Origin: a virus | Lineage: Duplodnaviria; Caudoviricetes | Virus record (IMG/VR): IMGVR_UViG_3300025451_000027 | Span: 1 to 40,024 of that record | Direction: 5' to 3' (one strand) | Length of the DNA: 40,024 nucleotides | Part shown: in pieces, positions 1 to 40,024 of the stretch | How the letters are laid out: each line of letters opens with the position of its first letter | Position numbering within the stretch: position 1 is the stretch's first letter | Notes under the pieces: model-generated | Database searches by the model: none | What the model was told of the DNA's origin: nothing | The model's input: the letters and a program-made list of their open reading frames with translations, nothing else | Position numbers and translations under genes: made by a program

Positions 1-248
1 TGCAGATCACGCTGGCGCTGAAGCGCGGCGCCAGAGGCGCGATGCTGATCGTGCCCGACGTCACCACCAAGGTGCCCGAGCCCAAGCTCGAAGCGACGAT
101 GTTGTGGGCCACGGTGGAAGGCAACCTGACGCCCGACAACCCGAAGCAGCAGAAGCTGGACCTGCGCCAGGTCGACCCCGACACCGGCGAGCTGCGCAGC
201 CTGGGCAGCGCCCCGGCCGCACCGGCTGAACTTCGCACGGCGGGCTGA
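1..248 (+). CDS. Phage hypothetical protein, 5'-truncated by window edge
   Basis: ORF ending ...GNLTPDNPKQQKLDLRQV..., resembles the small gene usually found upstream of DUF2303. Confidence 0.55.
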   Translation, partial: QITLALKRGARGAMLIVPDVTTKVPEPKLEATMLWATVEGNLTPDNPKQQKLDLRQVDPDTGELRSLGSAPAAPAELRTAG

Positions 249-249
249 C

Positions 250-1167
250 ATGGCCTCGTCGTTCGGCACCCCCCAACCCCAACAGCCCGCAGCGGCCAAG
301 CCCATCATCATGGAAACCAAAAACATTGCCGAGACGTTGGCTGACGTGCTGCCCAAGGTCAGCATCATCGGCGGCATCGATCCGACCACCGCCTTGCAAG
401 TGACGCTGGCCGCCGTGCCCAAGGGCCACGAGCTGCGCGAGGTGGACCTGGAGCGCCTGCTGCCCGCGCCGCGCCGCGCGGTGCTGGGCGTCAGCCTGGC
501 GCAGCCCGAGAGCTTCATCGACTACCTGACCCGCCACGCCAGCCCGGCCACGGTGGTGTGGTGCGACTTCAACCCGCAGACGCACCAGCTGGCCTTCGAG
601 GCGGTGTTCGACGACCTGGGCGCCAAGCAGGTGCCCGGTTGGCGCGGCCACCGCGCGCGCTATGCGCCCGAGCACAGCGCCGAGTGGAAGGTTTGGACCC
701 GAGCCAACGGCATGGACAAGGCACAGGCGCAGCTGGACTTCGCGATGTTTCTGGAGCGCAACGAGAGCGACATCGCAGCGGTTGAAGGCATGCCGACCAG
801 CGCCCAGATGATGCAGATGGCCACGGCCTTCGAGGCCAACAGCGACAAGCGGGTGAAGAGCATCGTCAAGATCCAGGGCGGCGGCACGCGGCTGGACTTC
901 ATCGACGACAACAACGCCGAGACCGAAGCGAACATGAAGCTGTTCGAGAAGTTCGCGATCGGCGTGCCGGTGTTCTGGGCCGGCCCGAGCTACCGCGTGG
1001 ATGCCAGGCTGCGCTACCGCCACGCCAGCGGCAAGGTGGCGTTCTGGTACGAGCTGATCCGCGCCGATCGGGTGCATGAAGCCGCGGCCAAGGAACTGAT
1101 CGAGAAGATCCGCACCGGACTGCCCGAGGGCGTGCCGCTGCTGATGGGCACCACCGCCAAGGCCTGA
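250..1167 (+). CDS. DUF2303 (YfdQ-like) phage protein
   Basis: Motifs SFIDYL, WRGHRARY, SAEWKVW, QLDFAMFLE, ARLRYR, FWYEL. Confidence 0.8.
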   Translation: MASSFGTPQPQQPAAAKPIIMETKNIAETLADVLPKVSIIGGIDPTTALQVTLAAVPKGHELREVDLERLLPAPRRAVLGVSLAQPESFIDYLTRHASPATVVWCDFNPQTHQLAFEAVFDDLGAKQVPGWRGHRARYAPEHSAEWKVWTRANGMDKAQAQLDFAMFLERNESDIAAVEGMPTSAQMMQMATAFEANSDKRVKSIVKIQGGGTRLDFIDDNNAETEANMKLFEKFAIGVPVFWAGPSYRVDARLRYRHASGKVAFWYELIRADRVHEAAAKELIEKIRTGLPEGVPLLMGTTAKA

Positions 1168-1176
1168 GCGACCGCC

Positions 1177-1422
1177 ATGCGCACCGAGACGATCACCTGG
1201 AATGAATTGCCGGCCGACGGCGTGCCGGATGCCGACACGACTGTGCTGGTTGCGTTCAAGTTCAACGACGAGCCGGCCGTCGACACATCCGCCATCGACA
1301 CCTGGCCAGCTTGGTGGAGCGGCGAGCACTGGATGGACGCTGCTACGGGTGATCGCATGGAGCGCTGGGGCGACTGCAAGGTGGTGGCCTGGGCTGACAT
1401 GCCGGCGGGTGGCGCGGCATGA
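1177..1422 (+). CDS. Phage hypothetical protein (DUF551-like, W-rich)
   Basis: 81 aa, TW..LP...PD..VLV ... VVAWADMP pattern; coupled to the next gene. Confidence 0.6.
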   Translation: MRTETITWNELPADGVPDADTTVLVAFKFNDEPAVDTSAIDTWPAWWSGEHWMDAATGDRMERWGDCKVVAWADMPAGGAA

Positions 1423-2333
1423 TCGCCATCGACCTGTTTGCCGGTGCCGGCGGTTTCAGCACCGGCGCCGCCTCAGCGGGCTGCACGGTGGCTTGGGCCG
1501 CCAACCACTGGCCCGCCGCGGTGGAATGGCACAGCGCAAACCACCCGACCACGCTGCATGCCTGCCAGGATCTGCAACAGGCCGACTTCACGGATGCGCC
1601 GCAGCACGATCTGCTGCTGGCCTCGCCGGCCTGCCAGGGCCACAGCCGCGCCCGCGGCGCCGAGCGCGCGCACCATGACGGTCAGCGCGCGACAGCCTGG
1701 GCAGTGATCACCTGCGCCGAGGTGCACCGGCCTGCTTTCGCGCTGGTCGAGAACGTGCCCGAGTTCGCCGCGTGGGCGCTCTACCCGGCGTGGTGCGCAG
1801 CGTGGCGCGCGCTGGGCTATGCCCTGGCGCCGCAGATCATCGACGCCGCCGACCATGGTGTGCCGCAGAACCGGCGGCGCCTGTTCATCGTGGCCAGCAG
1901 AAGCAAGCACCCGGCGGCGCTGGATCTGCAGCCGCGCGAGCACCGGCCAGCGGCCGAGGTGATCGACTTCAACGCCGGCCGGTGGTCGATGGTAGACAAG
2001 CCCGGCCGCAGCGCCCGCACCCTGTCTCGCGTGGCCGCCGGCCGGCGCCAACACGGCGCGCGCTTCGTAGCGCCCTACTACGGCAGCGGCAGCGGCGAGA
2101 CCGGCCGCAGCCTGGCCCGGCCGCTGGGCACGATCACCACGCGCGACCGCTGGGCCGTGATCGACGGCGACCGGTTGCGCATGCTGTCGGCCGACGAGTG
2201 CCGGGCGGCGATGGGCTTCCCGGCCGGCTACAGGCTGCCCGCGCAGCATCACCAGGCCGTGCATCTGCTTGGCAATGCGGTTTGCCCACCGGTGGCCGCC
2301 GACATCATCAACGCGCTGAGGGCTGCAGCATGA
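1419..2333 (+). CDS. DNA cytosine-5 methyltransferase
   Basis: Motif I DLFAGAGG, motif IV ASPACQGHS, motif VI ENV, motif VIII PQNRRRLF, motif X GNAV. Confidence 0.9.
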   Translation: MIAIDLFAGAGGFSTGAASAGCTVAWAANHWPAAVEWHSANHPTTLHACQDLQQADFTDAPQHDLLLASPACQGHSRARGAERAHHDGQRATAWAVITCAEVHRPAFALVENVPEFAAWALYPAWCAAWRALGYALAPQIIDAADHGVPQNRRRLFIVASRSKHPAALDLQPREHRPAAEVIDFNAGRWSMVDKPGRSARTLSRVAAGRRQHGARFVAPYYGSGSGETGRSLARPLGTITTRDRWAVIDGDRLRMLSADECRAAMGFPAGYRLPAQHHQAVHLLGNAVCPPVAADIINALRAAA

Positions 2334-2776
2334 GCCGCCACCGCAAGGCTCAGCCCGAGCTGCGCCCGGTCTACGCGCAGCCCAAGCTAGACCGGCGCGA
2401 CCGTGCCGCGGCGCGGGCCTTTCGCGAAGCCGCCTTCACCGGCGCCCGCCACCGCCCCGCGCCCGGCGACTTCGACCCGCTGCATCTGCGCCAGGGCATG
2501 CGTGCAAACGAGGTGCAGCAGCGCGCCGGCTGGGTGGTCAGCAATCCGCTGCTCGATCAGACCCTGGTGCGCAATCCAGGCCTTGACGCGAGCCTGCCAG
2601 GCTATGGCTGGCTGCGCATGGTCTACCGCTCGCGCTTCTGCGACCTGGTGTGCTTGCCGGGAACGCTGGCCGCGATCGAAAAGCAGGTTCCGGCCGAGAG
2701 GTCGGCCGCGATGCCTGCGCCTGCTGCGAGTGCAGTGACCGCAGTCGAGGTTGATCAGATGGAGATGTTTGCATGA
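2330..2776 (+). CDS. Hypothetical protein
   Basis: ATGA overlap with the MTase stop; MSRHRKAQ...QMEMFA. Confidence 0.55.
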   Translation: MSRHRKAQPELRPVYAQPKLDRRDRAAARAFREAAFTGARHRPAPGDFDPLHLRQGMRANEVQQRAGWVVSNPLLDQTLVRNPGLDASLPGYGWLRMVYRSRFCDLVCLPGTLAAIEKQVPAERSAAMPAPAASAVTAVEVDQMEMFA

Positions 2777-2828
2777 GCACCGGCCACATCACCTACCCAG
2801 CAGGATCCCTGGTGCGCGCGTCGGAGAT
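2773..2828 (+). pseudogene. N-terminus of an ORF (MSTGHITYPAGSLVRASEI) interrupted by the junction
   Basis: ATGA-coupled start at 2773; the sequence switches to the attC body at 2829. Confidence 0.45.
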
Positions 2829-2883
2829 CGTTGCCGGTAACCGGCTTGCCGAAGGCAAGTCCGGGTTGACCGGCCTGTTGGGC
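2829..2883 (-). other. attC A2, copy truncated at the crossover point
   Basis: Same as 39862-39916 but the CCATAA part is replaced by GGAGAT. Confidence 0.8.
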
Positions 2884-2991
2884 GGCCCTACCCGAAGCGA
2901 AAAGGACTGAGCATGAAGGACGAACTGCTGGTGCGTGCTGCACAGGCCAACGGCCACGCCTACCCGTGGACGATGCCGAACGGCTTTGGCG
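2829..2991 (+). repeat. Direct repeat copy 1 (163 bp; copy 2 at 39862-40024)
   Basis: Identical except G2864 vs A39897. Confidence 0.95.
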
Positions 2992-3272
2992 AGCGGCCGT
3001 GGAACCCGCTGACCAACAACGAGGACGCCTTGGTGCTGGCGGTGCGCATCGGGCTGCAGGTGACCGCGTACCCGATGTATGACGAGCCGAAGCATTCGGT
3101 GATCGTGCGCAAGCCGGTATGGGACCACGATGCGCAGGAAGGCGATGGCGTGGAAGTTGTCGAGCCCTACGGCACCGATGCGCTGGCGGCCACGCGCCGC
3201 GCCATCACGATGTGTGCTGCTGAGCTGGCACGCCGCAAGACGCCCAACGTCAATGGTGAGGCGACCACGTAG
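2913..3272 (+). CDS. Cassette gene, phage hypothetical protein
   Basis: WNPL....DAL.LAV.. and ATRRAI..AAE motifs common in phage accessory proteins; reads into the attC (NVNGEATT). Confidence 0.75.
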   Translation: MKDELLVRAAQANGHAYPWTMPNGFGERPWNPLTNNEDALVLAVRIGLQVTAYPMYDEPKHSVIVRKPVWDHDAQEGDGVEVVEPYGTDALAATRRAITMCAAELARRKTPNVNGEATT

Positions 3273-3343
3273 GCGCGCGCCGAGTTGTCCGGAAATCCCG
3301 GACGACTCACGCCGGAGTGGGTCGCCTCGACCTGGAGTTGGGC
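3242..3343 (-). other. attC A3 (102 bp, same as B2)
   Basis: GCCCAAC...GTTGGGC; stem GGTGAGGCGACC/GGTCGCCTCGACC with extra base; nested hairpin in the loop. Confidence 0.85.
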
Positions 3344-3367
3344 TGGTTCCGAAGCGAAGGAAAGACG

Positions 3368-3598
3368 ATGAGCGACTTTTACAACCCGCACGAAGACCGC
3401 ACGGCGCGCAAGGCTCACCGCTGCACCTACTGCGCCGAGCAGATTGCGGTTTGCGAACACTATGTGCACCAGACCGGCGTGTATGACGGCAAGTGGTACA
3501 CGAACAAGATGCACCCGGAGTGCTTCAAAGAGCTGTGCGACGAGGGAGAAGGTGAATTCACACCGTACAGCAACGAGCGGCCGAAGGCCGACGCCTAA
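3368..3598 (+). CDS. Cassette gene, small Cys/His (Zn-binding) protein
   Basis: ARKAHRCTYC...HPEC motif; stop TAA is part of GCCTAAC. Confidence 0.75.
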   Translation: MSDFYNPHEDRTARKAHRCTYCAEQIAVCEHYVHQTGVYDGKWYTNKMHPECFKELCDEGEGEFTPYSNERPKADA

Positions 3599-3694
3599 CG
3601 CTAGGTTAACCGGCCCGAAACGGCCCGAACAGGAGTATGCAAATGGAACAGACTAGCCCGGCCGTTTTGGGTCCGGTTGAACCGACAGTTATGC
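3593..3694 (-). other. attC A4 (102 bp; RBS and ATG of the next gene in its loop)
   Basis: GCCTAAC-6nt-GTTAACCGGCCC...GGGTCCGGTTGAAC-5nt-GTTATGC. Confidence 0.8.
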
Positions 3695-3993
3695 AGCACA
3701 CGCCGGGGCCGTGGAAGGCTAGTGTTTGCAACTCTGAGCGCTACAGCTACACCGTGGACGCGGCCGGGCCGTGGCCTTACAACCATGTTGCGCTGATACC
3801 TGAAATGTACGGGCCGCACTGCCTGACGCCTGGCGCACATGCTGCCAACGTGCGCTTGATCGAGGCCGCCCCTGACTTGCTGGCTGCGTGCCTGGCCCTG
3901 AAGGTCGCTGGCCCGCTTGGGCAGCGCGAATGGAACGCCGCTGCGGACATGATGGACGCGGCGATTGCCAAGGCTGTTGCAGGTGCTGCATAA
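3637..3993 (+). CDS. Cassette gene, phage hypothetical (HTPGPW...ANARLIAAAPDLL type)
   Basis: HTPGPW and ANVRLIEAAPDLL motifs; AGGAG RBS inside the attC. Confidence 0.75.
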   Translation: MQMEQTSPAVLGPVEPTVMQHTPGPWKASVCNSERYSYTVDAAGPWPYNHVALIPEMYGPHCLTPGAHAANVRLIEAAPDLLAACLALKVAGPLGQREWNAAADMMDAAIAKAVAGAA

Positions 3994-4047
3994 CCAATAA
4001 GTTAACCGGCGCCCGAATGGGCGTCCGAGTTGAACTGGCGGTTAGGC
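3988..4047 (-). other. attC A5 (60 bp, same as B6)
   Basis: GCATAAC CAATAA GTTAACCGGCGCCCGAATGGGCGTCCGAGTTGAAC TGGCG GTTAGGC. Confidence 0.9.
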
Positions 4048-4075
4048 GTGTGGGTGAGAAACAAGGAGAACGACG

Positions 4076-4321
4076 ATGGAAAAGTTTGAAGCGCTGAAGA
4101 AGGCCAAGGCATCGGAGCGGCATTACCCGTCCGACTACTGGGGCAACAACGACCCACGCTGCCCGCACTGCGGCCAGGAGTGCAAGGTGGCCGACAACGA
4201 GTGGTGGGAGCTGTACGAAGAAGGCGAGCACGAGGTTTCGTGCCCGCACTGCGACGGCGATTTCAGCGTGAGCACGAGGGTTAGCTACAGCTTTAGCACC
4301 GATGAGCAAGAAGACGCCTAA
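4076..4321 (+). CDS. Cassette gene, zinc-ribbon protein
   Basis: Two CPHC motifs; AAGGAG RBS; stop in GCCTAAC. Confidence 0.75.
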   Translation: MEKFEALKKAKASERHYPSDYWGNNDPRCPHCGQECKVADNEWWELYEEGEHEVSCPHCDGDFSVSTRVSYSFSTDEQEDA

Positions 4322-4388
4322 CGTTCGAGCTAACCGGACCGTGGAGGCCGAAGGCCGGAACGGGTCCGAGTTGAGCGAGTAGTTAGCC
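4316..4388 (-). other. attC A6 (73 bp)
   Basis: On the minus strand GGCTAAC TACTC GCTCAACTCGGAC...GTCCGGTTAGC TCGAAC GTTAGGC. Confidence 0.9.
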
Positions 4389-4416
4389 CGCCGCAACGAG
4401 AAGCGAGAGGACAGTG

Positions 4417-4851
4417 ATGAGCAAGGGATTCGCAGCGATTGCGCTGCACCAGCCGAAAGACCCGCTGAACGTGGGTGAGGTGCTGCGCGCTGCCGGGTGC
4501 TACGGCGCCGCGATGGTGGCCGCCAGTGGCGTGCGCTACCACCGCGCCCGTACCGACACGCAAGCGGCGCACCGACACCTGCCGCTGCTGACGTGCGACG
4601 ACTTGCGCGCCATGATCCCGCACGGGGCGGTTCCGGTGGCGGTTGACTTGATCGAAGGCGCGCAGGCCCTGCCTGGCTACAAGCACCCGCGCAGCGCGTT
4701 CTACGTGTTCGGACCCGAGGACGGCACGCTAGGACCCGAGGTGCTGGCCTGGTGCCGTGATGTGGTGTACGTGCCGACGCGCCACTGCATGAACTTGGCC
4801 GCCACGGTGAATGTGGTGCTTTACGACCGCGCCGCGAAACAAGCGGGCTAA
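4417..4851 (+). CDS. Cassette gene, SpoU/TrmH-family (SPOUT) RNA methyltransferase
   Basis: PKDPLNVGEVLRAAGCYG, YVFGPEDGTL, YVPTRHCMNLAATVNVVLYDR. Confidence 0.85.
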   Translation: MSKGFAAIALHQPKDPLNVGEVLRAAGCYGAAMVAASGVRYHRARTDTQAAHRHLPLLTCDDLRAMIPHGAVPVAVDLIEGAQALPGYKHPRSAFYVFGPEDGTLGPEVLAWCRDVVYVPTRHCMNLAATVNVVLYDRAAKQAG

Positions 4852-4947
4852 CGTCGAAGGTAACGCGCCTGGCGCGGCGCAAAAGACGCCAAATGAATAA
4901 CGGAAGCTCGCTCGCCGCGACAGGTCGCGTTGACCGCAGCTTTGCCG
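4846..4947 (-). other. attC A7, degenerate (R'' box damaged)
   Basis: GGCTAAC-6nt-GGTAACGCGCCTG...CAGGTCGCGTTGACC-5nt-TTTGCCG instead of GTTRRRY. Confidence 0.6.
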
Positions 4948-5160
4948 TTGCATGGCGGCCCGAGCCTGCTGCGATGGCATTACGACGATGACCGCAAGCC
5001 GACCAGCGTGCAGATCGGCGCGGACTACAACCACCTGCACGACACGCACTTCAGCAGCTACGCCACCGCCGATGACGCTTACGAGGTATTTGCTGACGCC
5101 GAGCGACTGTTTAACCACCTGGCAGAGATGGTGGCTACGGAGGCTGTTGGTGCTGCCTAA
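4930..5160 (+). pseudogene. Cassette gene, probably 5'-truncated
   Basis: No good start or RBS; stop TAA in GCCTAAC. Confidence 0.45.
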
Positions 5161-5177
5161 CGTGCTTTAGACAACAT
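5155..5177 (-). other. Putative attI-like entry site of array A
   Basis: Minus strand ...TGTCTAAAGCAC/GTTAGGC: core site with no palindromic partner, at the array boundary. Confidence 0.45.
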
Positions 5178-5210
5178 CAGAAGACTTTAAGCAATGCACA
5201 AGGGCAACCC

Positions 5211-5441
5211 ATGAACACCGACGAATTCGAGGAACGCATGACGCGCCTTGTCATTGCCCCAAAGGGTGAGCCGATCTTTAGCGAGCAGGCGACAACCGTT
5301 GAAATAGACGACGAGTCAGGCGGCGAGTTCGTCGTGATTTCCCAGCATCTTGGCGATTACGGGAAGATCGCCATTGGTCCGACCGAGTGGCCCGCGATCC
5401 GCGCTGCCGTGGAAAAGATGATTGGACTTTGCCGTTCGTGA
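5211..5441 (+). CDS. Phage hypothetical protein
   Basis: 76 aa, PKGEPIFSE..T.VEI.DE.GGEFV motif. Confidence 0.65.
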   Translation: MNTDEFEERMTRLVIAPKGEPIFSEQATTVEIDDESGGEFVVISQHLGDYGKIAIGPTEWPAIRAAVEKMIGLCRS

Positions 5442-5459
5442 GAAAGACTAGGTGATCGA

Positions 5460-5684
5460 ATGACAGAAACCAGAACCATCACATTCCGCGTGTTCAGGAG
5501 CCCCAGCGGCGAACCTACATGCTGCGCCGATGCACTGACGGGCGCTCACTGCAAGTTTCTTGGCGCCAAAGAATTTGGCCTCGTTCCGGTCTGCATGGCA
5601 GTCGGTGAAGATTTGTACCGTACTAGCGATGCTGGGTGGCTTGTTCCGCACGATGACTGCCCGATGTGGGCTGGACGGCCATGA
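5460..5684 (+). CDS. Cys-rich hypothetical protein
   Basis: ATG start, ATGA-coupled to the next gene. Confidence 0.5.
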   Translation: MTETRTITFRVFRSPSGEPTCCADALTGAHCKFLGAKEFGLVPVCMAVGEDLYRTSDAGWLVPHDDCPMWAGRP

Positions 5685-5977
5685 GCATCAACCGCTACGC
5701 CGCGCGCACTGACGCTAACAAAGCCGCCATCGTTGCTGCCTTCATTGATGAGGGCTGCAGCGTGTACGACCTTCGCCAGCCGGTGGATTTGCTGGTGGGC
5801 ATCAATTTGATGACTATGCTCGTTGAGTGCAAGGATGGATCGAAGCCGCCCAGCGCAAGAAAGCACACCCCAGCTCAAGCCAAGTTCATGAGCACCTGGC
5901 GCGGCGGCCCTGTGGCAACCGTGACCGATGTTGAAGGCGCCCGGAGAGTGGCGCGAATGATGAAAGGACACGAATGA
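5681..5977 (+). CDS. PD-(D/E)XK / VRR-NUC-like nuclease
   Basis: DAN..IV ... PVDLLVG ... LVECKDG ... TPAQAKF..W pattern. Confidence 0.7.
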   Translation: MSINRYAARTDANKAAIVAAFIDEGCSVYDLRQPVDLLVGINLMTMLVECKDGSKPPSARKHTPAQAKFMSTWRGGPVATVTDVEGARRVARMMKGHE

Positions 5978-6378
5978 GCAAAGCACCGCCAGACTTCAGC
6001 TACATCAAGCCCGAGCACCGCGCCATTGATGGCCGTCTAGTCAATTGGGCCAGGTGCGTCAGGACTTATCCACTTTCTCGCACTCACCCAATGTTCAGCC
6101 AATACCGAAGCTCTGAGCGATGGGACGAGTTGAGCGCGTCAATCCCAGCGGATCAGGTGGACGGGCTGGTGATCGAGCGGGCAGTGGCGCAGATCGACAA
6201 CGACCCGCGCGAGGCGCTGAGGTGGTTCTATGTCTACGGTGGTTCGCCCAACAAGGCCGCAAAGTACATCAAGTGCAGCGCTCACGGCCTGGCCGAGCTT
6301 CTGCACCAAGGCCGCGATCTGTTGCAAAAGCGCACTAGCTCACGCAATGAGCTTGCACTAGCTCACAACATGAGCTAG
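5974..6378 (+). CDS. Putative late-gene antiterminator/activator (Q-like)
   Basis: RL.NWARC N-terminus, C-terminal sigma4-like HTH; sits directly before a promoter-terminator and the terminase genes. Confidence 0.6.
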   Translation: MSKAPPDFSYIKPEHRAIDGRLVNWARCVRTYPLSRTHPMFSQYRSSERWDELSASIPADQVDGLVIERAVAQIDNDPREALRWFYVYGGSPNKAAKYIKCSAHGLAELLHQGRDLLQKRTSSRNELALAHNMS

Positions 6379-6381
6379 TAT
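6332..6381 (+). promoter_or_regulatory. Putative late promoter with two palindromic boxes
   Basis: TTGCAC(6353)-17nt-TAGTAT(6376); two AGCTCA-N5-TGAGCT palindromes. Confidence 0.55.
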
Positions 6382-6452
6382 CCCGCCCATACCGATAGCG
6401 AAGACGCGCCCGGACCGCCACAAGGGGATAACTGCCCCAGGCGAACGCACAC

Positions 6453-6476
6453 AGCCACCCATGCGGTGGCTTTTTT
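6453..6476 (+). terminator. Intrinsic terminator (tR'-like)
   Basis: AGCCACC-CATGC-GGTGGCT followed by a T run. Confidence 0.7.
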
Positions 6477-6514
6477 CATTGGAGCCAGCGACCCGGAAAC
6501 GGACTGGTTAGACG

Positions 6515-6931
6515 ATGTACAGCCAAGCAATAGCCGATCAGGTGTGCGAGCTGCTGGCAGATGGCTTGAGTCTGCGCAAAGCAGCAGAGCGATCCGGCAC
6601 AACGCATTCCGTGATCTTGGGATGGGTGAAGGACAACAAAGCCTTTTCCGACCAATACACCCGCGCGCGTGAGATCGGCTACCAGCTCTTGGCTGACGAG
6701 ATAATCGAGATCAGCGACGACAGCAGGGGCGATACCTGGGTAGATGACGACGGCAACGAGCGCACTGATACAGAGCGGGTTGCCAGGTCAAAGCTTCGGA
6801 TGGATTCGCGCAAGTGGATGCTTTCCAAGATGCTGCCGAAGCTGTATGGCGACAAGGTTGTGCATCAAGGCGATCCGGACGCGCCAGTTGTCCACAGGAT
6901 TGAGCTAGTTGACCTCGACAGCGAGGATTAA
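6515..6931 (+). CDS. terS: Terminase small subunit (Sf6-like)
   Basis: YS..IAD.VCE.LADG.SLR, QY.RARE, LADEIIEISD, RSKLR.D.RKW.LSK..PK.YGDK. Confidence 0.9.
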   Translation: MYSQAIADQVCELLADGLSLRKAAERSGTTHSVILGWVKDNKAFSDQYTRAREIGYQLLADEIIEISDDSRGDTWVDDDGNERTDTERVARSKLRMDSRKWMLSKMLPKLYGDKVVHQGDPDAPVVHRIELVDLDSED

Positions 6932-8216
6932 GCTCCCGAAGGTTCTGCGGCCTGTATTTGCTGGGCGCGCAGACGTTCGCGGCGCCTATGGTGGGCGAGG
7001 GTCTGCAAAGACTCGCTCATTCGCCAAGATGATTGCCGTGCGCGGGTACATGTACGGCATGTCTGGCGTTACGGGGCAGCTAGTCTGCGGCCGGCAGTTC
7101 ATGAACTCGCTAGAGGATTCCTCGCTAGAGGAGTGCAAGCGGGCGATTGAGGACGAGCCATTCCTCGCGGATTACTACGAGGTTGGTGACAAGTACATCA
7201 AGAGCAAAGACGGGCGTATCTGGTTTACGTTCGTCGGCCTTGACCGAAGCATTGCGTCCATCAAGTCGAAGGGCCGCATCCTCATCTTGTGGGTTGATGA
7301 GGCCGAGCCGGTCACTGATGAGGCATGGAATGTCGTAATCCCGACTCTGCGTGAGGAGGGAGAAGACTGGAATGCTGAGCTTTGGGTGACATGGAACCCG
7401 AAGCGCAAGACGGCGGCAGTTGAAAGCCGCTTCAGGAATTCGAGTGATCCGCTCATCAAGGTTGTGCAATGCAACTGGAAAGACAACCCGAAGTTCCCGG
7501 AGAAGTTGGAGCGTGAACGGCTGCGTGACCTGGCAGAACGGCCAGACCAGTACGCGCATATCTGGGAAGGCGATTACATCAGCGTTATCTCTGGCGCCTA
7601 CTTCGCGGCGGCGATCACTTCCGCAAAGGCTGAGGGCCGGATTGGCAAGGTAGCCGCTGACCCGCTGATGACGCTACGCGCGTTCTTTGACATCGGCGGG
7701 ACCGGCGCAAAAGCTGATGCTGTTGCTATCTGGATAGCCCAGTTCATCGGGCGCGAGATTCGAGTGCTGGACTACTACGAAGCTGTTGGACAGCCGCTGG
7801 CGACCCACATCAACTGGCTACGGGCCAGCGGGTACGAGAAGGCCGGCGTTTGGCTTCCGCACGATGGGGACACGCAAGACAAGGTTCACGACGTGAGCTA
7901 TGCAAGTGCTCTGCGTGATGCTGGCTTTGCTGTCACAGTGATTCCGAACCAAGGCAAGGGCGCTGCGATGGCTCGCATTGAGGAAGCCCGCAGGCTGTTC
8001 CCAAGCATGTGGTTCAACGAGGAAAAGTGCCAGCCTGGCCTAGATGCGCTTGGCTGGTATCACGAGAAGCGGGACGAGAAGCGCGGGATTGGCCTCGGAC
8101 CAGAACACGATTGGGCAAGCCACGGGGCAGACGCCTTTGGCTTGATGTGCGTGGCTCATCAGCCGCCGATGATGAAGCAAGCACCTTTGAACTACCAAAA
8201 CAGGCGAACCGCATGA
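6909..8216 (+). CDS. terL: Terminase large subunit (PBSX/Terminase_3 type)
   Basis: Walker A YGGRGSAKT, Walker B WVDEAE, TWNP, C-terminal HDWASHGADAF nuclease motif. Confidence 0.93.
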   Translation: MTSTARIKLPKVLRPVFAGRADVRGAYGGRGSAKTRSFAKMIAVRGYMYGMSGVTGQLVCGRQFMNSLEDSSLEECKRAIEDEPFLADYYEVGDKYIKSKDGRIWFTFVGLDRSIASIKSKGRILILWVDEAEPVTDEAWNVVIPTLREEGEDWNAELWVTWNPKRKTAAVESRFRNSSDPLIKVVQCNWKDNPKFPEKLERERLRDLAERPDQYAHIWEGDYISVISGAYFAAAITSAKAEGRIGKVAADPLMTLRAFFDIGGTGAKADAVAIWIAQFIGREIRVLDYYEAVGQPLATHINWLRASGYEKAGVWLPHDGDTQDKVHDVSYASALRDAGFAVTVIPNQGKGAAMARIEEARRLFPSMWFNEEKCQPGLDALGWYHEKRDEKRGIGLGPEHDWASHGADAFGLMCVAHQPPMMKQAPLNYQNRRTA

Positions 8217-10381
8217 AGAAGATGGACGATGACGAGCTGCTGCGCTTCCTAGAAGCTGAGCACGACTCCGCCTATCACTATTCAAGTTCGCAGATCGCCA
8301 AAGAGCGCGAACGGGCCATCCGCGATTACAACCGGATGCCCTACGGGACCGAGGTTGAGGGGCGCTCTAAGGTCATCACGTCGGATGTGTTTGATGCTGT
8401 TGAGGGAATGCTTCCTGATCTGCTCGATGTGTTCATCAGCAGTGACAAGGCGGTTGTCTTCGATCCTGTCGGACCTGAGGATGTGGAAGCGGCGGAGGAA
8501 GTCACCAACGCCTGCAACCATGTCTTCTACAAGCAGAACAACGGGTTCTTGACGCTCTACACCGCAGCCAAGGACGGCCTGACGCTCAAAACGGGCGGCA
8601 TCAAGTGGTGGTGGGATGTCAAGCGCACGCCGAAGTGGGAGACGTTCCGGGGCGTCTCTGAAATGCAGTTGGCGGTGTACCTGTCAACGCACCCGAAAGC
8701 CGAGCTGATCTCGAAAGAGGAAGACAACGGCGAGGATGAAGCGCAGGGTGAGCGCGAGGTAGAGGCGGAACAGGGCGCGCAGGAGACCGATGCGGAGTTT
8801 GGCGAGCAGACCCCGCCGAAGCTGTGGACTGTTCGCATCAAGACGATTGAGGATCGCGGCATCGTCAAGGTTGCGCCGATCCCGCCCGATGAATTGCTGA
8901 TCAGCAAGAACCACAATTCAATCCTGCTGGATGACTGCGCCTATGTCGCGCACATCACTCAAAAGAGCCTGAGCGACATCCATCAACTCGGCTATGAGGA
9001 TGTGACGATTGATGATGTCCGCGCGGCCAGCAATGAGCGCAAGACCCAAGACGGCTACTTGCGGGACATGTTCCTCGACCGCGACCGCTTCGACGGTCAG
9101 ACGGTAGACGATTCGTCTGTTCGTGGCTGGCTGATCGAAGAATACGTGCTTGTTGATTTCGACGGCGACGGCATCACAGAGCGCCGCAAGATCACGCGCC
9201 TAGGGAAGCTGATCCTAGACAATGAGGAAGTGAGCCATGTGCCGATTGCGGCATGGACGCCCTACATCCTAACGCACCAGTTCAACGGCTTGTCTGTTGC
9301 ACAACTGGTGTCTGACTTCCAGCGCATCAGCACCGATATTTGGCGCGCGCAGCTCGATAACCTTGACCTGGCGAACAACCAAGAGACTGTTGTTCTGACC
9401 GACTCGCAGGGCAACCCGCAAGCCAACATTGACGATCTGTTGAATCGTCGGCCTGGCGGTGTGCTGCGTGAGAACGTGGCGGGCGCGATCAGGCCCTATG
9501 CGCAGCGCTGGCAGGGCATTGAAGCAATGCCGATGGTTGAGATGCTGAACAGCGCCAAGGAGAACCGCACCGGGTGGACGCGCTACAGCCAGGGCCTTGA
9601 CGCCGATTCGCTGAACAAGACGCGCGGCGGTATGCAGATGATCATGAACGCCAGCCAGAAGCGCATGAAGCTGATGGCCCGCATCATGGCTGAGTGTCTT
9701 GTCGCGCCGATGTTCCGTGGCATCTTCAAGACGCTGCAGGACTACTGCATGGAGAAGCTGACATTCAAGCTCTCCAACAAGTTCGTAGCCTATGAGCCGC
9801 AGAACTGGCGCGACGGCTTCGATATGATGATCAATGTCGGCCTGGGGACTGGCGACGTGATCCAGCAGGCTGGCTATCTGCAGCAGATCGCGCAAGCGCA
9901 GTTCGCATTGATGGGCACCCCGATGGGTGGGCGTGTGGTGACTGAGGCCAATGTGTTCGCGGTGCAATCTCGCATCGCAGAAAACGCTGGCTTCAAGAAC
10001 CCGGCCGAGTTCTGGACCGACCCGAAGCAATTGCCGCCACCTCAGCCGCCACAGGCCCCGCCTGACCCGCGCGTGATCACGAAACAGATGGAACTTCAGG
10101 CCGACGCGCAGAAGTTCCAAGCCACGCAACAGGCCGATCAAGCCAAGTTCCAAGCCGAGCTGCAATCGCAAATGCAGATTGACCAGAACCGGCAGGAGTG
10201 GGAGGCCAGGCAGAAGCAGTTGGAGCTTGAACAGCAGGCCCAGCTTGAACAACTCCGCGCGCATTACGAGATGCAGAAGGAAGCCGCACGCCTTGAGTTC
10301 GACCGATACAAGGCCGACCTTGATGCGAACGTGAAGCTGACGATTGCACAGCAGCGGGCCATCCCGCAGCCGATGCTATGA
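8213..10381 (+). CDS. Portal protein (P22-like, long C-terminal coiled coil)
   Basis: Follows terL; about 722 aa from ATG 8213; GRSKVITSDVFDAVE; Q-rich C-terminal barrel. Confidence 0.85.
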   Translation: MKKMDDDELLRFLEAEHDSAYHYSSSQIAKERERAIRDYNRMPYGTEVEGRSKVITSDVFDAVEGMLPDLLDVFISSDKAVVFDPVGPEDVEAAEEVTNACNHVFYKQNNGFLTLYTAAKDGLTLKTGGIKWWWDVKRTPKWETFRGVSEMQLAVYLSTHPKAELISKEEDNGEDEAQGEREVEAEQGAQETDAEFGEQTPPKLWTVRIKTIEDRGIVKVAPIPPDELLISKNHNSILLDDCAYVAHITQKSLSDIHQLGYEDVTIDDVRAASNERKTQDGYLRDMFLDRDRFDGQTVDDSSVRGWLIEEYVLVDFDGDGITERRKITRLGKLILDNEEVSHVPIAAWTPYILTHQFNGLSVAQLVSDFQRISTDIWRAQLDNLDLANNQETVVLTDSQGNPQANIDDLLNRRPGGVLRENVAGAIRPYAQRWQGIEAMPMVEMLNSAKENRTGWTRYSQGLDADSLNKTRGGMQMIMNASQKRMKLMARIMAECLVAPMFRGIFKTLQDYCMEKLTFKLSNKFVAYEPQNWRDGFDMMINVGLGTGDVIQQAGYLQQIAQAQFALMGTPMGGRVVTEANVFAVQSRIAENAGFKNPAEFWTDPKQLPPPQPPQAPPDPRVITKQMELQADAQKFQATQQADQAKFQAELQSQMQIDQNRQEWEARQKQLELEQQAQLEQLRAHYEMQKEAARLEFDRYKADLDANVKLTIAQQRAIPQPML

Positions 10382-10662
10382 CGCCCATCGAAGAACAGAC
10401 CCGGGGTCAGCGCGCATCTGAGCTGCTGGATAACGAGCTTCTGCAAGAGACGCTAGACGCCATCCGCGCTGAAGTGATCAAGCAGTGGAGCGAGTGCCCT
10501 GCCCGTGATGCACAGGGCAAAGAGGCGCTTTGGCAGCTCCACAAGATGGCGGAGAAGTTCGAGAACATCCTCAAGGGCTACGTGCAAACTGGAGTCCTTG
10601 CGAGTGAGAACCTGAAGCGATACGAAGAACAGTCGAAGCTGTACCGGATGTTCAGAAGCTGA
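10378..10662 (+). CDS. Conserved small head-region protein
   Basis: 94 aa between portal and scaffold. Confidence 0.7.
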   Translation: MTPIEEQTRGQRASELLDNELLQETLDAIRAEVIKQWSECPARDAQGKEALWQLHKMAEKFENILKGYVQTGVLASENLKRYEEQSKLYRMFRS

Positions 10663-10682
10663 ATTCGGCACGGCCGATATGC

Positions 10683-10706
10683 AGGCGCCCTAGAGGCGCC
10701 TTTTTT
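10683..10706 (+). terminator. Intrinsic terminator
   Basis: AGGCGCC-CTAGA-GGCGCCT followed by a T run. Confidence 0.65.
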
Positions 10707-10736
10707 GTGCCCGAAAGGGTGATCAAGTGAGGTGTT

Positions 10737-11657
10737 ATGGACATCGAACCGCAAAGCGGAATGTCTGATCTGTTGGCGGCGCTCGGAGACGAGCCCAAAG
10801 CCGAAGTGGTTGACGAAACCACCCCTGAACCCGACGAGGGCGAGCAGGAGCAGGCCGAAGGCGTTGAAGACGAAGCCGAACAACCGCAAGAAGAAGCGCA
10901 GCCCGATCTGATTGATCTGGACGGAAAGAAGCTGGAAATCCCCGAGGGGACGCCTCCGGAGCTTGTCAAGACAGTTCAAAAGATGGCCGCCGACCTGAAA
11001 GCGGACTACACCCGAAAGACGCAGGCCGCAGCGGATGCTGAAAAGCACATCCAAGCGACTGTGCAATCCCTCGAACATCGGCAGAAGCTGATGGGCGAGA
11101 CGGCAGAAACCTGGGCAGACCTTCGGGACGCTCAGAAGCGAGTTGAACAACTCAAGGCCGTCGATTGGACTGCGCTGGCCGACCAAGACCCGGCCCAAGC
11201 AACGAGGTTGATGGTGATGTACCAAACCGCGCAAGCGGAAGTGCAAACCAAGGGCTTCGCCTGGCAGCAGTCGTTGAACCAGTTGAACCAAGTGACCGAA
11301 CAGCAGCGCGCACAAAGCACGGCCGCCCAATGGGAAAAGGCCGCGACTGAGGCGCGTAAAGCACTCGGGCCGCAGTTCAGCGAGAAAGCAAACATAGCCG
11401 CTCAGAAGTGGATTCAAAAGAAGGCCGGAACGTCGGACATGGGGGCCATTGTTGGCCGCTTCGCTGACCCGGTAGTCCTTGAAGCCATCGTGAAGGCGGC
11501 GCAATGGGACGCCGCGAACGGCAAGCCCATGCAAAAGGTTAGCGAAGCGAAACCCACGGTCAAACCGTCCGCTCCGCAACCGAAACGTGAAAACAAGTCG
11601 GCGCTTGAACGGTTGAAGACAACCGGACGCGCTGAACACCTCATCAATTTTCTGTAA
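10737..11657 (+). CDS. Scaffolding protein
   Basis: Acidic N-terminus, ADYTRKTQ motif, coiled coil; directly before the capsid gene. Confidence 0.8.
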   Translation: MDIEPQSGMSDLLAALGDEPKAEVVDETTPEPDEGEQEQAEGVEDEAEQPQEEAQPDLIDLDGKKLEIPEGTPPELVKTVQKMAADLKADYTRKTQAAADAEKHIQATVQSLEHRQKLMGETAETWADLRDAQKRVEQLKAVDWTALADQDPAQATRLMVMYQTAQAEVQTKGFAWQQSLNQLNQVTEQQRAQSTAAQWEKAATEARKALGPQFSEKANIAAQKWIQKKAGTSDMGAIVGRFADPVVLEAIVKAAQWDAANGKPMQKVSEAKPTVKPSAPQPKRENKSALERLKTTGRAEHLINFL

Positions 11658-11669
11658 GGCAGAACCGAA

Positions 11670-12650
11670 ATGGCACAACCAACCAATACCTACGATTCCT
11701 ATGACGTGAACGGCAACCGTGAAGACCTGCAAGACAAGGTCTACATGGTTTCGCCTGAGAAGGTCCCTGTCTCGTCGGCCGGCCGACGCTTCACCGCAAA
11801 AGCCAAGTTCCACGAATGGCAGCGCGACAACTTGGCGACCCCGAACAAGGACAACGCAGTCATCGAAGGTGACGACCGCTCCGGCACCGCGTTGGTTGCT
11901 ACCAACCGCGTCGGCAACTACGCGCAGTTGTTCGACAAGGTGGCCGTGGTGACGACCTCGCAGCGCGCCACCAAGTCGGCCGGCCGCTCGGACGAGATGC
12001 GCTACCAGATCGCCATGAAGGTAATCCCCGAGCTGAAGCGCGACGTGGAGGCCATGCTTGTTTCCAACAACGTGGCGGTGGCTGGCAACAGCACCACGGC
12101 GCGCAAGTCGGCTGGCATGGGCGCGTTCATCTACACCAACACCTCGCACGGCGGCGCTGGCGCTACGGCTGCGCACACCTCGGGCGCTCCGACCACGGCC
12201 CTGACGGCCGGCACCAACCGCGCATTCACTGAGGCGCTGTTGAAGACCGTGCTGCAGGCCATCGCCACGAACAGCGGTGAACAACCCAGCCTGTTGTCGG
12301 TCACCCCATCGCACAAGGGCACGTTCTCCGGCTTCTTGGGCATCGCGGCTAACCGGTTCCAGACCTCGCTGTCTGCGAAGCAGCAAAACCGCATCGTTGG
12401 CGGCGCTGACGTGTACATGGGTGACTTCGGCGAACTGACTGTGGTGCCCAACTACGTGCAGGCCACGGCCAACAGCGATACCGCGCTGATCCTTAACCCG
12501 GATCACTACGGCCTGGCGTACTTCCAGAACTGGAAGACCGATCCGCTGGCCAAGACCGGCCACACCGACAAGGAAATGGTCTCCTGCGAGGTGCTGACCG
12601 TTGTCACCAGCGAGATGGCACAGGGCAAGGTCGCCAACCTGAATCCGTAA
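11670..12650 (+). CDS. Major capsid protein (DUF5309/SU10-like)
   Basis: GNREDL, HEWQ.D.L, NAVIEGDD, KRDVE, DVY.GDFG, LAKTG motifs. Confidence 0.85.
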   Translation: MAQPTNTYDSYDVNGNREDLQDKVYMVSPEKVPVSSAGRRFTAKAKFHEWQRDNLATPNKDNAVIEGDDRSGTALVATNRVGNYAQLFDKVAVVTTSQRATKSAGRSDEMRYQIAMKVIPELKRDVEAMLVSNNVAVAGNSTTARKSAGMGAFIYTNTSHGGAGATAAHTSGAPTTALTAGTNRAFTEALLKTVLQAIATNSGEQPSLLSVTPSHKGTFSGFLGIAANRFQTSLSAKQQNRIVGGADVYMGDFGELTVVPNYVQATANSDTALILNPDHYGLAYFQNWKTDPLAKTGHTDKEMVSCEVLTVVTSEMAQGKVANLNP

Positions 12651-12670
12651 GCCAACCAACCGTGAGGGGG

Positions 12671-12690
12671 GGGGCTTCGGCCCCTTTTTT
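12671..12690 (+). terminator. Intrinsic terminator after the capsid gene
   Basis: GGGGC-TTCG-GCCCC followed by TTTTTT. Confidence 0.8.
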
Positions 12691-12694
12691 ACGA

Positions 12695-13000
12695 ATGGAC
12701 GAAGTTTTCAAGATCCAGGATTACGACCCGCAACTGGGCATCGCCACGACGGTGCACCGCGTTGAGGGCAAAGCAGTCATCCAGAAGACCTATGACGCTG
12801 AGCCGTTCATTGAAGCCGCGAAGTCGATGCGTCATGCGTCTAGCGGCGAACGTTGGGGCGAGCTGCGGCACGTTGGGTTCATCCCGCCCGCCGAGCTGGG
12901 CAAGATGATGCGGCAAGACGGTGGACTGGATCGAAAGCGGCTGACTGCGTGGCTAAAGGCCAATCCTGCGCTGGTGACGTTTGACAGGCTGCTCAAATGA
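12695..13000 (+). CDS. Virion-region hypothetical protein
   Basis: ATG 12695, coupled to the next gene. Confidence 0.65.
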   Translation: MDEVFKIQDYDPQLGIATTVHRVEGKAVIQKTYDAEPFIEAAKSMRHASSGERWGELRHVGFIPPAELGKMMRQDGGLDRKRLTAWLKANPALVTFDRLLK

Positions 13001-13584
13001 GCTATTCCCAGCTTACGACCGATGTCGCTTCATGGCTGCATCGCGCTGACATCACGCAGGCCAACTTCTCGCGGTTTACTGCGATGGCTGAAGCTCGCAT
13101 GGCTCGGTTACTCCGCGTGCGTCAGATGGAAGCGCCGCTTGTCTCGACTGAGATTGACGCGGACTATGAGATTGCGCTACCTGCCGACTTCGTGGCAACA
13201 AAGGTGCTGTACTCGGTCGGATATGAGCGCACTCCGCTGACGGCTCAAACGCTGGACTACATCACGTCGCGCGGGGTCGTCTACGGCATCCCAAAGAACT
13301 TCGCAGTCACTGCTGATGCTTGGCGATTTGACGGGACTGGTTCTGTCGCTGGAACGTATTACCAAGCACTCCCGAGCCTTGAGACTGACGGCACGACCTG
13401 GCTAGAGACTCTTGCGCCTGATTTGTACCTGTTCTCCGTGCTTGCCGAAGCGTGCATGTTCGTTCAGGACTCAGAGCGTGCCGCGCTGTATTCAGGTCGT
13501 GCGCGTGAGTTGCTGCAAGAGGTCAACGCCAACGACCAGCGAGACCGCTTTAGCGGCCTGCTTGTTTCTTCCAAGAGGCTCTGA
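12997..13584 (+). CDS. Head-tail adaptor protein
   Basis: Y..L...VA.WL.R.D, AEAR..R.LRVRQM, LP.DF, WL...APDLYL. Confidence 0.75.
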   Translation: MSYSQLTTDVASWLHRADITQANFSRFTAMAEARMARLLRVRQMEAPLVSTEIDADYEIALPADFVATKVLYSVGYERTPLTAQTLDYITSRGVVYGIPKNFAVTADAWRFDGTGSVAGTYYQALPSLETDGTTWLETLAPDLYLFSVLAEACMFVQDSERAALYSGRARELLQEVNANDQRDRFSGLLVSSKRL

Positions 13585-13874
13585 TGCTCACCTACAAAGA
13601 ACGATACGACCTCATCAGTGACGCTGTATTTCAGCAGCGCATTCAATATGCGGCCTGGGTCACTGCGCTCGCGTTCGCCAATGAAGTGCCAGGCACTGGG
13701 AAGCGCAGGCAGTGGGCAAAGGCTGCTCTCCAAGGCGCTCTTGACACTGATGTCATGCGGCGCTTTGCAATCCAGGTCAGCGCAAACCAGAACGTTGGCG
13801 CCGCTGGCAAGAATGCCCTAGATAGTGACATCCAGGCGGCCGTTGACGCTGTAGCTTCGGACGTTGCCGGATGA
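13584..13874 (+). CDS. Hypothetical virion-region protein
   Basis: TGATG coupling; ends DSDIQAAVD. Confidence 0.6.
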   Translation: MLTYKERYDLISDAVFQQRIQYAAWVTALAFANEVPGTGKRRQWAKAALQGALDTDVMRRFAIQVSANQNVGAAGKNALDSDIQAAVDAVASDVAG

Positions 13875-15346
13875 AATTCCTGCCTGACGCGCCCCGCGAC
13901 ACTCCCGAAGTGCTCACGGAAGTTGAGGCTGTGCCTACCGTCCGAGGGTATGCGGGGAGCCCTACCGTCATCAATGGCGGCTATGCGGCGCTATCTGCTG
14001 CCTGCAATGGTGCGGCGCTCATCTTCAAGCTCGACGGCTCTATGCGGATTTTCGCTGGCACGCAGAGCAAACTGTACGAGGGATCGGGCGGAACGTGGAC
14101 GGATCGCAGCCGGGCAGGCTCGTACACGACAGGCGACATCCGCTGGTGTTTCGCGCAGTTCGGCGATACCACGCTTGCGATCAATAAGGCCACCGTACTT
14201 CAGAGCAGCACAAGCGGCGCATTTGCTGACGTAGCAAACGCCCCAAAGGCTGCGGTGATGGAAACGGTTGGCGGGTTTGTGATGCTCGCCAACACCGACG
14301 ATAGCGGTCTCTCGATCACTGGCGGGCCGAACGCCGAACAGGGCAATCGGTGGTGGTGCTCGCAGTTGTTTAATGCCACCGGCACATGGGCGCCTTCCGC
14401 AGCGACTCAGGCGACAACGGGTCTGTTGGTTAGCTCGCCCGGCAAGATTGTTGCTTTGAAGCGGCTTGGCGATCAGGTTGTAGCCTACAAGCAGAGGGCT
14501 ATCCACGTCGGGCAATACGTCGGGCCTCCCGATGTATTCGACTGGCAGCTAGTCCCCGGCGAGATTGGCACGTGGTCTAACGAAGCTGTCGTTAGCACCG
14601 GCACTGCGCATCTGTTCATCGGACACGAGAACATCTACCGCTTCGACGGCTCTCGTCCTGTGCCGATTGGCGATGGCATCCGAGAGTGGTTCTTCGCCAG
14701 GCTCAACAAGAGCTATGCCTACCTGATTGCGGGCATCCACGACCGCAACACTAGCACCGTGTGGTGGTGGTATCCGAGCGGCTCAAGCACAACGCTTGAC
14801 TCTGTGCTGGTCTACAACTACGTTGCGGATCGGTGGGGACACGCTACCGACGCGGCTCTAGGGGCGGCAGTCACGGTCTACCCCGTGCAGACAATCCGGG
14901 CGCAAATCACATACGACAACCTGTATACGTCGCTCGGCATCTCCAATCCGCAATACGACCAGATGCCGAACATCAGCTATGACTCGCCTTTCTGGCAGGC
15001 TTCGGCTCCTGTGATGGCGGTCATTCGAGATGACAAGGTGCTTTACACGCTAACCGGCTCTGCTTCTGATAGCTCGATTACGACGGGCTATTGGGGCGAC
15101 CAGGAGCGATTCTCGTTCTGTGACCGTGTTCGGGCTAAGTACCGCACGAAGCCGACTGATAGCACGTTGACTCCATATGCAGTCACTGAGCTTGGGGCCG
15201 ACGTGGCTACTGGCTCGGCAACTCTGAACGTGGATCGATACGACGTTTTGCAGTCGGCTCGCTGGCATAAGTTCAAGCTTGAATTTGTCGGTCCTGTTGA
15301 GGTTGAAGCGGTCACTCCGCGACTGAAGACTCAAGGTTATGAATAG
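13871..15346 (+). CDS. Tail nozzle / packaged-DNA stabilisation protein (gp10-like)
   Basis: 491 aa, beta-rich, W.FAQFGD motif; position after the adaptor. Confidence 0.7.
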   Translation: MKFLPDAPRDTPEVLTEVEAVPTVRGYAGSPTVINGGYAALSAACNGAALIFKLDGSMRIFAGTQSKLYEGSGGTWTDRSRAGSYTTGDIRWCFAQFGDTTLAINKATVLQSSTSGAFADVANAPKAAVMETVGGFVMLANTDDSGLSITGGPNAEQGNRWWCSQLFNATGTWAPSAATQATTGLLVSSPGKIVALKRLGDQVVAYKQRAIHVGQYVGPPDVFDWQLVPGEIGTWSNEAVVSTGTAHLFIGHENIYRFDGSRPVPIGDGIREWFFARLNKSYAYLIAGIHDRNTSTVWWWYPSGSSTTLDSVLVYNYVADRWGHATDAALGAAVTVYPVQTIRAQITYDNLYTSLGISNPQYDQMPNISYDSPFWQASAPVMAVIRDDKVLYTLTGSASDSSITTGYWGDQERFSFCDRVRAKYRTKPTDSTLTPYAVTELGADVATGSATLNVDRYDVLQSARWHKFKLEFVGPVEVEAVTPRLKTQGYE

Positions 15347-15731
15347 CGTAACCCCTGACCCGCGTCTTCCGCTGAACATTGACAACTTGTTTCGGCTGAA
15401 GTTAGCAGACTACCTCAGTGAGTTCGCGCGTTCGATCAATCAGGCGGCGAATTTGGTGCTGTGGAAGACGGTGGCGGTATCCACTGCTTATACGGCAGGC
15501 GTCAACGATCACATCATCCGCTGCACTAGCGGGCCGTACACGGTGACGATCCCGAGCGCGTCAAGCATGAACGGGAAGCGCATCGTAATCAAGCGGGCTG
15601 ATTCAGGTACTTCGACGCTCACCATCTCAAGCGCATCAGGAAACATCGACGGCGCTGGCTCAACTTCACTGACAACCGCTTGGCAATCGCGCGAGTTGTT
15701 TAGTGATGGCACTCAATGGCTTCTGGTCTAG
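15339..15731 (+). CDS. Small tail/decoration protein
   Basis: TVTIP.A....GK.I.IK...IDGA....SDGTQW fold typical of virion appendages. Confidence 0.6.
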   Translation: MNSVTPDPRLPLNIDNLFRLKLADYLSEFARSINQAANLVLWKTVAVSTAYTAGVNDHIIRCTSGPYTVTIPSASSMNGKRIVIKRADSGTSTLTISSASGNIDGAGSTSLTTAWQSRELFSDGTQWLLV

Positions 15732-15739
15732 GAAATTAC

Positions 15740-16948
15740 ATGGCTGACAATCTCGGGCTCTCGCAATACGGTTACGCGCAACAGCCGGGGCAAGGGCCTT
15801 ACGGCTATTACGAGCAGCAAACGCCTTTGGGTTCATTCGGCGCAGCGAATCAACAGCAGGCGCAAAGCTCGCAAGCCTTCAATCCGTACATCGGGCAGCA
15901 GACTCAGGCGCCTGGGCAGATTGGTCCTGTTGGCACTCAGTACGCGGGTTCTAACCCGTACCTTGGCCAGACGACTCAGGGTGTCAACTACCAAGCCGCG
16001 CAAGGTGCTGGAACCAATGCCTACGCTGGTGCGAATCCGTACCTTGAGGCGAGCATTGGCGGCGCTGCAAAGGACATGACGAACGCGTTCAACGATACGA
16101 CAAACGCGCAATTTGACCGGCAGGCGGCGCAGTCTGGATCGTTCGGAAACACCGGGGTAGAAGCGGCTCGTGGGCGGGCTCAGAACGATCTGAGCAAGAA
16201 CATCGGCAACATGGCTTCCGGCGCGCGGATGCAGGACTACACGGCGCAGCAGGGCCTAGCGGAGAACGCACTCAACCGCACGCAGGGGCTGAACCAGTTC
16301 AATGCAGGGAATCAACTCCAAGCCGGGATGGCTAACAGCGGATACAACGCGGGCGACCTGAGCCGCAATCTCGCTGGCGCGCAGGCGGTGTCCATGTTTA
16401 ACGCTGGGCAGGGCAACCAGATGGGGCAGTTCAACGCCAATCTTGGGTTGGGACAAGGCCAGTTTGCGTCAACTCTCGGACAGAACGACCTGAACAGGAA
16501 CAGCAACCTCATGCAGTCCATGGGGCAGTTCAATGCGGGCACGCTCAACCAGAACAGCCAATTCAACGCTGGGCAAGGTAATGCGCTGAACCAGTTCAAC
16601 ACTGGTCAGGGCAACCAGATGATCCAGAACGCGCTCAGTCGCAATCAGAATCAAGGTCAGTTCGATGCCAACATGAACTTCAATACGAACCAGTTCAACG
16701 CTGGCCAACAGCAGCAGGGGTTCAACAACTATTGGACCAATGCGCAAAACCTGTATGGCATGAACAATTTGGGTCTGACAAACGCCAACACGATACAAAA
16801 CACTCCGCTCAATTACTGGCAGCAGTTCATGCAGGGCGCGAACCAAGCTGGCGGGAATGGCGGCACTAGCTCGCAGAACAACCCCGGAAACCCTTTGCTA
16901 GGCGCCATCGGCGGATGGCAGATGGGCTCCAAGATCTTCGGAGGCTGA
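15740..16948 (+). CDS. Putative ejection/pilot protein, Q/N/G-rich with NPY and QFNAG repeats
   Basis: Low-complexity repeats; podovirus ejection-gene position. Confidence 0.6.
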   Translation: MADNLGLSQYGYAQQPGQGPYGYYEQQTPLGSFGAANQQQAQSSQAFNPYIGQQTQAPGQIGPVGTQYAGSNPYLGQTTQGVNYQAAQGAGTNAYAGANPYLEASIGGAAKDMTNAFNDTTNAQFDRQAAQSGSFGNTGVEAARGRAQNDLSKNIGNMASGARMQDYTAQQGLAENALNRTQGLNQFNAGNQLQAGMANSGYNAGDLSRNLAGAQAVSMFNAGQGNQMGQFNANLGLGQGQFASTLGQNDLNRNSNLMQSMGQFNAGTLNQNSQFNAGQGNALNQFNTGQGNQMIQNALSRNQNQGQFDANMNFNTNQFNAGQQQQGFNNYWTNAQNLYGMNNLGLTNANTIQNTPLNYWQQFMQGANQAGGNGGTSSQNNPGNPLLGAIGGWQMGSKIFGG

Positions 16949-16949
16949 C

Positions 16950-18047
16950 ATGCCCAATCAATACACCCGTTACGAAGCAAACGACCAACGTGCTGTAGGG
17001 CGCGGCATCCCCGCCGATGTCCTGGCGCAGTTGCTTGCCGGGCAAGAAGTGCCTGGATGGTCAACGTCGTATGCACCAAAGACGATATACCAGGGCGGCG
17101 ACGCTGGAGACTACTACGTCCCTAACGCGGGCTACACGGAAGGCCCGCAAGCCTTTCAGTACAAAGACCCGTCCAAAGAGTGGTATTCGACCTATGACCC
17201 GTCGGGCGCCCTGATGAATGAGGGCAATGGAAACAACAAGATGACCACCAAGGATTACCTAACGTATCTGGCCCTAGTGGCCGGTGCTGGTGCGTTGGGT
17301 GGCGCGGGAGGCGCGGGAGGCGCGGCGGCTGGTGGCGCTGAGGCTGGCGGCATGACCGCAGCAGAGGCGTGGGGTAGCGGGGCTGGCCTAGGTGGCGACA
17401 CACTAAGCGCAATGGGCACAACCGGCGGTAACGGCCTCCTTGGCGCTGGTAGTGCTGGCGGCGGCATGACGGCGGCCGAAGCCTGGGGCAGCGGCGCAGG
17501 GCTGGGCGGCGACACGCTGTCTGCTGGCGGCGCGAACCTTGGCGCGGGTGGCTACACCTCTGCAGCCGGCGGCGCTGCTGGCAGCGGTGCTGGCAGTGGC
17601 GGCCTGTGGGAAGCGGCAAAGTCCGTCGTTAGCCCCGCAGTTTCTGCGCTCACCAGCGGCAACGGCTCAACGCTAGGCGGGCTGCTTGGCGCTGGCCTTG
17701 GAGCCCTGTCGTCCAAAGACCAGACGACCAGCAGCACGAAAGACCCTTGGGCGCCGGCTCAGGACTTCATCAAGCAGCAGATTGCACAGGGTCAGTCATT
17801 GAGCAATCAGTACCAAGCCAACCAGTTCAGTGATGCGCAGAAAACCGCTTACGGCAACCTGGCGAGCATCATCAATGGGGCCAATGCCAACGCTCCGAAT
17901 ATGAGCGACTTCATCAATCGCCAGATGTCGGGAGGCACTGCTTACGACCCGCGCGATCCGTACAAAAACATCGGCAAGGGCGTTAGCCAGATTGTCGGCC
18001 CCGGCCCATCGGGCTTGCTGAACTACTTTCCCGGAAAGGGCGGCTGA
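16950..18047 (+). CDS. Putative ejection protein, Gly/Ala-rich
   Basis: Hydrophobic segment, duplicated GGMTAAEAWGSGAGLGGDTLSA, PWAPAQ motif. Confidence 0.55.
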   Translation: MPNQYTRYEANDQRAVGRGIPADVLAQLLAGQEVPGWSTSYAPKTIYQGGDAGDYYVPNAGYTEGPQAFQYKDPSKEWYSTYDPSGALMNEGNGNNKMTTKDYLTYLALVAGAGALGGAGGAGGAAAGGAEAGGMTAAEAWGSGAGLGGDTLSAMGTTGGNGLLGAGSAGGGMTAAEAWGSGAGLGGDTLSAGGANLGAGGYTSAAGGAAGSGAGSGGLWEAAKSVVSPAVSALTSGNGSTLGGLLGAGLGALSSKDQTTSSTKDPWAPAQDFIKQQIAQGQSLSNQYQANQFSDAQKTAYGNLASIINGANANAPNMSDFINRQMSGGTAYDPRDPYKNIGKGVSQIVGPGPSGLLNYFPGKGG

Positions 18048-18048
18048 G

Positions 18049-19251
18049 ATGAGCGCAGATATCGCAACCTCGCTCTACTCGTGGAGCACGACCGCAGGCA
18101 GTAATCAGCCGCAGGGCTCGACGGCAATCTCCACAAATCTGGATGACAACCTGCGCCAGATTCAGGCCGTAGTCCGAAACACGCAGGCGCGGGACACAAT
18201 TTCGTCTGCTTCGACTTGCGATATCGGCGCTAAGGATGCCATGTCGCTAGACGTGACTGGCACGACGACTATCACTTCGCTCGGCACAGTGTCTGCGGGC
18301 ATCCGCAAGTGGCTAACGTTCAGCGGCGCTCTGACGCTGACCCACAACGCCACGTCTCTGATCCTGCCGACTGCGGCGAACATCACGACCTCTGCGGGCG
18401 CTTCTGGGTGCTTTGAATCTCTCGGGTCCGGTAACTGGCGCTGCTTGTCCTATTCAAAGCCAGATGGAACCCCGATCAGCGTTCAGTCGTTCTCACTGTC
18501 CGACCTCAGTAGCGCGACGGCAAACAAGACGCTGACAAATACGACCTATGCACAAAACTGGGGGTGGGTGTTTACGTCTGCTGGGCAGAAGGGACTGACG
18601 CTTACCGGCAAGTCGTCTGGTACGGGGACGGCTGGGCATGTCCTCTGTTTGGATGGATCGTCCGCCTCACTCTCGACGCAGGTTGAAAACATATTCCGCG
18701 TCATCGGTGGCGTTTCCGGCTCGGCTACTGACGTTTTTAACGTAACGCAGTTCGGCGGCACGATCTACGGTAACGACAACTCCACGACTGGAGGTAGCTG
18801 GGCCATCCGGGCGGGTACGGGTCCGAACTCTGCCGGTGACGGCATGGTATCGTTCAGGTCCGCATCTCGACTCGGCACGAGCTCCTCGCTTGTTGCTGAT
18901 TCGACGCAGATTATTCTTAGCTCGCAAACGAAAGCGGTAATTGACGCAAAGCGGATGTATTTCGGTCACTCCAATGGAGTACCGACTATCTCTGCTGGTG
19001 GTGGCGCTGGTGCAACTATCGCAGGCTGTGACGCTGCGTGCGAAGTGGTATTCGGCACAGGATCGCCAACATCCGTGACAATCCAGTTTGCTAATGCTTG
19101 GTCTGCCACTCCGCAAATTGTGATGGTCAACGGTACACAAGCCGGCGCGACTTACAGCTACGCAGCAAACACGACGACTGTGCAGATCAGTTGCAGTGCT
19201 GGTATGTCATCTGGGTCGAAGATTTCCGTCATGTGCATGGGCTTGCAATAA
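18049..19251 (+). CDS. Tail fibre / receptor-binding protein
   Basis: WSTTA..N N-terminal anchor, VTGTTTITSLG, LTHNATSLILP..ANITT; S/T/G-rich. Confidence 0.7.
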   Translation: MSADIATSLYSWSTTAGSNQPQGSTAISTNLDDNLRQIQAVVRNTQARDTISSASTCDIGAKDAMSLDVTGTTTITSLGTVSAGIRKWLTFSGALTLTHNATSLILPTAANITTSAGASGCFESLGSGNWRCLSYSKPDGTPISVQSFSLSDLSSATANKTLTNTTYAQNWGWVFTSAGQKGLTLTGKSSGTGTAGHVLCLDGSSASLSTQVENIFRVIGGVSGSATDVFNVTQFGGTIYGNDNSTTGGSWAIRAGTGPNSAGDGMVSFRSASRLGTSSSLVADSTQIILSSQTKAVIDAKRMYFGHSNGVPTISAGGGAGATIAGCDAACEVVFGTGSPTSVTIQFANAWSATPQIVMVNGTQAGATYSYAANTTTVQISCSAGMSSGSKISVMCMGLQ

Positions 19252-19260
19252 GGGGATGTG

Positions 19261-20394
19261 ATGGGACTTCTCGACGTATTCAATAGCGACGAGGGCCGGA
19301 TGGCTCTCGGTCTGCTTGCTGCTGCTGGGCCTAGCTCGCAGCCGATGAGCTTCGGGCAACGCCTGGCTGGCGCGATGAGCCAGCATGACGCCTATTTGCA
19401 GCACAAGCAAGCCGCTGCGGCTGCGGCGCAGGATCGGCAAATGCGGATGCAGGCTCAACAGCAGCAAATGCAGATGCACCAGTTCCAGCAGGATCAGGTA
19501 CAGCGCCAGATCAAGCAGCAGGAAGCCGACTCGAACGCAATGCGCGATGCATTCAGCCAGCGTGAATTGCCCGGCCCGACGCCTGACGGCGGCCAGCTCA
19601 CAACGCAGTTTGACCCGCGCGGTATGTTGAACGGCGGCGCATCTCCTGAGGCTGTAATCAAGGCGATGCAGCTCCGCGCGTCAATGGAGAAGCCGACCGA
19701 TGAGCGAGTGCTAAAGCCGGGTGAAGCCGTGTTCAGGAATGGGGTACAGGCCTACGGACTGGCAGAAAAGCCCGAGGCCCCGCCCGAGATTGTCAAGCTG
19801 ATGAAGTCGCGCGACGCGTTCCCTGTTGGTTCACCTCAGTACCAGACAATTGACGCGGCCATCAAGAAGGCGACGACTCACCAGCCAGGAACGACTGTCT
19901 CTGTCAACACCGGACAGAAGGGCTTTGACAACACGTTGAAGCTGCGCGGCGACTTCCGCAGCGAACCGATCTACAAGGCGCACCAAGAGGTGCAATCGGC
20001 CTACTCGCAGATCAAGGCGGCGCTTGACCAAGCAAGCCCGGCGTCTGACTTGGCGGCGGCCACCAAGATCATGAAACTGCTGGACCCGGGCTCTGTTGTG
20101 CGTGAGTCTGAATTGGGCATGGCAATGAACGCAACAGGCATGGTTGACCGACTGACGCACTATGCATCCAACATTGCCAACGGCACGAAGTTGACGCCAA
20201 GCCAGCGTAAGGACTTCCGCAACCTTGCTGACAACCTCTACGGCGAAAGCGTCAAGCAGTACAACGGCAAGCGCTCCGAGTACCAAGGTATCGCAGACAG
20301 AAACGGTCTGAGCGCGCAGGACGTACTCGGTAACGAAAGTAAGATGCCTTCAGGCAAGGCGCCGGCCGGCCAATGGGGCATCAAGCCACTCTAG
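19261..20394 (+). CDS. Putative ejection (DNA transfer) protein
   Basis: GLL start, LGLLAA, Q-rich coil, K.LDPGSVVRESE motif. Confidence 0.65.
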   Translation: MGLLDVFNSDEGRMALGLLAAAGPSSQPMSFGQRLAGAMSQHDAYLQHKQAAAAAAQDRQMRMQAQQQQMQMHQFQQDQVQRQIKQQEADSNAMRDAFSQRELPGPTPDGGQLTTQFDPRGMLNGGASPEAVIKAMQLRASMEKPTDERVLKPGEAVFRNGVQAYGLAEKPEAPPEIVKLMKSRDAFPVGSPQYQTIDAAIKKATTHQPGTTVSVNTGQKGFDNTLKLRGDFRSEPIYKAHQEVQSAYSQIKAALDQASPASDLAAATKIMKLLDPGSVVRESELGMAMNATGMVDRLTHYASNIANGTKLTPSQRKDFRNLADNLYGESVKQYNGKRSEYQGIADRNGLSAQDVLGNESKMPSGKAPAGQWGIKPL

Positions 20395-20401
20395 GAATCA
20401 A

Positions 20402-22198
20402 ATGCCAAAGTTCGAGATCACGGCGCCTGATGGAAAGCGGTTTGAGATCACTGCGCCTGAAGGTGCGACGCAAGATCAAGTGCTTGAGTATGCCAAATCT
20501 CAATGGGGCAAGGCACAGAAGGAAGCCGCACAGCCCCCGAAGCTTTCGGCAGAAGACACGCCGGGAATTGGCGAGACGCTGCTGATCAGTGCTGGCCGGA
20601 CGTTTGATCGCATCGGCAAGGGGATGCGCCAGCTTGTCGCAAGCGGGCCAGAGGCTGAAGCGCTCAAGGCGCAGGCGGCATCTGATGATGTGCAGTACAA
20701 CAAACTGCGCGAGGCTCGCCCGTTTGCTACCGGAGTCGGCGAGTCGCTGCCGTCAATGGTTGTGCCTGCTGGTGGTGCGGCTACGCTGCTGGGGAATGCT
20801 GGCCGGATGGCTGTCGCTGGCGCACTCCCGGGCGCGCTTGAGTACGGCACGGCATGGGAGCGCGCCCAGCGCGGGGCAATTGGCGCACTTGCAGGAGCTG
20901 CGGCCCCGCTTCTTGGGGCTGGCGCTAAAACGGCGTGGTCATTCGCTGAGCCTCTTTTCAACAAAGGCCGGGAGGCCATCGCCGGGCGCGTGCTCAATCG
21001 CGTTGCTGGTGAGTCTGCGCCGGATGTCGTCAAGGCACTGAAGGGCGCGACCGAGCTTGTGCCAGGCTCCGCACCCACAGCGGCACAAGTGGCGCAAAGT
21101 GGCGGCATCGCGGCCCTAGAACGCGCGGCGGCGGCCATGAACCCTGAGGCGTACACCCAACGTGCAATGCAGCAGTCATCGGCTCGCCTAAACGCTCTGC
21201 GCGGCATTGCTGGCGATGAAGCGGCAATGGCAGCAGCCAAGGCGGATCGTTCGGCAGCTTCGCGGGCTGCGTACTCTGCTGCAGACATCGGCGTTGCGCC
21301 TATCGACTCGATGTTTAAGGGCCTGCAGATGCGGCCTCAGTTCAACGCCGCATTGGCGCGCGCGCAGACGCTGGCGAAGGACAAGGGCCTAGACGACATC
21401 TTTTTCCGTGATGCCAAGGGCGCCCCGGTCGCGCTGATCGGTGAGGGCGCGCACTTCATCAAGAAGGCGCTAGATGAGGCGGCGGAGTATGGCTCTGCGT
21501 CCTACACCGGCAAGACGGCGGCCAGCTCCGCAGGCAAGACCAATGAGCTGTTCCAGACGTGGCTAGAGAAGTCGGTGCCTGAGTACGCCGCAGGAAAGGC
21601 CGCGTTCGCTGAGAAGTCCGTTCCGATCAACCGGATGCAAGTCGGTCAAGCGCTGCTTGATAAGGCGGCACCGGCAATGGCTGACTTTGGCGCACTTGGC
21701 CGGGAGTCTGGGGCGGTGTTCGCCAATGCCGTCCGCAATGGTGATGCCGTGGCAGCAAAGGCAACGGGGATGCCCGGCACGACGATGGCAAACGTCCTGA
21801 GCCAAGATCAAATGGCGCTGGTGCAGAACATCGGCAAAGACCTAGCCCGCAAGGCGAACTCGCAAGACCTAGGGCGCGGCGCCGGGTCTGACACCTTCCA
21901 GAAGCTGAGCATGTCCAACATTGCCCAGCAGTCGGGGATGCCTCGCGCAGTTGGTGGCCTGCTTGATCTGCCGGGCGTCTCGCGCGCTACATCTTGGGCG
22001 TACCGAGAAACCGATCAGAAGATGCAGGGCCTGTTGTCTGACGCGCTGCTGAATCCAGCAAAGGCCGCCCAGCTCATGGAGAAGGCCGATAAGCGCTGGC
22101 TGCAAGAAAACCCGAAGACCCGTCAACTGTTGGAACAGGTCGCACTGCGCGGCACGGGCCTATTGGGTATGTCGGCTGCGCCATCGCTGACGCAGTAG
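20402..22198 (+). CDS. Putative large ejection (DNA transfer) protein
   Basis: N-terminal FEITAPDG/PEGAT motif; Ala-rich helical; GS.T motif near the C-terminus. Confidence 0.65.
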   Translation: MPKFEITAPDGKRFEITAPEGATQDQVLEYAKSQWGKAQKEAAQPPKLSAEDTPGIGETLLISAGRTFDRIGKGMRQLVASGPEAEALKAQAASDDVQYNKLREARPFATGVGESLPSMVVPAGGAATLLGNAGRMAVAGALPGALEYGTAWERAQRGAIGALAGAAAPLLGAGAKTAWSFAEPLFNKGREAIAGRVLNRVAGESAPDVVKALKGATELVPGSAPTAAQVAQSGGIAALERAAAAMNPEAYTQRAMQQSSARLNALRGIAGDEAAMAAAKADRSAASRAAYSAADIGVAPIDSMFKGLQMRPQFNAALARAQTLAKDKGLDDIFFRDAKGAPVALIGEGAHFIKKALDEAAEYGSASYTGKTAASSAGKTNELFQTWLEKSVPEYAAGKAAFAEKSVPINRMQVGQALLDKAAPAMADFGALGRESGAVFANAVRNGDAVAAKATGMPGTTMANVLSQDQMALVQNIGKDLARKANSQDLGRGAGSDTFQKLSMSNIAQQSGMPRAVGGLLDLPGVSRATSWAYRETDQKMQGLLSDALLNPAKAAQLMEKADKRWLQENPKTRQLLEQVALRGTGLLGMSAAPSLTQ

Positions 22199-22315
22199 GG
22201 TGATCCGGCTTTGAATGAAGTTCTCAAGCACCTTCACCCCAAGCCAAAACAGCGGCCCGATAACGCCGACAACCAACGCAATTCCCAGGGCTTTGCCCCA
22301 ATCCGCAAGTTCCAT
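22160..22315 (-). CDS. Small antisense membrane protein (51 aa; not in the ORF track)
   Basis: MELADWGKALGIALVVGVIGPLFWLGVKVLENFIQSRITLLRQRWRSRHTQ, translated by hand. Confidence 0.45.
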   Translation of the reverse strand: MELADWGKALGIALVVGVIGPLFWLGVKVLENFIQSRITLLRQRWRSRHTQ

Positions 22316-22332
22316 CCCGAAAGGATACCCGA

Positions 22333-22479
22333 ATGCTCACAGCCGCACTAGGCGCATTAGGCGCAGCCGTTCTACACCGCGTGCTTCTGAAGTCGAAGAA
22401 CGCCACTGTTACCAAGATTCGCTCCATCGTTTACGGCGTTGACGCGGGCGGCGGCGGTGGGCCGAAAGAGCCGGTTTAA
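22333..22479 (+). CDS. Small protein (48 aa) ending GGGGGPKEPV
   Basis: AAGGA RBS, ATG 22333; translated by hand. Confidence 0.5.
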   Translation: MLTAALGALGAAVLHRVLLKSKNATVTKIRSIVYGVDAGGGGGPKEPV

Positions 22480-22834
22480 CCTGGCCTGGGCGCTGCTGCT
22501 GGTGGGCGCGTGCCGTCACTACGTGTGGCCGCTGTTCCCGCCTGAGGCGCGCGGCTGGGTCGCTAAAGGCCTAGGCGCCTTCGCCATCATGTGCCTGCTA
22601 GCGGTTGTGTGGCAGATCGCTAGCGTTTGGACGAAGGCGGTAATCGCGTGGTGGGCTGTTGAGGAATCGCAGGTTCTAGGCTGCTCTGCGGCGTACCTGT
22701 GGAACCCATGGCCTGTGGCCGAAGGGAAAGCGGTTTGCTCCGCTGCGGTTGGGTGGGAAATCGGGCTAGTCGGGCTTGTCGTTGTTGCCTTGCTTGCGCT
22801 CGTGATACCTGTAAATAATGACAGTGTTGGCTAG
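22439..22834 (+). CDS. Multi-pass membrane protein
   Basis: About four hydrophobic segments; start uncertain. Confidence 0.55.
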   Translation: MTRAAAVGRKSRFNLAWALLLVGACRHYVWPLFPPEARGWVAKGLGAFAIMCLLAVVWQIASVWTKAVIAWWAVEESQVLGCSAAYLWNPWPVAEGKAVCSAAVGWEIGLVGLVVVALLALVIPVNNDSVG

Positions 22835-22851
22835 ACAAGGTAACAGGCAAA

Positions 22852-23157
22852 ATGAGTGAGAGACGACCCGCAACAACCATCGGTGAGCTTGACATTCACC
22901 TAAGCCATATTCAGGGGGATATGGTTCGAATCGCGGCAGCCGTAAACAACATGGCTACGCGCGAAGACATTGCAACTCTGACGAATCGCCTAGAGAAGAT
23001 GGCGACCAAAGAGGAAGTGCGAGCGCTTGAGGAGCGGCTATCCAAAGATAGCGTGCCATCCACGTTTGACCGCTGGGCTGAAGGCATCAAGAAGGCGGGC
23101 GCTGCTGGCGCTGTTCTCTATGCTGTCTACAGCGCTATCCAGCACCTCGGCAAATGA
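22852..23157 (+). CDS. Coiled-coil protein with C-terminal TM (holin/antiholin-like)
   Basis: MATRED/MATKEE repeats, hydrophobic C-terminus; precedes the endolysin. Confidence 0.55.
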   Translation: MSERRPATTIGELDIHLSHIQGDMVRIAAAVNNMATREDIATLTNRLEKMATKEEVRALEERLSKDSVPSTFDRWAEGIKKAGAAGAVLYAVYSAIQHLGK

Positions 23158-23185
23158 AGCGCGTCTGTGAGTGGAAGGGTTGAGC

Positions 23186-23689
23186 ATGGCTGATTTCTCA
23201 CCATCGTTCGAGGCGGTACTCCTCAATGAGGGCGGCTACAAGCTGACCACGGTCCAGAACGACAAGGGCGGCCAGACATACGCTGGGATCACGCGGCGCA
23301 GCAATCCGAACTGGCTTGGCTGGGCCGCTATTGACGCAGGCGGCAGGCCAGAAGCTCAGCTAGTCCGCGATCTGTACCGTGGCAAGTATTGGGACGCAGT
23401 GCGCGGCGATGAGCTGCCGCAGAAGGTGGCGGCATCGTTGTTTGACTTCGCCGTCAATGCAGGGGCTAAGACCGCTGTCAAGCTGGCCCAACTTGTTGTC
23501 GGGGTGACTCCAGACGGTGAGATCGGGCCGGTAACGCTCAAGGCCCTGAACTCGGTTTCTCCCGAGGTGTTTGTGTCTCAGTTCGCCGTGGCGAAGATCG
23601 CCCGCTATCGGGACATCTGCATGAAGGACCGTAGCCAATCGAAGTTCCTGCTTGGTTGGATCAACCGCGCATTGCTGGGGGTCGCATGA
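23186..23689 (+). CDS. Endolysin, glycoside hydrolase family 108 with PG-binding_3 domain
   Basis: EGGY, DKGGQTYAGIT, FDFAVNAG, DGEIGP.TL, FLLGWINR. Confidence 0.9.
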   Translation: MADFSPSFEAVLLNEGGYKLTTVQNDKGGQTYAGITRRSNPNWLGWAAIDAGGRPEAQLVRDLYRGKYWDAVRGDELPQKVAASLFDFAVNAGAKTAVKLAQLVVGVTPDGEIGPVTLKALNSVSPEVFVSQFAVAKIARYRDICMKDRSQSKFLLGWINRALLGVA

Positions 23690-24138
23690 GCCTACAACTC
23701 AACCCTGTTGGCGGGATCATCCAAGCTGTAGGCCAGGTTGCAGATGACCTGTTCACCAGTGACGACGAGCGGAACAAGACCGACATTGATTCCATGAAGG
23801 TGGGCCTAGATGCAGCCCGCGTTGACGCCGATCTGATCAAGGGCCAGCAGGCTATCAACACCGAGGAAGCCAAGTCAGCATCCGTGTTCGTCGCAGGCTG
23901 GCGGCCTGCCATTGGCTGGGTGGGCGTTGTAGCTCTGGCGTATCAGTTCCTGCTGTATCCGCTCCTGACGTGGGCATGGGTGTGGATGCAGGCGGGCAAG
24001 TGGGTTCCGATGAGCGTTACACCACCGCCGATGCTGAACACTGATGCGCTCATGGTTCTATTGACCGGCATCCTTGGCATTGCCACCACCCGGACCTTTG
24101 AGAAGGTGCGCGGCGTCACTGCGCGCAAAGCCGAATAG
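23686..24138 (+). CDS. Holin (3TM, GTA-holin-like)
   Basis: DDLFTSD.ER, IN.EEA, FVAGWRPAIGW, RTFEK. Confidence 0.8.
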   Translation: MSLQLNPVGGIIQAVGQVADDLFTSDDERNKTDIDSMKVGLDAARVDADLIKGQQAINTEEAKSASVFVAGWRPAIGWVGVVALAYQFLLYPLLTWAWVWMQAGKWVPMSVTPPPMLNTDALMVLLTGILGIATTRTFEKVRGVTARKAE

Positions 24139-24312
24139 TGGTAAAGCCGCGCGTCATCCACCTTGGCCGCATAGTCGGGAGACTAGGAGGCCGAGAGGTG
24201 AATATTGACAACGGGATGGTGATCGACCTAGACTCGCCGAAAGCTCTGGACGAAGCGCGGTCCCCAGAAATTCCCCAAATCTAGCTAATGGCCTTTGTGT
24301 CTATGTAGTCCA

Positions 24313-24693
24313 TCAACGCTCCATCGTTGCAATCGCCCTGCGAGACATGGCACGTGGCACACGCTTGCGCAACTCTTCAAGCACTAGCACCAGCCCAGCC
24401 GCTGGCGACCATTGCTCACCATCAATCACCGCGCACCATTGATCGTTGCGCGGCCTGATTCCGTACTGTGTCGGCTTCGGCGCGTGCAACTCAATCTGCA
24501 CCAGCCGCCCGTGGATCCGCGCGTGGATGAAATCACCTGTAGGCGTTCCAGGCTTGCGCTCTGCCGGATAGATCGGCGGGTCTTGCGCCATCCGGCGAGC
24601 GTCATTTGATGCGTTGCGCATGGCAATGGCCTCGGGCCGATTTGCCTTCGTCCACTGCCTACATCTGCGGCGTCGAGTTTTGAAAGTTGACAT
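24313..24693 (-). CDS. Hypothetical protein
   Basis: 126-aa ORF at the end of the leftward operon. Confidence 0.55.
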   Translation of the reverse strand: MSTFKTRRRRCRQWTKANRPEAIAMRNASNDARRMAQDPPIYPAERKPGTPTGDFIHARIHGRLVQIELHAPKPTQYGIRPRNDQWCAVIDGEQWSPAAGLVLVLEELRKRVPRAMSRRAIATMER

Positions 24694-25069
24694 ATCGACT
24701 AGTTAGGCCATATAGGCGCCAAAGGTACGCCGCCCTGAATGCCTCATGCTCGGCCATTTCTTTGTCAAACATCGCTTGTGCTCCACCAAGAGCCCTAGCC
24801 TCGCCAATATCTGGCAGATGTCCAGGGCCTTCAAGCGTGTTCTCGATCCATGCCATCCCACTGCCAGGGCCGCGCAGCGCCCCATCAACCACAGCCGCGC
24901 GCATGGCGAGAATATGGCGGTGCATCACGTCTCCAAACATGATCGCCCGGCGCTCGCTGCTAGCCTCCGCCACTTCAATGCCCAGGGCAAATGCGGTCAG
25001 TTCACGGTCTGTCGGGTCAATACCGGGGAGCTTGCGCTTCCAGGCCGCGAGTATTTGGTCGTTTGTCAT
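24659..25069 (-). CDS. Cassette gene, hypothetical
   Basis: AAGGA RBS, MTNDQILAAW...; WI.NTL.GPG motif. Confidence 0.65.
   Translation of the reverse strand: MTNDQILAAWKRKLPGIDPTDRELTAFALGIEVAEASSERRAIMFGDVMHRHILAMRAAVVDGALRGPGSGMAWIENTLEGPGHLPDIGEARALGGAQAMFDKEMAEHEAFRAAYLWRLYGLTSRYVNFQNSTPQM
24686..24708 (+). other. Putative attI-like entry site of array B
   Basis: GTTGACATATCGACTA/GTTAGGC; the core matches R'' GCCTAAC of B1; no palindromic partner upstream. Confidence 0.4.
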
Positions 25070-25099
25070 TCCTTGTCCTTTCTGTTGCATCTATCACCA

Positions 25100-25166
25100 G
25101 CCTAACTACCGTTCGAGCTGACCCGCGCCGGCAAGCCGTCGCGGTCAGCTCAACTAGACGTTGGGC
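25100..25166 (+). other. attC B1 (67 bp)
   Basis: GCCTAAC TACC GTTCGAGCTGACC...GGTCAGCTCAAC TAGAC GTTGGGC. Confidence 0.9.
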
Positions 25167-25423
25167 CTCAAGGCCCGCAGATCGGGGCATGCCTGCTCGC
25201 ACACCTCCGCCAGCACTGCCGCAGTGATGTCGTCAAATGCTGTGTCTGACCTGCTCACGCGCCAGTGCACAGAACTAAGCGCAGAACGAAGCCGTGCAAT
25301 CTCTGCCGCAGCCTCGCGCATCAATCCTGCCGGTGTAGTAATGCCCATCAGATCGCACATGTCGGTCGAATCAATCAACCGCTTTTCAAGAGTGCTTCCA
25401 ATCGGGTCTGTGCAGCTTCCCAT
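25154..25423 (-). CDS. Cassette gene, hypothetical
   Basis: GGAGG RBS before ATG 25423; LMREAAAEIARLR motif. Confidence 0.65.
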   Translation of the reverse strand: MGSCTDPIGSTLEKRLIDSTDMCDLMGITTPAGLMREAAAEIARLRSALSSVHWRVSRSDTAFDDITAAVLAEVCEQACPDLRALRPNV

Positions 25424-25522
25424 GAGTCCTCCAATCGCCCGGCTGCGCCAGGCTTCAATGCACACGCTCAGCGCTGCGCGCTCAGCTTCCAGTTTTCTCA
25501 GCTTGGCCACGCCCCGGACACA

Positions 25523-25624
25523 GCCCAACTCCAGGTCGAGGCGACCCACTCCGGCGTGAGTCGTCCGGGATTTCCGGACAACTCGGCGCGCGCCTACGTG
25601 GTCGCCTCACCATTGACGTTAGCG
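25523..25624 (+). other. attC B2 (102 bp, reverse complement of A3)
   Basis: GCCCAAC...GTTAGCG; matches 3246-3345. Confidence 0.85.
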
Positions 25625-26340
25625 GTCATCAGTTGTTCGGCCAAGATGGCGAATGCAGCCGCTGCCACTCTTGGAACTTGTCCGTTTCCAATGGCTTTAA
25701 GTCGCTCCACCCCTGCGGCCACCCCATCAACCACTCCGACAATTCCGGGTTTATCCACCCTTCTACCGTTCCAAGTTCGGGGAGGTTTTTCCCATTCCGT
25801 AAGTTGCTGCCAAACCCCGATATAACTTTTCGGCCATCGCTCGCCTGCGGCGTGGCCCACAATCCAGATGCGGTCGCGTTGGTGGGGCGCTCCAGTGTTT
25901 CCGGCTGAAACACAAGTCCACGCCGCATCAAACCCCAGCTTGGCAAGGTCGCCCAAAACCACGGCAAGTCCTCGCTCCACAAGCAAAGGTGAGTTTTCCA
26001 CGAACACGAATCTAGGTCGTACTTCACCAATGATTCGCGCCATTTGATACCACATAGAACTTCTGTCGCCATCTATGCCCGCTCCTTTTCCTGCACTACT
26101 GATGTCCTGGCACGGAAACCCGCCCGAAACAACATCAACAATTCCTCTCCACGGGGTTCCATCAAAGGTTTGCACGTCATCCCATATCGGGAAAGGTTCC
26201 AAAACCTTGTCGTTTTGTCGCTGGGCAAGTACGCCTGCGGGGTAGGGTTCCCACTCAACGGCGCACACTGTTCGCCATCCGAGAAGTTTTCCCCCAAGTA
26301 TTCCGCCACCAGCGCCCGCGAAAAGAGCCAACTCATTCAT
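25594..26340 (-). CDS. Cassette gene, DNA cytosine-5 methyltransferase (alpha-type chain lacking motif IX)
   Basis: LFAGAGG, GGFPCQDIS, FVENSP, PHQRDRIW, LKAIGNGQVP. Confidence 0.88.
   Translation of the reverse strand: MNELALFAGAGGGILGGKLLGWRTVCAVEWEPYPAGVLAQRQNDKVLEPFPIWDDVQTFDGTPWRGIVDVVSGGFPCQDISSAGKGAGIDGDRSSMWYQMARIIGEVRPRFVFVENSPLLVERGLAVVLGDLAKLGFDAAWTCVSAGNTGAPHQRDRIWIVGHAAGERWPKSYIGVWQQLTEWEKPPRTWNGRRVDKPGIVGVVDGVAAGVERLKAIGNGQVPRVAAAAFAILAEQLMTANVNGEATT
25629..26072 (-). CDS. Nested alternative-frame ORF, putative beta chain of the MTase
   Basis: WATP.ASD and INPELSEWLMGWPQGWS (motif IX-like). Confidence 0.55.
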   Translation of the reverse strand: MATEVLCGIKWRESLVKYDLDSCSWKTHLCLWSEDLPWFWATLPSWGLMRRGLVFQPETLERPTNATASGLWATPQASDGRKVISGFGSNLRNGKNLPELGTVEGWINPELSEWLMGWPQGWSDLKPLETDKFQEWQRLHSPSWPNN

Positions 26341-26384
26341 TTCTCCTGTCCTCACCGTATCGCCAGCACCGACTTTTCAAAAAC

Positions 26385-26441
26385 CGCTAACACGTCGGTC
26401 AAGCGGACGGCTTTCAGCCGCCGCTTACCTTGTCGTTAGGG
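26385..26441 (+). other. attC B3 (57 bp)
   Basis: CGCTAAC ACGTC GGTCAAGC GGAC...GCC GCTTACC TTGTC GTTAGGG. Confidence 0.9.
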
Positions 26442-26615
26442 CGCTTCAGGCCCGCCAGCGTTGGGCTTCGTTGACATCGCTGCGGCAACCTTAGCCACAG
26501 CGTGCCAGCGTGCCCATTCGTCTGTTTCAGGCCCGCGCCACTGGCCGTGCTCGTCGTAGTAGTAGGCGCGACGCAGGGCATCTTCTAGTGGCGTGTTTGG
26601 TATCTCTTGCTTCAT
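26436..26615 (-). CDS. Cassette gene, 59-aa hypothetical (not in the ORF track)
   Basis: MKQEIPNTPLEDALRRAY...GGPEAP; ATGA-coupled; stop TAA in the B3 core. Confidence 0.55.
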   Translation of the reverse strand: MKQEIPNTPLEDALRRAYYYDEHGQWRGPETDEWARWHAVAKVAAAMSTKPNAGGPEAP

Positions 26616-27405
26616 ACCAACTCCAGCACTTCCTGTGCAATCCGTTGTTCCGCTATCGCGCAGTATTCCGGGTTCACCTCCAGACCGATGAACTGACGGC
26701 CCAACGTCTTCGCTGCCTTGGCAGTCGTGCCGCTGCCGCTGAAGGGGTCAAGCACCAGATCGCCGGGGTTGCTCCAAGTGGCTACGTGGTCGCGGGCCAG
26801 GTCAAACGGGAACGGGGCCGGGTGGTCGCTCTTGTCTTCTGCTGCCTGCTGGCTCGCCAATCCCAAGTCCCATACGTTCGTGCGCAGGCCCAGGTCGCCA
26901 ATCTGCACAATGCGCCCCGTGTCTTTGCTGCCGTACTTCTCTGCCCGGCCGCCACTCGTCCCGGCGCGGCTTGTGCCGGCGCTCTTGTTCACACGGTCGG
27001 CCAGCCTGTTGCTTGTCTTTGGCTTGCCCTTTGTCACCACAAACATGAACTCAGCACTCTGCGGGTAAGCGTCGTTGTTGCCGTTCGCACCAGCCGGGGG
27101 CTTGTTCCAAATCATCGTGTCCAGCAGGTTCAGCCCCAGCCGCTTGAAGTGCAGCGCCTGCTCCATGCTGCTGCCCGTCTCGCTGCCGTCCTTCGTGGCG
27201 TCGGCCACTACCCACACGATCACGCCGCCAGGCTTCAGCACGCGCTTCAGGTGCCACGCCACGCCGAAGAAGTCCCAGCTATGCCGCCGTAGGTGCGCAA
27301 GTCGTCATAGGGCGGGCTCGTCACCACCAAATCAACGCTCTCGCGTGGCATCTTGCCCAGCAAGTCGCAGTTGTCGCCGCAGTGAATCTGGTTCAGTTCA
27401 AGCAT
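26612..27405 (-). pseudogene. Cassette gene, N4-C/N6-A DNA methyltransferase (beta class) with a 1-nt frameshift near 27283
   Basis: VTSPPY in one frame, HPAPFP and DPFSGSGTT in the other; GGCATAGC would read G-H-S with one more C. Confidence 0.8.
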
Positions 27406-27435
27406 GCACACATCCTCTCGTTTCTCAACCATGCG

Positions 27436-27504
27436 CCCTAACATGTCAGTCAACCGGAATTGCCCCGGCAGGCCGGGTCAATCCGGTTACCGGCCACGTT
27501 AGTC
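27436..27504 (+). other. attC B4 (69 bp)
   Basis: CCCTAAC ATGTC AGTCAACCGGAATTG...CAATCCGGTTACC GGCCAC GTTAGTC. Confidence 0.88.
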
Positions 27505-27666
27505 GCTTGGCTCACGCACCCGGTCCAGCCAGTCGCGCAGCCGCTGGTGGCCTATCCGTGTGAGCTTGGCTTTTTGGGCATCGTTCAAACGAACTGGCAC
27601 AGGGTTGAGCTTTTCACCGGGGGCCTTTGCAGGCCGCCCGGTTTTCTTGGCGGCCGGTTCGCTCAC
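27499..27666 (-). CDS. Cassette gene, 55-aa GRP/ribbon-helix-helix-like DNA-binding protein (not in the ORF track)
   Basis: MSEPAAKKTGRPAKAPGEKLNPVPVRLNDAQKAKLTRIGHQRLRDWLDRVREPSD; GTGA-coupled; stop in the B4 core. Confidence 0.6.
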   Translation of the reverse strand: MSEPAAKKTGRPAKAPGEKLNPVPVRLNDAQKAKLTRIGHQRLRDWLDRVREPSD

Positions 27667-27839
27667 TTGACTTTGACCGCGACCAGTTCGGACTCGTGAC
27701 CCATCACAGCCTCGGCATCAGCCTTGCTTTCGTAGCCCGCATCCTTGCAGGCGGCTTCGATTGCTGCTTCCTGGCTGTCGGCTTCGTACACGCCGAAAGA
27801 GTGGGCCGACTTGCTGTTGCTGACTTCGTACTTGCTCAT
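27663..27839 (-). CDS. Cassette gene, small acidic hypothetical protein
   Basis: AGGAG RBS; MSKYEVSN...FGVYEADS..AAIEA...DAGY. Confidence 0.65.
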   Translation of the reverse strand: MSKYEVSNSKSAHSFGVYEADSQEAAIEAACKDAGYESKADAEAVMGHESELVAVKVK

Positions 27840-27882
27840 GTTGCTCTCCTGGGTTGCTGCGGCGTCTTGCTGCAGTGGTGTT

Positions 27883-27921
27883 AATGTAATACCGCAACGG
27901 CAAGCACGCAAGCACTTTTTT
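27883..27921 (-). promoter_or_regulatory. Sigma70-like promoter inside a cassette
   Basis: A-tract, TTGCGT-17nt-TACATT. Confidence 0.65.
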
Positions 27922-27936
27922 GTAACACCAAAACGC

Positions 27937-28002
27937 GCCTAACACTTCGTTCCAGCGGACGTGCCGCTGGCGCGGCCCGCGCGCTGAACTCAAGCGTTAG
28001 GC
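27937..28002 (+). other. attC B5 (66 bp)
   Basis: GCCTAAC ACTTC GTTCCAGC GGAC...GCTGAAC TCAAGC GTTAGGC: canonical architecture. Confidence 0.92.
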
Positions 28003-28004
28003 AA

Positions 28005-28277
28005 CTAGGCGTGCCACTTGCTGATTGCGCGCGACAGTTCTTCGCGCCCGATGCCTTCGCGCAAGGCATCTTCTTCAAGGCTCTTACGCACGGCATGAGC
28101 ATTGCGGTTAATCAGCGCCATCTCTCGCGGGTTCGCCGGAATGATTCCGTCTTTTCCCATCGGGCCTGTGCAAACCGTCTGGTCATAGGCTTCGCATTCC
28201 GTGTGGTAGCGAGTTGCCATTTCATGCAGCCGGTTGTCGCGCTCTGTGGGTTTCCACTCTTGCTGCCATTCGTTCAT
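28005..28277 (-). CDS. Cassette gene, hypothetical
   Basis: GGAGA RBS; MNEWQQEW...CEAYDQTVCTG. Confidence 0.65.
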   Translation of the reverse strand: MNEWQQEWKPTERDNRLHEMATRYHTECEAYDQTVCTGPMGKDGIIPANPREMALINRNAHAVRKSLEEDALREGIGREELSRAISKWHA

Positions 28278-28297
28278 GCTTCTCTCCGAAAATCGTT

Positions 28298-28357
28298 GCC
28301 TAACCGCCAGTTCAACTCGGACGCCCATTCGGGCGCCGGTTAACTTATTGGTTAGGC
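28298..28357 (+). other. attC B6 (60 bp, reverse complement of A5)
   Basis: Matches 3991-4047. Confidence 0.9.
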
Positions 28358-28358
28358 G

Positions 28359-28631
28359 TCATCGGTCTTCAGGCTCGACCCAGAGCTGATCGGCTGTATA
28401 TGCGCTCTGCAAGAGCTTCGCAAAATCCATCAGGCCGTATCCCTCTTCTGGTGTTCCGCGCTGCGGGTACGCGATGGACCGCGCAATGTTTCTCAGCCTC
28501 AAGTTTTCGGCGTGCAACTCAAGAATGTCTGCCTTTGCGTCTTGCAGCGCAAACATTACTGCCGGCGCGCTCTGGTTGTGCGCCATTGCCTTTGGGTCGC
28601 AGACCCTCCAGGTCTCAATACTTCGCTTCAT
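28359..28631 (-). CDS. Cassette gene, hypothetical
   Basis: GAGGGG RBS; MKRSIETWRVCDPKAM... Confidence 0.65.
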   Translation of the reverse strand: MKRSIETWRVCDPKAMAHNQSAPAVMFALQDAKADILELHAENLRLRNIARSIAYPQRGTPEEGYGLMDFAKLLQSAYTADQLWVEPEDR

Positions 28632-28672
28632 GTCATTCCCCTCTGTTGGCCCTTCTGTTTGTTGCGCGTAAC

Positions 28673-28729
28673 GCCTAACCGTTCGCTCAAGCGGACGGCT
28701 ACGCCGCGCGCTTAGCTGTTTGGTTAGGC
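28673..28729 (+). other. attC B7 (57 bp)
   Basis: GCCTAAC CGTTC GCTCAAGC GGAC...GCTTAGC TGTTTG GTTAGGC. Confidence 0.92.
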
Positions 28730-28966
28730 CCGTTTGTTCCAGCGCCGAATCGCGCAGTCCATGTAGGCGCCTGTCCCGCGCTCGTCGGCGCTGTCCTGTC
28801 CGTCCTTCACGCTTGGGGCTACGGCGCACCGGCTGCTGGCGCAGTACACCTTGCCCCAGGCGTTGCCCTCCTCGTCGGGGTTCTGAGGCGCCAGCTTCGG
28901 TTTGGTGCCACAAAACGGGCATGGCAGCGGCACCAGCTTGGGTTTCAGTTGCTTCTCACGCATCAT
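28724..28966 (-). CDS. Cassette gene, Lar-family (restriction alleviation) zinc-finger protein
   Basis: LPCPFCG...VYC...C...AIRRWNKRA. Confidence 0.75.
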   Translation of the reverse strand: MMREKQLKPKLVPLPCPFCGTKPKLAPQNPDEEGNAWGKVYCASSRCAVAPSVKDGQDSADERGTGAYMDCAIRRWNKRA

Positions 28967-28985
28967 CTCGCTCCGGTTACAACGG

Positions 28986-29039
28986 GCCTAACCCGTCATT
29001 CGAGCCGACCGTTCCGGCGGCTCAATTCCCACGTTAGGC
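28986..29039 (+). other. attC B8 (54 bp)
   Basis: GCCTAAC CCGTC ATTCGAGC CGAC...CG GCTCAAT TCCCAC GTTAGGC. Confidence 0.9.
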
Positions 29040-29363
29040 ATCACGAATACGCGCCGCCAGCATCGCGGCATCAATCAGCGCGTCCATGCTATCGGCTGGT
29101 GCGTGCTGGGTGCCGCCTTCTGCGAGCGAGTGCGTTGCGCTGAATTCCGTGCCGTCCATGCGCTTCCACACGTTCGGCTGTTTCTCGCTTCTCAGCGTCA
29201 GGCCCTGGCGGCTTTTCAGCCAGCGGTAACGTGCCGCATCCTTCTCAAGCGCCGCCTGTCGCGCTTCTGCGCGTTGCGGACACGTCCGCCCAACTGCTTG
29301 GTCGAGGCGACCCCCAACAGCAGGGGCGTCCTGTGGCGTATCGGTAGCAGTTTTGTCGTTCAT
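29034..29363 (-). CDS. Cassette gene, phage hypothetical (DAARYRWL...DALIDAAM type)
   Basis: Motifs as named; the start lies inside attC B9. Confidence 0.7.
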   Translation of the reverse strand: MNDKTATDTPQDAPAVGGRLDQAVGRTCPQRAEARQAALEKDAARYRWLKSRQGLTLRSEKQPNVWKRMDGTEFSATHSLAEGGTQHAPADSMDALIDAAMLAARIRDA

Positions 29364-29408
29364 GTGTTTCCTCGTGCTGTCGGGGTCGCCTCACCGCGAA
29401 CGTTAGGC
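29288..29408 (+). other. attC B9 (121 bp; RBS and ATG in the loop)
   Basis: GCCCAAC TGCTT GGTCGAGGCGACCCC...GGGGTCGCCTCACC GCGAAC GTTAGGC. Confidence 0.85.
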
Positions 29409-29777
29409 CTCTCGCACGCGGGCCAGCAAAGTGCCTGGCTTTGCAATGCGGCTGCCAATCTCGCGCATGTGCTGCGAGTACACGGCTGGCTCGCACTCAC
29501 GGACTAGCGCGCGCAGCCGGTCGGACTTCACCTCTGCGTCCAGCAACGCGTTGTTCAGCGTCAGCACCTGGTCGGCCAGTTCCAACGTGTCGGCCTCGTC
29601 GTACAGGGCGCGCATAGTCTCAACGGCCCCGCACGAACTACACCAACTGTCGCCGGGCGTAAGGCCCTCGCTGGTGCTGGTGTGGCCGCATCGGCTGCAC
29701 TTCCACGCGACAGGCCTAACAGGCCGCTGCACCGGCCCTGCGTCGGCGCGGCTGCTCTTGCTCGCTTCGTCACTCAT
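29403..29777 (-). CDS. Cassette gene, zinc-ribbon plus coiled-coil hypothetical
   Basis: CSRC...CSSC; the start lies inside attC B10. Confidence 0.7.
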   Translation of the reverse strand: MSDEASKSSRADAGPVQRPVRPVAWKCSRCGHTSTSEGLTPGDSWCSSCGAVETMRALYDEADTLELADQVLTLNNALLDAEVKSDRLRALVRECEPAVYSQHMREIGSRIAKPGTLLARVREA

Positions 29778-29815
29778 GGCTCGCGCCTCCTTGTCCGGTG
29801 AGCTTTGCGTTAGAA
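29714..29815 (+). other. attC B10 (102 bp; RBS and ATG in the loop)
   Basis: GCCTAAC AGGCC GCTGCACCGG...CCGGTGAGC TTTGC GTTAGAA. Confidence 0.75.
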
Positions 29816-29849
29816 CTCTCGCAAATCTTCATTTGCAGCCCAAGCCGCG

Positions 29850-30056
29850 TCATGCTTCCTCCGCAGCCATAAGGGCCAGCGTCGCAACAAGCACCGCTCG
29901 GTTCTTGACGCGGAGCCAACGGCTGATCATGTCGATGTGACGGCTAACCGATGCCGCCGTGATGCCGATGGCCGGTCCGATCCTGCTGGCCGGGATTCCG
30001 TCAAGCAGCAGTGCGGCAACTGCGCTGTGAGTTGGCGCCCAAAGCTCGTTCATCAT
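29850..30056 (-). CDS. LuxR/GerE-like HTH protein
   Basis: VAALLLDG....IG..IGIT..SV.RH...I...L.VKNRA. Confidence 0.65.
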   Translation of the reverse strand: MMNELWAPTHSAVAALLLDGIPASRIGPAIGITAASVSRHIDMISRWLRVKNRAVLVATLALMAAEEA

Positions 30057-30637
30057 TGAAGGCCAAGGGCCAGTTCCTTGACCGACTCGCCAGCTAGGCG
30101 AAGGGCATCAGACTTGGCCGGAAGCGTGGGCATGAACTCTTGTGCACGTTCATACGAAATCCGGCCCTTGTCCACCGCGTCGATAAGGGCTGATTCCCGC
30201 CCTCGAACGTCATGGCCTAGGGTGATGGTCCACTTCACTGCGACACCCCTATCCCTGGCCTGATTAACCATGCGCAAATAGGTCTCCTTGAACGCCATGC
30301 GTGCCTCAACCATCGCGCCAGCATCAATGAGCCCGACCGCCACGCCAAAGGCCTGCGACATTTCCGTCGTCCAAACGGCGCTATCGCCTTCGTTGTGAGG
30401 CAGCATTGCCCAAGCTTCCTCGACGCCAGGCCGCCCATCGTCAAGGCGGCTGACTACGTCCTTGATCGTCAAGGCCCCGCGCACTTCCTTGCGGCATCGC
30501 ACCAGCGCGCCAAGCACTTGTTCTTCTGGGTAGGCGCTAAGGTCGCCAACAAACACGCGGGCGGCGGCTTCTGAGAATGTCCGCCCACACAGCTCGCTAG
30601 TCACGGCGATAGCTCGGATGAGTTCAGGACTTGGCAT
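30053..30637 (-). CDS. Replication protein P-like / helicase loader
   Basis: Directly after the initiator; GRPGVEEAWA, ARMAFKE.Y motifs. Confidence 0.6.
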   Translation of the reverse strand: MPSPELIRAIAVTSELCGRTFSEAAARVFVGDLSAYPEEQVLGALVRCRKEVRGALTIKDVVSRLDDGRPGVEEAWAMLPHNEGDSAVWTTEMSQAFGVAVGLIDAGAMVEARMAFKETYLRMVNQARDRGVAVKWTITLGHDVRGRESALIDAVDKGRISYERAQEFMPTLPAKSDALRLAGESVKELALGLQ

Positions 30638-31730
30638 TGGCGTACTCCATCTCTGCTGCGGCCAACAGCCCATCAAAGGCATTGGCGTTGGTTTGCGTTC
30701 TGTCGGCCTGTTGGGCCTGTGTTCTGGTCACCTGCCGACCTGTTGCCCATTCGGTGCGCAGCTTCTCCGCGTCACGCAGCAGCAGGTTCGTCGGGTGCAT
30801 CGCCGCAACGTACAGGCCGTTTTGGCTTTTGACGAAATGGGCCGCGACAAACGGCGCCTCCGCTGCGCCCAGCTTCCCCACCAATTGCGCCAAGTGGGCG
30901 TTGACGCTGGCGTTTCGCACCGGAGGGACGCTGTACCGTCGCTCATAGGCCTCCGAGTACGAGGCCCACACAGCGGCCGAATCTGGCGCTGGCTTGGCTC
31001 CGCGTTTTCGCGGGGCCTTGCCGGAAAGCGCCGCAGGCGCAACTGAGGAATCAGGAATCAGTGGTGAGGAATCAGGAATCAAGGAATCAGGAATCAAGGA
31101 ATCAGGAATCAAGGAATCAGATGGACAAGAAGCGCCATCGTTGGCTTGACGTTGCATCAACGTTGATTCAATGACAGTCTTTCGGTAGTCCTTAGTTGCC
31201 CCGCCTTTGGCTGAATTACAAGATGTGCATAGCGTTTGCAAGTTCGTGATTGCGTTGTCTCCGCCTTGCGAAAGCGAGACGATGTGGTCAATCGACAATG
31301 AGTCCTTGGTTCCGCAACGAAGGCACTTCATCCCATCGCGGGAAAATACTGATGAACGCACATCGGGGCTTACGTCATAAGCATGTCGAGTCACCTGTGG
31401 TGATCCTGGCGGCGCCGGGATATCGCTCGGCACTTCCTTGTGATGCGGCATCTGATGTTTGATGAAATTGACGATCTGCACGTACTTTCTTCCGTCAACC
31501 TCATAGCGAACCAAGAACCCGCTTGATGCAAGCTGGTCAAGGCTGTCTGAGACCGAAAAATCGTCGGCCGCGAACAGTTCCATCTTGATCTTTTTCGGCC
31601 TGTCCTCGAACCTGCCCTCACGGTCTGCAATGCACCACAGCCCGATAAAAAGGAGCCGTGTTTCTGGTGAAAGCTCCGCAAGAATTTCGTTCTTGAAGAA
31701 GCCCGGCTTGATGTTTCTCGAACGCGCCAT
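30624..31730 (-). CDS. Replication initiator (O/DnaT-like) with an internal HNH domain
   Basis: MARSRNIKPGFF, LFIGLW..ADREGR, I.NF.KHQ; internal RDG..C..CG...IDHI....GG...NLQTLC..CN..KG. Confidence 0.8.
   Translation of the reverse strand: MARSRNIKPGFFKNEILAELSPETRLLFIGLWCIADREGRFEDRPKKIKMELFAADDFSVSDSLDQLASSGFLVRYEVDGRKYVQIVNFIKHQMPHHKEVPSDIPAPPGSPQVTRHAYDVSPDVRSSVFSRDGMKCLRCGTKDSLSIDHIVSLSQGGDNAITNLQTLCTSCNSAKGGATKDYRKTVIESTLMQRQANDGASCPSDSLIPDSLIPDSLIPDSSPLIPDSSVAPAALSGKAPRKRGAKPAPDSAAVWASYSEAYERRYSVPPVRNASVNAHLAQLVGKLGAAEAPFVAAHFVKSQNGLYVAAMHPTNLLLRDAEKLRTEWATGRQVTRTQAQQADRTQTNANAFDGLLAAAEMEYANAKS
31047..31119. repeat. Nine GGAATCA heptamers (15-bp period), candidate origin iterons
   Basis: Tandem repeats inside the initiator gene encoding (DSLIP)n; lambdoid origins lie within gene O. 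Confidence 0.65.
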
Positions 31731-31921
31731 CAGAAGATCCTGTATTCCTTGACGCGCTTGCCGTCTGGAAGGTCTACCCAGCGATCCAGAACCTTGACGC
31801 CATCGCGGCGCAGATCGCCACAGCGCTGTGACAGGCTGAAGCACTTCGCCTCGTTCAGCGCGACGACTGGCGTAACCCAGCGGGCGCGCAGAAGCTTGAT
31901 CAGGTCGGCTTTCATGGTCAT
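31730..31921 (-). CDS. Small winged-helix protein
   Basis: T...AL....CFSLSQR..DLRR.G......V......V.EY. Confidence 0.6.
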   Translation of the reverse strand: MTMKADLIKLLRARWVTPVVALNEAKCFSLSQRCGDLRRDGVKVLDRWVDLPDGKRVKEYRIF

Positions 31922-32454
31922 GCGAGGGCTCCCAACGGAATGTCGCGGAACAGGCGCGGGGCTTCAGTGGCGGTGATGATTTCGCCGAAGCGGCCATAGC
32001 CTGGGCTCGGGCAGCGGGTGAAAACAAAGCCATCCGAATACTTGACTTCAGCCTTCTCCCAATTAGCTGCGCTTTGCTTCTTGATTTGCACGCCATCAAA
32101 TGCGTTGTCAGGTTTTGGCTTGACTACCTTGTTGCGCAGCGCACGCATCCCAGATGCTGCACAAGCGTGGCTGCATGTGAGCTGAGGGCGTGTTTTAAGG
32201 TGGGAGAACTCTTTGCCGCAGCGCTTGCACTTCGAGGTCGTGCGCAGAGCATCAAAGCTTGCTTCATGACATTCGGCGCTGCAGTACGTGCGAATGGTCC
32301 TGCGCTTTCCGGTTATCTCAATGCCGCAGTTTCGGCAGTTGTTCCCGGGGTTCTTGATGCGCTCGGCCTCGTGATAGCAAGGCTTACTGCAATACTTCAT
32401 TGAGTGCTTCTCAGCGTTGAAGTCAAGCTTGCAGTGTTGGCAACTGAGGATCAT
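31918..32454 (-). CDS. Multi zinc-finger protein
   Basis: Three C..C...F...YCS..C repeats. Confidence 0.65.
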   Translation of the reverse strand: MILSCQHCKLDFNAEKHSMKYCSKPCYHEAERIKNPGNNCRNCGIEITGKRRTIRTYCSAECHEASFDALRTTSKCKRCGKEFSHLKTRPQLTCSHACAASGMRALRNKVVKPKPDNAFDGVQIKKQSAANWEKAEVKYSDGFVFTRCPSPGYGRFGEIITATEAPRLFRDIPLGALA

Positions 32455-32714
32455 GCGGCCTCCACGCGATTGAATGTGAGCCGGTCAGGCATAGGCTCTG
32501 CCGGGAGTATTGCGTTGCGAACGCGCGTGCTCAACTGAGCGCCCGCGCTCAACTTGATGTGAGGATCAAGTGCGCGGCCAGTCTCGACATAGACCAACCA
32601 CGAGTCACAAGCGAGCTTGTACTCAGCGCAATCAATCTGCTTTTTGCAGTGGTACTTGTCGCAGGGCGTCTTGTCTGACGCTGCGATTGCGCTAAAAAAG
32701 TCCTTTAGGCTCAT
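32451..32714 (-). CDS. Cys-rich hypothetical protein
   Basis: PCD...C.....C....LAC; ATGA-coupled. Confidence 0.6.
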   Translation of the reverse strand: MSLKDFFSAIAASDKTPCDKYHCKKQIDCAEYKLACDSWLVYVETGRALDPHIKLSAGAQLSTRVRNAILPAEPMPDRLTFNRVEAA

Positions 32715-32871
32715 GCGGCCCGCTCCAATTCTTGCAATCGTTGTTTGAGTGCCGCGACCTCAGCAGCGCGGCTATCACGCTGCACAACATCGAAACCCTG
32801 CTCGGCCCGCGCATTAGCGGCAGTGGCTGCGGAGTTGATGGCGCTTGCTGCGCTGTACCGGCCACGTTGGA

Positions 32872-32945
32872 TGGAGCGGGGGCCGGGAGTCGAACCCGGG
32901 TAGTCGGCTTGGAAGGCCGAGGCATAACCGCTCTGCCACGCCCGC
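32872..32945 (-). tRNA. tRNA-Gly (anticodon TCC), CCA encoded
   Basis: GCGGGCG TGGCAGAGCGGTTATGC C TCGGC CTTCCAA GCCGA CTAC CCGGG TTCGACT CCCGG CCCCCGC T CCA; one C-C mismatch in the acceptor stem. Confidence 0.88.
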
Positions 32946-33153
32946 GTTTAGAAAGGGTGGGGCGCCTGGCTGGGCGTGCGGCTGCAGTAGCACGCTTTCC
33001 ACAAGCTGCGCGGGCACGGCTGCAGCACAGCCCCGCTACCCCATTGATCATGAAAAAATAGCCCGGGCTGGCCGCGTTACCGCAACCCACGGCCCGGGCA
33101 AAGCCACCAGCGCCCCGGAGGAAGGGCATTGCGTGCTGGTGGGAGACAAACAT

Positions 33154-33342
33154 TTAGGCCACCACCTTCACAGGGATGAAGCCGTGATAGCGGTCATCGA
33201 AGCACATGAGTGCAACGACGGGACTACGCGGCCCCATGTCCTCAAGCGACGTGTGCCGCTCGCAGTCTTCGCGGCGGTCACAGACGATGGGAGAGGTGGC
33301 GTTAAGCGCACCTTCACAGCGGCAGATGTCGTGCGGCAGCAT
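33154..33342 (-). CDS. Small Cys-rich hypothetical protein
   Basis: LPHDICRC.G......C.RRE.C.R. Confidence 0.6.
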   Translation of the reverse strand: MLPHDICRCEGALNATSPIVCDRREDCERHTSLEDMGPRSPVVALMCFDDRYHGFIPVKVVA

Positions 33343-33345
33343 GGC

Positions 33346-33543
33346 TCAGACCTTCGCTGCTTTGGCTTCCGCCGCGATCAATTCCGGCATATGCTTGCGG
33401 GCCAGCGCAGCAAGGACCCGGTCTTCGATTCGGGCCGGTAGAACGTCAGGCCACTGCGTGACAGCAGACGACGTGATGCCGATTGCCTCAGCCGCTTCGC
33501 TTACCGTCCCGCCGAGAAGATTGATTGCATGTGCTTTATCCAT
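33346..33543 (-). CDS. cro: Cro-like HTH regulator
   Basis: AINLLGG..SEAAEAIGITSSAVTQWPD.LP. Confidence 0.8.
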   Translation of the reverse strand: MDKAHAINLLGGTVSEAAEAIGITSSAVTQWPDVLPARIEDRVLAALARKHMPELIAAEAKAAKV

Positions 33544-33549
33544 GCAGCC

Positions 33550-33656
33550 ATGTTAGCAGGCTTACCGCTTGTGTGGGCTTTTTCCGCGTGAATAGTTGAG
33601 CGCGCTTAACGGTCTTTGTTAGCACACTTGCATTGCAAGGTAAGTGCGCTTACAGT
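33550..33656. promoter_or_regulatory. Divergent early promoters with four operator-like palindromes
   Basis: + strand TTGCAT(33628)-17nt-TACAGT; - strand TAACAT 6 nt before the cro ATG; boxes GTTAGCAGGCTTAC, TTGAGCGCGCTTAA, GTTAGCACACTTGC, GTAAGTGCGCTTAC. Confidence 0.65.
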
Positions 33657-33695
33657 CCATTCACGCCGCAAACACAGCGGACAGGAGTGAACCAG

Positions 33696-34052
33696 ATGGA
33701 CCGCATCGACAACGCACTGCTGAAGCCACGGGCCAGCGACAACCACCCGGCGCAGCAACTGGCCGCCGAAGATCGCGCTTACGACGCATTCATGGACCCG
33801 CTGCGGGCTAACCTTGATGTTGCGCTGATTTCCGGCCTCATGACCCGCAAGAGCTACCCGCTGCGCTCGTTCCTCGGCGAGTGCAGCAATGATGCGCAGA
33901 AGCTGCTGTTTGCGGCCTGCGCCGTGGCTGTACGCGACAACCACCCGAACGCTCAGAGCGAGTCCGACAAGTCAGTTGCTGCGGCGCTGCGCGAGTTCGT
34001 CGAGTGCGTCGCTCGTGACTACGCCGACAACTACTCGGAGTGCTACGAATGA
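33696..34052 (+). CDS. Hypothetical protein, first gene of the rightward operon
   Basis: AGGAG RBS, MDRIDNALL... Confidence 0.6.
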   Translation: MDRIDNALLKPRASDNHPAQQLAAEDRAYDAFMDPLRANLDVALISGLMTRKSYPLRSFLGECSNDAQKLLFAACAVAVRDNHPNAQSESDKSVAAALREFVECVARDYADNYSECYE

Positions 34053-34149
34053 GCAAGTTGGACGCTGCAGCCTTCATGGCTGGCAATCAGGCGGAGGTGG
34101 CCGCATGGGACGCCTTCTTGGAAAACGTTCCGATGTCATGGGTGCAGCA

Positions 34150-34461
34150 ATGAAGCCGCACGTACACGCCGCCGTGATCAAGGCTTGGGCTGATGGGGCC
34201 GATGTGCAGTTCAAGCCTAACCTACTGAATGGTTGGCAAGATTGGGAGGCAGCTATCTTTGGCTCAACTCCATCATTCAGAGCTGATTGGCAATGGCGCG
34301 TAAAGCCCAAGCCTGTGAAGCTTATGTACCGCGTTGCGCTGCTTAATGCTGGCTCCGGCTACCGCTTTGTAGCCACCGATACCCATGAGCGCGCGGCAGA
34401 ACTTTTTGGCCATGACGACTTCATTCGTTGGGCCAGCGAATGGGAAATGGTGGAAGCATGA
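34150..34461 (+). CDS. Phage hypothetical protein
   Basis: PH.HA.VIKAWADGA.VQ ... WRVKP motif. Confidence 0.7.
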   Translation: MKPHVHAAVIKAWADGADVQFKPNLLNGWQDWEAAIFGSTPSFRADWQWRVKPKPVKLMYRVALLNAGSGYRFVATDTHERAAELFGHDDFIRWASEWEMVEA

Positions 34462-34597
34462 ACAGCCATCCTGACAGCGACTACATGAGCCTGCGGGTCG
34501 CCGAGAACAACGCTCGCACCCTGTTTGCAGTCGATCAACTTTGCTGGGTCGCGTCGGTGGCTGCCATCGTCGTGATCGGCGTGCTGTGGTGGCCGCT

Positions 34598-35980
34598 GTG
34601 AGCTACGCACAATTCGTCGCCAGCAAGCTCGGCATCAATCAATCAACTGGCATCGCGTCTGGCTTCAGTGTGCCGGTCTCGCTGTTCCCTCATCAATCTG
34701 CACTGACTGCATGGTCTTTGCGTCGCGGCCGTTCGGCCATATTCGCAGACACCGGCCTTGGAAAGTCTCGGATGCAGATCGCTTGGGCCGATGCTGTGCA
34801 TCGCTACACCAAGCGCCCCGTGTTGATCCTGGCCCCACTTGCCGTTGCATCACAAACCGTTATGGAAGGTGCCGCGTTGGCTGTGGAAATCCAACTATGC
34901 CGTGATGCTGCGGACGTGGGGCCGGGAATCAACATCACGAACTACGACCGGCTGCACAAGTTCGACCCATCGATGTTCGGCGGTGTTGTGCTGGATGAGT
35001 CATCTTGCATCAAGCACCACGATGCGAAGACCTTCCGCATCCTGATTGACGCGTTCAGAGACACTCAGTTCAAGCTTTGCGCGACGGCTACACCGGCCCC
35101 AAATGATTGGACAGAGCTGGGAACTCATGCCGAGTTTCTCGGTGTGTGCACGCGGCAGGAAATGCTCGCGGAGTTCTTCACGCATGACGGCGGCGACACA
35201 AGCGTCTGGCGACTCAAAGGGCACGCACGGCAAATATTCTGGCGATGGGTTTGCCAGTGGGGCGCACTGGTACGAAAGCCATCTGACCTTGGCTTTGACG
35301 ATTCGGCCTATGACCTTCCGCCGCTGCACTTGCACGAGCATACGGTCGAGACTGAAATGCCGCTGAATGGGATGCTGTTTGCTGCGGAGGCACAAACGCT
35401 GAGCGAGCGGCGCGATGCACGGCGCATGTCTGTTGATGACCGCGTGCGTGATTGCGCGGCCATCGTCAATGAAGACTCAGGCGAGCCGTGGGTTGTCTGG
35501 TGCGATCTGAATGCCGAAGGCGACGCACTCACCAAGGCCATCAACGGCGCAGTGCAGATCGCTGGAGCTGACAGCGTGGAAGTGAAGGAGCATCGCCTTG
35601 CAGACTTTGCAGCGGGGAAATTCCGCGTATTGGTCAGCAAGCCCAGCATCTGCGGCTTTGGGTTGAACTGGCAGCACTCTGCTCGCATGGCATTCGTTGG
35701 TGTCACAGACTCATTCGAGGCGTACTACCAAGCCGTGCGCCGATGCTGGCGATTTGGCCAAACGCGCGATGTACATGTCCACGTCTTTGCGTCTTCTGCC
35801 GAAGGCGCCGTTGTGGCGAACCTGAAACGCAAGGAGCGGGACGCGCAACTCATGGCGCAAAGCCTCAGCGCAGAAACCCACGATGCCGTCATGCAATCAG
35901 TGACCGGCACCGTCAGATCAACCAACACGCACAACGCAACGAACCCTGTTGCTGTGCCTTCATTTCTGAAAGCTGCATGA
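34598..35980 (+). CDS. SF2 (SNF2-like) helicase
   Basis: FADTGLGKS, LDESS, TATPAPND, GFGLNWQ, QAVRRCWRFGQ. Confidence 0.88.
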   Translation: MSYAQFVASKLGINQSTGIASGFSVPVSLFPHQSALTAWSLRRGRSAIFADTGLGKSRMQIAWADAVHRYTKRPVLILAPLAVASQTVMEGAALAVEIQLCRDAADVGPGINITNYDRLHKFDPSMFGGVVLDESSCIKHHDAKTFRILIDAFRDTQFKLCATATPAPNDWTELGTHAEFLGVCTRQEMLAEFFTHDGGDTSVWRLKGHARQIFWRWVCQWGALVRKPSDLGFDDSAYDLPPLHLHEHTVETEMPLNGMLFAAEAQTLSERRDARRMSVDDRVRDCAAIVNEDSGEPWVVWCDLNAEGDALTKAINGAVQIAGADSVEVKEHRLADFAAGKFRVLVSKPSICGFGLNWQHSARMAFVGVTDSFEAYYQAVRRCWRFGQTRDVHVHVFASSAEGAVVANLKRKERDAQLMAQSLSAETHDAVMQSVTGTVRSTNTHNATNPVAVPSFLKAA

Positions 35981-36855
35981 TGAACTGCATTGACCAGATC
36001 GTGACCGAACGATATGCCGCCTATCACGGTGATTGCGTTGAGGTTCTGAAAGGCCTCCCTGATCACTCCATCGGCTATTCGATTTTTAGCCCGCCGTTTG
36101 CATCGCTCTACACCTACAGCAACAGTCCGCGCGACATGGGAAATGTGCGCAACGACGACGAGTTCTTTGCGCACTTCGACTATCTGATCGCAGAGTTGCT
36201 GCGGGTACTGAAGCCTGGCCGTGAAGTTTCATTTCACTGCATGGACATGCCGACGAGCAAGGAGCGCGATGGCTACATCGGGCTGAAGGACTTCCCCGGG
36301 GAACTGATCCGCGCATTCCAGAAGCATGGCTTCATCTTTCACGCCAAGGTCACGATCTGGAAAGACCCTGTGACTGCCATGCAGCGAACAAAGGCGCTCG
36401 GCCTGCTGCACAAGAGCATCCGCGAGAACTCCGCCATGTGTCGCCAAGGAATCCCGGACTACCTGATCACGATGCGGACACCAGGTGAATCCGAGCGAAT
36501 CAAGCACGGTGCCGAGTTTCCTGTTGACCTCTGGCAGAAGGTTGCAAGCCCAGTATGGATGGATATCAACCCATCCGACACGCTGCAATACATGAGCGCC
36601 CGCGAGCATGACGATGAACGGCACATCTGCCCGCTACAGCTTGACGTTATCCGGCGCGGGGTGCTTCTGTGGACCAACCCTGATGACATCGTGCTGAGCC
36701 CATTCATGGGCATTGGCAGCGAGGGCTATGTCGCTATTGAGATGGGCCGTCGATTCGTTGGCGTAGAGCTGAAGGCGTCCTACTTCAAGCAGGCATGCGC
36801 GAACCTTGCTGGCGCAACCGCGAAGACTGAAGACTTGTTTACGGAGGTCGCTTGA
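35977..36855 (+). CDS. N4-C/N6-A DNA methyltransferase (beta class)
   Basis: FSPPF, HICPLQLD, SPFMGIGSEG, GVELKASYF. Confidence 0.85.
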   Translation: MMNCIDQIVTERYAAYHGDCVEVLKGLPDHSIGYSIFSPPFASLYTYSNSPRDMGNVRNDDEFFAHFDYLIAELLRVLKPGREVSFHCMDMPTSKERDGYIGLKDFPGELIRAFQKHGFIFHAKVTIWKDPVTAMQRTKALGLLHKSIRENSAMCRQGIPDYLITMRTPGESERIKHGAEFPVDLWQKVASPVWMDINPSDTLQYMSAREHDDERHICPLQLDVIRRGVLLWTNPDDIVLSPFMGIGSEGYVAIEMGRRFVGVELKASYFKQACANLAGATAKTEDLFTEVA

Positions 36856-37040
36856 TCACCGCCGCACACCTTGACCATGCCCAGCGCGCAAAGCGGCTGC
36901 ACGGCACGCCGCTTCATGTGCTGCTGCTGAGCAGTGGCGCCATGACCGGCCCATACCGCAGGGCGCGGCCCGTGACGGTAAGCCTGTTCTCGCGTCTTCT
37001 GCGCCAGCTGCGCGCGCATCAATTCAAGGTGAAGCCATGA
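36852..37040 (+). CDS. Small hypothetical protein
   Basis: Coupled to both neighbours. Confidence 0.45.
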   Translation: MITAAHLDHAQRAKRLHGTPLHVLLLSSGAMTGPYRRARPVTVSLFSRLLRQLRAHQFKVKP

Positions 37041-37681
37041 GCATGATTCACAGTTCAATCAAGTCGGCAATGGCTGAGATCGCAAGGACAGGCATTGCAA
37101 AGATCAGCCGCAACAAGGACCAGAGCTATAACTTTCGCGGCATTGAAGCAGCAATGAATGAGATGTGCCCGGTGTTGATCCGCGCCGGGATCATCGTTAG
37201 CCCGTCCTACAGCGAGCTGACCGTGCACGAACGCCAGAGCAAGAGCGGCGGAACTCTGCGGTTTGTGATGCTGAAAGGGTCATTCAAGTTCGAGGCCGAG
37301 GACGGATCGTTCGTGATCGGCGAAGCCTACGGCGAAGGCATGGATTCATCCGACAAGGCCACGACCAAGGCGCAGTCAGTGGCCTTCCGGACTGCGTTGT
37401 TTCAGCAGTTCATTGTCCCGACGATGGCAATTGATCCAGAGAGCGGCCTTGGAGTTCCGACGCGCGACGAAGAACTCGAAGAAATCGCGGCATCTGCTGT
37501 TGATAAGTTTGAGGCTGGCAACGAGTACGGCGCCTATGAAGAAGTCTCGTGCATCACCGATTCAGAGGAACAGCTTAAGTTGTGGTCTTTGCTGAAGCCG
37601 CATTCAAAGCTGCGCGCATCGATCAAGTCCCATGCTGCGCAAGAGCGAGCAAACCAAGACGCACTGGCGGGCAAGAAGTGA
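37037..37681 (+). CDS. ERF-family single-strand annealing protein
   Basis: N..Q.YNFRGIE, GEGMDSSDKATTKAQSVAFR.AL. Confidence 0.8.
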   Translation: MSMIHSSIKSAMAEIARTGIAKISRNKDQSYNFRGIEAAMNEMCPVLIRAGIIVSPSYSELTVHERQSKSGGTLRFVMLKGSFKFEAEDGSFVIGEAYGEGMDSSDKATTKAQSVAFRTALFQQFIVPTMAIDPESGLGVPTRDEELEEIAASAVDKFEAGNEYGAYEEVSCITDSEEQLKLWSLLKPHSKLRASIKSHAAQERANQDALAGKK

Positions 37682-37953
37682 ACTACCTCAAGACGCCAGT
37701 CTTCCGAAGCGAGAAATGGCTTCGCGCCGTTGCTTCGCTGCCCTGCATGTTGTGCTTTCGTGAAGGCGCTACACAGGCCGCACACCGCAATGTCGGCAAG
37801 GGCATGGGGATGAAAACCGACGACTGCTTTACTGCCGCCCTGTGTGTTGACTGCCATGCTGAGATTGACCAAGGCGGCGCATTGATGGCGCAGGCGTGGA
37901 CATCGTGTTTCGGCCTACGTCAACGCTTACGGTCCGCGAGTGTTCGGACCTGA
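37678..37953 (+). CDS. DUF968/HNH-like zinc protein, C-terminus probably lost
   Basis: RSEKWL.AVASLPC..C...QAAH....KGMG.K.DD...AALC..CH..ID. Confidence 0.65.
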   Translation: MNYLKTPVFRSEKWLRAVASLPCMLCFREGATQAAHRNVGKGMGMKTDDCFTAALCVDCHAEIDQGGALMAQAWTSCFGLRQRLRSASVRT

Positions 37954-37997
37954 TCGAATTTATCAACGCATGGGCCGCAATGGCCGAGGAAACATGA
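37881..37997 (+). pseudogene. C-terminal remnant of a NinB-like gene
   Basis: Alternative frame [33 protein letters not shown], no start. Confidence 0.5.
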
Positions 37998-37998
37998 C

Positions 37999-38433
37999 AT
38001 GGCAAGCGTCAACAAAGTAACCCTCATCGGCAACCTGGGCCGCGATCCTGAAGTGCGCTATGCGCCCAGCGGCGCCGCAGTCTGTAACATCACCATTGCC
38101 ACGTCGCGGAGTTGGAAGGACAAGACCAGCGGCGAGCGCCAGGAAGAAACCGAATGGCACCGCGTGGTCTTTTACGACAAGCTGGCTGAAATCGCCGGGC
38201 AGTACCTGAAGAAGGGAAAGCCGGTCTACATCGAAGGCCGCCTGAAAACGCGCAAGTGGACCGACAAGGATGGCGTCGAGAAGTACACCACCGAGATCAT
38301 CGCCAACGAAATGACGATGCTTGGCGGAAACGACGGCGAACAAAAGCCGCAGCAGACGCACAGCCAGCAGCGCCAGGCAGCGGCCAAGGCGGTGACGGGG
38401 TTTGATGGGATGGAGGACGACATCCCGTTTTGA
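37999..38433 (+). CDS. ssb: Single-stranded DNA-binding protein
   Basis: [21 protein letters not shown] ... TEWHRVV ... DDIPF. Confidence 0.95.
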
Positions 38434-38434
38434 C

Positions 38435-38459
38435 GCCGAACGTTCACGGCGAGCTGACC
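38435..38459 (-). other. attC half site
   Basis: GCCGAAC GTTCAC GGCGAGCTGACC resembles the A1 arm GTTTAAC GTTGGA GGTGAGCTGACG; no second arm. Confidence 0.45.
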
Positions 38460-38489
38460 AAGGAGGCCTATCCAAATGTCCGGTGCCCA

Positions 38490-38699
38490 ATGATGGAACT
38501 TCTGCAACTGGATGGCGAAGGCGTCGAGATCGGGGACATGCACGCCGATGCGCTGGCGAAGTTTGCCGGGATGCCCGCGCTGAGCGTGCAGCTCAGTGAC
38601 GGTCGGGTTGTTGTTCTGATCGGCATGACGCGCGAGGAATGCAAGGCTTGCTTGCCTGCGTTTTTGGCGCCTGCGCGGATTAAGGTGTGCGGTGTTTAA
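38490..38699 (+). CDS. Cassette gene, hypothetical (start uncertain)
   Basis: Stop TAA in GTTTAAC. Confidence 0.5.
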   Translation: MMELLQLDGEGVEIGDMHADALAKFAGMPALSVQLSDGRVVVLIGMTREECKACLPAFLAPARIKVCGV

Positions 38700-38813
38700 C
38701 GTTGGAGGTGAGCTGACGTTGGCAGCGCGCGCCGAAACATGAACACAGAAGAAATTCACATGGACAAAGAACCTTCCCCGCTGGCAACGGTCAGCTCGAC
38801 CGACGGGTTAGGC
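38694..38813 (-). other. attC A1 (120 bp; ATG in the loop)
   Basis: GTTTAAC-6nt-GGTGAGCTGACGTTG...CAACGGTCAGCTCGACC-5nt-GTTAGGC. Confidence 0.8.
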
Positions 38814-39089
38814 CTGGCCCCGGAGCGTGCCGAAGACGCGCACGCAGAGCACTGGCAAGCGCTGGTGCGGGCATCGAACGCCATAGCACGCAGCCCGCAG
38901 TGTGGCCCAGAGCAGGCGCGCGAGTTTTGCGCTGCGGTAGATCGCCTATCGGCTGCGCTGATGCGCGGCGATGAGCCGGCCTACACCGCAGACCAGATCG
39001 CCGATGCCTGCATGGCGGCCGAGATACCCGACAGCAAGTTTGAGAGCCTGCTGATTGCATTGCGGGCCTACCAGAGAGGAAACCGATGA
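38739..39089 (+). CDS. Cassette gene, hypothetical
   Basis: Starts within attC A1 (ATG 38739 or 38760). Confidence 0.6.
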   Translation: MNTEEIHMDKEPSPLATVSSTDGLGLAPERAEDAHAEHWQALVRASNAIARSPQCGPEQAREFCAAVDRLSAALMRGDEPAYTADQIADACMAAEIPDSKFESLLIALRAYQRGNR

Positions 39090-39394
39090 ACTGGATCAAG
39101 CAATTCTTTTGCGCACACCGCTATGAGTGGGCGCGCAACATCTACGGCGATGAAATCAACGCTTGCAGCATGCTCTACGGAGCCGCCCGCCGCGCTGCGC
39201 GTGCCCTTGGACATGAACCGATTTACACGTACACGCTGCCCGACGAAGGCGGTGCCAGCTTGCGAGCCGCTGGATTTAGGCTCGACAAAGAGGACGCGGG
39301 CGGAAGCGCCGCGATGTGGCACAGCCGGCCTGGCCGCACTGCTGAACCCGTAGGCGATGACCTTGTTGGCGGCAAATGGAGGTGGATTGGATGA
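39086..39394 (+). CDS. Chimeric ORF with an XF1762-like C-terminus
   Basis: NACSMLYGAA.RAA.ALG....TYTL..E.GASLRAAG. Confidence 0.55.
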   Translation: MNWIKQFFCAHRYEWARNIYGDEINACSMLYGAARRAARALGHEPIYTYTLPDEGGASLRAAGFRLDKEDAGGSAAMWHSRPGRTAEPVGDDLVGGKWRWIG

Positions 39395-39861
39395 GCAGAG
39401 AAGCATGGGGCGATCCGCCCGAACCACAAGCCCCGCGCTGCCCGGTGTGCGACGGCACAGAGCACACCAACGACTGCGAGCTTGGCGAGGAAATGGCGAA
39501 GAGGCAGCAATGCGAGCGAGAGCTTGCCGAGTGGCGCGAACTGGCGCTGTCTCAGGCCGGCGACGCTGGGCTGTTGGCGCGGATGGTGAAGGCCGAGACG
39601 GAATCCGCGCTCTTGGGCGCGGAGGTAGACCGATTGCAAAAAGAACTCGACAGCGCCGGCTTGGCTCGGACGGTGGCCGACGTGGTGAAGCGCGACGCCT
39701 ACCGCTTCCGCAAACTGCTGATGCAGGGCTCACACTGGCTCGGCGTGTTCCGGTGTGACCCTGACGGAACCCCATCCGACAGCATCAGCACCGACGAGCT
39801 GAGCGCGCTACTCGACGCGATGCACGGGCCAGAAATGCCGCCCGTACCTGAAGCGCCATAA
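39391..39861 (+). CDS. Hypothetical zinc-finger/coiled-coil protein
   Basis: CPVC....H..DC; DA.RFR motif; stop TAA in CCATAAC. Confidence 0.6.
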   Translation: MSREAWGDPPEPQAPRCPVCDGTEHTNDCELGEEMAKRQQCERELAEWRELALSQAGDAGLLARMVKAETESALLGAEVDRLQKELDSAGLARTVADVVKRDAYRFRKLLMQGSHWLGVFRCDPDGTPSDSISTDELSALLDAMHGPEMPPVPEAP

Positions 39862-39916
39862 CGTTGCCGGTAACCGGCTTGCCGAAGGCAAGTCCGAGTT
39901 GACCGGCCTGTTGGGC
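39856..39916 (-). other. attC A2 (61 bp, intact copy)
   Basis: CCATAAC GTTGCC GGTAACCGGCTTGCCGAAGGCAAGTCCGAGTTGACC GGCCT GTTGGGC. Confidence 0.88.
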
Positions 39917-40024
39917 GGCCCTACCCGAAGCGAAAAGGACTGAGCATGAAGGACGAACTGCTGGTGCGTGCTGCACAGGCCAACGGCCACGCCTACCCGT
40001 GGACGATGCCGAACGGCTTTGGCG
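39862..40024 (+). repeat. Direct repeat copy 2 (includes the 5' part of the 2913 gene from 39946)
   Basis: Matches 2829-2991. Confidence 0.95.

What the first reader, a model, noticed from the sequence alone, without database searches (positions are those of the whole stretch)
2773..2883. Junction falls exactly on the IntI crossover point, joined to a GWTMW secondary site
Seen: on the minus strand the intact site reads ...GGCAACG|TTATGGC (39862) and the left copy reads ...GGCAACG|ATCTCCG (2829). Homology stops precisely at the G|TT position. The partner G|ATCT fits GWTMW and interrupts an ORF starting at 2773. Established: IntI1 can recombine attC with secondary GWTMW/GWT (attG) sites. Inference: a real integrase-mediated insertion of this cassette (or of the whole phage) into a second phage. 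The contig may then have been joined through the shared cassette; the G2864/A39897 difference suggests two distinct copies.
Basis: partly seen in the sequence, partly recalled or inferred. Interest (0 to 1): 0.82.

Follow-up and report, generated by a model that had tools for sequence, protein, structure and literature searches.

The report
Integron cassette caught splitting phage gene
A small mobile gene cassette interrupts a phage's AlpA gene (a likely excisionase) at the exact base where integron integrases cut, likely placed there by the host's integrase; the unbroken gene exists in other water samples, and the rest of this 40-kb contig is likely a second phage joined on by the assembler.

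Summary
Confirmed and extended. The 163-nt repeat (2829-2991 = 39862-40024, one mismatch) starts at the canonical bottom-strand R' crossover of a real attC; the partner reads G|ATCT. Runs from two other studies and protein P0034 hold the empty allele. It is identical up to 2829, then continues as a 77-aa AlpA-family helix-turn-helix gene, so breakpoint and GWTMW target are shown, with one shared base. The junction recurs in a second assembly (L004) and in run X1.

The contig is likely a chimera: segment A (69% GC, depth about 6-7 in X1) plus a 37,033-bp circular phage B (59% GC, depth 40-49), joined through a shared 419-bp cassette. B has 17 attC sites, reversed relative to its genes, attI-like array ends and no integrase. 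Integron integrases are common in the likely host family (80 of 201 genomes).

Best reading: host IntI inserted a phage-type cassette at a secondary (attG) site of a temperate phage. The right junction was not found, so whole-phage integration is disfavoured but not excluded. The chemistry is known; I found no natural phage before/after pair in print, but this scan has logged several.

The parts
1..2828 (+). Segment of phage A (recipient): end of an early operon of a high-GC, likely temperate phage (DUF2303 gene 250-1167, C5 DNA methylase 1419-2333, orphan ORF 2330-2776)
   Evidence: GC 69.4% versus at most 61.9% in any 2828-nt window of the rest; Pfam/PHROG; L004 extends it >5 kb to a repressor/cro-like pair
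2773..2829 (+). Codons 1-19 of an AlpA-family HTH gene (likely excisionase), interrupted; as it stands it reads on through the attC to a stop at 2908-2910
   Evidence: P0034, 77 aa, first 19 aa identical; Pfam Phage_AlpA 24.2 bits, cut-off 21, residues 36-64
2825..2829 (-). Secondary target core G|ATCT (GWTMW); crossover 2829/2828; the G (C2829 on +) is the only base shared by target and donor at the cut
   Evidence: Empty allele in X2 and X3 matches to 2829 and then diverges; donor copy at 39862
2829..2883 (+). Body of the incoming attC (bottom strand = +): L' 2835-2841, extrahelical T2860, unpaired 2864, L'' 2865-2872 with extrahelical G2868, R'' 2877-2883
2913..3272 (+). Cassette gene, 119 aa, unknown function (phrog_5086; weak lead to Phage_ABA_S/NinX-like proteins, score 0.87)
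2829..3247 (+). Inferred mobile unit, 419 bp (attC body + leader + gene up to the next AA|C at 3247/3248)
   Evidence: In 6 of 6 viral loci the gene ends in the same AA|C, followed by 5 different sequences; unit length
39856..39916 (+). Intact copy of the same attC in phage B, crossover AA|C at 39861/39862, A at 39897
39862..40024 (+). Second repeat copy; the last 127 nt are likely the assembly-graph overlap that closes phage B
   Evidence: k = 127 as an assembler setting is recalled
2829..39861 (.). Phage B: 37,033-bp likely circular genome (SU10-type portal and capsid, terminases, lysis and replication genes), 17 attC hairpins in two arrays, no tyrosine recombinase
   Evidence: depth 40-49 in X1
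5155..5175 (+). Candidate attI-like docking site ending phage B's right array (AA|C at 5160/5161, no hairpin); a second candidate at about 24702 on the minus strand
   Evidence: 10 of 12 bases after the cut equal the site upstream of intI in L173

Best explanation
An attC cassette interrupts phage A's alpA gene at the attC crossover base and a G|ATCT target; it was likely inserted by a host integron integrase, and the contig likely joins this phage to a second, circular phage B through the shared cassette. Shown: breakpoint, target core, empty allele, identity of the split gene, attC anatomy and strand. Inferred: (1) a cassette of the reversed phage type (attC bottom strand on the coding strand) was excised as a circle from a phage array in a cell whose chromosomal IntI was active; (2) IntI cut the folded attC at AA|C and the double-stranded alpA site at AT|C, needing only the one shared base; (3) the event is recent, since filled and empty alleles are identical over about 2.8 kb; (4) the assembler walked from A into B because both carry the cassette. 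If only the 419-bp unit went in, its gene would be fused in frame (codon 112) to AlpA residues 20-77, which hold the whole HTH match; otherwise alpA would be knocked out.
For: Empty allele in X2 and X3 diverging right after 2829; P0034. Junction in L004, 100% identical over 2987 nt including G2864. In X1 one unbranched contig crosses it at depth 5.8, next to 7.1 for the rest of A, with no empty-allele loose end. Only AT|C among blind-detected sites. 31 of 33 database proteins that read into this attC have N (AAC) at the crossover, with 33 different upstream ends. Bottom-strand R' is the IntI crossover (PMC2727003 passages). Only the first base of the triplet must match (PMC2811028 abstract). 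GWT/GWTMW targets. Chimera: GC step, depth step in X1, 127-nt tail, L004 ends 123 nt past the mismatch without joining B. Distinct copies: base 2864 is unpaired and both variants are common (13 G, 20 E). Enzyme supply: no integrase among 92 long frames of the window or in 5 related viral records; IntI over cut-off in 80 of 201 genomes of the family of G006; attC sites of the same build beside intI in 5 of 13 host loci, and an attI-like match.
Against: The right-hand junction was not found: no match in the window or viral contigs, no fusion protein. Window, L004 and X1 may be one sample, though X1 differs from the window at 3080 and at one base in 2135-2699. X1 crosses by only 28 nt. The hotspot motif CRGM at +6 to +9 is met at 3 of 4 positions only. 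Hairpin and gene are not rigidly coupled: 2 of 5 informative loci have another attC in front of the gene and 3 have none, and the same attC heads another gene in X1, X3 and X4. The host is only inferred (59% AlpA relative in a Burkholderiales genome; methylase and DUF2303 hits to Acidovorax, Ralstonia and Pseudomonas phages). An excisionase role is inferred: AlpA was found near the methylase in 1 of 73 related loci and an integrase in 7 of 73.
Confidence: 0.76

Rival explanations
1. Same site-specific insertion, but made by a non-IntI tyrosine recombinase (a Xer-like enzyme of another phage, or phage A's own integrase) acting on the attC hairpin.
For: No enzyme is in the contig. Two unchecked earlier notes of this scan report Xer-like recombinases beside reversed arrays. 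Phage A probably has an integrase downstream of alpA, not in hand.
Against: The sites have full IntI-type anatomy and one is 82% identical to aadA1-associated attC. Cut position and GWT target are those measured for IntI. 0 of 5 related viral records carry a tyrosine recombinase. IntI is common in the likely host family and sits beside like-built attC and attI-like sites. Other phage attC sites recombine with IntI1 (PMC9892861).
Confidence: 0.12
2. The whole circular phage B was integrated into alpA of phage or prophage A through its attC at 39862 (a co-integrate), or A-left/B-right is a true recombinant genome.
For: The contig has the lasso shape such a product would give. B lacks an integrase but has a cro-like gene. 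Depth 51 over 2961-3148 in X1 fits A plus B sharing this stretch. The right junction is unseen.
Against: The left copy has G2864 where B has A39897, and both are common natural variants. A is six- to seven-fold less deep than B in X1. L004 stops at the merge point. The cassette gene occurs in many unrelated phages.
Confidence: 0.08
3. The junction is an assembly or library chimera, or an illegitimate recombination that fell there by chance.
For: A is shallow (depth about 6), all filled copies may come from one sample, and the larger contig is itself a likely chimera.
Against: Three assemblies hold it; X1 shows no empty allele beside it; only one base is shared at the join; it falls on the cleavage base and on a motif found at 0.4-2.5% of positions. 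X1 holds a second, different AT|C junction of the same attC.
Confidence: 0.04

Closest known systems
attC x attG (secondary-site) insertion of integron cassettes; SALINs (Loot et al., bioRxiv 10.1101/2022.09.11.507474; passages and section 33 seen)
   Same: attC bottom strand cut at R', GWT core, insertion inside a coding sequence, no integrase nearby.
   Different: Shown there in bacterial chromosomes with laboratory donors. Here the target is a phage gene, the cassette is of the reversed phage type, and a natural empty allele is in hand. The hotspot motif CRGM is met at 3 of 4 positions.
Phage-borne CALINs (Qi et al. 2023, PMC9892861; parts 1-4 of 7 read, supplement not seen)
   Same: attC clusters without intI in phage genomes; 5 of 6 tested sites recombined with IntI1.
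   Different: The text read reports no natural insertion junction or empty allele, no attI-like ends in virulent phages, and no systematic reversal of genes against attC. It attributes acquisition possibly to illegitimate recombination.
Class 1 integron secondary sites GWTMW/GNT and off-target IntI1 events (PMC4618277, PMC10127599; passages seen)
   Same: G|AT cleavage at a non-att site.
   Different: Those concern plasmids and resistance cassettes.
AlpA excisionases (Shewanella CP4So, PMC5148205; abstract and section 23 seen)
   Same: The split gene passes the Pfam Phage_AlpA cut-off.
   Different: Its role in phage A is untested and the adjoining integrase was not recovered.

Membership tests
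attC site | R'-L'-L''-R'' inverted boxes folding into a hairpin | tested here: met
   (z -4.4 for the intact copy)
attC site | Extrahelical G and T on one strand, defining the bottom strand | tested here: met
   G2868 and T2860 on +; strand agrees with class 1 aadA1 cassettes
attC site | Recombined by IntI as a folded single strand | not testable with these tools
   Needs an in vivo assay
Secondary-site (attG) insertion | Crossover at G|TT of R' on the donor | tested here: met
Secondary-site (attG) insertion | Target core GWT (GWTMW) in the empty allele, not an attC or attI | tested here: met
   G|ATCT in X2, X3 and P0034; target is coding sequence
Secondary-site (attG) insertion | Hotspot motif CRGM at +6 to +9 | tested here: inconclusive
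   3 of 4 positions; not required outside hotspots; the left motif is in a supplementary figure I could not see
Secondary-site (attG) insertion | Clean reciprocal junction without target duplication or loss | tested here: inconclusive
Classical integron gene cassette | Gene on the top strand, followed by its attC | tested here: not met
   Annotated genes lie on the bottom strand with the hairpin in front; the longest ATG ORF is on that strand in 14 of 16 units listed
Complete integron | intI gene beside the array | tested here: not met
   0 of 92 frames of 130 aa or more
Phage CALIN | Two or more attC sites within a few kb, no intI | tested here: met
   Phage B: 17 hairpins in two arrays
AlpA family (PF05930) | Score above the Pfam gathering cut-off | tested here: met
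   P0034 24.2 versus 21 bits; no PHROG or PDB hit
AlpA family (PF05930) | Excisionase activity with a neighbouring integrase | not testable with these tools
   DNA downstream of the intact gene not obtained

The most novel reading that the evidence does not exclude
An integrase-less phage (B) integrates whole into another phage's alpA gene by lending one of its own attC sites to the host's integron integrase, so IntI acts as a borrowed phage integrase at GWT sites. A milder novel reading (about 0.35): host IntI trades reversed cassettes between unrelated phages and here builds an in-frame cassette-AlpA fusion that keeps the HTH.
Probability: 0.07. Interest if true: 0.8.

Novelty: new variant of a known kind. 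Interest (0 to 1): 0.5.

Why it matters
It is a base-exact natural before/after record of an attC cassette entering a phage gene at a secondary site. It suggests that phage attC arrays without an integrase are active, that phage mosaicism can arise by site-specific rather than illegitimate recombination, and that new arrays could be founded at GWT sites. It gives a ready substrate pair for testing which enzyme serves the reversed phage arrays. Practical point: shared cassettes glue unrelated phages together in assemblies, and this record, rated complete, is likely two genomes. The scan has logged several similar cases, so this one adds weight rather than a new kind.

Tried and rejected
Top-strand (R'') crossover: considered because stop codons sit in the left box; rejected by extrahelical bases and class 1 comparison. 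L005 is a chance 25-nt match in an unrelated gene. No relatives of ORF 2330 or P0034 in viral contigs; no left-flank match there; P0034 has no match in cultured phages or the PDB. The remainder of alpA was not found in the window or viral contigs. No longer relative of P0034 (71 candidates, weak evidence) and no near-identical fusion among the best 150 of 310 hits; P0038 is a 79% relative, not the other half. Of 71 matches to a 16-base attC motif only 4 had the strict second arm, 3 more by eye, all AA|C; the other 64 were not counted. X4 covers A only in short pieces and says nothing on the junction. The rest of L004's contig could not be fetched. Rfam finds only a tRNA. Alignment A1 held one wrongly chosen row and was not used. 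Two manually entered site coordinates were off by one or two bases (29809 and 24702 are right). Two papers gave nothing relevant (passages).

Full report
Observation. The window is a whole 40,024-base virus record. Positions 2829-2991 repeat at 39862-40024 with one mismatch (G2864/A39897); identity stops at once on the left, and exactly 127 identical bases run from the mismatch to the contig end. The intact copy folds as an attC (z -4.4). Its extrahelical G and T sit on the 3' arm of the + strand, so + is the bottom strand and the left box is R', where IntI exchanges strands (PMC2727003, passages). I checked the strand independently. A window attC read along the phage coding strand hit 1947 plasmid records, and in both records opened the aadA1 and neighbouring cassette genes lie on the opposite strand.

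More than chance. A detector that ignores the two bases 5' of the crossover C found 9 sites in the window and 30 distinct sites in 1.23 Mb of other loci, and none in 5 shuffles. All read AA|C except this junction, in the window and in L004. Of 33 database proteins that read into this same attC, 31 have N at the crossover, one D and one I (ours), with 33 different upstream ends. GWT makes up 2.1-2.5% and GWTMW 0.4-0.5% of positions per strand in phage A DNA.

Empty allele. I laid 4 of the 24 runs listed. In X2 (aquatic viral metagenome) and X3 (wastewater, another study) single contigs match the window to 2829 with no difference and go on with the same other letters. These encode P0034, a 77-aa protein whose first 19 residues equal ORF 2773 (3 cluster members, 6 contigs). 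P0034 passes the Pfam Phage_AlpA cut-off. Target core G|ATCT and breakpoint are thus shown. Donor and target share only the one base at the cut, which is all IntI1 needs (PMC2811028, abstract). GWT and GWTMW are the reported secondary-site cores. The hotspot motif CRGM is met at 3 of 4 positions, which is inconclusive. AlpA acts as an excisionase in Shewanella CP4So (PMC5148205, section 23). For phage A this is inference: an AlpA hit lay near the methylase in 1 of 73 related loci and an integrase in 7 of 73.

Filled allele. It is in the window, in L004 (a 12-kb contig of another assembly, identical over 2987 nt including G2864) and in X1. There one unbranched contig at depth 5.8 crosses by 28 nt, beside depth 7.1 for the rest of A, with no empty-allele branch. 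These may be one sample, although X1 differs from the window at 3080 and at one base in 2135-2699.

Chimera. Segment A has 69.4% GC, while no 2828-nt window of the rest exceeds 61.9%. In X1, A is at depth 5.8-7.1 and B at 40-49. L004 carries A more than 5 kb upstream to a repressor/cro-like pair and stops 123 nt past the mismatch without joining B. The window's 127-nt tail and L004's 123-nt end fit graph overlaps at common assembler k values (recalled, not from a call). B, 2829-39861, closes as a 37,033-bp circle with SU10-type portal and capsid, terminases, lysis and replication genes. Base 2864 is unpaired and both variants are common in nature (13 versus 20), so A's attC is likely a separate copy from B's.

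The mobile unit. The cassette gene's relatives end at the same AA|C (3247/3248) in 6 of 6 viral loci, followed by 5 different sequences, giving a 419-bp unit. Against a rigid unit: 2 of 5 informative loci have another hairpin in front, 3 have none, and the same hairpin heads another gene in X1, X3 and X4. Frame arithmetic: both crossovers fall before the third base of a codon, so a one-cassette insertion would fuse 112 cassette codons to AlpA residues 20-77, which hold the HTH match. No such protein and no right junction were found.

The enzyme. None of 92 long frames in the window and none of 5 related viral records carries a tyrosine recombinase. The nearest genomic AlpA relative (59%) is in a Burkholderiales genome that has an integron integrase, as do 80 of 201 sampled genomes of its family. 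Beside these intI genes, 5 of 13 loci show attC sites built like the phage ones. The non-hairpin AA|C site upstream of intI in L173 shares 10 of 12 bases with the end of B's right array at 5161; similar ends recur in other phage loci. B thus looks like an attI-plus-attC platform without intI that likely borrows the host enzyme, and the alpA insertion is an off-target event. Host and enzyme are both inferred.

Known work. Secondary-site insertion and SALINs: Loot et al. preprint (passages and section 33; supplements closed). Off-target events on plasmids: PMC10127599 (passages). Phage CALINs with IntI1-competent attC: PMC9892861 (parts 1-4 of 7; its supplement, unseen, may show gene orientation). 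Nine literature searches showed no natural before/after pair in a phage and no account of reversed phage arrays; most subscription papers are outside this library. Unchecked notes of this scan describe reversed arrays and off-array insertions in several other phages; these are not independent support, but they lower the rarity.

Verdict. A real, recent, site-specific cassette insertion at a secondary site in a phage alpA gene (junction itself about 0.95; with host IntI and cassette-only insertion 0.76), inside a likely chimeric contig. New variant of a known kind; interest 0.5.

Noticed in passing
window 5161 (+) and 24702 (-); L158:1140, L116:5550, L129:3627, L161:229: Both arrays of phage B end in an AA|C without a hairpin; two recurring sequence types are shared with unrelated phage loci, and one resembles the site upstream of intI in L173: candidate phage attI sites without intI.
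   Followed up: partly
run X1, record 4 (laid on window 2827-2856): A second AT|C junction of the same attC with a different 5' flank (depth 7.6): likely another secondary-site insertion.
   Followed up: no
P0005: A 225-aa protein reads into this attC with D instead of N at the crossover: possibly an insertion at a non-GWT site.
   Followed up: no
window 3239-3356 / 25510-25627 and 3988-4047 / 28298-28357: The two divergent arrays of phage B share near-identical attC sites (94% and 98%), possible substrates for inversion.
   Followed up: no
window 38739, 29777, 29363, 3637: Several cassette genes start inside long attC hairpins.
   Followed up: no
window 4414-4851: A SpoU-family RNA methylase is carried as a cassette; DNA methylases also sit in cassettes at 25594-26355 and 26612-27262.
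   Followed up: no
window 1-2828: Segment A is letter-identical in runs of 2017, 2021 and 2025 from different habitats (one difference in X1): a very clonal phage or a shared source.
   Followed up: no
window 3080: Synonymous T where all four runs and 6 of 6 loci have C: private variant or assembly error.
   Followed up: partly
window 32875-32945 (-) and 31046-31120: A tRNA and a 15-nt tandem repeat inside the HNH-bearing replication gene.
   Followed up: no
L017:8445 and L170 (about 3 kb upstream of intI): A lone attC in a prophage-type locus; a host attC with AG|C at the crossover.
   Followed up: no
L083:4559-9359: Integrase-alpA-replication gene order of a phage-satellite type in the Burkholderiales genome holding the nearest AlpA relative.
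   Followed up: no

What the first reader, a model, noticed from the sequence alone, without database searches (positions are those of the whole stretch)
2829..5177. Second cassette array (A) in the opposite early operon, spanning the circular junction
Seen: attC-like sites at 38694, 39856 (=2829), 3242, 3593, 3988, 4316 and a damaged one at 4846, between ssb and the nuclease/Q region. One genome thus has two arrays, one in each divergent early operon downstream of the core replication or recombination genes. Inference: this is an organised genome design, not a single captured host fragment.
Basis: partly seen in the sequence, partly recalled or inferred. Interest (0 to 1): 0.85.

Follow-up and report, generated by a model that had tools for sequence, protein, structure and literature searches.

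The report
Mirror-image integron cassette arrays in phage
A phage genome carries two rows of integron-type recombination hairpins, one behind each of its two early gene blocks, with the cargo genes on the strand opposite to bacterial integrons; close relatives hold other genes at these hairpins, which the host's integron integrase likely swaps in and out.

Summary
Confirmed. A covariance model built from 32 bacterial attC sites finds 17 strong hits: 7 in array A at the stated places, 10 in array B, none elsewhere. The phage has no IntI. New to the finding: polarity is reversed, so the recombining strand is the coding strand and the site precedes its gene. One shared attC motif is reversed at 37 of 38 viral sites, but canonical at 119 of 177 bacterial sites. 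Relatives carry both arrays with other cargo. Of 12 junctions, 6 lie at the IntI crossover, 1 at a bare G|TT and 5 elsewhere. Corrections: bases 1-2828 belong to a second, roughly sixfold rarer element, joined exactly at the crossover. In relatives the replication operon, not ssb, leads into Q, so this genome is inverted or mis-phased at a shared site. Some relatives lack the array, and other phages mostly have one array, so 'design' is too strong. Most likely host IntI shuffles phage genes in trans (untested). The scan noted reversed phage arrays before on other DNA. I found none in print; the closest work is Qi et al. 2023.

The parts
37999..38433 (+). ssb, last fixed gene before array A
   Evidence: PHROG 44, E 1e-59; L054 diverges directly behind it
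38435..38462 (-). half attC (R' and L' only), crossover C at 38441; right arm lost
   Evidence: sequence; no model hit; no hairpin, z -0.39; identical in L052
38430..38699 (+). cargo ORF without family; stop in R' of site 38694
38694..38813 (-). attC (top strand minus); start codon of the next gene lies inside the site
   Evidence: 46.9 bits; ORF 38739-39089 starts within it
38739..39861 (+). three-gene unit: unknown ORF, ORF with a Mom-like C-terminal part, unknown ORF; last stop in R' of site 39856
   Evidence: (PHROG 1384, E 1.5e-10); L052 diverges inside the middle ORF at 39166
39856..39916 (-). attC at the circle junction, crossover C at 39862
   Evidence: 34.5 bits; z -4.24
2829..2883 (-). 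second copy of site 39856, starting at the crossover base; its R' is replaced by foreign DNA reading G|AT on the top strand (GWT, attG-like)
   Evidence: GWT consensus
2913..3272 (+). cargo ORF (PHROG 5086); reads through R' into site 3242
3242..3343 (-). attC; 100 nt identical, inverted, to the array B site 25523-25623
   Evidence: 52.2 bits
3368..3598 (+). cargo ORF (PHROG 7314); stop in R' of site 3593
3593..3694 (-). attC; SD-like motif and ATG of the next gene in its loop
   Evidence: 50 bits
3637..3993 (+). cargo ORF (PHROG 1273), N-terminus encoded by the attC arm; stop in R' of site 3988
3988..4047 (-). attC; 57 nt identical, inverted, to the array B site 28298-28357
   Evidence: 36.2 bits
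4076..4321 (+). cargo ORF, zinc-ribbon protein (PHROG 6504); stop in R' of site 4316
4316..4388 (-). attC; arms match a bacterial site at 20 and 25 of 26 positions
   Evidence: 60.5 bits
4417..4851 (+). cargo ORF, SpoU/TrmH-family RNA methyltransferase; stop in R' of site 4846
   Evidence: PF00588 59.5 bits, over cut-off
4846..4946 (-). attC with damaged R''; the ATG in its loop (4893) is out of frame with the following ORF
   Evidence: 42 bits; sequence; same letters in run X2, record 4357-5184 with 0 differences
4930..5160 (+). last cargo ORF, 5' end probably frameshifted; stop in R' at 5155
   Evidence: codon score 14.4 against -10.3 for the other frame
5155..5185 (-). lone R' plus fixed phage flank: attI-like end of the array, crossover C at 5161
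   Evidence: L009 joins the same flank here with another cassette; geometry like a candidate host attI in L085; not proven
5211..6378 (+). fixed block after the array: two small ORFs, nuclease, Q-like antiterminator
   Evidence: PHROG 93, E 8.6e-6; PHROG 79 weak, E 0.0087
25100..29815 (+). array B: ten attC sites in mirror polarity behind the replication genes; cargo on the minus strand (DNA methyltransferases, Lar-like)
1..2828 (+). not part of the circle: second phage-like element (DUF2303, C5 methyltransferase, about 69% GC) joined at the crossover
   Evidence: depth 5.8-7.9 against 40-58 in run X1

Best explanation
Array A is one of two integrase-less attC cassette arrays of a phage, in which the recombining (bottom) strand of every site is the coding strand, and the cassettes are likely excised and inserted by the host's integron integrase acting in trans. 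Shown: sites of Burkholderiales chromosomal-integron type, reversed polarity, no IntI in the phage, variable cargo, and junctions at the G|TT crossover. A unit reads, on the coding strand, attC, ribosome-binding leader, gene, and a stop codon TAA that is also the AAC core of the next site. Inferred: (1) during infection host IntI recombines folded bottom strands (attC x attC, attC x attI-like, attC x GWT sites). (2) Reversed polarity is selected because a TAAC stop on the coding strand is a GTTA target on the other strand, so insertion there leaves the upstream gene whole and fixes the orientation. (3) Host cargo would be antisense and is lost, leaving the site fused to a phage gene, which makes a new cassette. 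(4) With replication from the iterons near 31.1 kb, both arrays put the bottom strand on the lagging-strand template, the orientation that favours excision. (5) Two arrays exist because the distal parts of both early operons tolerate insertions; shared sites let cassettes move between them and may have inverted the early region. Microhomology recombination acts on the same region as a second process.
For: 17 of 17 strong model hits lie in the two arrays with mirror strands. 7 of 9 R' boxes of array A hold the in-frame stop of the upstream ORF. One 22-nt attC motif is reversed at 37 of 38 viral sites (1 unclear) and canonical at 119 of 177 bacterial sites (18 reversed, 40 unclear); the 44 viral loci fall into 35 clusters. 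5 of 5 bacterial genomes picked from the motif hits encode IntI over the cut-off. L052 has an extra cassette inserted at the crossover 29033, and swaps at 29401 and 28723 where only about 8 nt are shared. L054 diverges at 38435 and L009 at 5158. In run X3 a 20.6-kb contig matches 4316-8000 with 13 differences but has other DNA before 4316. The foreign tail joins at the crossover base with G|AT, fitting the GWT target of IntI. One viral contig has a truncated IntI directly behind a reversed cassette. The cumulative GC-skew minimum at 30890 lies beside the iterons (weak).
Against: No recombination was measured and the host is unknown. 5 of 12 junctions with relatives are not at sites; L005 and L053 lost the whole replication-side array by a microhomology fusion. 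The same site is often followed by different genes, with the join at R'', the leader or the ATG, which IntI crossover does not explain. No uninterrupted version of the 2828/2829 target was found, and the X1 contig over it has only 28 letters on one side, under the tool's 31-letter rule. 0 of 40 attC-bearing viral records have IntI over the cut-off. The attI-like reading of 5161 rests on one relative and a loose resemblance.
Confidence: 0.6

Rival explanations
1. The sites are fossils of past IntI events and now work only as repeated linkers for the phage's own Erf-type annealing protein or host RecA, which reshuffle genes by short homology.
For: The phage encodes an Erf-like protein and SSB. 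5 of 12 junctions are off-site, several at microhomologies. Identical sites recur in both arrays. One site is damaged and one is a half site, and both are conserved.
Against: At 29401 and 28723 the shared stretch is only the R' box plus at most one or two bases, and the following site is wholly different. Six of the seven sites of array A keep both R boxes and an attC-like fold despite unlike sequences. Uniform polarity across 35 clusters is not needed for homology-driven exchange.
Confidence: 0.25
2. The ssb-to-Q order of this contig is an assembly error at the 100-nt inverted repeat (3246-3345 and its copy in array B); in the real genome the replication operon runs into Q, and 'array A' is a hybrid of two arrays. 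This rival concerns the layout only, not the nature of the sites.
For: L005, L053 and L006 run from the replication-side HTH gene to Q, and L054 overlaps L009 by 126 nt in the same sense. The contig is already chimeric at 2829. In L052 the ssb-side copy of this repeat carries the array-B-type flank.
Against: The terminal overlap is exactly 127 nt, which points to a 127-mer assembly graph (inference); repeats of 100 and 57 nt are shorter than that. L051 passes the 57-nt repeat as the window does. The B-type flank also follows this site in the Q-side array of L009, so it is not diagnostic.
Confidence: 0.25
3. The hairpins are kept mainly as mRNA elements (translation-start modules or processing sites) and DNA recombination is incidental.
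For: An SD-like motif plus start codon follows R'' on the bottom strand at 51 of 95 viral sites against 19 of 202 bacterial sites; a GAAGCG-type leader follows at 21 of 95 against 6 of 202.
Against: It does not explain junctions at the crossover base or the host-type arms. It is compatible with the best explanation as a second role.
Confidence: 0.07
4. The array is a piece of a host chromosomal integron captured once by the phage.
For: The site arms are close to Burkholderiales integron sites.
Against: Cargo lies on the opposite strand to host cassettes, the named cargo is mostly phage-type, the sites are of mixed lengths, and relatives hold other cargo in both operons.
Confidence: 0.03

Closest known systems
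[quoted passage not shown] 2023, PMC9892861
   Same: attC clusters in phage genomes, no intI, methyltransferase cargo. They showed that 5 of 6 phage sites recombine with IntI1.
   Different: Their example TJE1 is canonical: three sites with the top strand on the same strand as the genes. Each of their CALINs needed at least two sites, and the listed supplementary cases have 2-4. Here there are 17 sites in two mirror arrays with reversed polarity, and variation among relatives is shown. I checked polarity only in TJE1.
Sedentary chromosomal integrons of Burkholderiales (Pseudaquabacterium, Roseateles, Rubrivivax, Piscinibacter loci)
   Same: Site architecture and arm sequences.
   Different: They have intI, mostly canonical polarity and mostly 100-135 nt sites. 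Phage sites are often shorter, and expression would come from phage early promoters at the far end of the array.
SALINs and attG insertion, Loot et al., bioRxiv 10.1101/2022.09.11.507474
   Same: IntI inserts cassettes at GWT sites outside integrons; the 2828/2829 junction fits.
   Different: Described for single cassettes in bacterial chromosomes, with no strand preference relative to transcription in their E. coli library. Here arrays in phages show a near-absolute preference.
Hypervariable distal parts of lambdoid early operons (nin region and the region behind the recombination genes; recalled, no call)
   Same: The arrays sit at the same two positions, and the cargo type (methyltransferases, Lar-like, small unknown ORFs) is alike.
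   Different: In lambdoid phages as recalled, no site-specific recombination sites separate these genes.

Membership tests
attC site | R''/R' boxes RYYYAAC...GTTRRRY with L boxes forming an imperfect hairpin | tested here: met
   met for 6 of 7 array A sites, R'' degenerate at 4846
attC site | strand asymmetry (extrahelical bases) defining a bottom strand | tested here: met
   each strong hit scores at least 29 bits better on one strand where both are listed
attC site | recombination by IntI as a folded bottom strand | not testable with these tools
   indirect only: junctions at the crossover
CALIN | two or more attC sites in a cluster | tested here: met
   7 and 10 sites
CALIN | no integron integrase nearby | tested here: met
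   TIGR02249 no match in the record; tblastn with a bacterial IntI gave no hit at E<=1
Canonical integron gene cassette | ORF on the top strand, ended by its attC | tested here: not met
   array A cargo ORFs score 9.4-27.3 on the plus strand against -61.6 to 2.7 for the antisense frames; the top strand is minus
Complete integron | intI gene | tested here: not met
Complete integron | attI site | tested here: inconclusive
   5155-5185 behaves as a fixed end in L009 and resembles a candidate host site; no attI model on hand
Complete integron | Pc promoter reading from attI into the array | tested here: inconclusive
   no sigma70-like promoter found in 2700-6600 or 33000-40024; such a promoter would read the cargo antisense
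attG insertion (Loot et al.) | GWT at the crossover | tested here: met
   G|AT at 2829/2828 on the top strand
attG insertion (Loot et al.) | an uninterrupted target exists | tested here: inconclusive
   none found; these relatives match only the methyltransferase and DUF2303 parts

The most novel reading that the evidence does not exclude
Phages of Burkholderiales run a mirror-image integron of their own. They hijack the host IntI, build cassettes de novo from phage genes by dropping attC sites at stop codons, use the site loop as the translation start, trade these cassettes between unrelated phages through attG-type insertion, and in this lineage use two mirror arrays both as a shared cassette pool and as a hinge that inverts the whole early region, swapping which operon drives Q.
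Probability: 0.3. Interest if true: 0.88.

Novelty: new variant of a known kind. Interest (0 to 1): 0.7.

Why it matters
If host IntI shuffles these units, a part of phage genome mosaicism is site-specific rather than illegitimate recombination, and integron integrases serve the phage as well as the host. The reversed layout offers a testable route for how new cassettes arise (site dropped at a stop codon, then fused to the next gene), which to my knowledge is a long-open question in integron biology (recalled). The cargo (DNA methyltransferases, Lar-like and Mom-like proteins) points to fast turnover of counter-restriction genes. Practically, shared cassettes also produce chimeric phage contigs, as at 2829.

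Tried and rejected
Rfam: only a tRNA, no family for the sites. Cultured phages: no DNA match to 2829-5200; plasmids gave only short matches to sites and the RNA methyltransferase. Ten more distant loci (3 erf, 6 terminase, 1 homologue of ORF 24313) had no site at E<=0.01. Searches for an empty form of the 2828/2829 target found nothing. Scans for relatives on the lysis side, to see which operon ends there, gave one distant locus and no locus. The only metagenome scan returned a record of the window's own length, so no new information. Parts of array A without cover in runs X3 and X4 were not used as evidence. Reads were laid on 1-8000 only, so array B and the phase of the 100-nt repeat are not checked by reads. 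Promoter and terminator scans were at chance level. The idea that the whole 37-kb circle integrates as one giant cassette was set aside: the right end of the contig shows an intact site and no second junction, and the tail is about sixfold rarer; it is not excluded. Literature searches found no paper on reversed or paired phage arrays; most subscription papers are not in the library.
Full report
Setting. The window is a viral record without a host label. Bases 2829-39861 form a 37,033-nt circle: 2829-2991 repeats at 39862-40024 with one mismatch. The circle has a podovirus-type head module whose best capsid match among cultured phages is 42.7% identical, lysis genes, and two divergent early operons around a Cro-like gene. 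One runs through helicase, methyltransferase, Erf-like protein and ssb (plus strand); the other through the replication initiator, a partner gene and an HTH gene (minus strand). Among the 66 proteins scanned, none matched an integrase family in the best PHROG hits shown, and the IntI model has no match in the record.

The observation. I built a covariance model from 32 bacterial sites, picked by hand from about 150 found by script around a shared motif. The motif that fetched the bacterial loci came from a window site, so the model leans towards that family, but no phage site was in the alignment. Site 4846 keeps 42 bits but has lost the core of R''. A half site at 38435 and a lone R' at 5155 bound the array.

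Polarity. All A hits have the top strand on minus and all B hits on plus, while the cargo ORFs lie on the other strand. In a canonical cassette the coding sequence is ended by its attC and the bottom strand recombines (passage). Here the site precedes its gene on the coding strand. In 7 of 9 R' boxes of array A the TAA is the in-frame stop of the upstream ORF. At 38694 and 3593 the next gene starts inside the site. To test generality I scanned bacterial genomes and viral contigs with one 22-nt motif and scored the flanking DNA with a codon model. 37 of 38 viral sites were reversed and 1 unclear; of 177 bacterial sites 119 were canonical, 18 reversed and 40 unclear. Eight of the 44 viral loci gave no separate site (duplicates or too near a contig end); 3 of the 38 sites come from close relatives of the window; many bacterial sites come from one large array. 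The 44 viral loci form 35 clusters. TJE1, a published phage CALIN, is canonical.

Variation. Relatives with about 90-100% identity over shared stretches were found through terminase and replication genes. L052 and L054 carry sites behind ssb and behind the replication genes, in mirror polarity, with mostly other cargo. Of the 12 array-facing ends of gene-containing matches, six lie at an R' crossover (38435, 5158, 29401, 29035, 28723, and 29018, where the first mismatch falls three bases past it), one at a bare G|TT inside an ORF (29277), and five elsewhere (39166, 5403, the 5236/29841 fusion, 29846, 30053). Shorter matches confined to sites or leaders were left out of this count. L052 has one extra cassette inserted at 29033. 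In four runs laid on 1-8000, 22 of the 24 loose ends shown fall in the array: 19 in a site or within 3 nt of it and 3 at the ATG at 2913; 137 more were not shown. Repeats attract loose ends in any case, so I weigh only those at R', such as a 20.6-kb contig of X3 with another gene before 4316. X1 may be the source sample and is not independent.

The junction at 2829. Bases 1-2828 are about 69% GC, encode DUF2303 and a C5 methyltransferase, and have depth 5.8-7.9 in X1 against 40-58 for the phage core. They are a second element that shares the cassette. The shared stretch begins at the crossover base, and the foreign flank reads G|AT on the top strand, matching the GWT consensus of IntI insertions outside att sites. 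No empty target was found, so this is suggestive only.

Gene order. In L005, L053 and L006 the replication operon leads into the ORF 5211-nuclease-Q block, and L054 overlaps L009 by 126 nt from a crossover in the same sense. In the window ssb leads there. The two arrays share inverted repeats of 100 and 57 nt. Either the early region has inverted between the arrays or the contig is mis-phased. The exact 127-nt terminal overlap suggests an assembly word longer than both repeats (inference), and L051 agrees at the shorter repeat, so I put a real inversion at about 0.7-0.75. Reads over array B were not obtained, so this stays open.

Design or outcome. L005 and L053 have no replication-side array and L006 has one site. 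In 22 other attC-bearing viral records, 150 of 170 matches were listed and only G410 showed both strands; three of the four complete genomes had all five matches in one cluster. Two mirror arrays are thus a trait of this lineage, best read as insertions tolerated at the far ends of both early operons.

Mechanism. None of 40 attC-bearing viral records has IntI over the cut-off; one has a truncated IntI (244.6 bits, positions 7-210 of 315) directly behind a reversed methyltransferase cassette. Five of five bacterial genomes chosen for their arrays have a full IntI, and their sites match phage site arms closely, up to 49 of 52 positions for a site of L009. Host IntI in trans is the simplest catalyst (inferred). 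Loot et al. 2017 report that a bottom strand on the leading-strand template limits excision. With an origin at the iterons near 31.1 kb (skew minimum at 30890) both arrays would have the opposite, excision-prone orientation (inferred). Targeting of stop codons would explain the polarity, and the purine-rich bottom loops already carry SD-like motifs with ATG at 51 of 202 bacterial sites, which would let a site supply a translation start (inferred). Off-site junctions show that homology-driven exchange also acts.

What I read. PMC9892861: main text parts 1-4 of 7 (abstract to conclusion) and part 1 of 2 of its supplement; figures and the Dryad annotation file were not seen and may show reversed arrays among the other phages. 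bioRxiv 10.1101/2022.09.11.507474: passages, supplements not seen. PMC5371416: abstract and one discussion section. PMC13323075 and PMC13676570: passages, not relevant. Others: search listings only. Searches found nothing on reversed or paired phage arrays. Earlier notes of this scan describe reversed arrays on other DNA; none came up for paired arrays with inversion. I had reached the reversed reading before looking them up.

Verdict. A real phage CALIN pair of a variant kind: reversed polarity, variable cargo, crossover-precise junctions, probably driven by host IntI. Interest 0.7.

Noticed in passing
window 1-2828: A second, rarer phage-like element is fused to the circle; its last ORF (start 2773) is cut at codon 19 by the attC and ends just before the cassette's ATG. 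The record is therefore a chimera of two elements.
   Followed up: partly
window 3246-3345 / 25521-25620 and 3991-4047 / 28298-28354: The early region is inverted relative to relatives L005, L053, L006 and L054+L009; identical sites in the two arrays are candidate hinges.
   Followed up: partly
window 29402-29274; L052 9558-9701: A site plus short leader, bounded by G|TT at both ends, is swapped between the window and L052 in front of the same ORF body: a mini-cassette that supplies the gene's N-terminus.
   Followed up: partly
L226 1-1640 (G437): Viral contig with a truncated integron integrase directly downstream of a reversed methyltransferase cassette, followed by lysis-like genes on the other strand.
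   Followed up: partly
viral loci L212-L255; window 2884-2915, 3344-3370, 4389-4419: A GAAGCG-type leader follows R'' on the coding strand at 21 of 95 viral sites against 6 of 202 bacterial sites, and the same site plus leader is fused to different genes at the ATG.
   Followed up: partly
window 4417-4851: A SpoU/TrmH RNA methyltransferase as phage cassette cargo; a 75.6% identical copy lies in the unrelated viral locus L237.
   Followed up: no
window 33346-34052: A Cro-like gene faces a divergent ORF with no family match; no CI repressor or integrase was recognised, although the early region is laid out like a lambdoid phage.
   Followed up: no
window 26612-27453: The N6/N4 methyltransferase cassette of array B is split into two frames that match consecutive parts of PHROG 67.
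   Followed up: no
window 27499-27996; L052 830-1370: A two-gene cassette with promoter-like DNA of its own and a small DNA-binding-like gene sits in array B; a similar unit is in the ssb-side array of L052.
   Followed up: no
window 32875-32945: tRNA gene on the minus strand (Rfam, 56 bits); the anticodon reads TCC (Gly).
   Followed up: no

What the first reader, a model, noticed from the sequence alone, without database searches (positions are those of the whole stretch)
3242..4047. Identical attC sites attached to unrelated genes in the two arrays (possible cassette genesis)
Seen: A3 (3246-3345) is the reverse complement of B2 (25521-25620), and A5 (3991-4047) of B6 (28298-28354). The genes on both sides differ in each pair. 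Identity begins at (T)AAC and runs a few bases past GTT into the downstream gene side, consistent with attC-then-gene units. Established: how new cassettes are made is unresolved. Inference: attC bodies are being copied onto new phage genes, possibly aided by the ERF/SSB system. These inverted repeats could also allow inversion of the intervening segment.
Basis: partly seen in the sequence, partly recalled or inferred. Interest (0 to 1): 0.8.

Follow-up and report, generated by a model that had tools for sequence, protein, structure and literature searches.

The report
Swappable attC hairpins in phage cassettes
A freshwater phage carries two pairs of identical DNA hairpins of the integron attC type in front of unrelated genes; related phages show these hairpins traded between gene cassettes at both of their ends, likely by a borrowed integron integrase, and one gene here may be a newly made cassette.

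Summary
Observation confirmed: 3246-3345 and 3991-4047 are exact reverse complements of 25521-25620 and 28298-28354, with unrelated flanking genes and phage-level depth on all flanks. The sites are attC-type hairpins in an integrase-less phage, inverted relative to their genes (a layout this scan has noted on other DNA; 17 earlier findings). The boundary at AAC is therefore just the canonical IntI crossover. The other boundary is the informative one. Across 362 related phage sites, 63 of 66 near-identical hairpin pairs head different genes, and one gene with one leader carries different hairpins that break at the R'' triplet (0 shared bases in 13 of 17 pairs). The gene after B6 has the same 23-nt leader but another hairpin in L169, so A5/B6 is a swap between existing cassettes, not genesis. 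A3 differs: it came with 6 leader bases, its cassette ends barely pair, and 4 of 6 homologs of its gene are plain operon genes, so it is a candidate young cassette. Best mechanism: IntI acting on both R boxes (inferred); microhomology recombination is the rival. ERF/SSB involvement is not shown; inversion is untested.

The parts
3242..3343 (-). attC site A3. Classical top strand is the - strand; the folding bottom strand is the gene strand (+). Body AAC..GTT is 3246-3339; canonical crossover AA|C at 3247/3248.
25523..25624 (+). attC site B2, body identical to A3; shares 6 leader bases with A3 and 17 with L004
3988..4047 (-). attC site A5; body 3992-4043
28298..28357 (+). attC site B6, body identical to A5
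2913..3272 (+). Gene before A3 (PHROG 5086, unknown function); belongs to the previous cassette and takes its stop codon from inside the A3 body. Six homologous loci all diverge just after the same AAC.
3368..3598 (+). Gene of the A3 cassette (PHROG 7314). Cassette ends pair at only 6 of 12; 4 of 6 homologs are plain operon genes. Candidate young cassette.
3593..3694 (-). attC site A4, between the two duplicated sites
3691..3993 (+). Gene before A5 (PHROG 1273); belongs to the A4 cassette, whose ends pair over 12 nt
4076..4321 (+). Gene of the A5 cassette (PHROG 6504, zinc-ribbon-like); same body plus gene in L024 and L132 behind other upstream genes
5155..5180 (-). Terminal, attI-like site of the right-arm array; 17 of its first 20 bases match the site that lies just before intI in phage record G020
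24683..24708 (+). Terminal half-site of the left-arm array (attI-like by position; inferred)
25154..25549 (-). ORF of the B2 cassette, no family hit; its first ~110 nt after the hairpin resemble the cassette behind a variant body in L005
25594..26355 (-). C5 cytosine methyltransferase before B2; belongs to the previous cassette and stops inside the B2 body
28005..28277 (-). Gene of the B6 cassette (PHROG 27964); homolog in L169 has the same 23-nt leader and another body, homolog in L168 a third body
28359..28631 (-). Gene before B6, no family hit; belongs to the previous cassette
37037..37681 (+). Erf-family single-strand annealing protein; candidate helper in the rival explanation only
37999..38433 (+). 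Single-strand DNA binding protein
39862..40024 (+). Repeat of 2829-2991 that closes a 37,033-bp circle, so sites 38694-39916 and 3242-5180 are one array

Best explanation
The duplicated stretches are attC hairpin bodies (AAC...GTT) that behave as modules separate from their genes, and an integron integrase supplied in trans likely recombines them at both ends. Shown: the sites have classical attC anatomy but face opposite to their genes; each gene module carries its own complementary ends; bodies re-assort among gene modules with sharp breaks at both triplets. From established integron biology: the AA|C break on the gene strand is the normal bottom-strand crossover that excises and inserts body-plus-gene cassettes, and it is resolved by replication, so copies accumulate. 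Inferred: a rarer top-strand crossover at R'' (G|TT on the gene strand) between neighbouring sites lets a gene leave with the next body and hands the old body to the next gene; ordinary cassette traffic then brings two cassettes with one body into one genome (A5/B6). The top-strand R box of the second site pairs well only if the two leaders are alike, which would explain why genes sharing a body share a few bases past GTT. A minority route, seen at A3/B2, grafts body plus a short leader onto a gene by a junction 6-22 nt into the leader; for the gene at 3368-3598 this may have made a new cassette from an operon gene.
For: Orientation: all 15 window sites scoring 12 or more score higher in the inverted sense; ribosome site plus start codon follows on the bottom strand at 187 of 362 phage sites and on the top strand at 6. 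Gene modules: start-to-end complementarity 8.5 nt against 4.9 at random, 288 cassettes. Bodies free of genes: 63 of 66 pairs at 95% or more differ in both flanking genes, 3 share their own gene, 0 the previous one; the A5 body heads 10 leader/gene groups at 14 sites; 8 of 11 gene families carry more than one body. Sharp R'' break: 0 bases shared inside the body in 13 of 17 same-gene pairs, spacer identity at chance; B6 gene in L169. AAC side at chance level, 2.3 against 1.9 nt, P=0.16, as a pure site-specific crossover predicts. Adjacent identical bodies on different genes in L094 are what swap-then-reinsertion gives. Enzyme available: no tyrosine recombinase in the window, but 4 of 4 phage records tested pass the IntI cut-off with intI right behind the last cassette, and an IntI-bearing Comamonas denitrificans genome holds an A5-like body on an inverted phage-type gene. 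Top-strand recombination at R'' is real but rare (PMC5027507).
Against: Top-strand recombination is 1,000-10,000 times rarer than bottom-strand for IntI1 (PMC5027507), and the phage sites keep the bottom-strand bias (bottom more stable at 74% of 362 sites). Same-body pairs share more leader than chance (4.1 against 1.8 nt, 0 of 20,000 draws), which microhomology explains more simply. A3/B2/L004 (6 and 17 nt) and L026/L027 (22 nt) cannot be clean R'' crossovers. One same-gene pair breaks 16 nt inside the body. Loci were gathered by body motifs, pairs are not independent, my site finder is home-made (3.5 hits per shuffled window at score 12), and hybrids that destroy the hairpin would be missed. 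No recombination was observed directly.
Confidence: 0.5

Rival explanations
1. Cassette order is shuffled by IntI, but bodies change genes without integrase, by replication slippage at the hairpin base or Erf/SSB-assisted annealing through the short R''-box and leader microhomology.
For: Excess leader sharing past GTT; junctions 6-22 nt into the leader; Erf and SSB genes present; integrase-free deletions between similar attC sites were ascribed to slippage in PMC5371416 (passage).
Against: 6 of 24 body families share 2 or fewer bases past GTT and 15 of 17 same-gene pairs share 2 or fewer inside the body; crossovers in the conserved L'' box, expected from homology, are seen once in 17. From recall, phage annealing proteins need tens of bases of homology, not 7.
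Confidence: 0.3
2. One reading: each duplicate marks fresh cassette genesis, a body copied onto a gene that was not a cassette before.
For: For A3: 4 of 6 homologs of its gene have no attC on either side, 1 has only a downstream body with a non-standard core, 1 only an upstream body seen (contig ends); its ends pair at 6 of 12, among the lowest 7 of 209 short cassettes; its leader came with the body.
Against: The B6 gene is a cassette elsewhere with the same leader and another body; the A5 cassette recurs intact in L024 and L132; most genes keep leaders complementary to their own ends. The tree of the A3 gene family has no supported branch, so gain and loss of cassette state cannot be told apart.
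Confidence: 0.13
3. Gene conversion between similar attC sites homogenises bodies in place, as proposed for Vibrio 59-be sites.
For: Proposed in PMC1382264 (passage); near-identical neighbours in L099.
Against: Replaced bodies are unlike and of different length (46, 52, 61 and 97 nt before one gene); median identity among window bodies is 0.53.
Confidence: 0.04
4. Assembly artefact: strains or different phages joined through shared hairpins make duplicates that no single genome holds.
For: The same contig has such a join: 1-2828 is at depth 5.8 against about 41 and 69% against 59% GC.
Against: Flank contigs of both pairs sit at phage depth, 32-64; L167 repeats the B6 context exactly; the cross-genome pattern does not depend on this contig.
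Confidence: 0.03

Closest known systems
CALINs in phage genomes (Qi et al. 2023, PMC9892861; main text read, supplements not seen)
   Same: attC clusters without intI in phages, with DNA methyltransferase cargo; 5 of 6 tested phage attC sites were recombined by IntI1.
   Different: The main text does not report genes inverted against attC, identical sites on unrelated genes, or body exchange. The supplementary tables, unseen, may show gene orientation.
Classical attC/IntI recombination and strand selectivity (Nivina et al. 2016, PMC5027507, parts 1, 3, 5 of 7; Loot et al. 2017, PMC5371416, passages)
   Same: Same site anatomy, AA|C crossover in R', replicative resolution; top-strand recombination at R'' exists at low frequency.
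   Different: There top-strand events are treated as wrong-way insertions at attI. Here the R'' junction is a frequent exchange point that re-pairs genes and sites, and the genes lie on the bottom strand.
Homogeneous attC sites of sedentary chromosomal integrons (Boucher et al. 2006, PMC1382264, passages; Ghaly et al. 2021, PMC8352920, passages)
   Same: Near-identical sites on unrelated genes; non-cassette homologs of cassette genes; genesis or gene conversion invoked.
   Different: Here the sites of one genome are diverse (median 0.53), so single swaps are visible. In the bacterial control, gene and body stay linked far more often (171 of 299 pairs against 3 of 66), though swaps at R'' occur there too.
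Cassette insertion at attG secondary sites (bioRxiv 10.1101/2022.09.11.507474, passages)
   Same: Offers a route to place a body next to a resident gene; L170 has a body after the A3 gene homolog at a non-standard core.
   Different: Explains the AAC-side junction only, not the R''-side one.

Membership tests
attC site | Inverted R''/R' boxes with the conserved AAC and GTT triplets | tested here: met
   All four sites
attC site | L''/L' boxes with an extra base giving an extrahelical G, plus an extrahelical T, on the bottom strand | tested here: met
   Predicted folds of the gene strand show bulged G and T on the arm opposite AAC; extra-base model fits this strand better than the other, 13.5 against 10.5 and 12 against 8.5
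attC site | Unpaired central spacer of 5-6 nt and length 57-141 bp | tested here: met
   Spacers 5/6 (A5, B6) and 4/6 (A3, B2; one short); lengths 60 and 102
attC site | Recombined by IntI as a folded bottom strand | not testable with these tools
   Indirect only: homologs break at AAC; an A5-like site lies in a Comamonas array
CALIN | Cluster of attC sites with no integron integrase nearby | tested here: met
   15 sites at score 12 or more in two arms; no PF00589 match in six frames
Complete integron | intI gene beside an attI site | tested here: not met
   No integrase; attI-like terminal sites only. Met in related records G006, G020, G031, G046
Classical gene cassette | ORF on the attC top strand, gene followed by its attC | tested here: not met
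   ORFs on the bottom strand: 187 against 6 of 362 sites
Classical gene cassette | Cassette start complementary to cassette end | tested here: met
   9 and 10 nt for the A5 and B6 cassettes; weak for A3 (3 nt run, 6 of 12) and B2 (7 nt)
Classical gene cassette | Stable pairing of a gene with its own attC (recalled; implied by names such as attC-aadA7) | tested here: not met
   8 of 11 gene families carry several bodies; 3 of 14 pairs of genes 90% or more alike keep the body
Newly made cassette | Gene whose ancestors lay outside cassettes | tested here: inconclusive
   A3 gene: 4 of 6 homologs outside cassettes, tree unresolved. B6 gene: not met

The most novel reading that the evidence does not exclude
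Phage early operons are cassette factories. A borrowed IntI cuts attC hairpins at both R boxes, so a pool of free bodies is dealt out among genes; bodies with a short ribosome-binding leader are grafted in front of resident operon genes, making new cassettes such as A3 plus 3368-3598; and finished phage cassettes pass into bacterial integrons, as in Comamonas denitrificans. The same R''-side exchange would explain why unrelated genes in chromosomal integrons carry near-identical attC sites.
Probability: 0.22. Interest if true: 0.88.

Novelty: new variant of a known kind. Interest (0 to 1): 0.62.

Why it matters
How genes acquire attC sites, and why unrelated cassettes share near-identical ones, are open questions in integron biology. 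These phage arrays have diverse sites and self-complementary gene ends, so each gene-to-site junction can be dated and assigned. They show that the gene-attC link is not fixed and name the exact base where it breaks, which makes a simple deletion assay possible. It also cautions against using attC sequence to infer where a cassette gene came from, and shows that shared hairpins can join different genomes in assemblies.

Tried and rejected
Assembly collapse: rejected on depth and on L167. Homologous flanking genes: rejected. My first reading, gene-then-attC units with a top-strand break at AAC, was dropped once the bulge pattern showed the sites are inverted. Inversion between the repeats: the two read-laying runs held contigs only, one arm each, and listed no strand-changing joint; contigs break at the repeats, so this is no test. 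Cultured phages: no match to the array DNA or to the A3 gene in 50,697 records. Plasmids: no match for A3, four 83% partial matches for A5. Rfam gave one tRNA only. The Erf protein brought 3 loci, too few to sample close relatives. L133 is a chance 22-nt match inside a large gene and was dropped. The tree of the A3 gene family had 0 of 4 supported branches. The bacterial control is dominated by one repeated 58-copy family, so its ratios are rough. Longest-ORF orientation was noisy (205 bottom, 83 top of 288), so the ribosome-site test was used. In-frame GTG starts inside the A3 and B2 bodies lack a spaced ribosome site and were not pursued. Eight literature searches found no paper on body exchange or inverted phage cassettes; the library lacks most subscription papers.

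Full report
Setting. The window is a virus record. A 163-nt repeat (2829-2991 and 39862-40024) closes a 37,033-bp circle with terminase, portal, capsid, lysis, replication, Cro-like, Erf and SSB genes (55 ORFs scanned). No tyrosine recombinase is found in six frames. Bases 1-2828 are probably another genome joined at a shared hairpin: 69% GC against 59% and depth 5.8 against about 41 in run X1. Two arms of small genes run away from the replication gene, each broken up by attC-type hairpins.

Observation. Both duplications are exact: 100 of 100 and 57 of 57 bases, against 14-20 nt for the longest inverted match in 30 shuffles. The next most similar pair among 17 window sites is 0.84 and the median 0.53. 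The eight flanking genes are unrelated, apart from the ten residues that two upstream ORFs read from the hairpin. In X1 the 100-nt repeat is its own contig at depth 66, its listed flanks are at 32-64 and the loose ends show all four flanks of each repeat. X1 may be the source sample. L167 matches 27517-32277 at 4761 of 4761 bases. No record spans A3 or B2 with both flanks.

The sites are inverted. With a home-made finder for the classical top-strand layout (R'', spacer, 8-nt L'' with an extra base, 7-nt L', spacer, R'), 15 window sites score 12 or more, 13 of them 13 or more; ten shuffles gave 35 and 3 in all. All 15 fit best on the strand opposite to their genes. Predicted folds of the gene strand show the bulged G and T of a bottom strand. 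In 362 sites from the window and 126 loci (five copies of the window left out, duplicates merged, 13 sites with short flanks dropped), a ribosome site and start codon follow on the bottom strand 187 times and on the top strand 6 times; in 263 bacterial sites the counts are 29 and 47. I reached this reading before looking up the scan, which holds 17 findings of the same layout on other DNA. It follows that the gene-strand AA|C is the canonical IntI crossover (PMC5027507) and that a cassette is body, leader, gene. Six loci homologous to the gene before A3 all diverge right after its AAC, and all 14 A5-type sites have different upstream genes.

Gene modules have their own ends. The start of each cassette is complementary to the end of its own gene: mean run 8.5 nt, 57% at 9 or more, against 4.9 and 5% for random pairs, over 288 cassettes. 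This tells whether a leader came with the gene or with the body.

Bodies are not tied to genes. Of 66 pairs of bodies at least 95% alike, 63 differ in both flanking genes, 3 share their own gene and none the previous gene. Of 50 pairs sharing their own gene, 38 have bodies under 70% alike. By families, 23 of 24 body families head more than one gene and 8 of 11 gene families carry more than one body; one gene has bodies of 46, 52, 61 and 97 nt. In 17 pairs with the same gene and leader but a different body, identity inside the body is 0 bases in 13, 2 or fewer in 15, and 16 in one. The direct case is B6: L169 has the same gene (83% amino acid identity) and the same 23-nt leader with an unrelated body, and L168 a third body. 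The A5 body heads 10 leader/gene groups, and its pairing with the zinc-ribbon gene recurs in L024 and L132. A5/B6 is therefore a swap between existing cassettes at the R'' triplet. Identical neighbours also occur within L094.

Over 24 families (387 sites in an enlarged set), same-body pairs share 4.1 bases past GTT against 1.8 at random (0 of 20,000 draws), but only 2.3 against 1.9 outside AAC (P=0.16); 6 of 24 families share 2 or fewer past GTT. For A5/B6 the 4 shared bases are the commonest core. For A3/B2 they are not: A3, B2 and L004 share 6 and 17 leader bases, and L026/L027 share 22 before different genes. The A3 cassette's ends pair at 6 of 12, a level reached by 7 of 209 short cassettes. 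Of 6 homologs of its gene, 4 lie in plain operons with no attC beside them, one has only a downstream body with a non-standard core and one an upstream body where the contig then ends (a seventh weak hit was left out). This is what a young cassette would look like, but the tree is unresolved, and non-cassette homologs can also be former cassettes (PMC1382264, passages).

Enzyme. Of 50 related records, 16 have a tyrosine recombinase match; the four top scorers, the only ones tested, pass the IntI cut-off and have intI starting about 45 nt behind the last cassette, on the gene strand. In G006 that last cassette is the homolog of 2913-3272. The window's terminal site at 5155 matches the pre-intI site of G020 at 17 of its first 20 bases. 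A genome scan with an A5 motif gave 3 loci; one is a 16-site Comamonas denitrificans array in which an A5-like body sits on an inverted, phage-type ORF, and that genome encodes IntI. So IntI in trans is likely.

Mechanism (inferred). Bottom-strand crossovers move body-plus-gene units, with replicative resolution (PMC8946536, passage). A top-strand crossover at R'' between neighbours n and n+1 removes gene n with body n+1 as a normal-looking circle and joins body n to gene n+1. Ordinary reinsertion then puts one body on two genes in one genome. The top-strand R box of site n+1 pairs leader n+1 with the end of gene n, which mirrors leader n, so swaps would favour alike leaders. Against this, wild-type top strands recombine 1,000-10,000 times less often, and microhomology explains the leader excess more simply. 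If the iteron-like repeats at 31046-31120 mark the origin (GC skew minimum at 30891, confounded by gene direction), both arms put the bottom strand on the lagging template, the high-excision orientation of PMC5371416 (passages). I give IntI at both boxes 0.5, slippage or Erf annealing 0.3, repeated genesis 0.13.

Bacterial control. In 263 sites from 75 loci of the Comamonas family, 171 of 299 near-identical body pairs share their own cassette sequence and 137 of 193 close cassette pairs keep a body 85% or more alike, against 3 of 66 and 3 of 14 in the phages. Yet a repeated 58-copy family has five body types, and one pair 97% alike has bodies 67% alike. Exchange at R'' thus looks general but much more frequent in the phage pool. 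That family dominates the counts.

Novelty. Phage CALINs are in print (PMC9892861, main text read; supplements not seen and may show gene orientation). Eight searches found no paper on inverted phage cassettes or on attC bodies swapping between genes; two scan look-ups on swapping found no finding with all the words. Verdict: a real feature, a new variant of a known system; genesis contradicted for one pair and open for the other; interest 0.62.

Noticed in passing
window 1-2864: Probably a chimeric join: a GC-rich, low-depth genome (DUF2303 gene, C5 methylase) linked to the 37-kb circle through a shared attC body with a damaged core.
   Followed up: partly
L134:63-563 (Comamonas denitrificans): A chromosomal-type array with classically oriented genes holds one cassette with an A5-like body and an inverted, cysteine-rich phage-type ORF: likely a phage cassette captured by a bacterial integron.
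   Followed up: partly
L158, L159, L160, L161: Phage records with a true IntI starting about 45 nt behind the last inverted cassette, on the same strand as the cassette genes; in L159, L160 and L161 a second tyrosine recombinase follows.
   Followed up: partly
window 2913-3272 and 25594-26355: Both genes lack a stop at the cassette end and take their last ten residues from whichever body follows, so shuffling changes their C-termini.
   Followed up: no
window 3643-3993, 29034-29363, 29403-29777, 38739-39089: ORFs can start inside the loop of long attC bodies and read through the arm into the gene.
   Followed up: no
window 27504-27943 and L004:3080-3640: Cassettes with an AT-rich, promoter-like leader and two small genes, in the window ending in a small protein that looks DNA-binding: moron-like units.
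   Followed up: no
window 26612-27414: N6/N4 DNA methylase appears split by a frame change near 27290; may be a sequencing error or a broken gene.
   Followed up: no
window 38436-38470, 39060-39070, 4846-4953: Decayed or partial attC sites, including a half-site right after ssb.
   Followed up: no
window 4417-4851: A SpoU-family RNA methyltransferase is carried as a cassette.
   Followed up: no
L229, L230, L232, L233, L234: Comamonas-family arrays hold dozens of copies of a 220-270-bp apparently non-coding cassette with several different attC bodies.
   Followed up: partly
phage loci L033-L112: Cassette ends are more perfectly complementary in phages (57% at 9 nt or more) than in the bacterial sample (21%); how the match arises is unexplained.
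   Followed up: partly
window 32875-32945: One tRNA gene on the - strand.
   Followed up: no

What the first reader, a model, noticed from the sequence alone, without database searches (positions are those of the whole stretch)
24686..29815. Phage-borne integron-like cassette array B (10 attC sites, no integrase)
Seen: ten imperfect palindromes at 25100, 25523, 26385, 27436, 27937, 28298, 28673, 28986, 29288 and 29714. They are 54-121 bp and follow R''(RYYYAAC)-~5nt-L''(extra base)...L'-5/6nt-R'(GTTRRRY), each separating one or two small ORFs. Established: this is the attC architecture recombined by IntI tyrosine recombinases. Seen: no tyrosine recombinase in the closed 37-kb genome, and the cargo is typical phage accessory genes (MTases, Lar, zinc fingers), not host-type cassettes. 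Inference: the phage shuffles its accessory genome with integron chemistry, using a host IntI in trans.
Basis: partly seen in the sequence, partly recalled or inferred. Interest (0 to 1): 0.95.

Follow-up and report, generated by a model that had tools for sequence, protein, structure and literature searches.

The report
Phage array of back-to-front integron cassettes
A phage with no detectable site-specific recombinase carries ten small gene units separated by integron-type DNA hairpins, with every gene facing backwards compared with bacterial integrons; close relatives differ exactly at these hairpins, so the phage likely borrows a host integron integrase to swap accessory genes.

Summary
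All ten attC-like sites lie at the stated coordinates. A model built from bacterial attC sites next to intI genes scores all ten on one strand (8 of 10 above 30 bits), and shuffles give about 0.03 sites. No IntI or other site-specific recombinase was found. A near-identical relative gains or swaps units exactly at the G|TT crossover of three sites, including a clean 454-bp insertion. (1) Every gene is inverted relative to attC polarity: 39 of 39 callable viral contigs are inverted, against 2 of 23 callable bacterial contigs, and both of those are prophage-like. (2) The array ends in a ~34-bp non-hairpin site at 24675-24708, shared by five other viral contigs, that behaves as an attI. (3) Identical attC heads front different genes. 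Phage CALINs are published (Qi 2023); I did not find the inversion in print. This scan has reported inverted phage arrays before on other DNA (18 notes). Recombination of these sites by IntI, and the host as its source, are inferred, not shown. Verdict: real; new variant of a known kind.

The parts
24675..24708 (+). attI-like terminal insertion site: R box GTTAGGC 24702-24708 (crossover after G24702), 5-bp spacer, inverted box 24690-24696; no hairpin
   Evidence: 91-97% identical over 32-36 bp in five other viral contigs, each next to an attC array, with different adjacent cassettes. Run X4 diverges at 24709. Scores poorly on a 9-site bacterial attI matrix (rank 420 of 573). Box assignment is by eye.
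24703..25160 (-). Cassette B1: 136-aa ORF (ATG 25069, reads through the terminal site to 24659) headed by attC 25100-25166 (4-nt R''-L'' spacer)
   Evidence: 35.1 bits; homologues 57-69% identical in viral arrays L101, L112, L128, L163, L179
25161..25618 (-). Cassette B2: 89-aa ORF (ATG 25423) headed by attC 25523-25624 (4-nt spacer; weakest site), whose 100-bp core is an exact inverted copy of the array A site at 3246-3345
   Evidence: (13.9 bits)
25619..26435 (-). Cassette B3: C5-cytosine DNA methyltransferase (ATG 26340, 248 aa) with two overlapping alternative-frame ORFs; attC 26385-26441
   Evidence: PF00145 E 4e-31; (52.5 bits)
26436..27498 (-). Cassette B4: N6/N4 DNA methyltransferase split by a frameshift near 27250-27290, plus a 59-aa ORF; attC 27436-27504
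   Evidence: PF01555 E 1e-38, and phrog_67 on both pieces; (33.6 bits); indels here in other runs
27499..27996 (-). Cassette B5: two small ORFs (58 aa from 27839; 55 aa at 27666-27499) behind an AT-rich promoter-like stretch shared with other phages; attC 27937-28002
   Evidence: (55 bits). The promoter is by eye only; the consensus scan did not report it.
27997..28351 (-). Cassette B6: 90-aa ORF (phrog_27964); attC 28298-28357, 57 bp exactly repeated in array A at 3991-4047
   Evidence: (32.8 bits)
28352..28723 (-). Cassette B7: 90-aa ORF (ATG 28631); attC 28673-28729
   Evidence: 41 bits; replaced by another cassette at this crossover in L002
28724..29033 (-). Cassette B8: Lar-like restriction alleviation protein (80 aa); attC 28986-29039
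   Evidence: PF14354 E 3e-8; (58.1 bits); L002 has a 454-bp unit inserted at its crossover
29034..29402 (-). Cassette B9: 109-aa ORF whose RBS and ATG (29363) lie inside the loop of attC 29288-29408; the same gene body has another attC head in L002
   Evidence: (30.9 bits); loose end at 29277 in run X4
29403..29809 (-). Cassette B10: 124-aa ORF with a CxxC-CxxC zinc-ribbon-like motif, ATG (29777) inside attC 29714-29815
   Evidence: (below Pfam cut-off); (17.7 bits)
38694..39916 (+). Array A, first part: sister array downstream of ssb, same inverted layout (attC 38694-38813 and 39856-39916)
2829..5180 (+). Array A, second part (continues the circle): attC at 3242, 3593, 3988, 4316 and 4846, ending in a second non-hairpin site at 5155-5180 before the terminase module
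   Evidence: L013 has another cassette at the same crossover; rank 16 of 573 on the attI matrix
30624..31730 (-). Replication-initiator gene with AGGAATC repeats (31046-31120), candidate origin upstream of array B
   Evidence: origin function inferred
37037..37681 (+). Erf-like single-strand annealing protein (relevant to the rival mechanism)
   Evidence: phrog_155 E 4e-16

Best explanation
This is an array of ten attC-bounded units in a phage early operon, each gene inverted so that its attC sits at the gene's 5' end, and it is likely shuffled by an integron integrase (IntI) supplied in trans, probably by the host. Shown: attC architecture and strand polarity; inversion of all genes; gain and exchange of units at the G|TT crossover in relatives; a conserved non-hairpin terminal site where the adjacent cassette varies; no site-specific recombinase detected in the genome. 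Inferred: IntI excises cassettes (attC x attC) and inserts them at the terminal site or at internal attC sites while phage genomes share a cell; the genes are read from the phage early promoter at the far end of the array, towards the attI-like site, so no Pc promoter is needed. [quoted passage not shown] The cargo (methyltransferases, Lar) would counter host restriction.
For: Architecture and strand-specific scores. L002, 99.8% identical across the replication module, diverges right after AA|C at B9 and B7 and has a 454-bp unit inserted exactly at the B8 crossover. Of 70 viral site pairs sharing an attC at 88% or more, 8 share only the R''-side flank, 0 only the R'-side flank, 62 neither. Terminal site shared by 5 viral contigs, with different neighbours at the crossover in L381, L383 and L384; L101 continues with a further attC where its twin L128 ends. 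Polarity by RBS+ATG: 39 inverted, 0 canonical, 12 no call among 51 viral contigs; 21 canonical, 2 inverted, 26 no call among 49 bacterial contigs. IntI above cut-off in 80 of 201 genomes of the likely host family. 5 of 6 tested phage attC sites recombined with IntI1 in PMC9892861.
Against: No recombination assay was run. The host is not identified: the only leads are an SSB 78.7% identical over 108 aa to a Methylibium plasmid SSB and 38-43% relatives of one protein in 4 of 301 genomes. The terminal site does not fit a matrix from 9 bacterial attI candidates (rank 420 of 573) and was not found beyond chance in 401 genomes, so no cognate intI is known. B1 and B2 have 4-nt spacers; B2 and B10 score under 20 bits and may be inactive. 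No joint in the possible source run X1 showed a precisely excised cassette. 4 of 9 pairs sharing the R''-side flank have different attC heads, which IntI alone does not explain. GC skew supports the origin only weakly (sign change near 31 kb, but detrended minimum at 37,027). Phage TJE1 has canonical polarity, so the inversion is not universal in phages.
Confidence: 0.68

Rival explanations
1. Same chemistry, but IntI comes mainly from a co-infecting phage or resident prophage that carries its own intI, making this a phage-to-phage system in which the host integron plays little part.
For: 2 of the 125 viral pattern loci carry a full IntI (L121 425 bits, L178 507 bits). In L178 intI directly follows the last inverted cassette gene in the same direction, ahead of excisionase and integrase. 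The terminal site was found in viral contigs but not in 401 bacterial genomes.
Against: Most loci had at most 3 kb flanks, so the true share of phage IntI is unknown. Chromosomal IntI is common in the likely host family. No IntI near the shared terminal site or in 5 partial records.
Confidence: 0.14
2. The hairpins act as homology linkers: the phage's Erf single-strand annealing protein swaps modules at the shared repeats and IntI is not involved today.
For: The phage encodes Erf. L003 joins 29841 to 5229 across a ~12-bp microhomology with no array (L009 shows the same join). Exact 100-bp and 57-bp repeats exist between arrays A and B.
Against: In L002 the exchanges sit at the 7-bp R' box and the attC bodies beyond it differ. 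Linkage is one-sided, 8 versus 0. The extrahelical base and strand polarity are kept although the sequences diverge.
Confidence: 0.1
3. A relic: a block captured once from a chromosomal integron, now decaying or kept as operon punctuation (hairpins in the mRNA).
For: B2 and B10 are weak, B1 and B2 have short spacers, and the B4 MTase is frameshifted.
Against: Polarity is opposite to chromosomal arrays. Cargo homologues were found in viral loci, with only two weak hits in bacterial loci. Near-identical relatives differ by whole cassettes.
Confidence: 0.08

Closest known systems
CALINs (clusters of attC sites lacking an integron-integrase) in phage genomes; Qi et al. 2023, PMC9892861
   Same: attC arrays without intI in phages, with orphan DNA methyltransferase cargo; 5 of 6 tested sites recombined with IntI1. 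One listed phage, MW202573, is inverted like this one in my test (4 of 4 sites).
   Different: The phage CALINs in the paper's Table S1 have 2-4 sites and TJE1 has 3; here there are 10, plus a sister array of 7 full sites. The paper does not remark on gene-versus-attC inversion and shows no cassette polymorphism among relatives. TJE1 is canonical (3 of 3 sites).
Sedentary chromosomal integrons of Beta- and Gammaproteobacteria (intI-attI-cassette array)
   Same: Same attC fold, R and L boxes and extrahelical bases; a model trained on them recognises the sites; crossover at G|TT; a fixed terminal insertion site.
   Different: No intI and no Pc; genes are antisense to attC polarity with RBS and start on the R'' side or inside the loop; cargo is phage-type; the terminal site is unlike the 9 bacterial attI candidates sampled.
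attG insertion of cassettes at GWT sites; Loot et al., bioRxiv 10.1101/2022.09.11.507474
   Same: At window 2828/2829 an attC of the array A family sits at a G|AT junction inside a gene of another phage-like element.
   Different: A natural phage target rather than an E. coli chromosome; a single case, read from assembled contigs.
Phage module exchange at shared intergenic linkers (lambdoid boundary sequences, T4-type PeSL cassettes; recalled, not searched)
   Same: Repeated elements head small accessory genes and mark exchange points.
   Different: Those are thought to recombine by homology; here the junctions are base-exact at an integrase cleavage motif.

Membership tests
attC site | R''/R' boxes with conserved AAC/GTT and complementary L''/L' boxes | tested here: met
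   10 of 10
attC site | Bottom-strand hairpin with extrahelical G, giving strand polarity | tested here: met
   Folds; minus strand 13.9-58.1 bits versus at most 11.9 on the plus strand
attC site | 5-nt R''-L'' spacer and 5-6-nt L'-R' spacer | tested here: inconclusive
   Met in 8 of 10; B1 and B2 have 4 nt. Such spacers occur in 2 of 238 bacterial and 6 of 256 viral sites.
attC site | Passes the IntegronFinder or HattCI model threshold | not testable with these tools
   Those models are not available and Rfam gave no match. My own model was used instead.
attC site | Recombined by IntI as a folded bottom strand | not testable with these tools
   Needs an assay; indirect support from crossover-exact junctions
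CALIN | Two or more attC sites within a few kb, same orientation | tested here: met
   10 sites in 4.7 kb, all top strand +
CALIN | No integron integrase nearby | tested here: met
   0 matches for TIGR02249 and PF00589 in the whole record and with my IntI profile
Canonical integron gene cassette | ORF upstream of attC on the top strand (ORF, then R''...R') | tested here: not met
   All ten units have their ORFs on the opposite strand
Canonical integron gene cassette | Unit moves with boundaries at G|TTRRRY | tested here: met
Complete integron | intI gene adjacent to attI | tested here: not met
Complete integron | attI: non-hairpin site with R box, inverted L box and cassette turnover at the crossover | tested here: inconclusive
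   Behaviour and conservation fit; the sequence matrix does not
Complete integron | Pc promoter upstream of attI reading into the array | tested here: not met
   Genes face towards the terminal site. The one consensus hit (24205, + strand; 1 found, 2.8 expected by chance) would read antisense to them.

The most novel reading that the evidence does not exclude
Phages keep their own mirror-image cassette pool: attC sites serve as portable gene heads (hairpin plus RBS, sometimes the start codon), phage-specific attI sites move between unrelated phages, and IntI borrowed in trans shuffles anti-restriction genes between co-infecting genomes. Because identical heads are re-joined to new gene bodies and cassettes can land at GWT sites, these arrays would be a place where new cassettes are assembled by DNA recombination alone, a testable route for the open question of cassette origin. 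The polarity would also keep phage cassettes silent in host integrons and host defence cassettes silent in phage arrays.
Probability: 0.35. Interest if true: 0.9.

Novelty: new variant of a known kind. Interest (0 to 1): 0.72.

Why it matters
Integrons are seen as a bacterial adaptation device, and published phage examples read mostly as captured fragments. Here a phage lineage uses the chemistry on its own genes, with its own polarity and insertion site, and relatives differ by whole cassettes. If IntI dependence is confirmed, host integrons would double as recombinases for phage counter-defence genes, and attC-primed cassette surveys would be sampling a phage pool. The same attC head on different genes, and the same gene under different heads, give direct material for testing how cassettes are made.

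Tried and rejected
Rfam scan of the window gave only a tRNA at 32875-32945. blastn of the array against 50,697 phage records gave 35 records, nearly all methyltransferase matches, none covering 80%. Top-strand (R'') insertion as the cause of the inversion (PMC5027507) was rejected by reasoning: it flips the whole cassette but leaves the gene on the attC top strand, whereas here the sense strand is the bottom strand. The ORF-length polarity test was noisy (viral 77 inverted, 35 canonical, 49 unclear of 161; bacterial 122 canonical, 18 inverted, 39 unclear of 179), so the RBS+ATG test was preferred. The attI matrix failed on the array B terminus. A search for that terminus in 401 genomes gave 2 matches at 3 mismatches against 5 for the reversed control. 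The promoter and terminator scan was at or below chance. My model found nothing in P12002L; PH101 was not examined. Homologue search of the 209-aa protein next to the replication gene named no host. Contigs laid on the region (4 of 21 listed runs) showed no clean excision joint in X1; the skips seen in X2, X4 and X5 have sides under 30 letters and were not used. My early note that L004 and L013 form one continuous array was dropped because they share only one 133-bp site.
Full report
Setting. The record is a 40,024-base viral contig. Bases 2829-39861 form a 37,033-bp circle closed by a 163-bp repeat. It encodes terminase, portal, capsid, lysis, a replication initiator, a Cro-like regulator, helicase, Erf and SSB. 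Bases 1-2828 are more GC-rich and have depth 5-8 against about 40 in run X1, which may be the source sample. They are another phage-like element joined through a shared attC.

All ten sites are present. Two scanners of mine each found 9 of 10; the miss, 25523-25624, has a 4-nt spacer. 300 shuffles gave a mean of 0.03 sites, maximum 1. I built a covariance model from 32 of the 38 distinct attC sites on bacterial loci that carry intI, leaving out 6 long ones. It scored all ten sites on the minus strand: 58.1, 55, 52.5, 41, 35.1, 33.6, 32.8, 30.9, 17.7 and 13.9 bits, against at most 11.9 on the other strand and 10.9 outside the arrays. Caveat: those bacterial loci were reached through a pattern drawn from this phage and picked by my scanner, so the model is not fully independent, and it is not IntegronFinder's. 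Bottom strands fold with the extrahelical G; z is -2.7 or lower for 8 of 10. No tyrosine or serine recombinase family matched the record, while the controls rang.

The genes face backwards. In integrons the gene lies upstream of R'' on the top strand, which lets it be read from Pc (PMC5027507, passages). Here the top strand is + and the genes are on minus, fixed independently by Pfam and PHROG hits for both methyltransferases, Lar and the B6 protein. RBS and ATG lie 20-100 bp beyond R'' in 8 units and inside the attC loop in B9 and B10; several stop codons are the TAA of the next R' box. Array A has the same inverted layout. To see whether this is general I scanned viral contigs (125 loci; the scan stopped at 38 of 64 parts) and bacterial genomes (139 stretches; 3 of 64 parts) with one pattern. 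Among sites with at least 600 bp of flank, an RBS+ATG test called 73 inverted, 0 canonical and 88 unclear of 161 viral sites, and 39 canonical, 6 inverted and 134 unclear of 179 bacterial sites. By contig: 39, 0 and 12 of 51 viral; 21 canonical, 2 inverted and 26 unclear of 49 bacterial (Fisher p 1.4e-14; the contigs are not phylogenetically independent). The two bacterial exceptions are a prophage with integrase, excisionase, Erf and SSB (L258) and a phage-like locus (L283).

Units move at the crossover. L002 is 99.8% identical over 32460-29401. It diverges right after AA|C at B9, carries a 454-bp attC+ORF unit inserted exactly at the B8 crossover, and has a different cassette after the B7 crossover. 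Across viral loci, 70 pairs share an attC at 88% or more: 8 also share only the R''-side flank, 0 only the R'-side flank, 62 neither. All 6 pairs sharing the R'-side flank have different attC sites. This one-sided linkage is what IntI cleavage predicts and homologous exchange does not.

The array has a fixed end. Left of G24702 lies a non-hairpin stretch of about 34 bp. An exact 22-letter pattern found it in 5 other viral contigs (L382 and L385 are near twins). Each lies next to an attC array of the same polarity, and L381, L383 and L384 have different cassettes abutting the crossover. L101 matches L128 up to this point and then continues with a further attC. A 20.6-kb contig of run X4, from another study, covers 4316-24709 and then diverges. 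This is attI behaviour, and by eye there is an inverted box 5 bp from the R box. Against this, a matrix from 9 bacterial attI candidates ranks it 420 of 573, it was not found beyond chance in 401 genomes, and no intI lies near it in those contigs.

Heads are re-used. The B2 and B6 attC sites have exact 100-bp and 57-bp copies in array A that front different genes, and the B9 gene body has a different attC head and N-terminus in L002. 4 of 9 pairs sharing a gene-start flank have different heads. IntI crossovers do not make these joints; illegitimate or Erf-type recombination probably does, and L003 shows a microhomology join that lacks the whole array. At 2828/2829 an attC sits at a G|AT junction inside a gene of the second element, matching the GWT target of attG insertion (bioRxiv 10.1101/2022.09.11.507474, passages). 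Together these suggest a DNA-only way to make new cassettes. That step is inference.

Who supplies the enzyme. The host is unknown. SSB is 78.7% identical over 108 aa to a Methylibium plasmid SSB, pointing to Burkholderiales. In the family of an Aquabacterium genome (G016), 80 of 201 genomes have IntI above the TIGR02249 cut-off. IntI is SOS-inducible and phage infection can induce SOS (PMC8946536, passages). But 2 viral loci carry their own IntI, and in L178 it follows the inverted cassette genes in the same direction, so a helper phage is a live alternative. On why the genes are inverted: they must follow the phage early operon, and with a fork from the candidate origin near 31,050 the bottom strand would lie on the lagging-strand template, which favours excision (PMC5371416, passages). 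Skew evidence for that origin is weak.

Prior knowledge. Qi et al. 2023 (PMC9892861; I read the main text, parts 1-4 of 7, which end in the reference list, and part 1 of 2 of the supplement) found 17 CALINs among 10,705 phage genomes, with methyltransferase cargo, and 5 of 6 tested sites recombined with IntI1. A term search of the paper found no remark on gene-versus-attC inversion; its figures and Dryad file were not seen. Testing three of its phages: TJE1 is canonical (3 sites), MW202573 is inverted (4 sites), and P12002L gave no hit. Nine literature searches (listings only) showed no paper on inverted phage cassettes; the library lacks most subscription journals. This scan's notes hold 18 similar findings on other genomes (8 shown) and none on this genome or stretch. 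I had noted the inversion before looking. These notes are not independent evidence.

Verdict. The array is a real CALIN by the features I could test. It is not a canonical cassette array, because polarity fails, and not a complete integron. It works like an integron array whose integrase comes from elsewhere (confidence about 0.68 for host IntI, 0.82 for any IntI in trans). New variant of a known kind; interest 0.72.

Noticed in passing
window 1-2828 and junction 2828/2829: A second, GC-richer phage-like element (DUF2303 protein, C5 methyltransferase) at about one sixth of the depth, joined through an attC that differs by one base from the array A copy and sits at a G|AT site inside a short ORF; looks like a natural attG-type insertion.
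   Followed up: partly
window 29841 and 5229/5400; L003, L007, L009: In three relatives the replication module leads to the terminase module, whereas here it leads to array B and the lysis genes: the early region is flipped. L003 and L009 have no array at that join, which in L003 falls at a ~12-bp microhomology.
   Followed up: partly
window 3246-3345 / 25521-25620 and 3991-4047 / 28298-28354: Exact 100-bp and 57-bp inverted repeats between arrays A and B could invert the early region; the assembly across the 100-bp repeat was not bridged by any listed contig.
   Followed up: partly
L178:834-2949; L121:1-1035: Viral contigs with their own IntI at the end of an inverted array; in L178 the order is cassette genes, intI, excisionase, phage integrase.
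   Followed up: partly
window 25594-26340: The C5 methyltransferase covers only Pfam positions 4-168 of 324 and overlaps two alternative-frame ORFs (26336-26073, 26072-25629) that are also open in relatives; reminiscent of two-polypeptide methyltransferases (recalled).
   Followed up: no
window 27836-27936: AT-rich promoter-like stretch inside cassette B5, shared at 82-95% with unrelated viral arrays (L116, L131, L382, L383); it may restart transcription mid-array.
   Followed up: no
window 4414-4851: A SpoU-family RNA methyltransferase (PF00588, E 5e-16) carried as a cassette in array A.
   Followed up: no
window 32875-32945: A tRNA-like gene in the early region (Rfam, 56 bits), skipped in some relatives.
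   Followed up: no
L010:4218-7515: A relative has about 3.3 kb inserted right after the portal gene.
   Followed up: no
L227:3268-5728: A bacterial locus with 14 pattern matches, the listed ones spaced mostly 296 bp apart, suggesting one cassette repeated in tandem.
   Followed up: no
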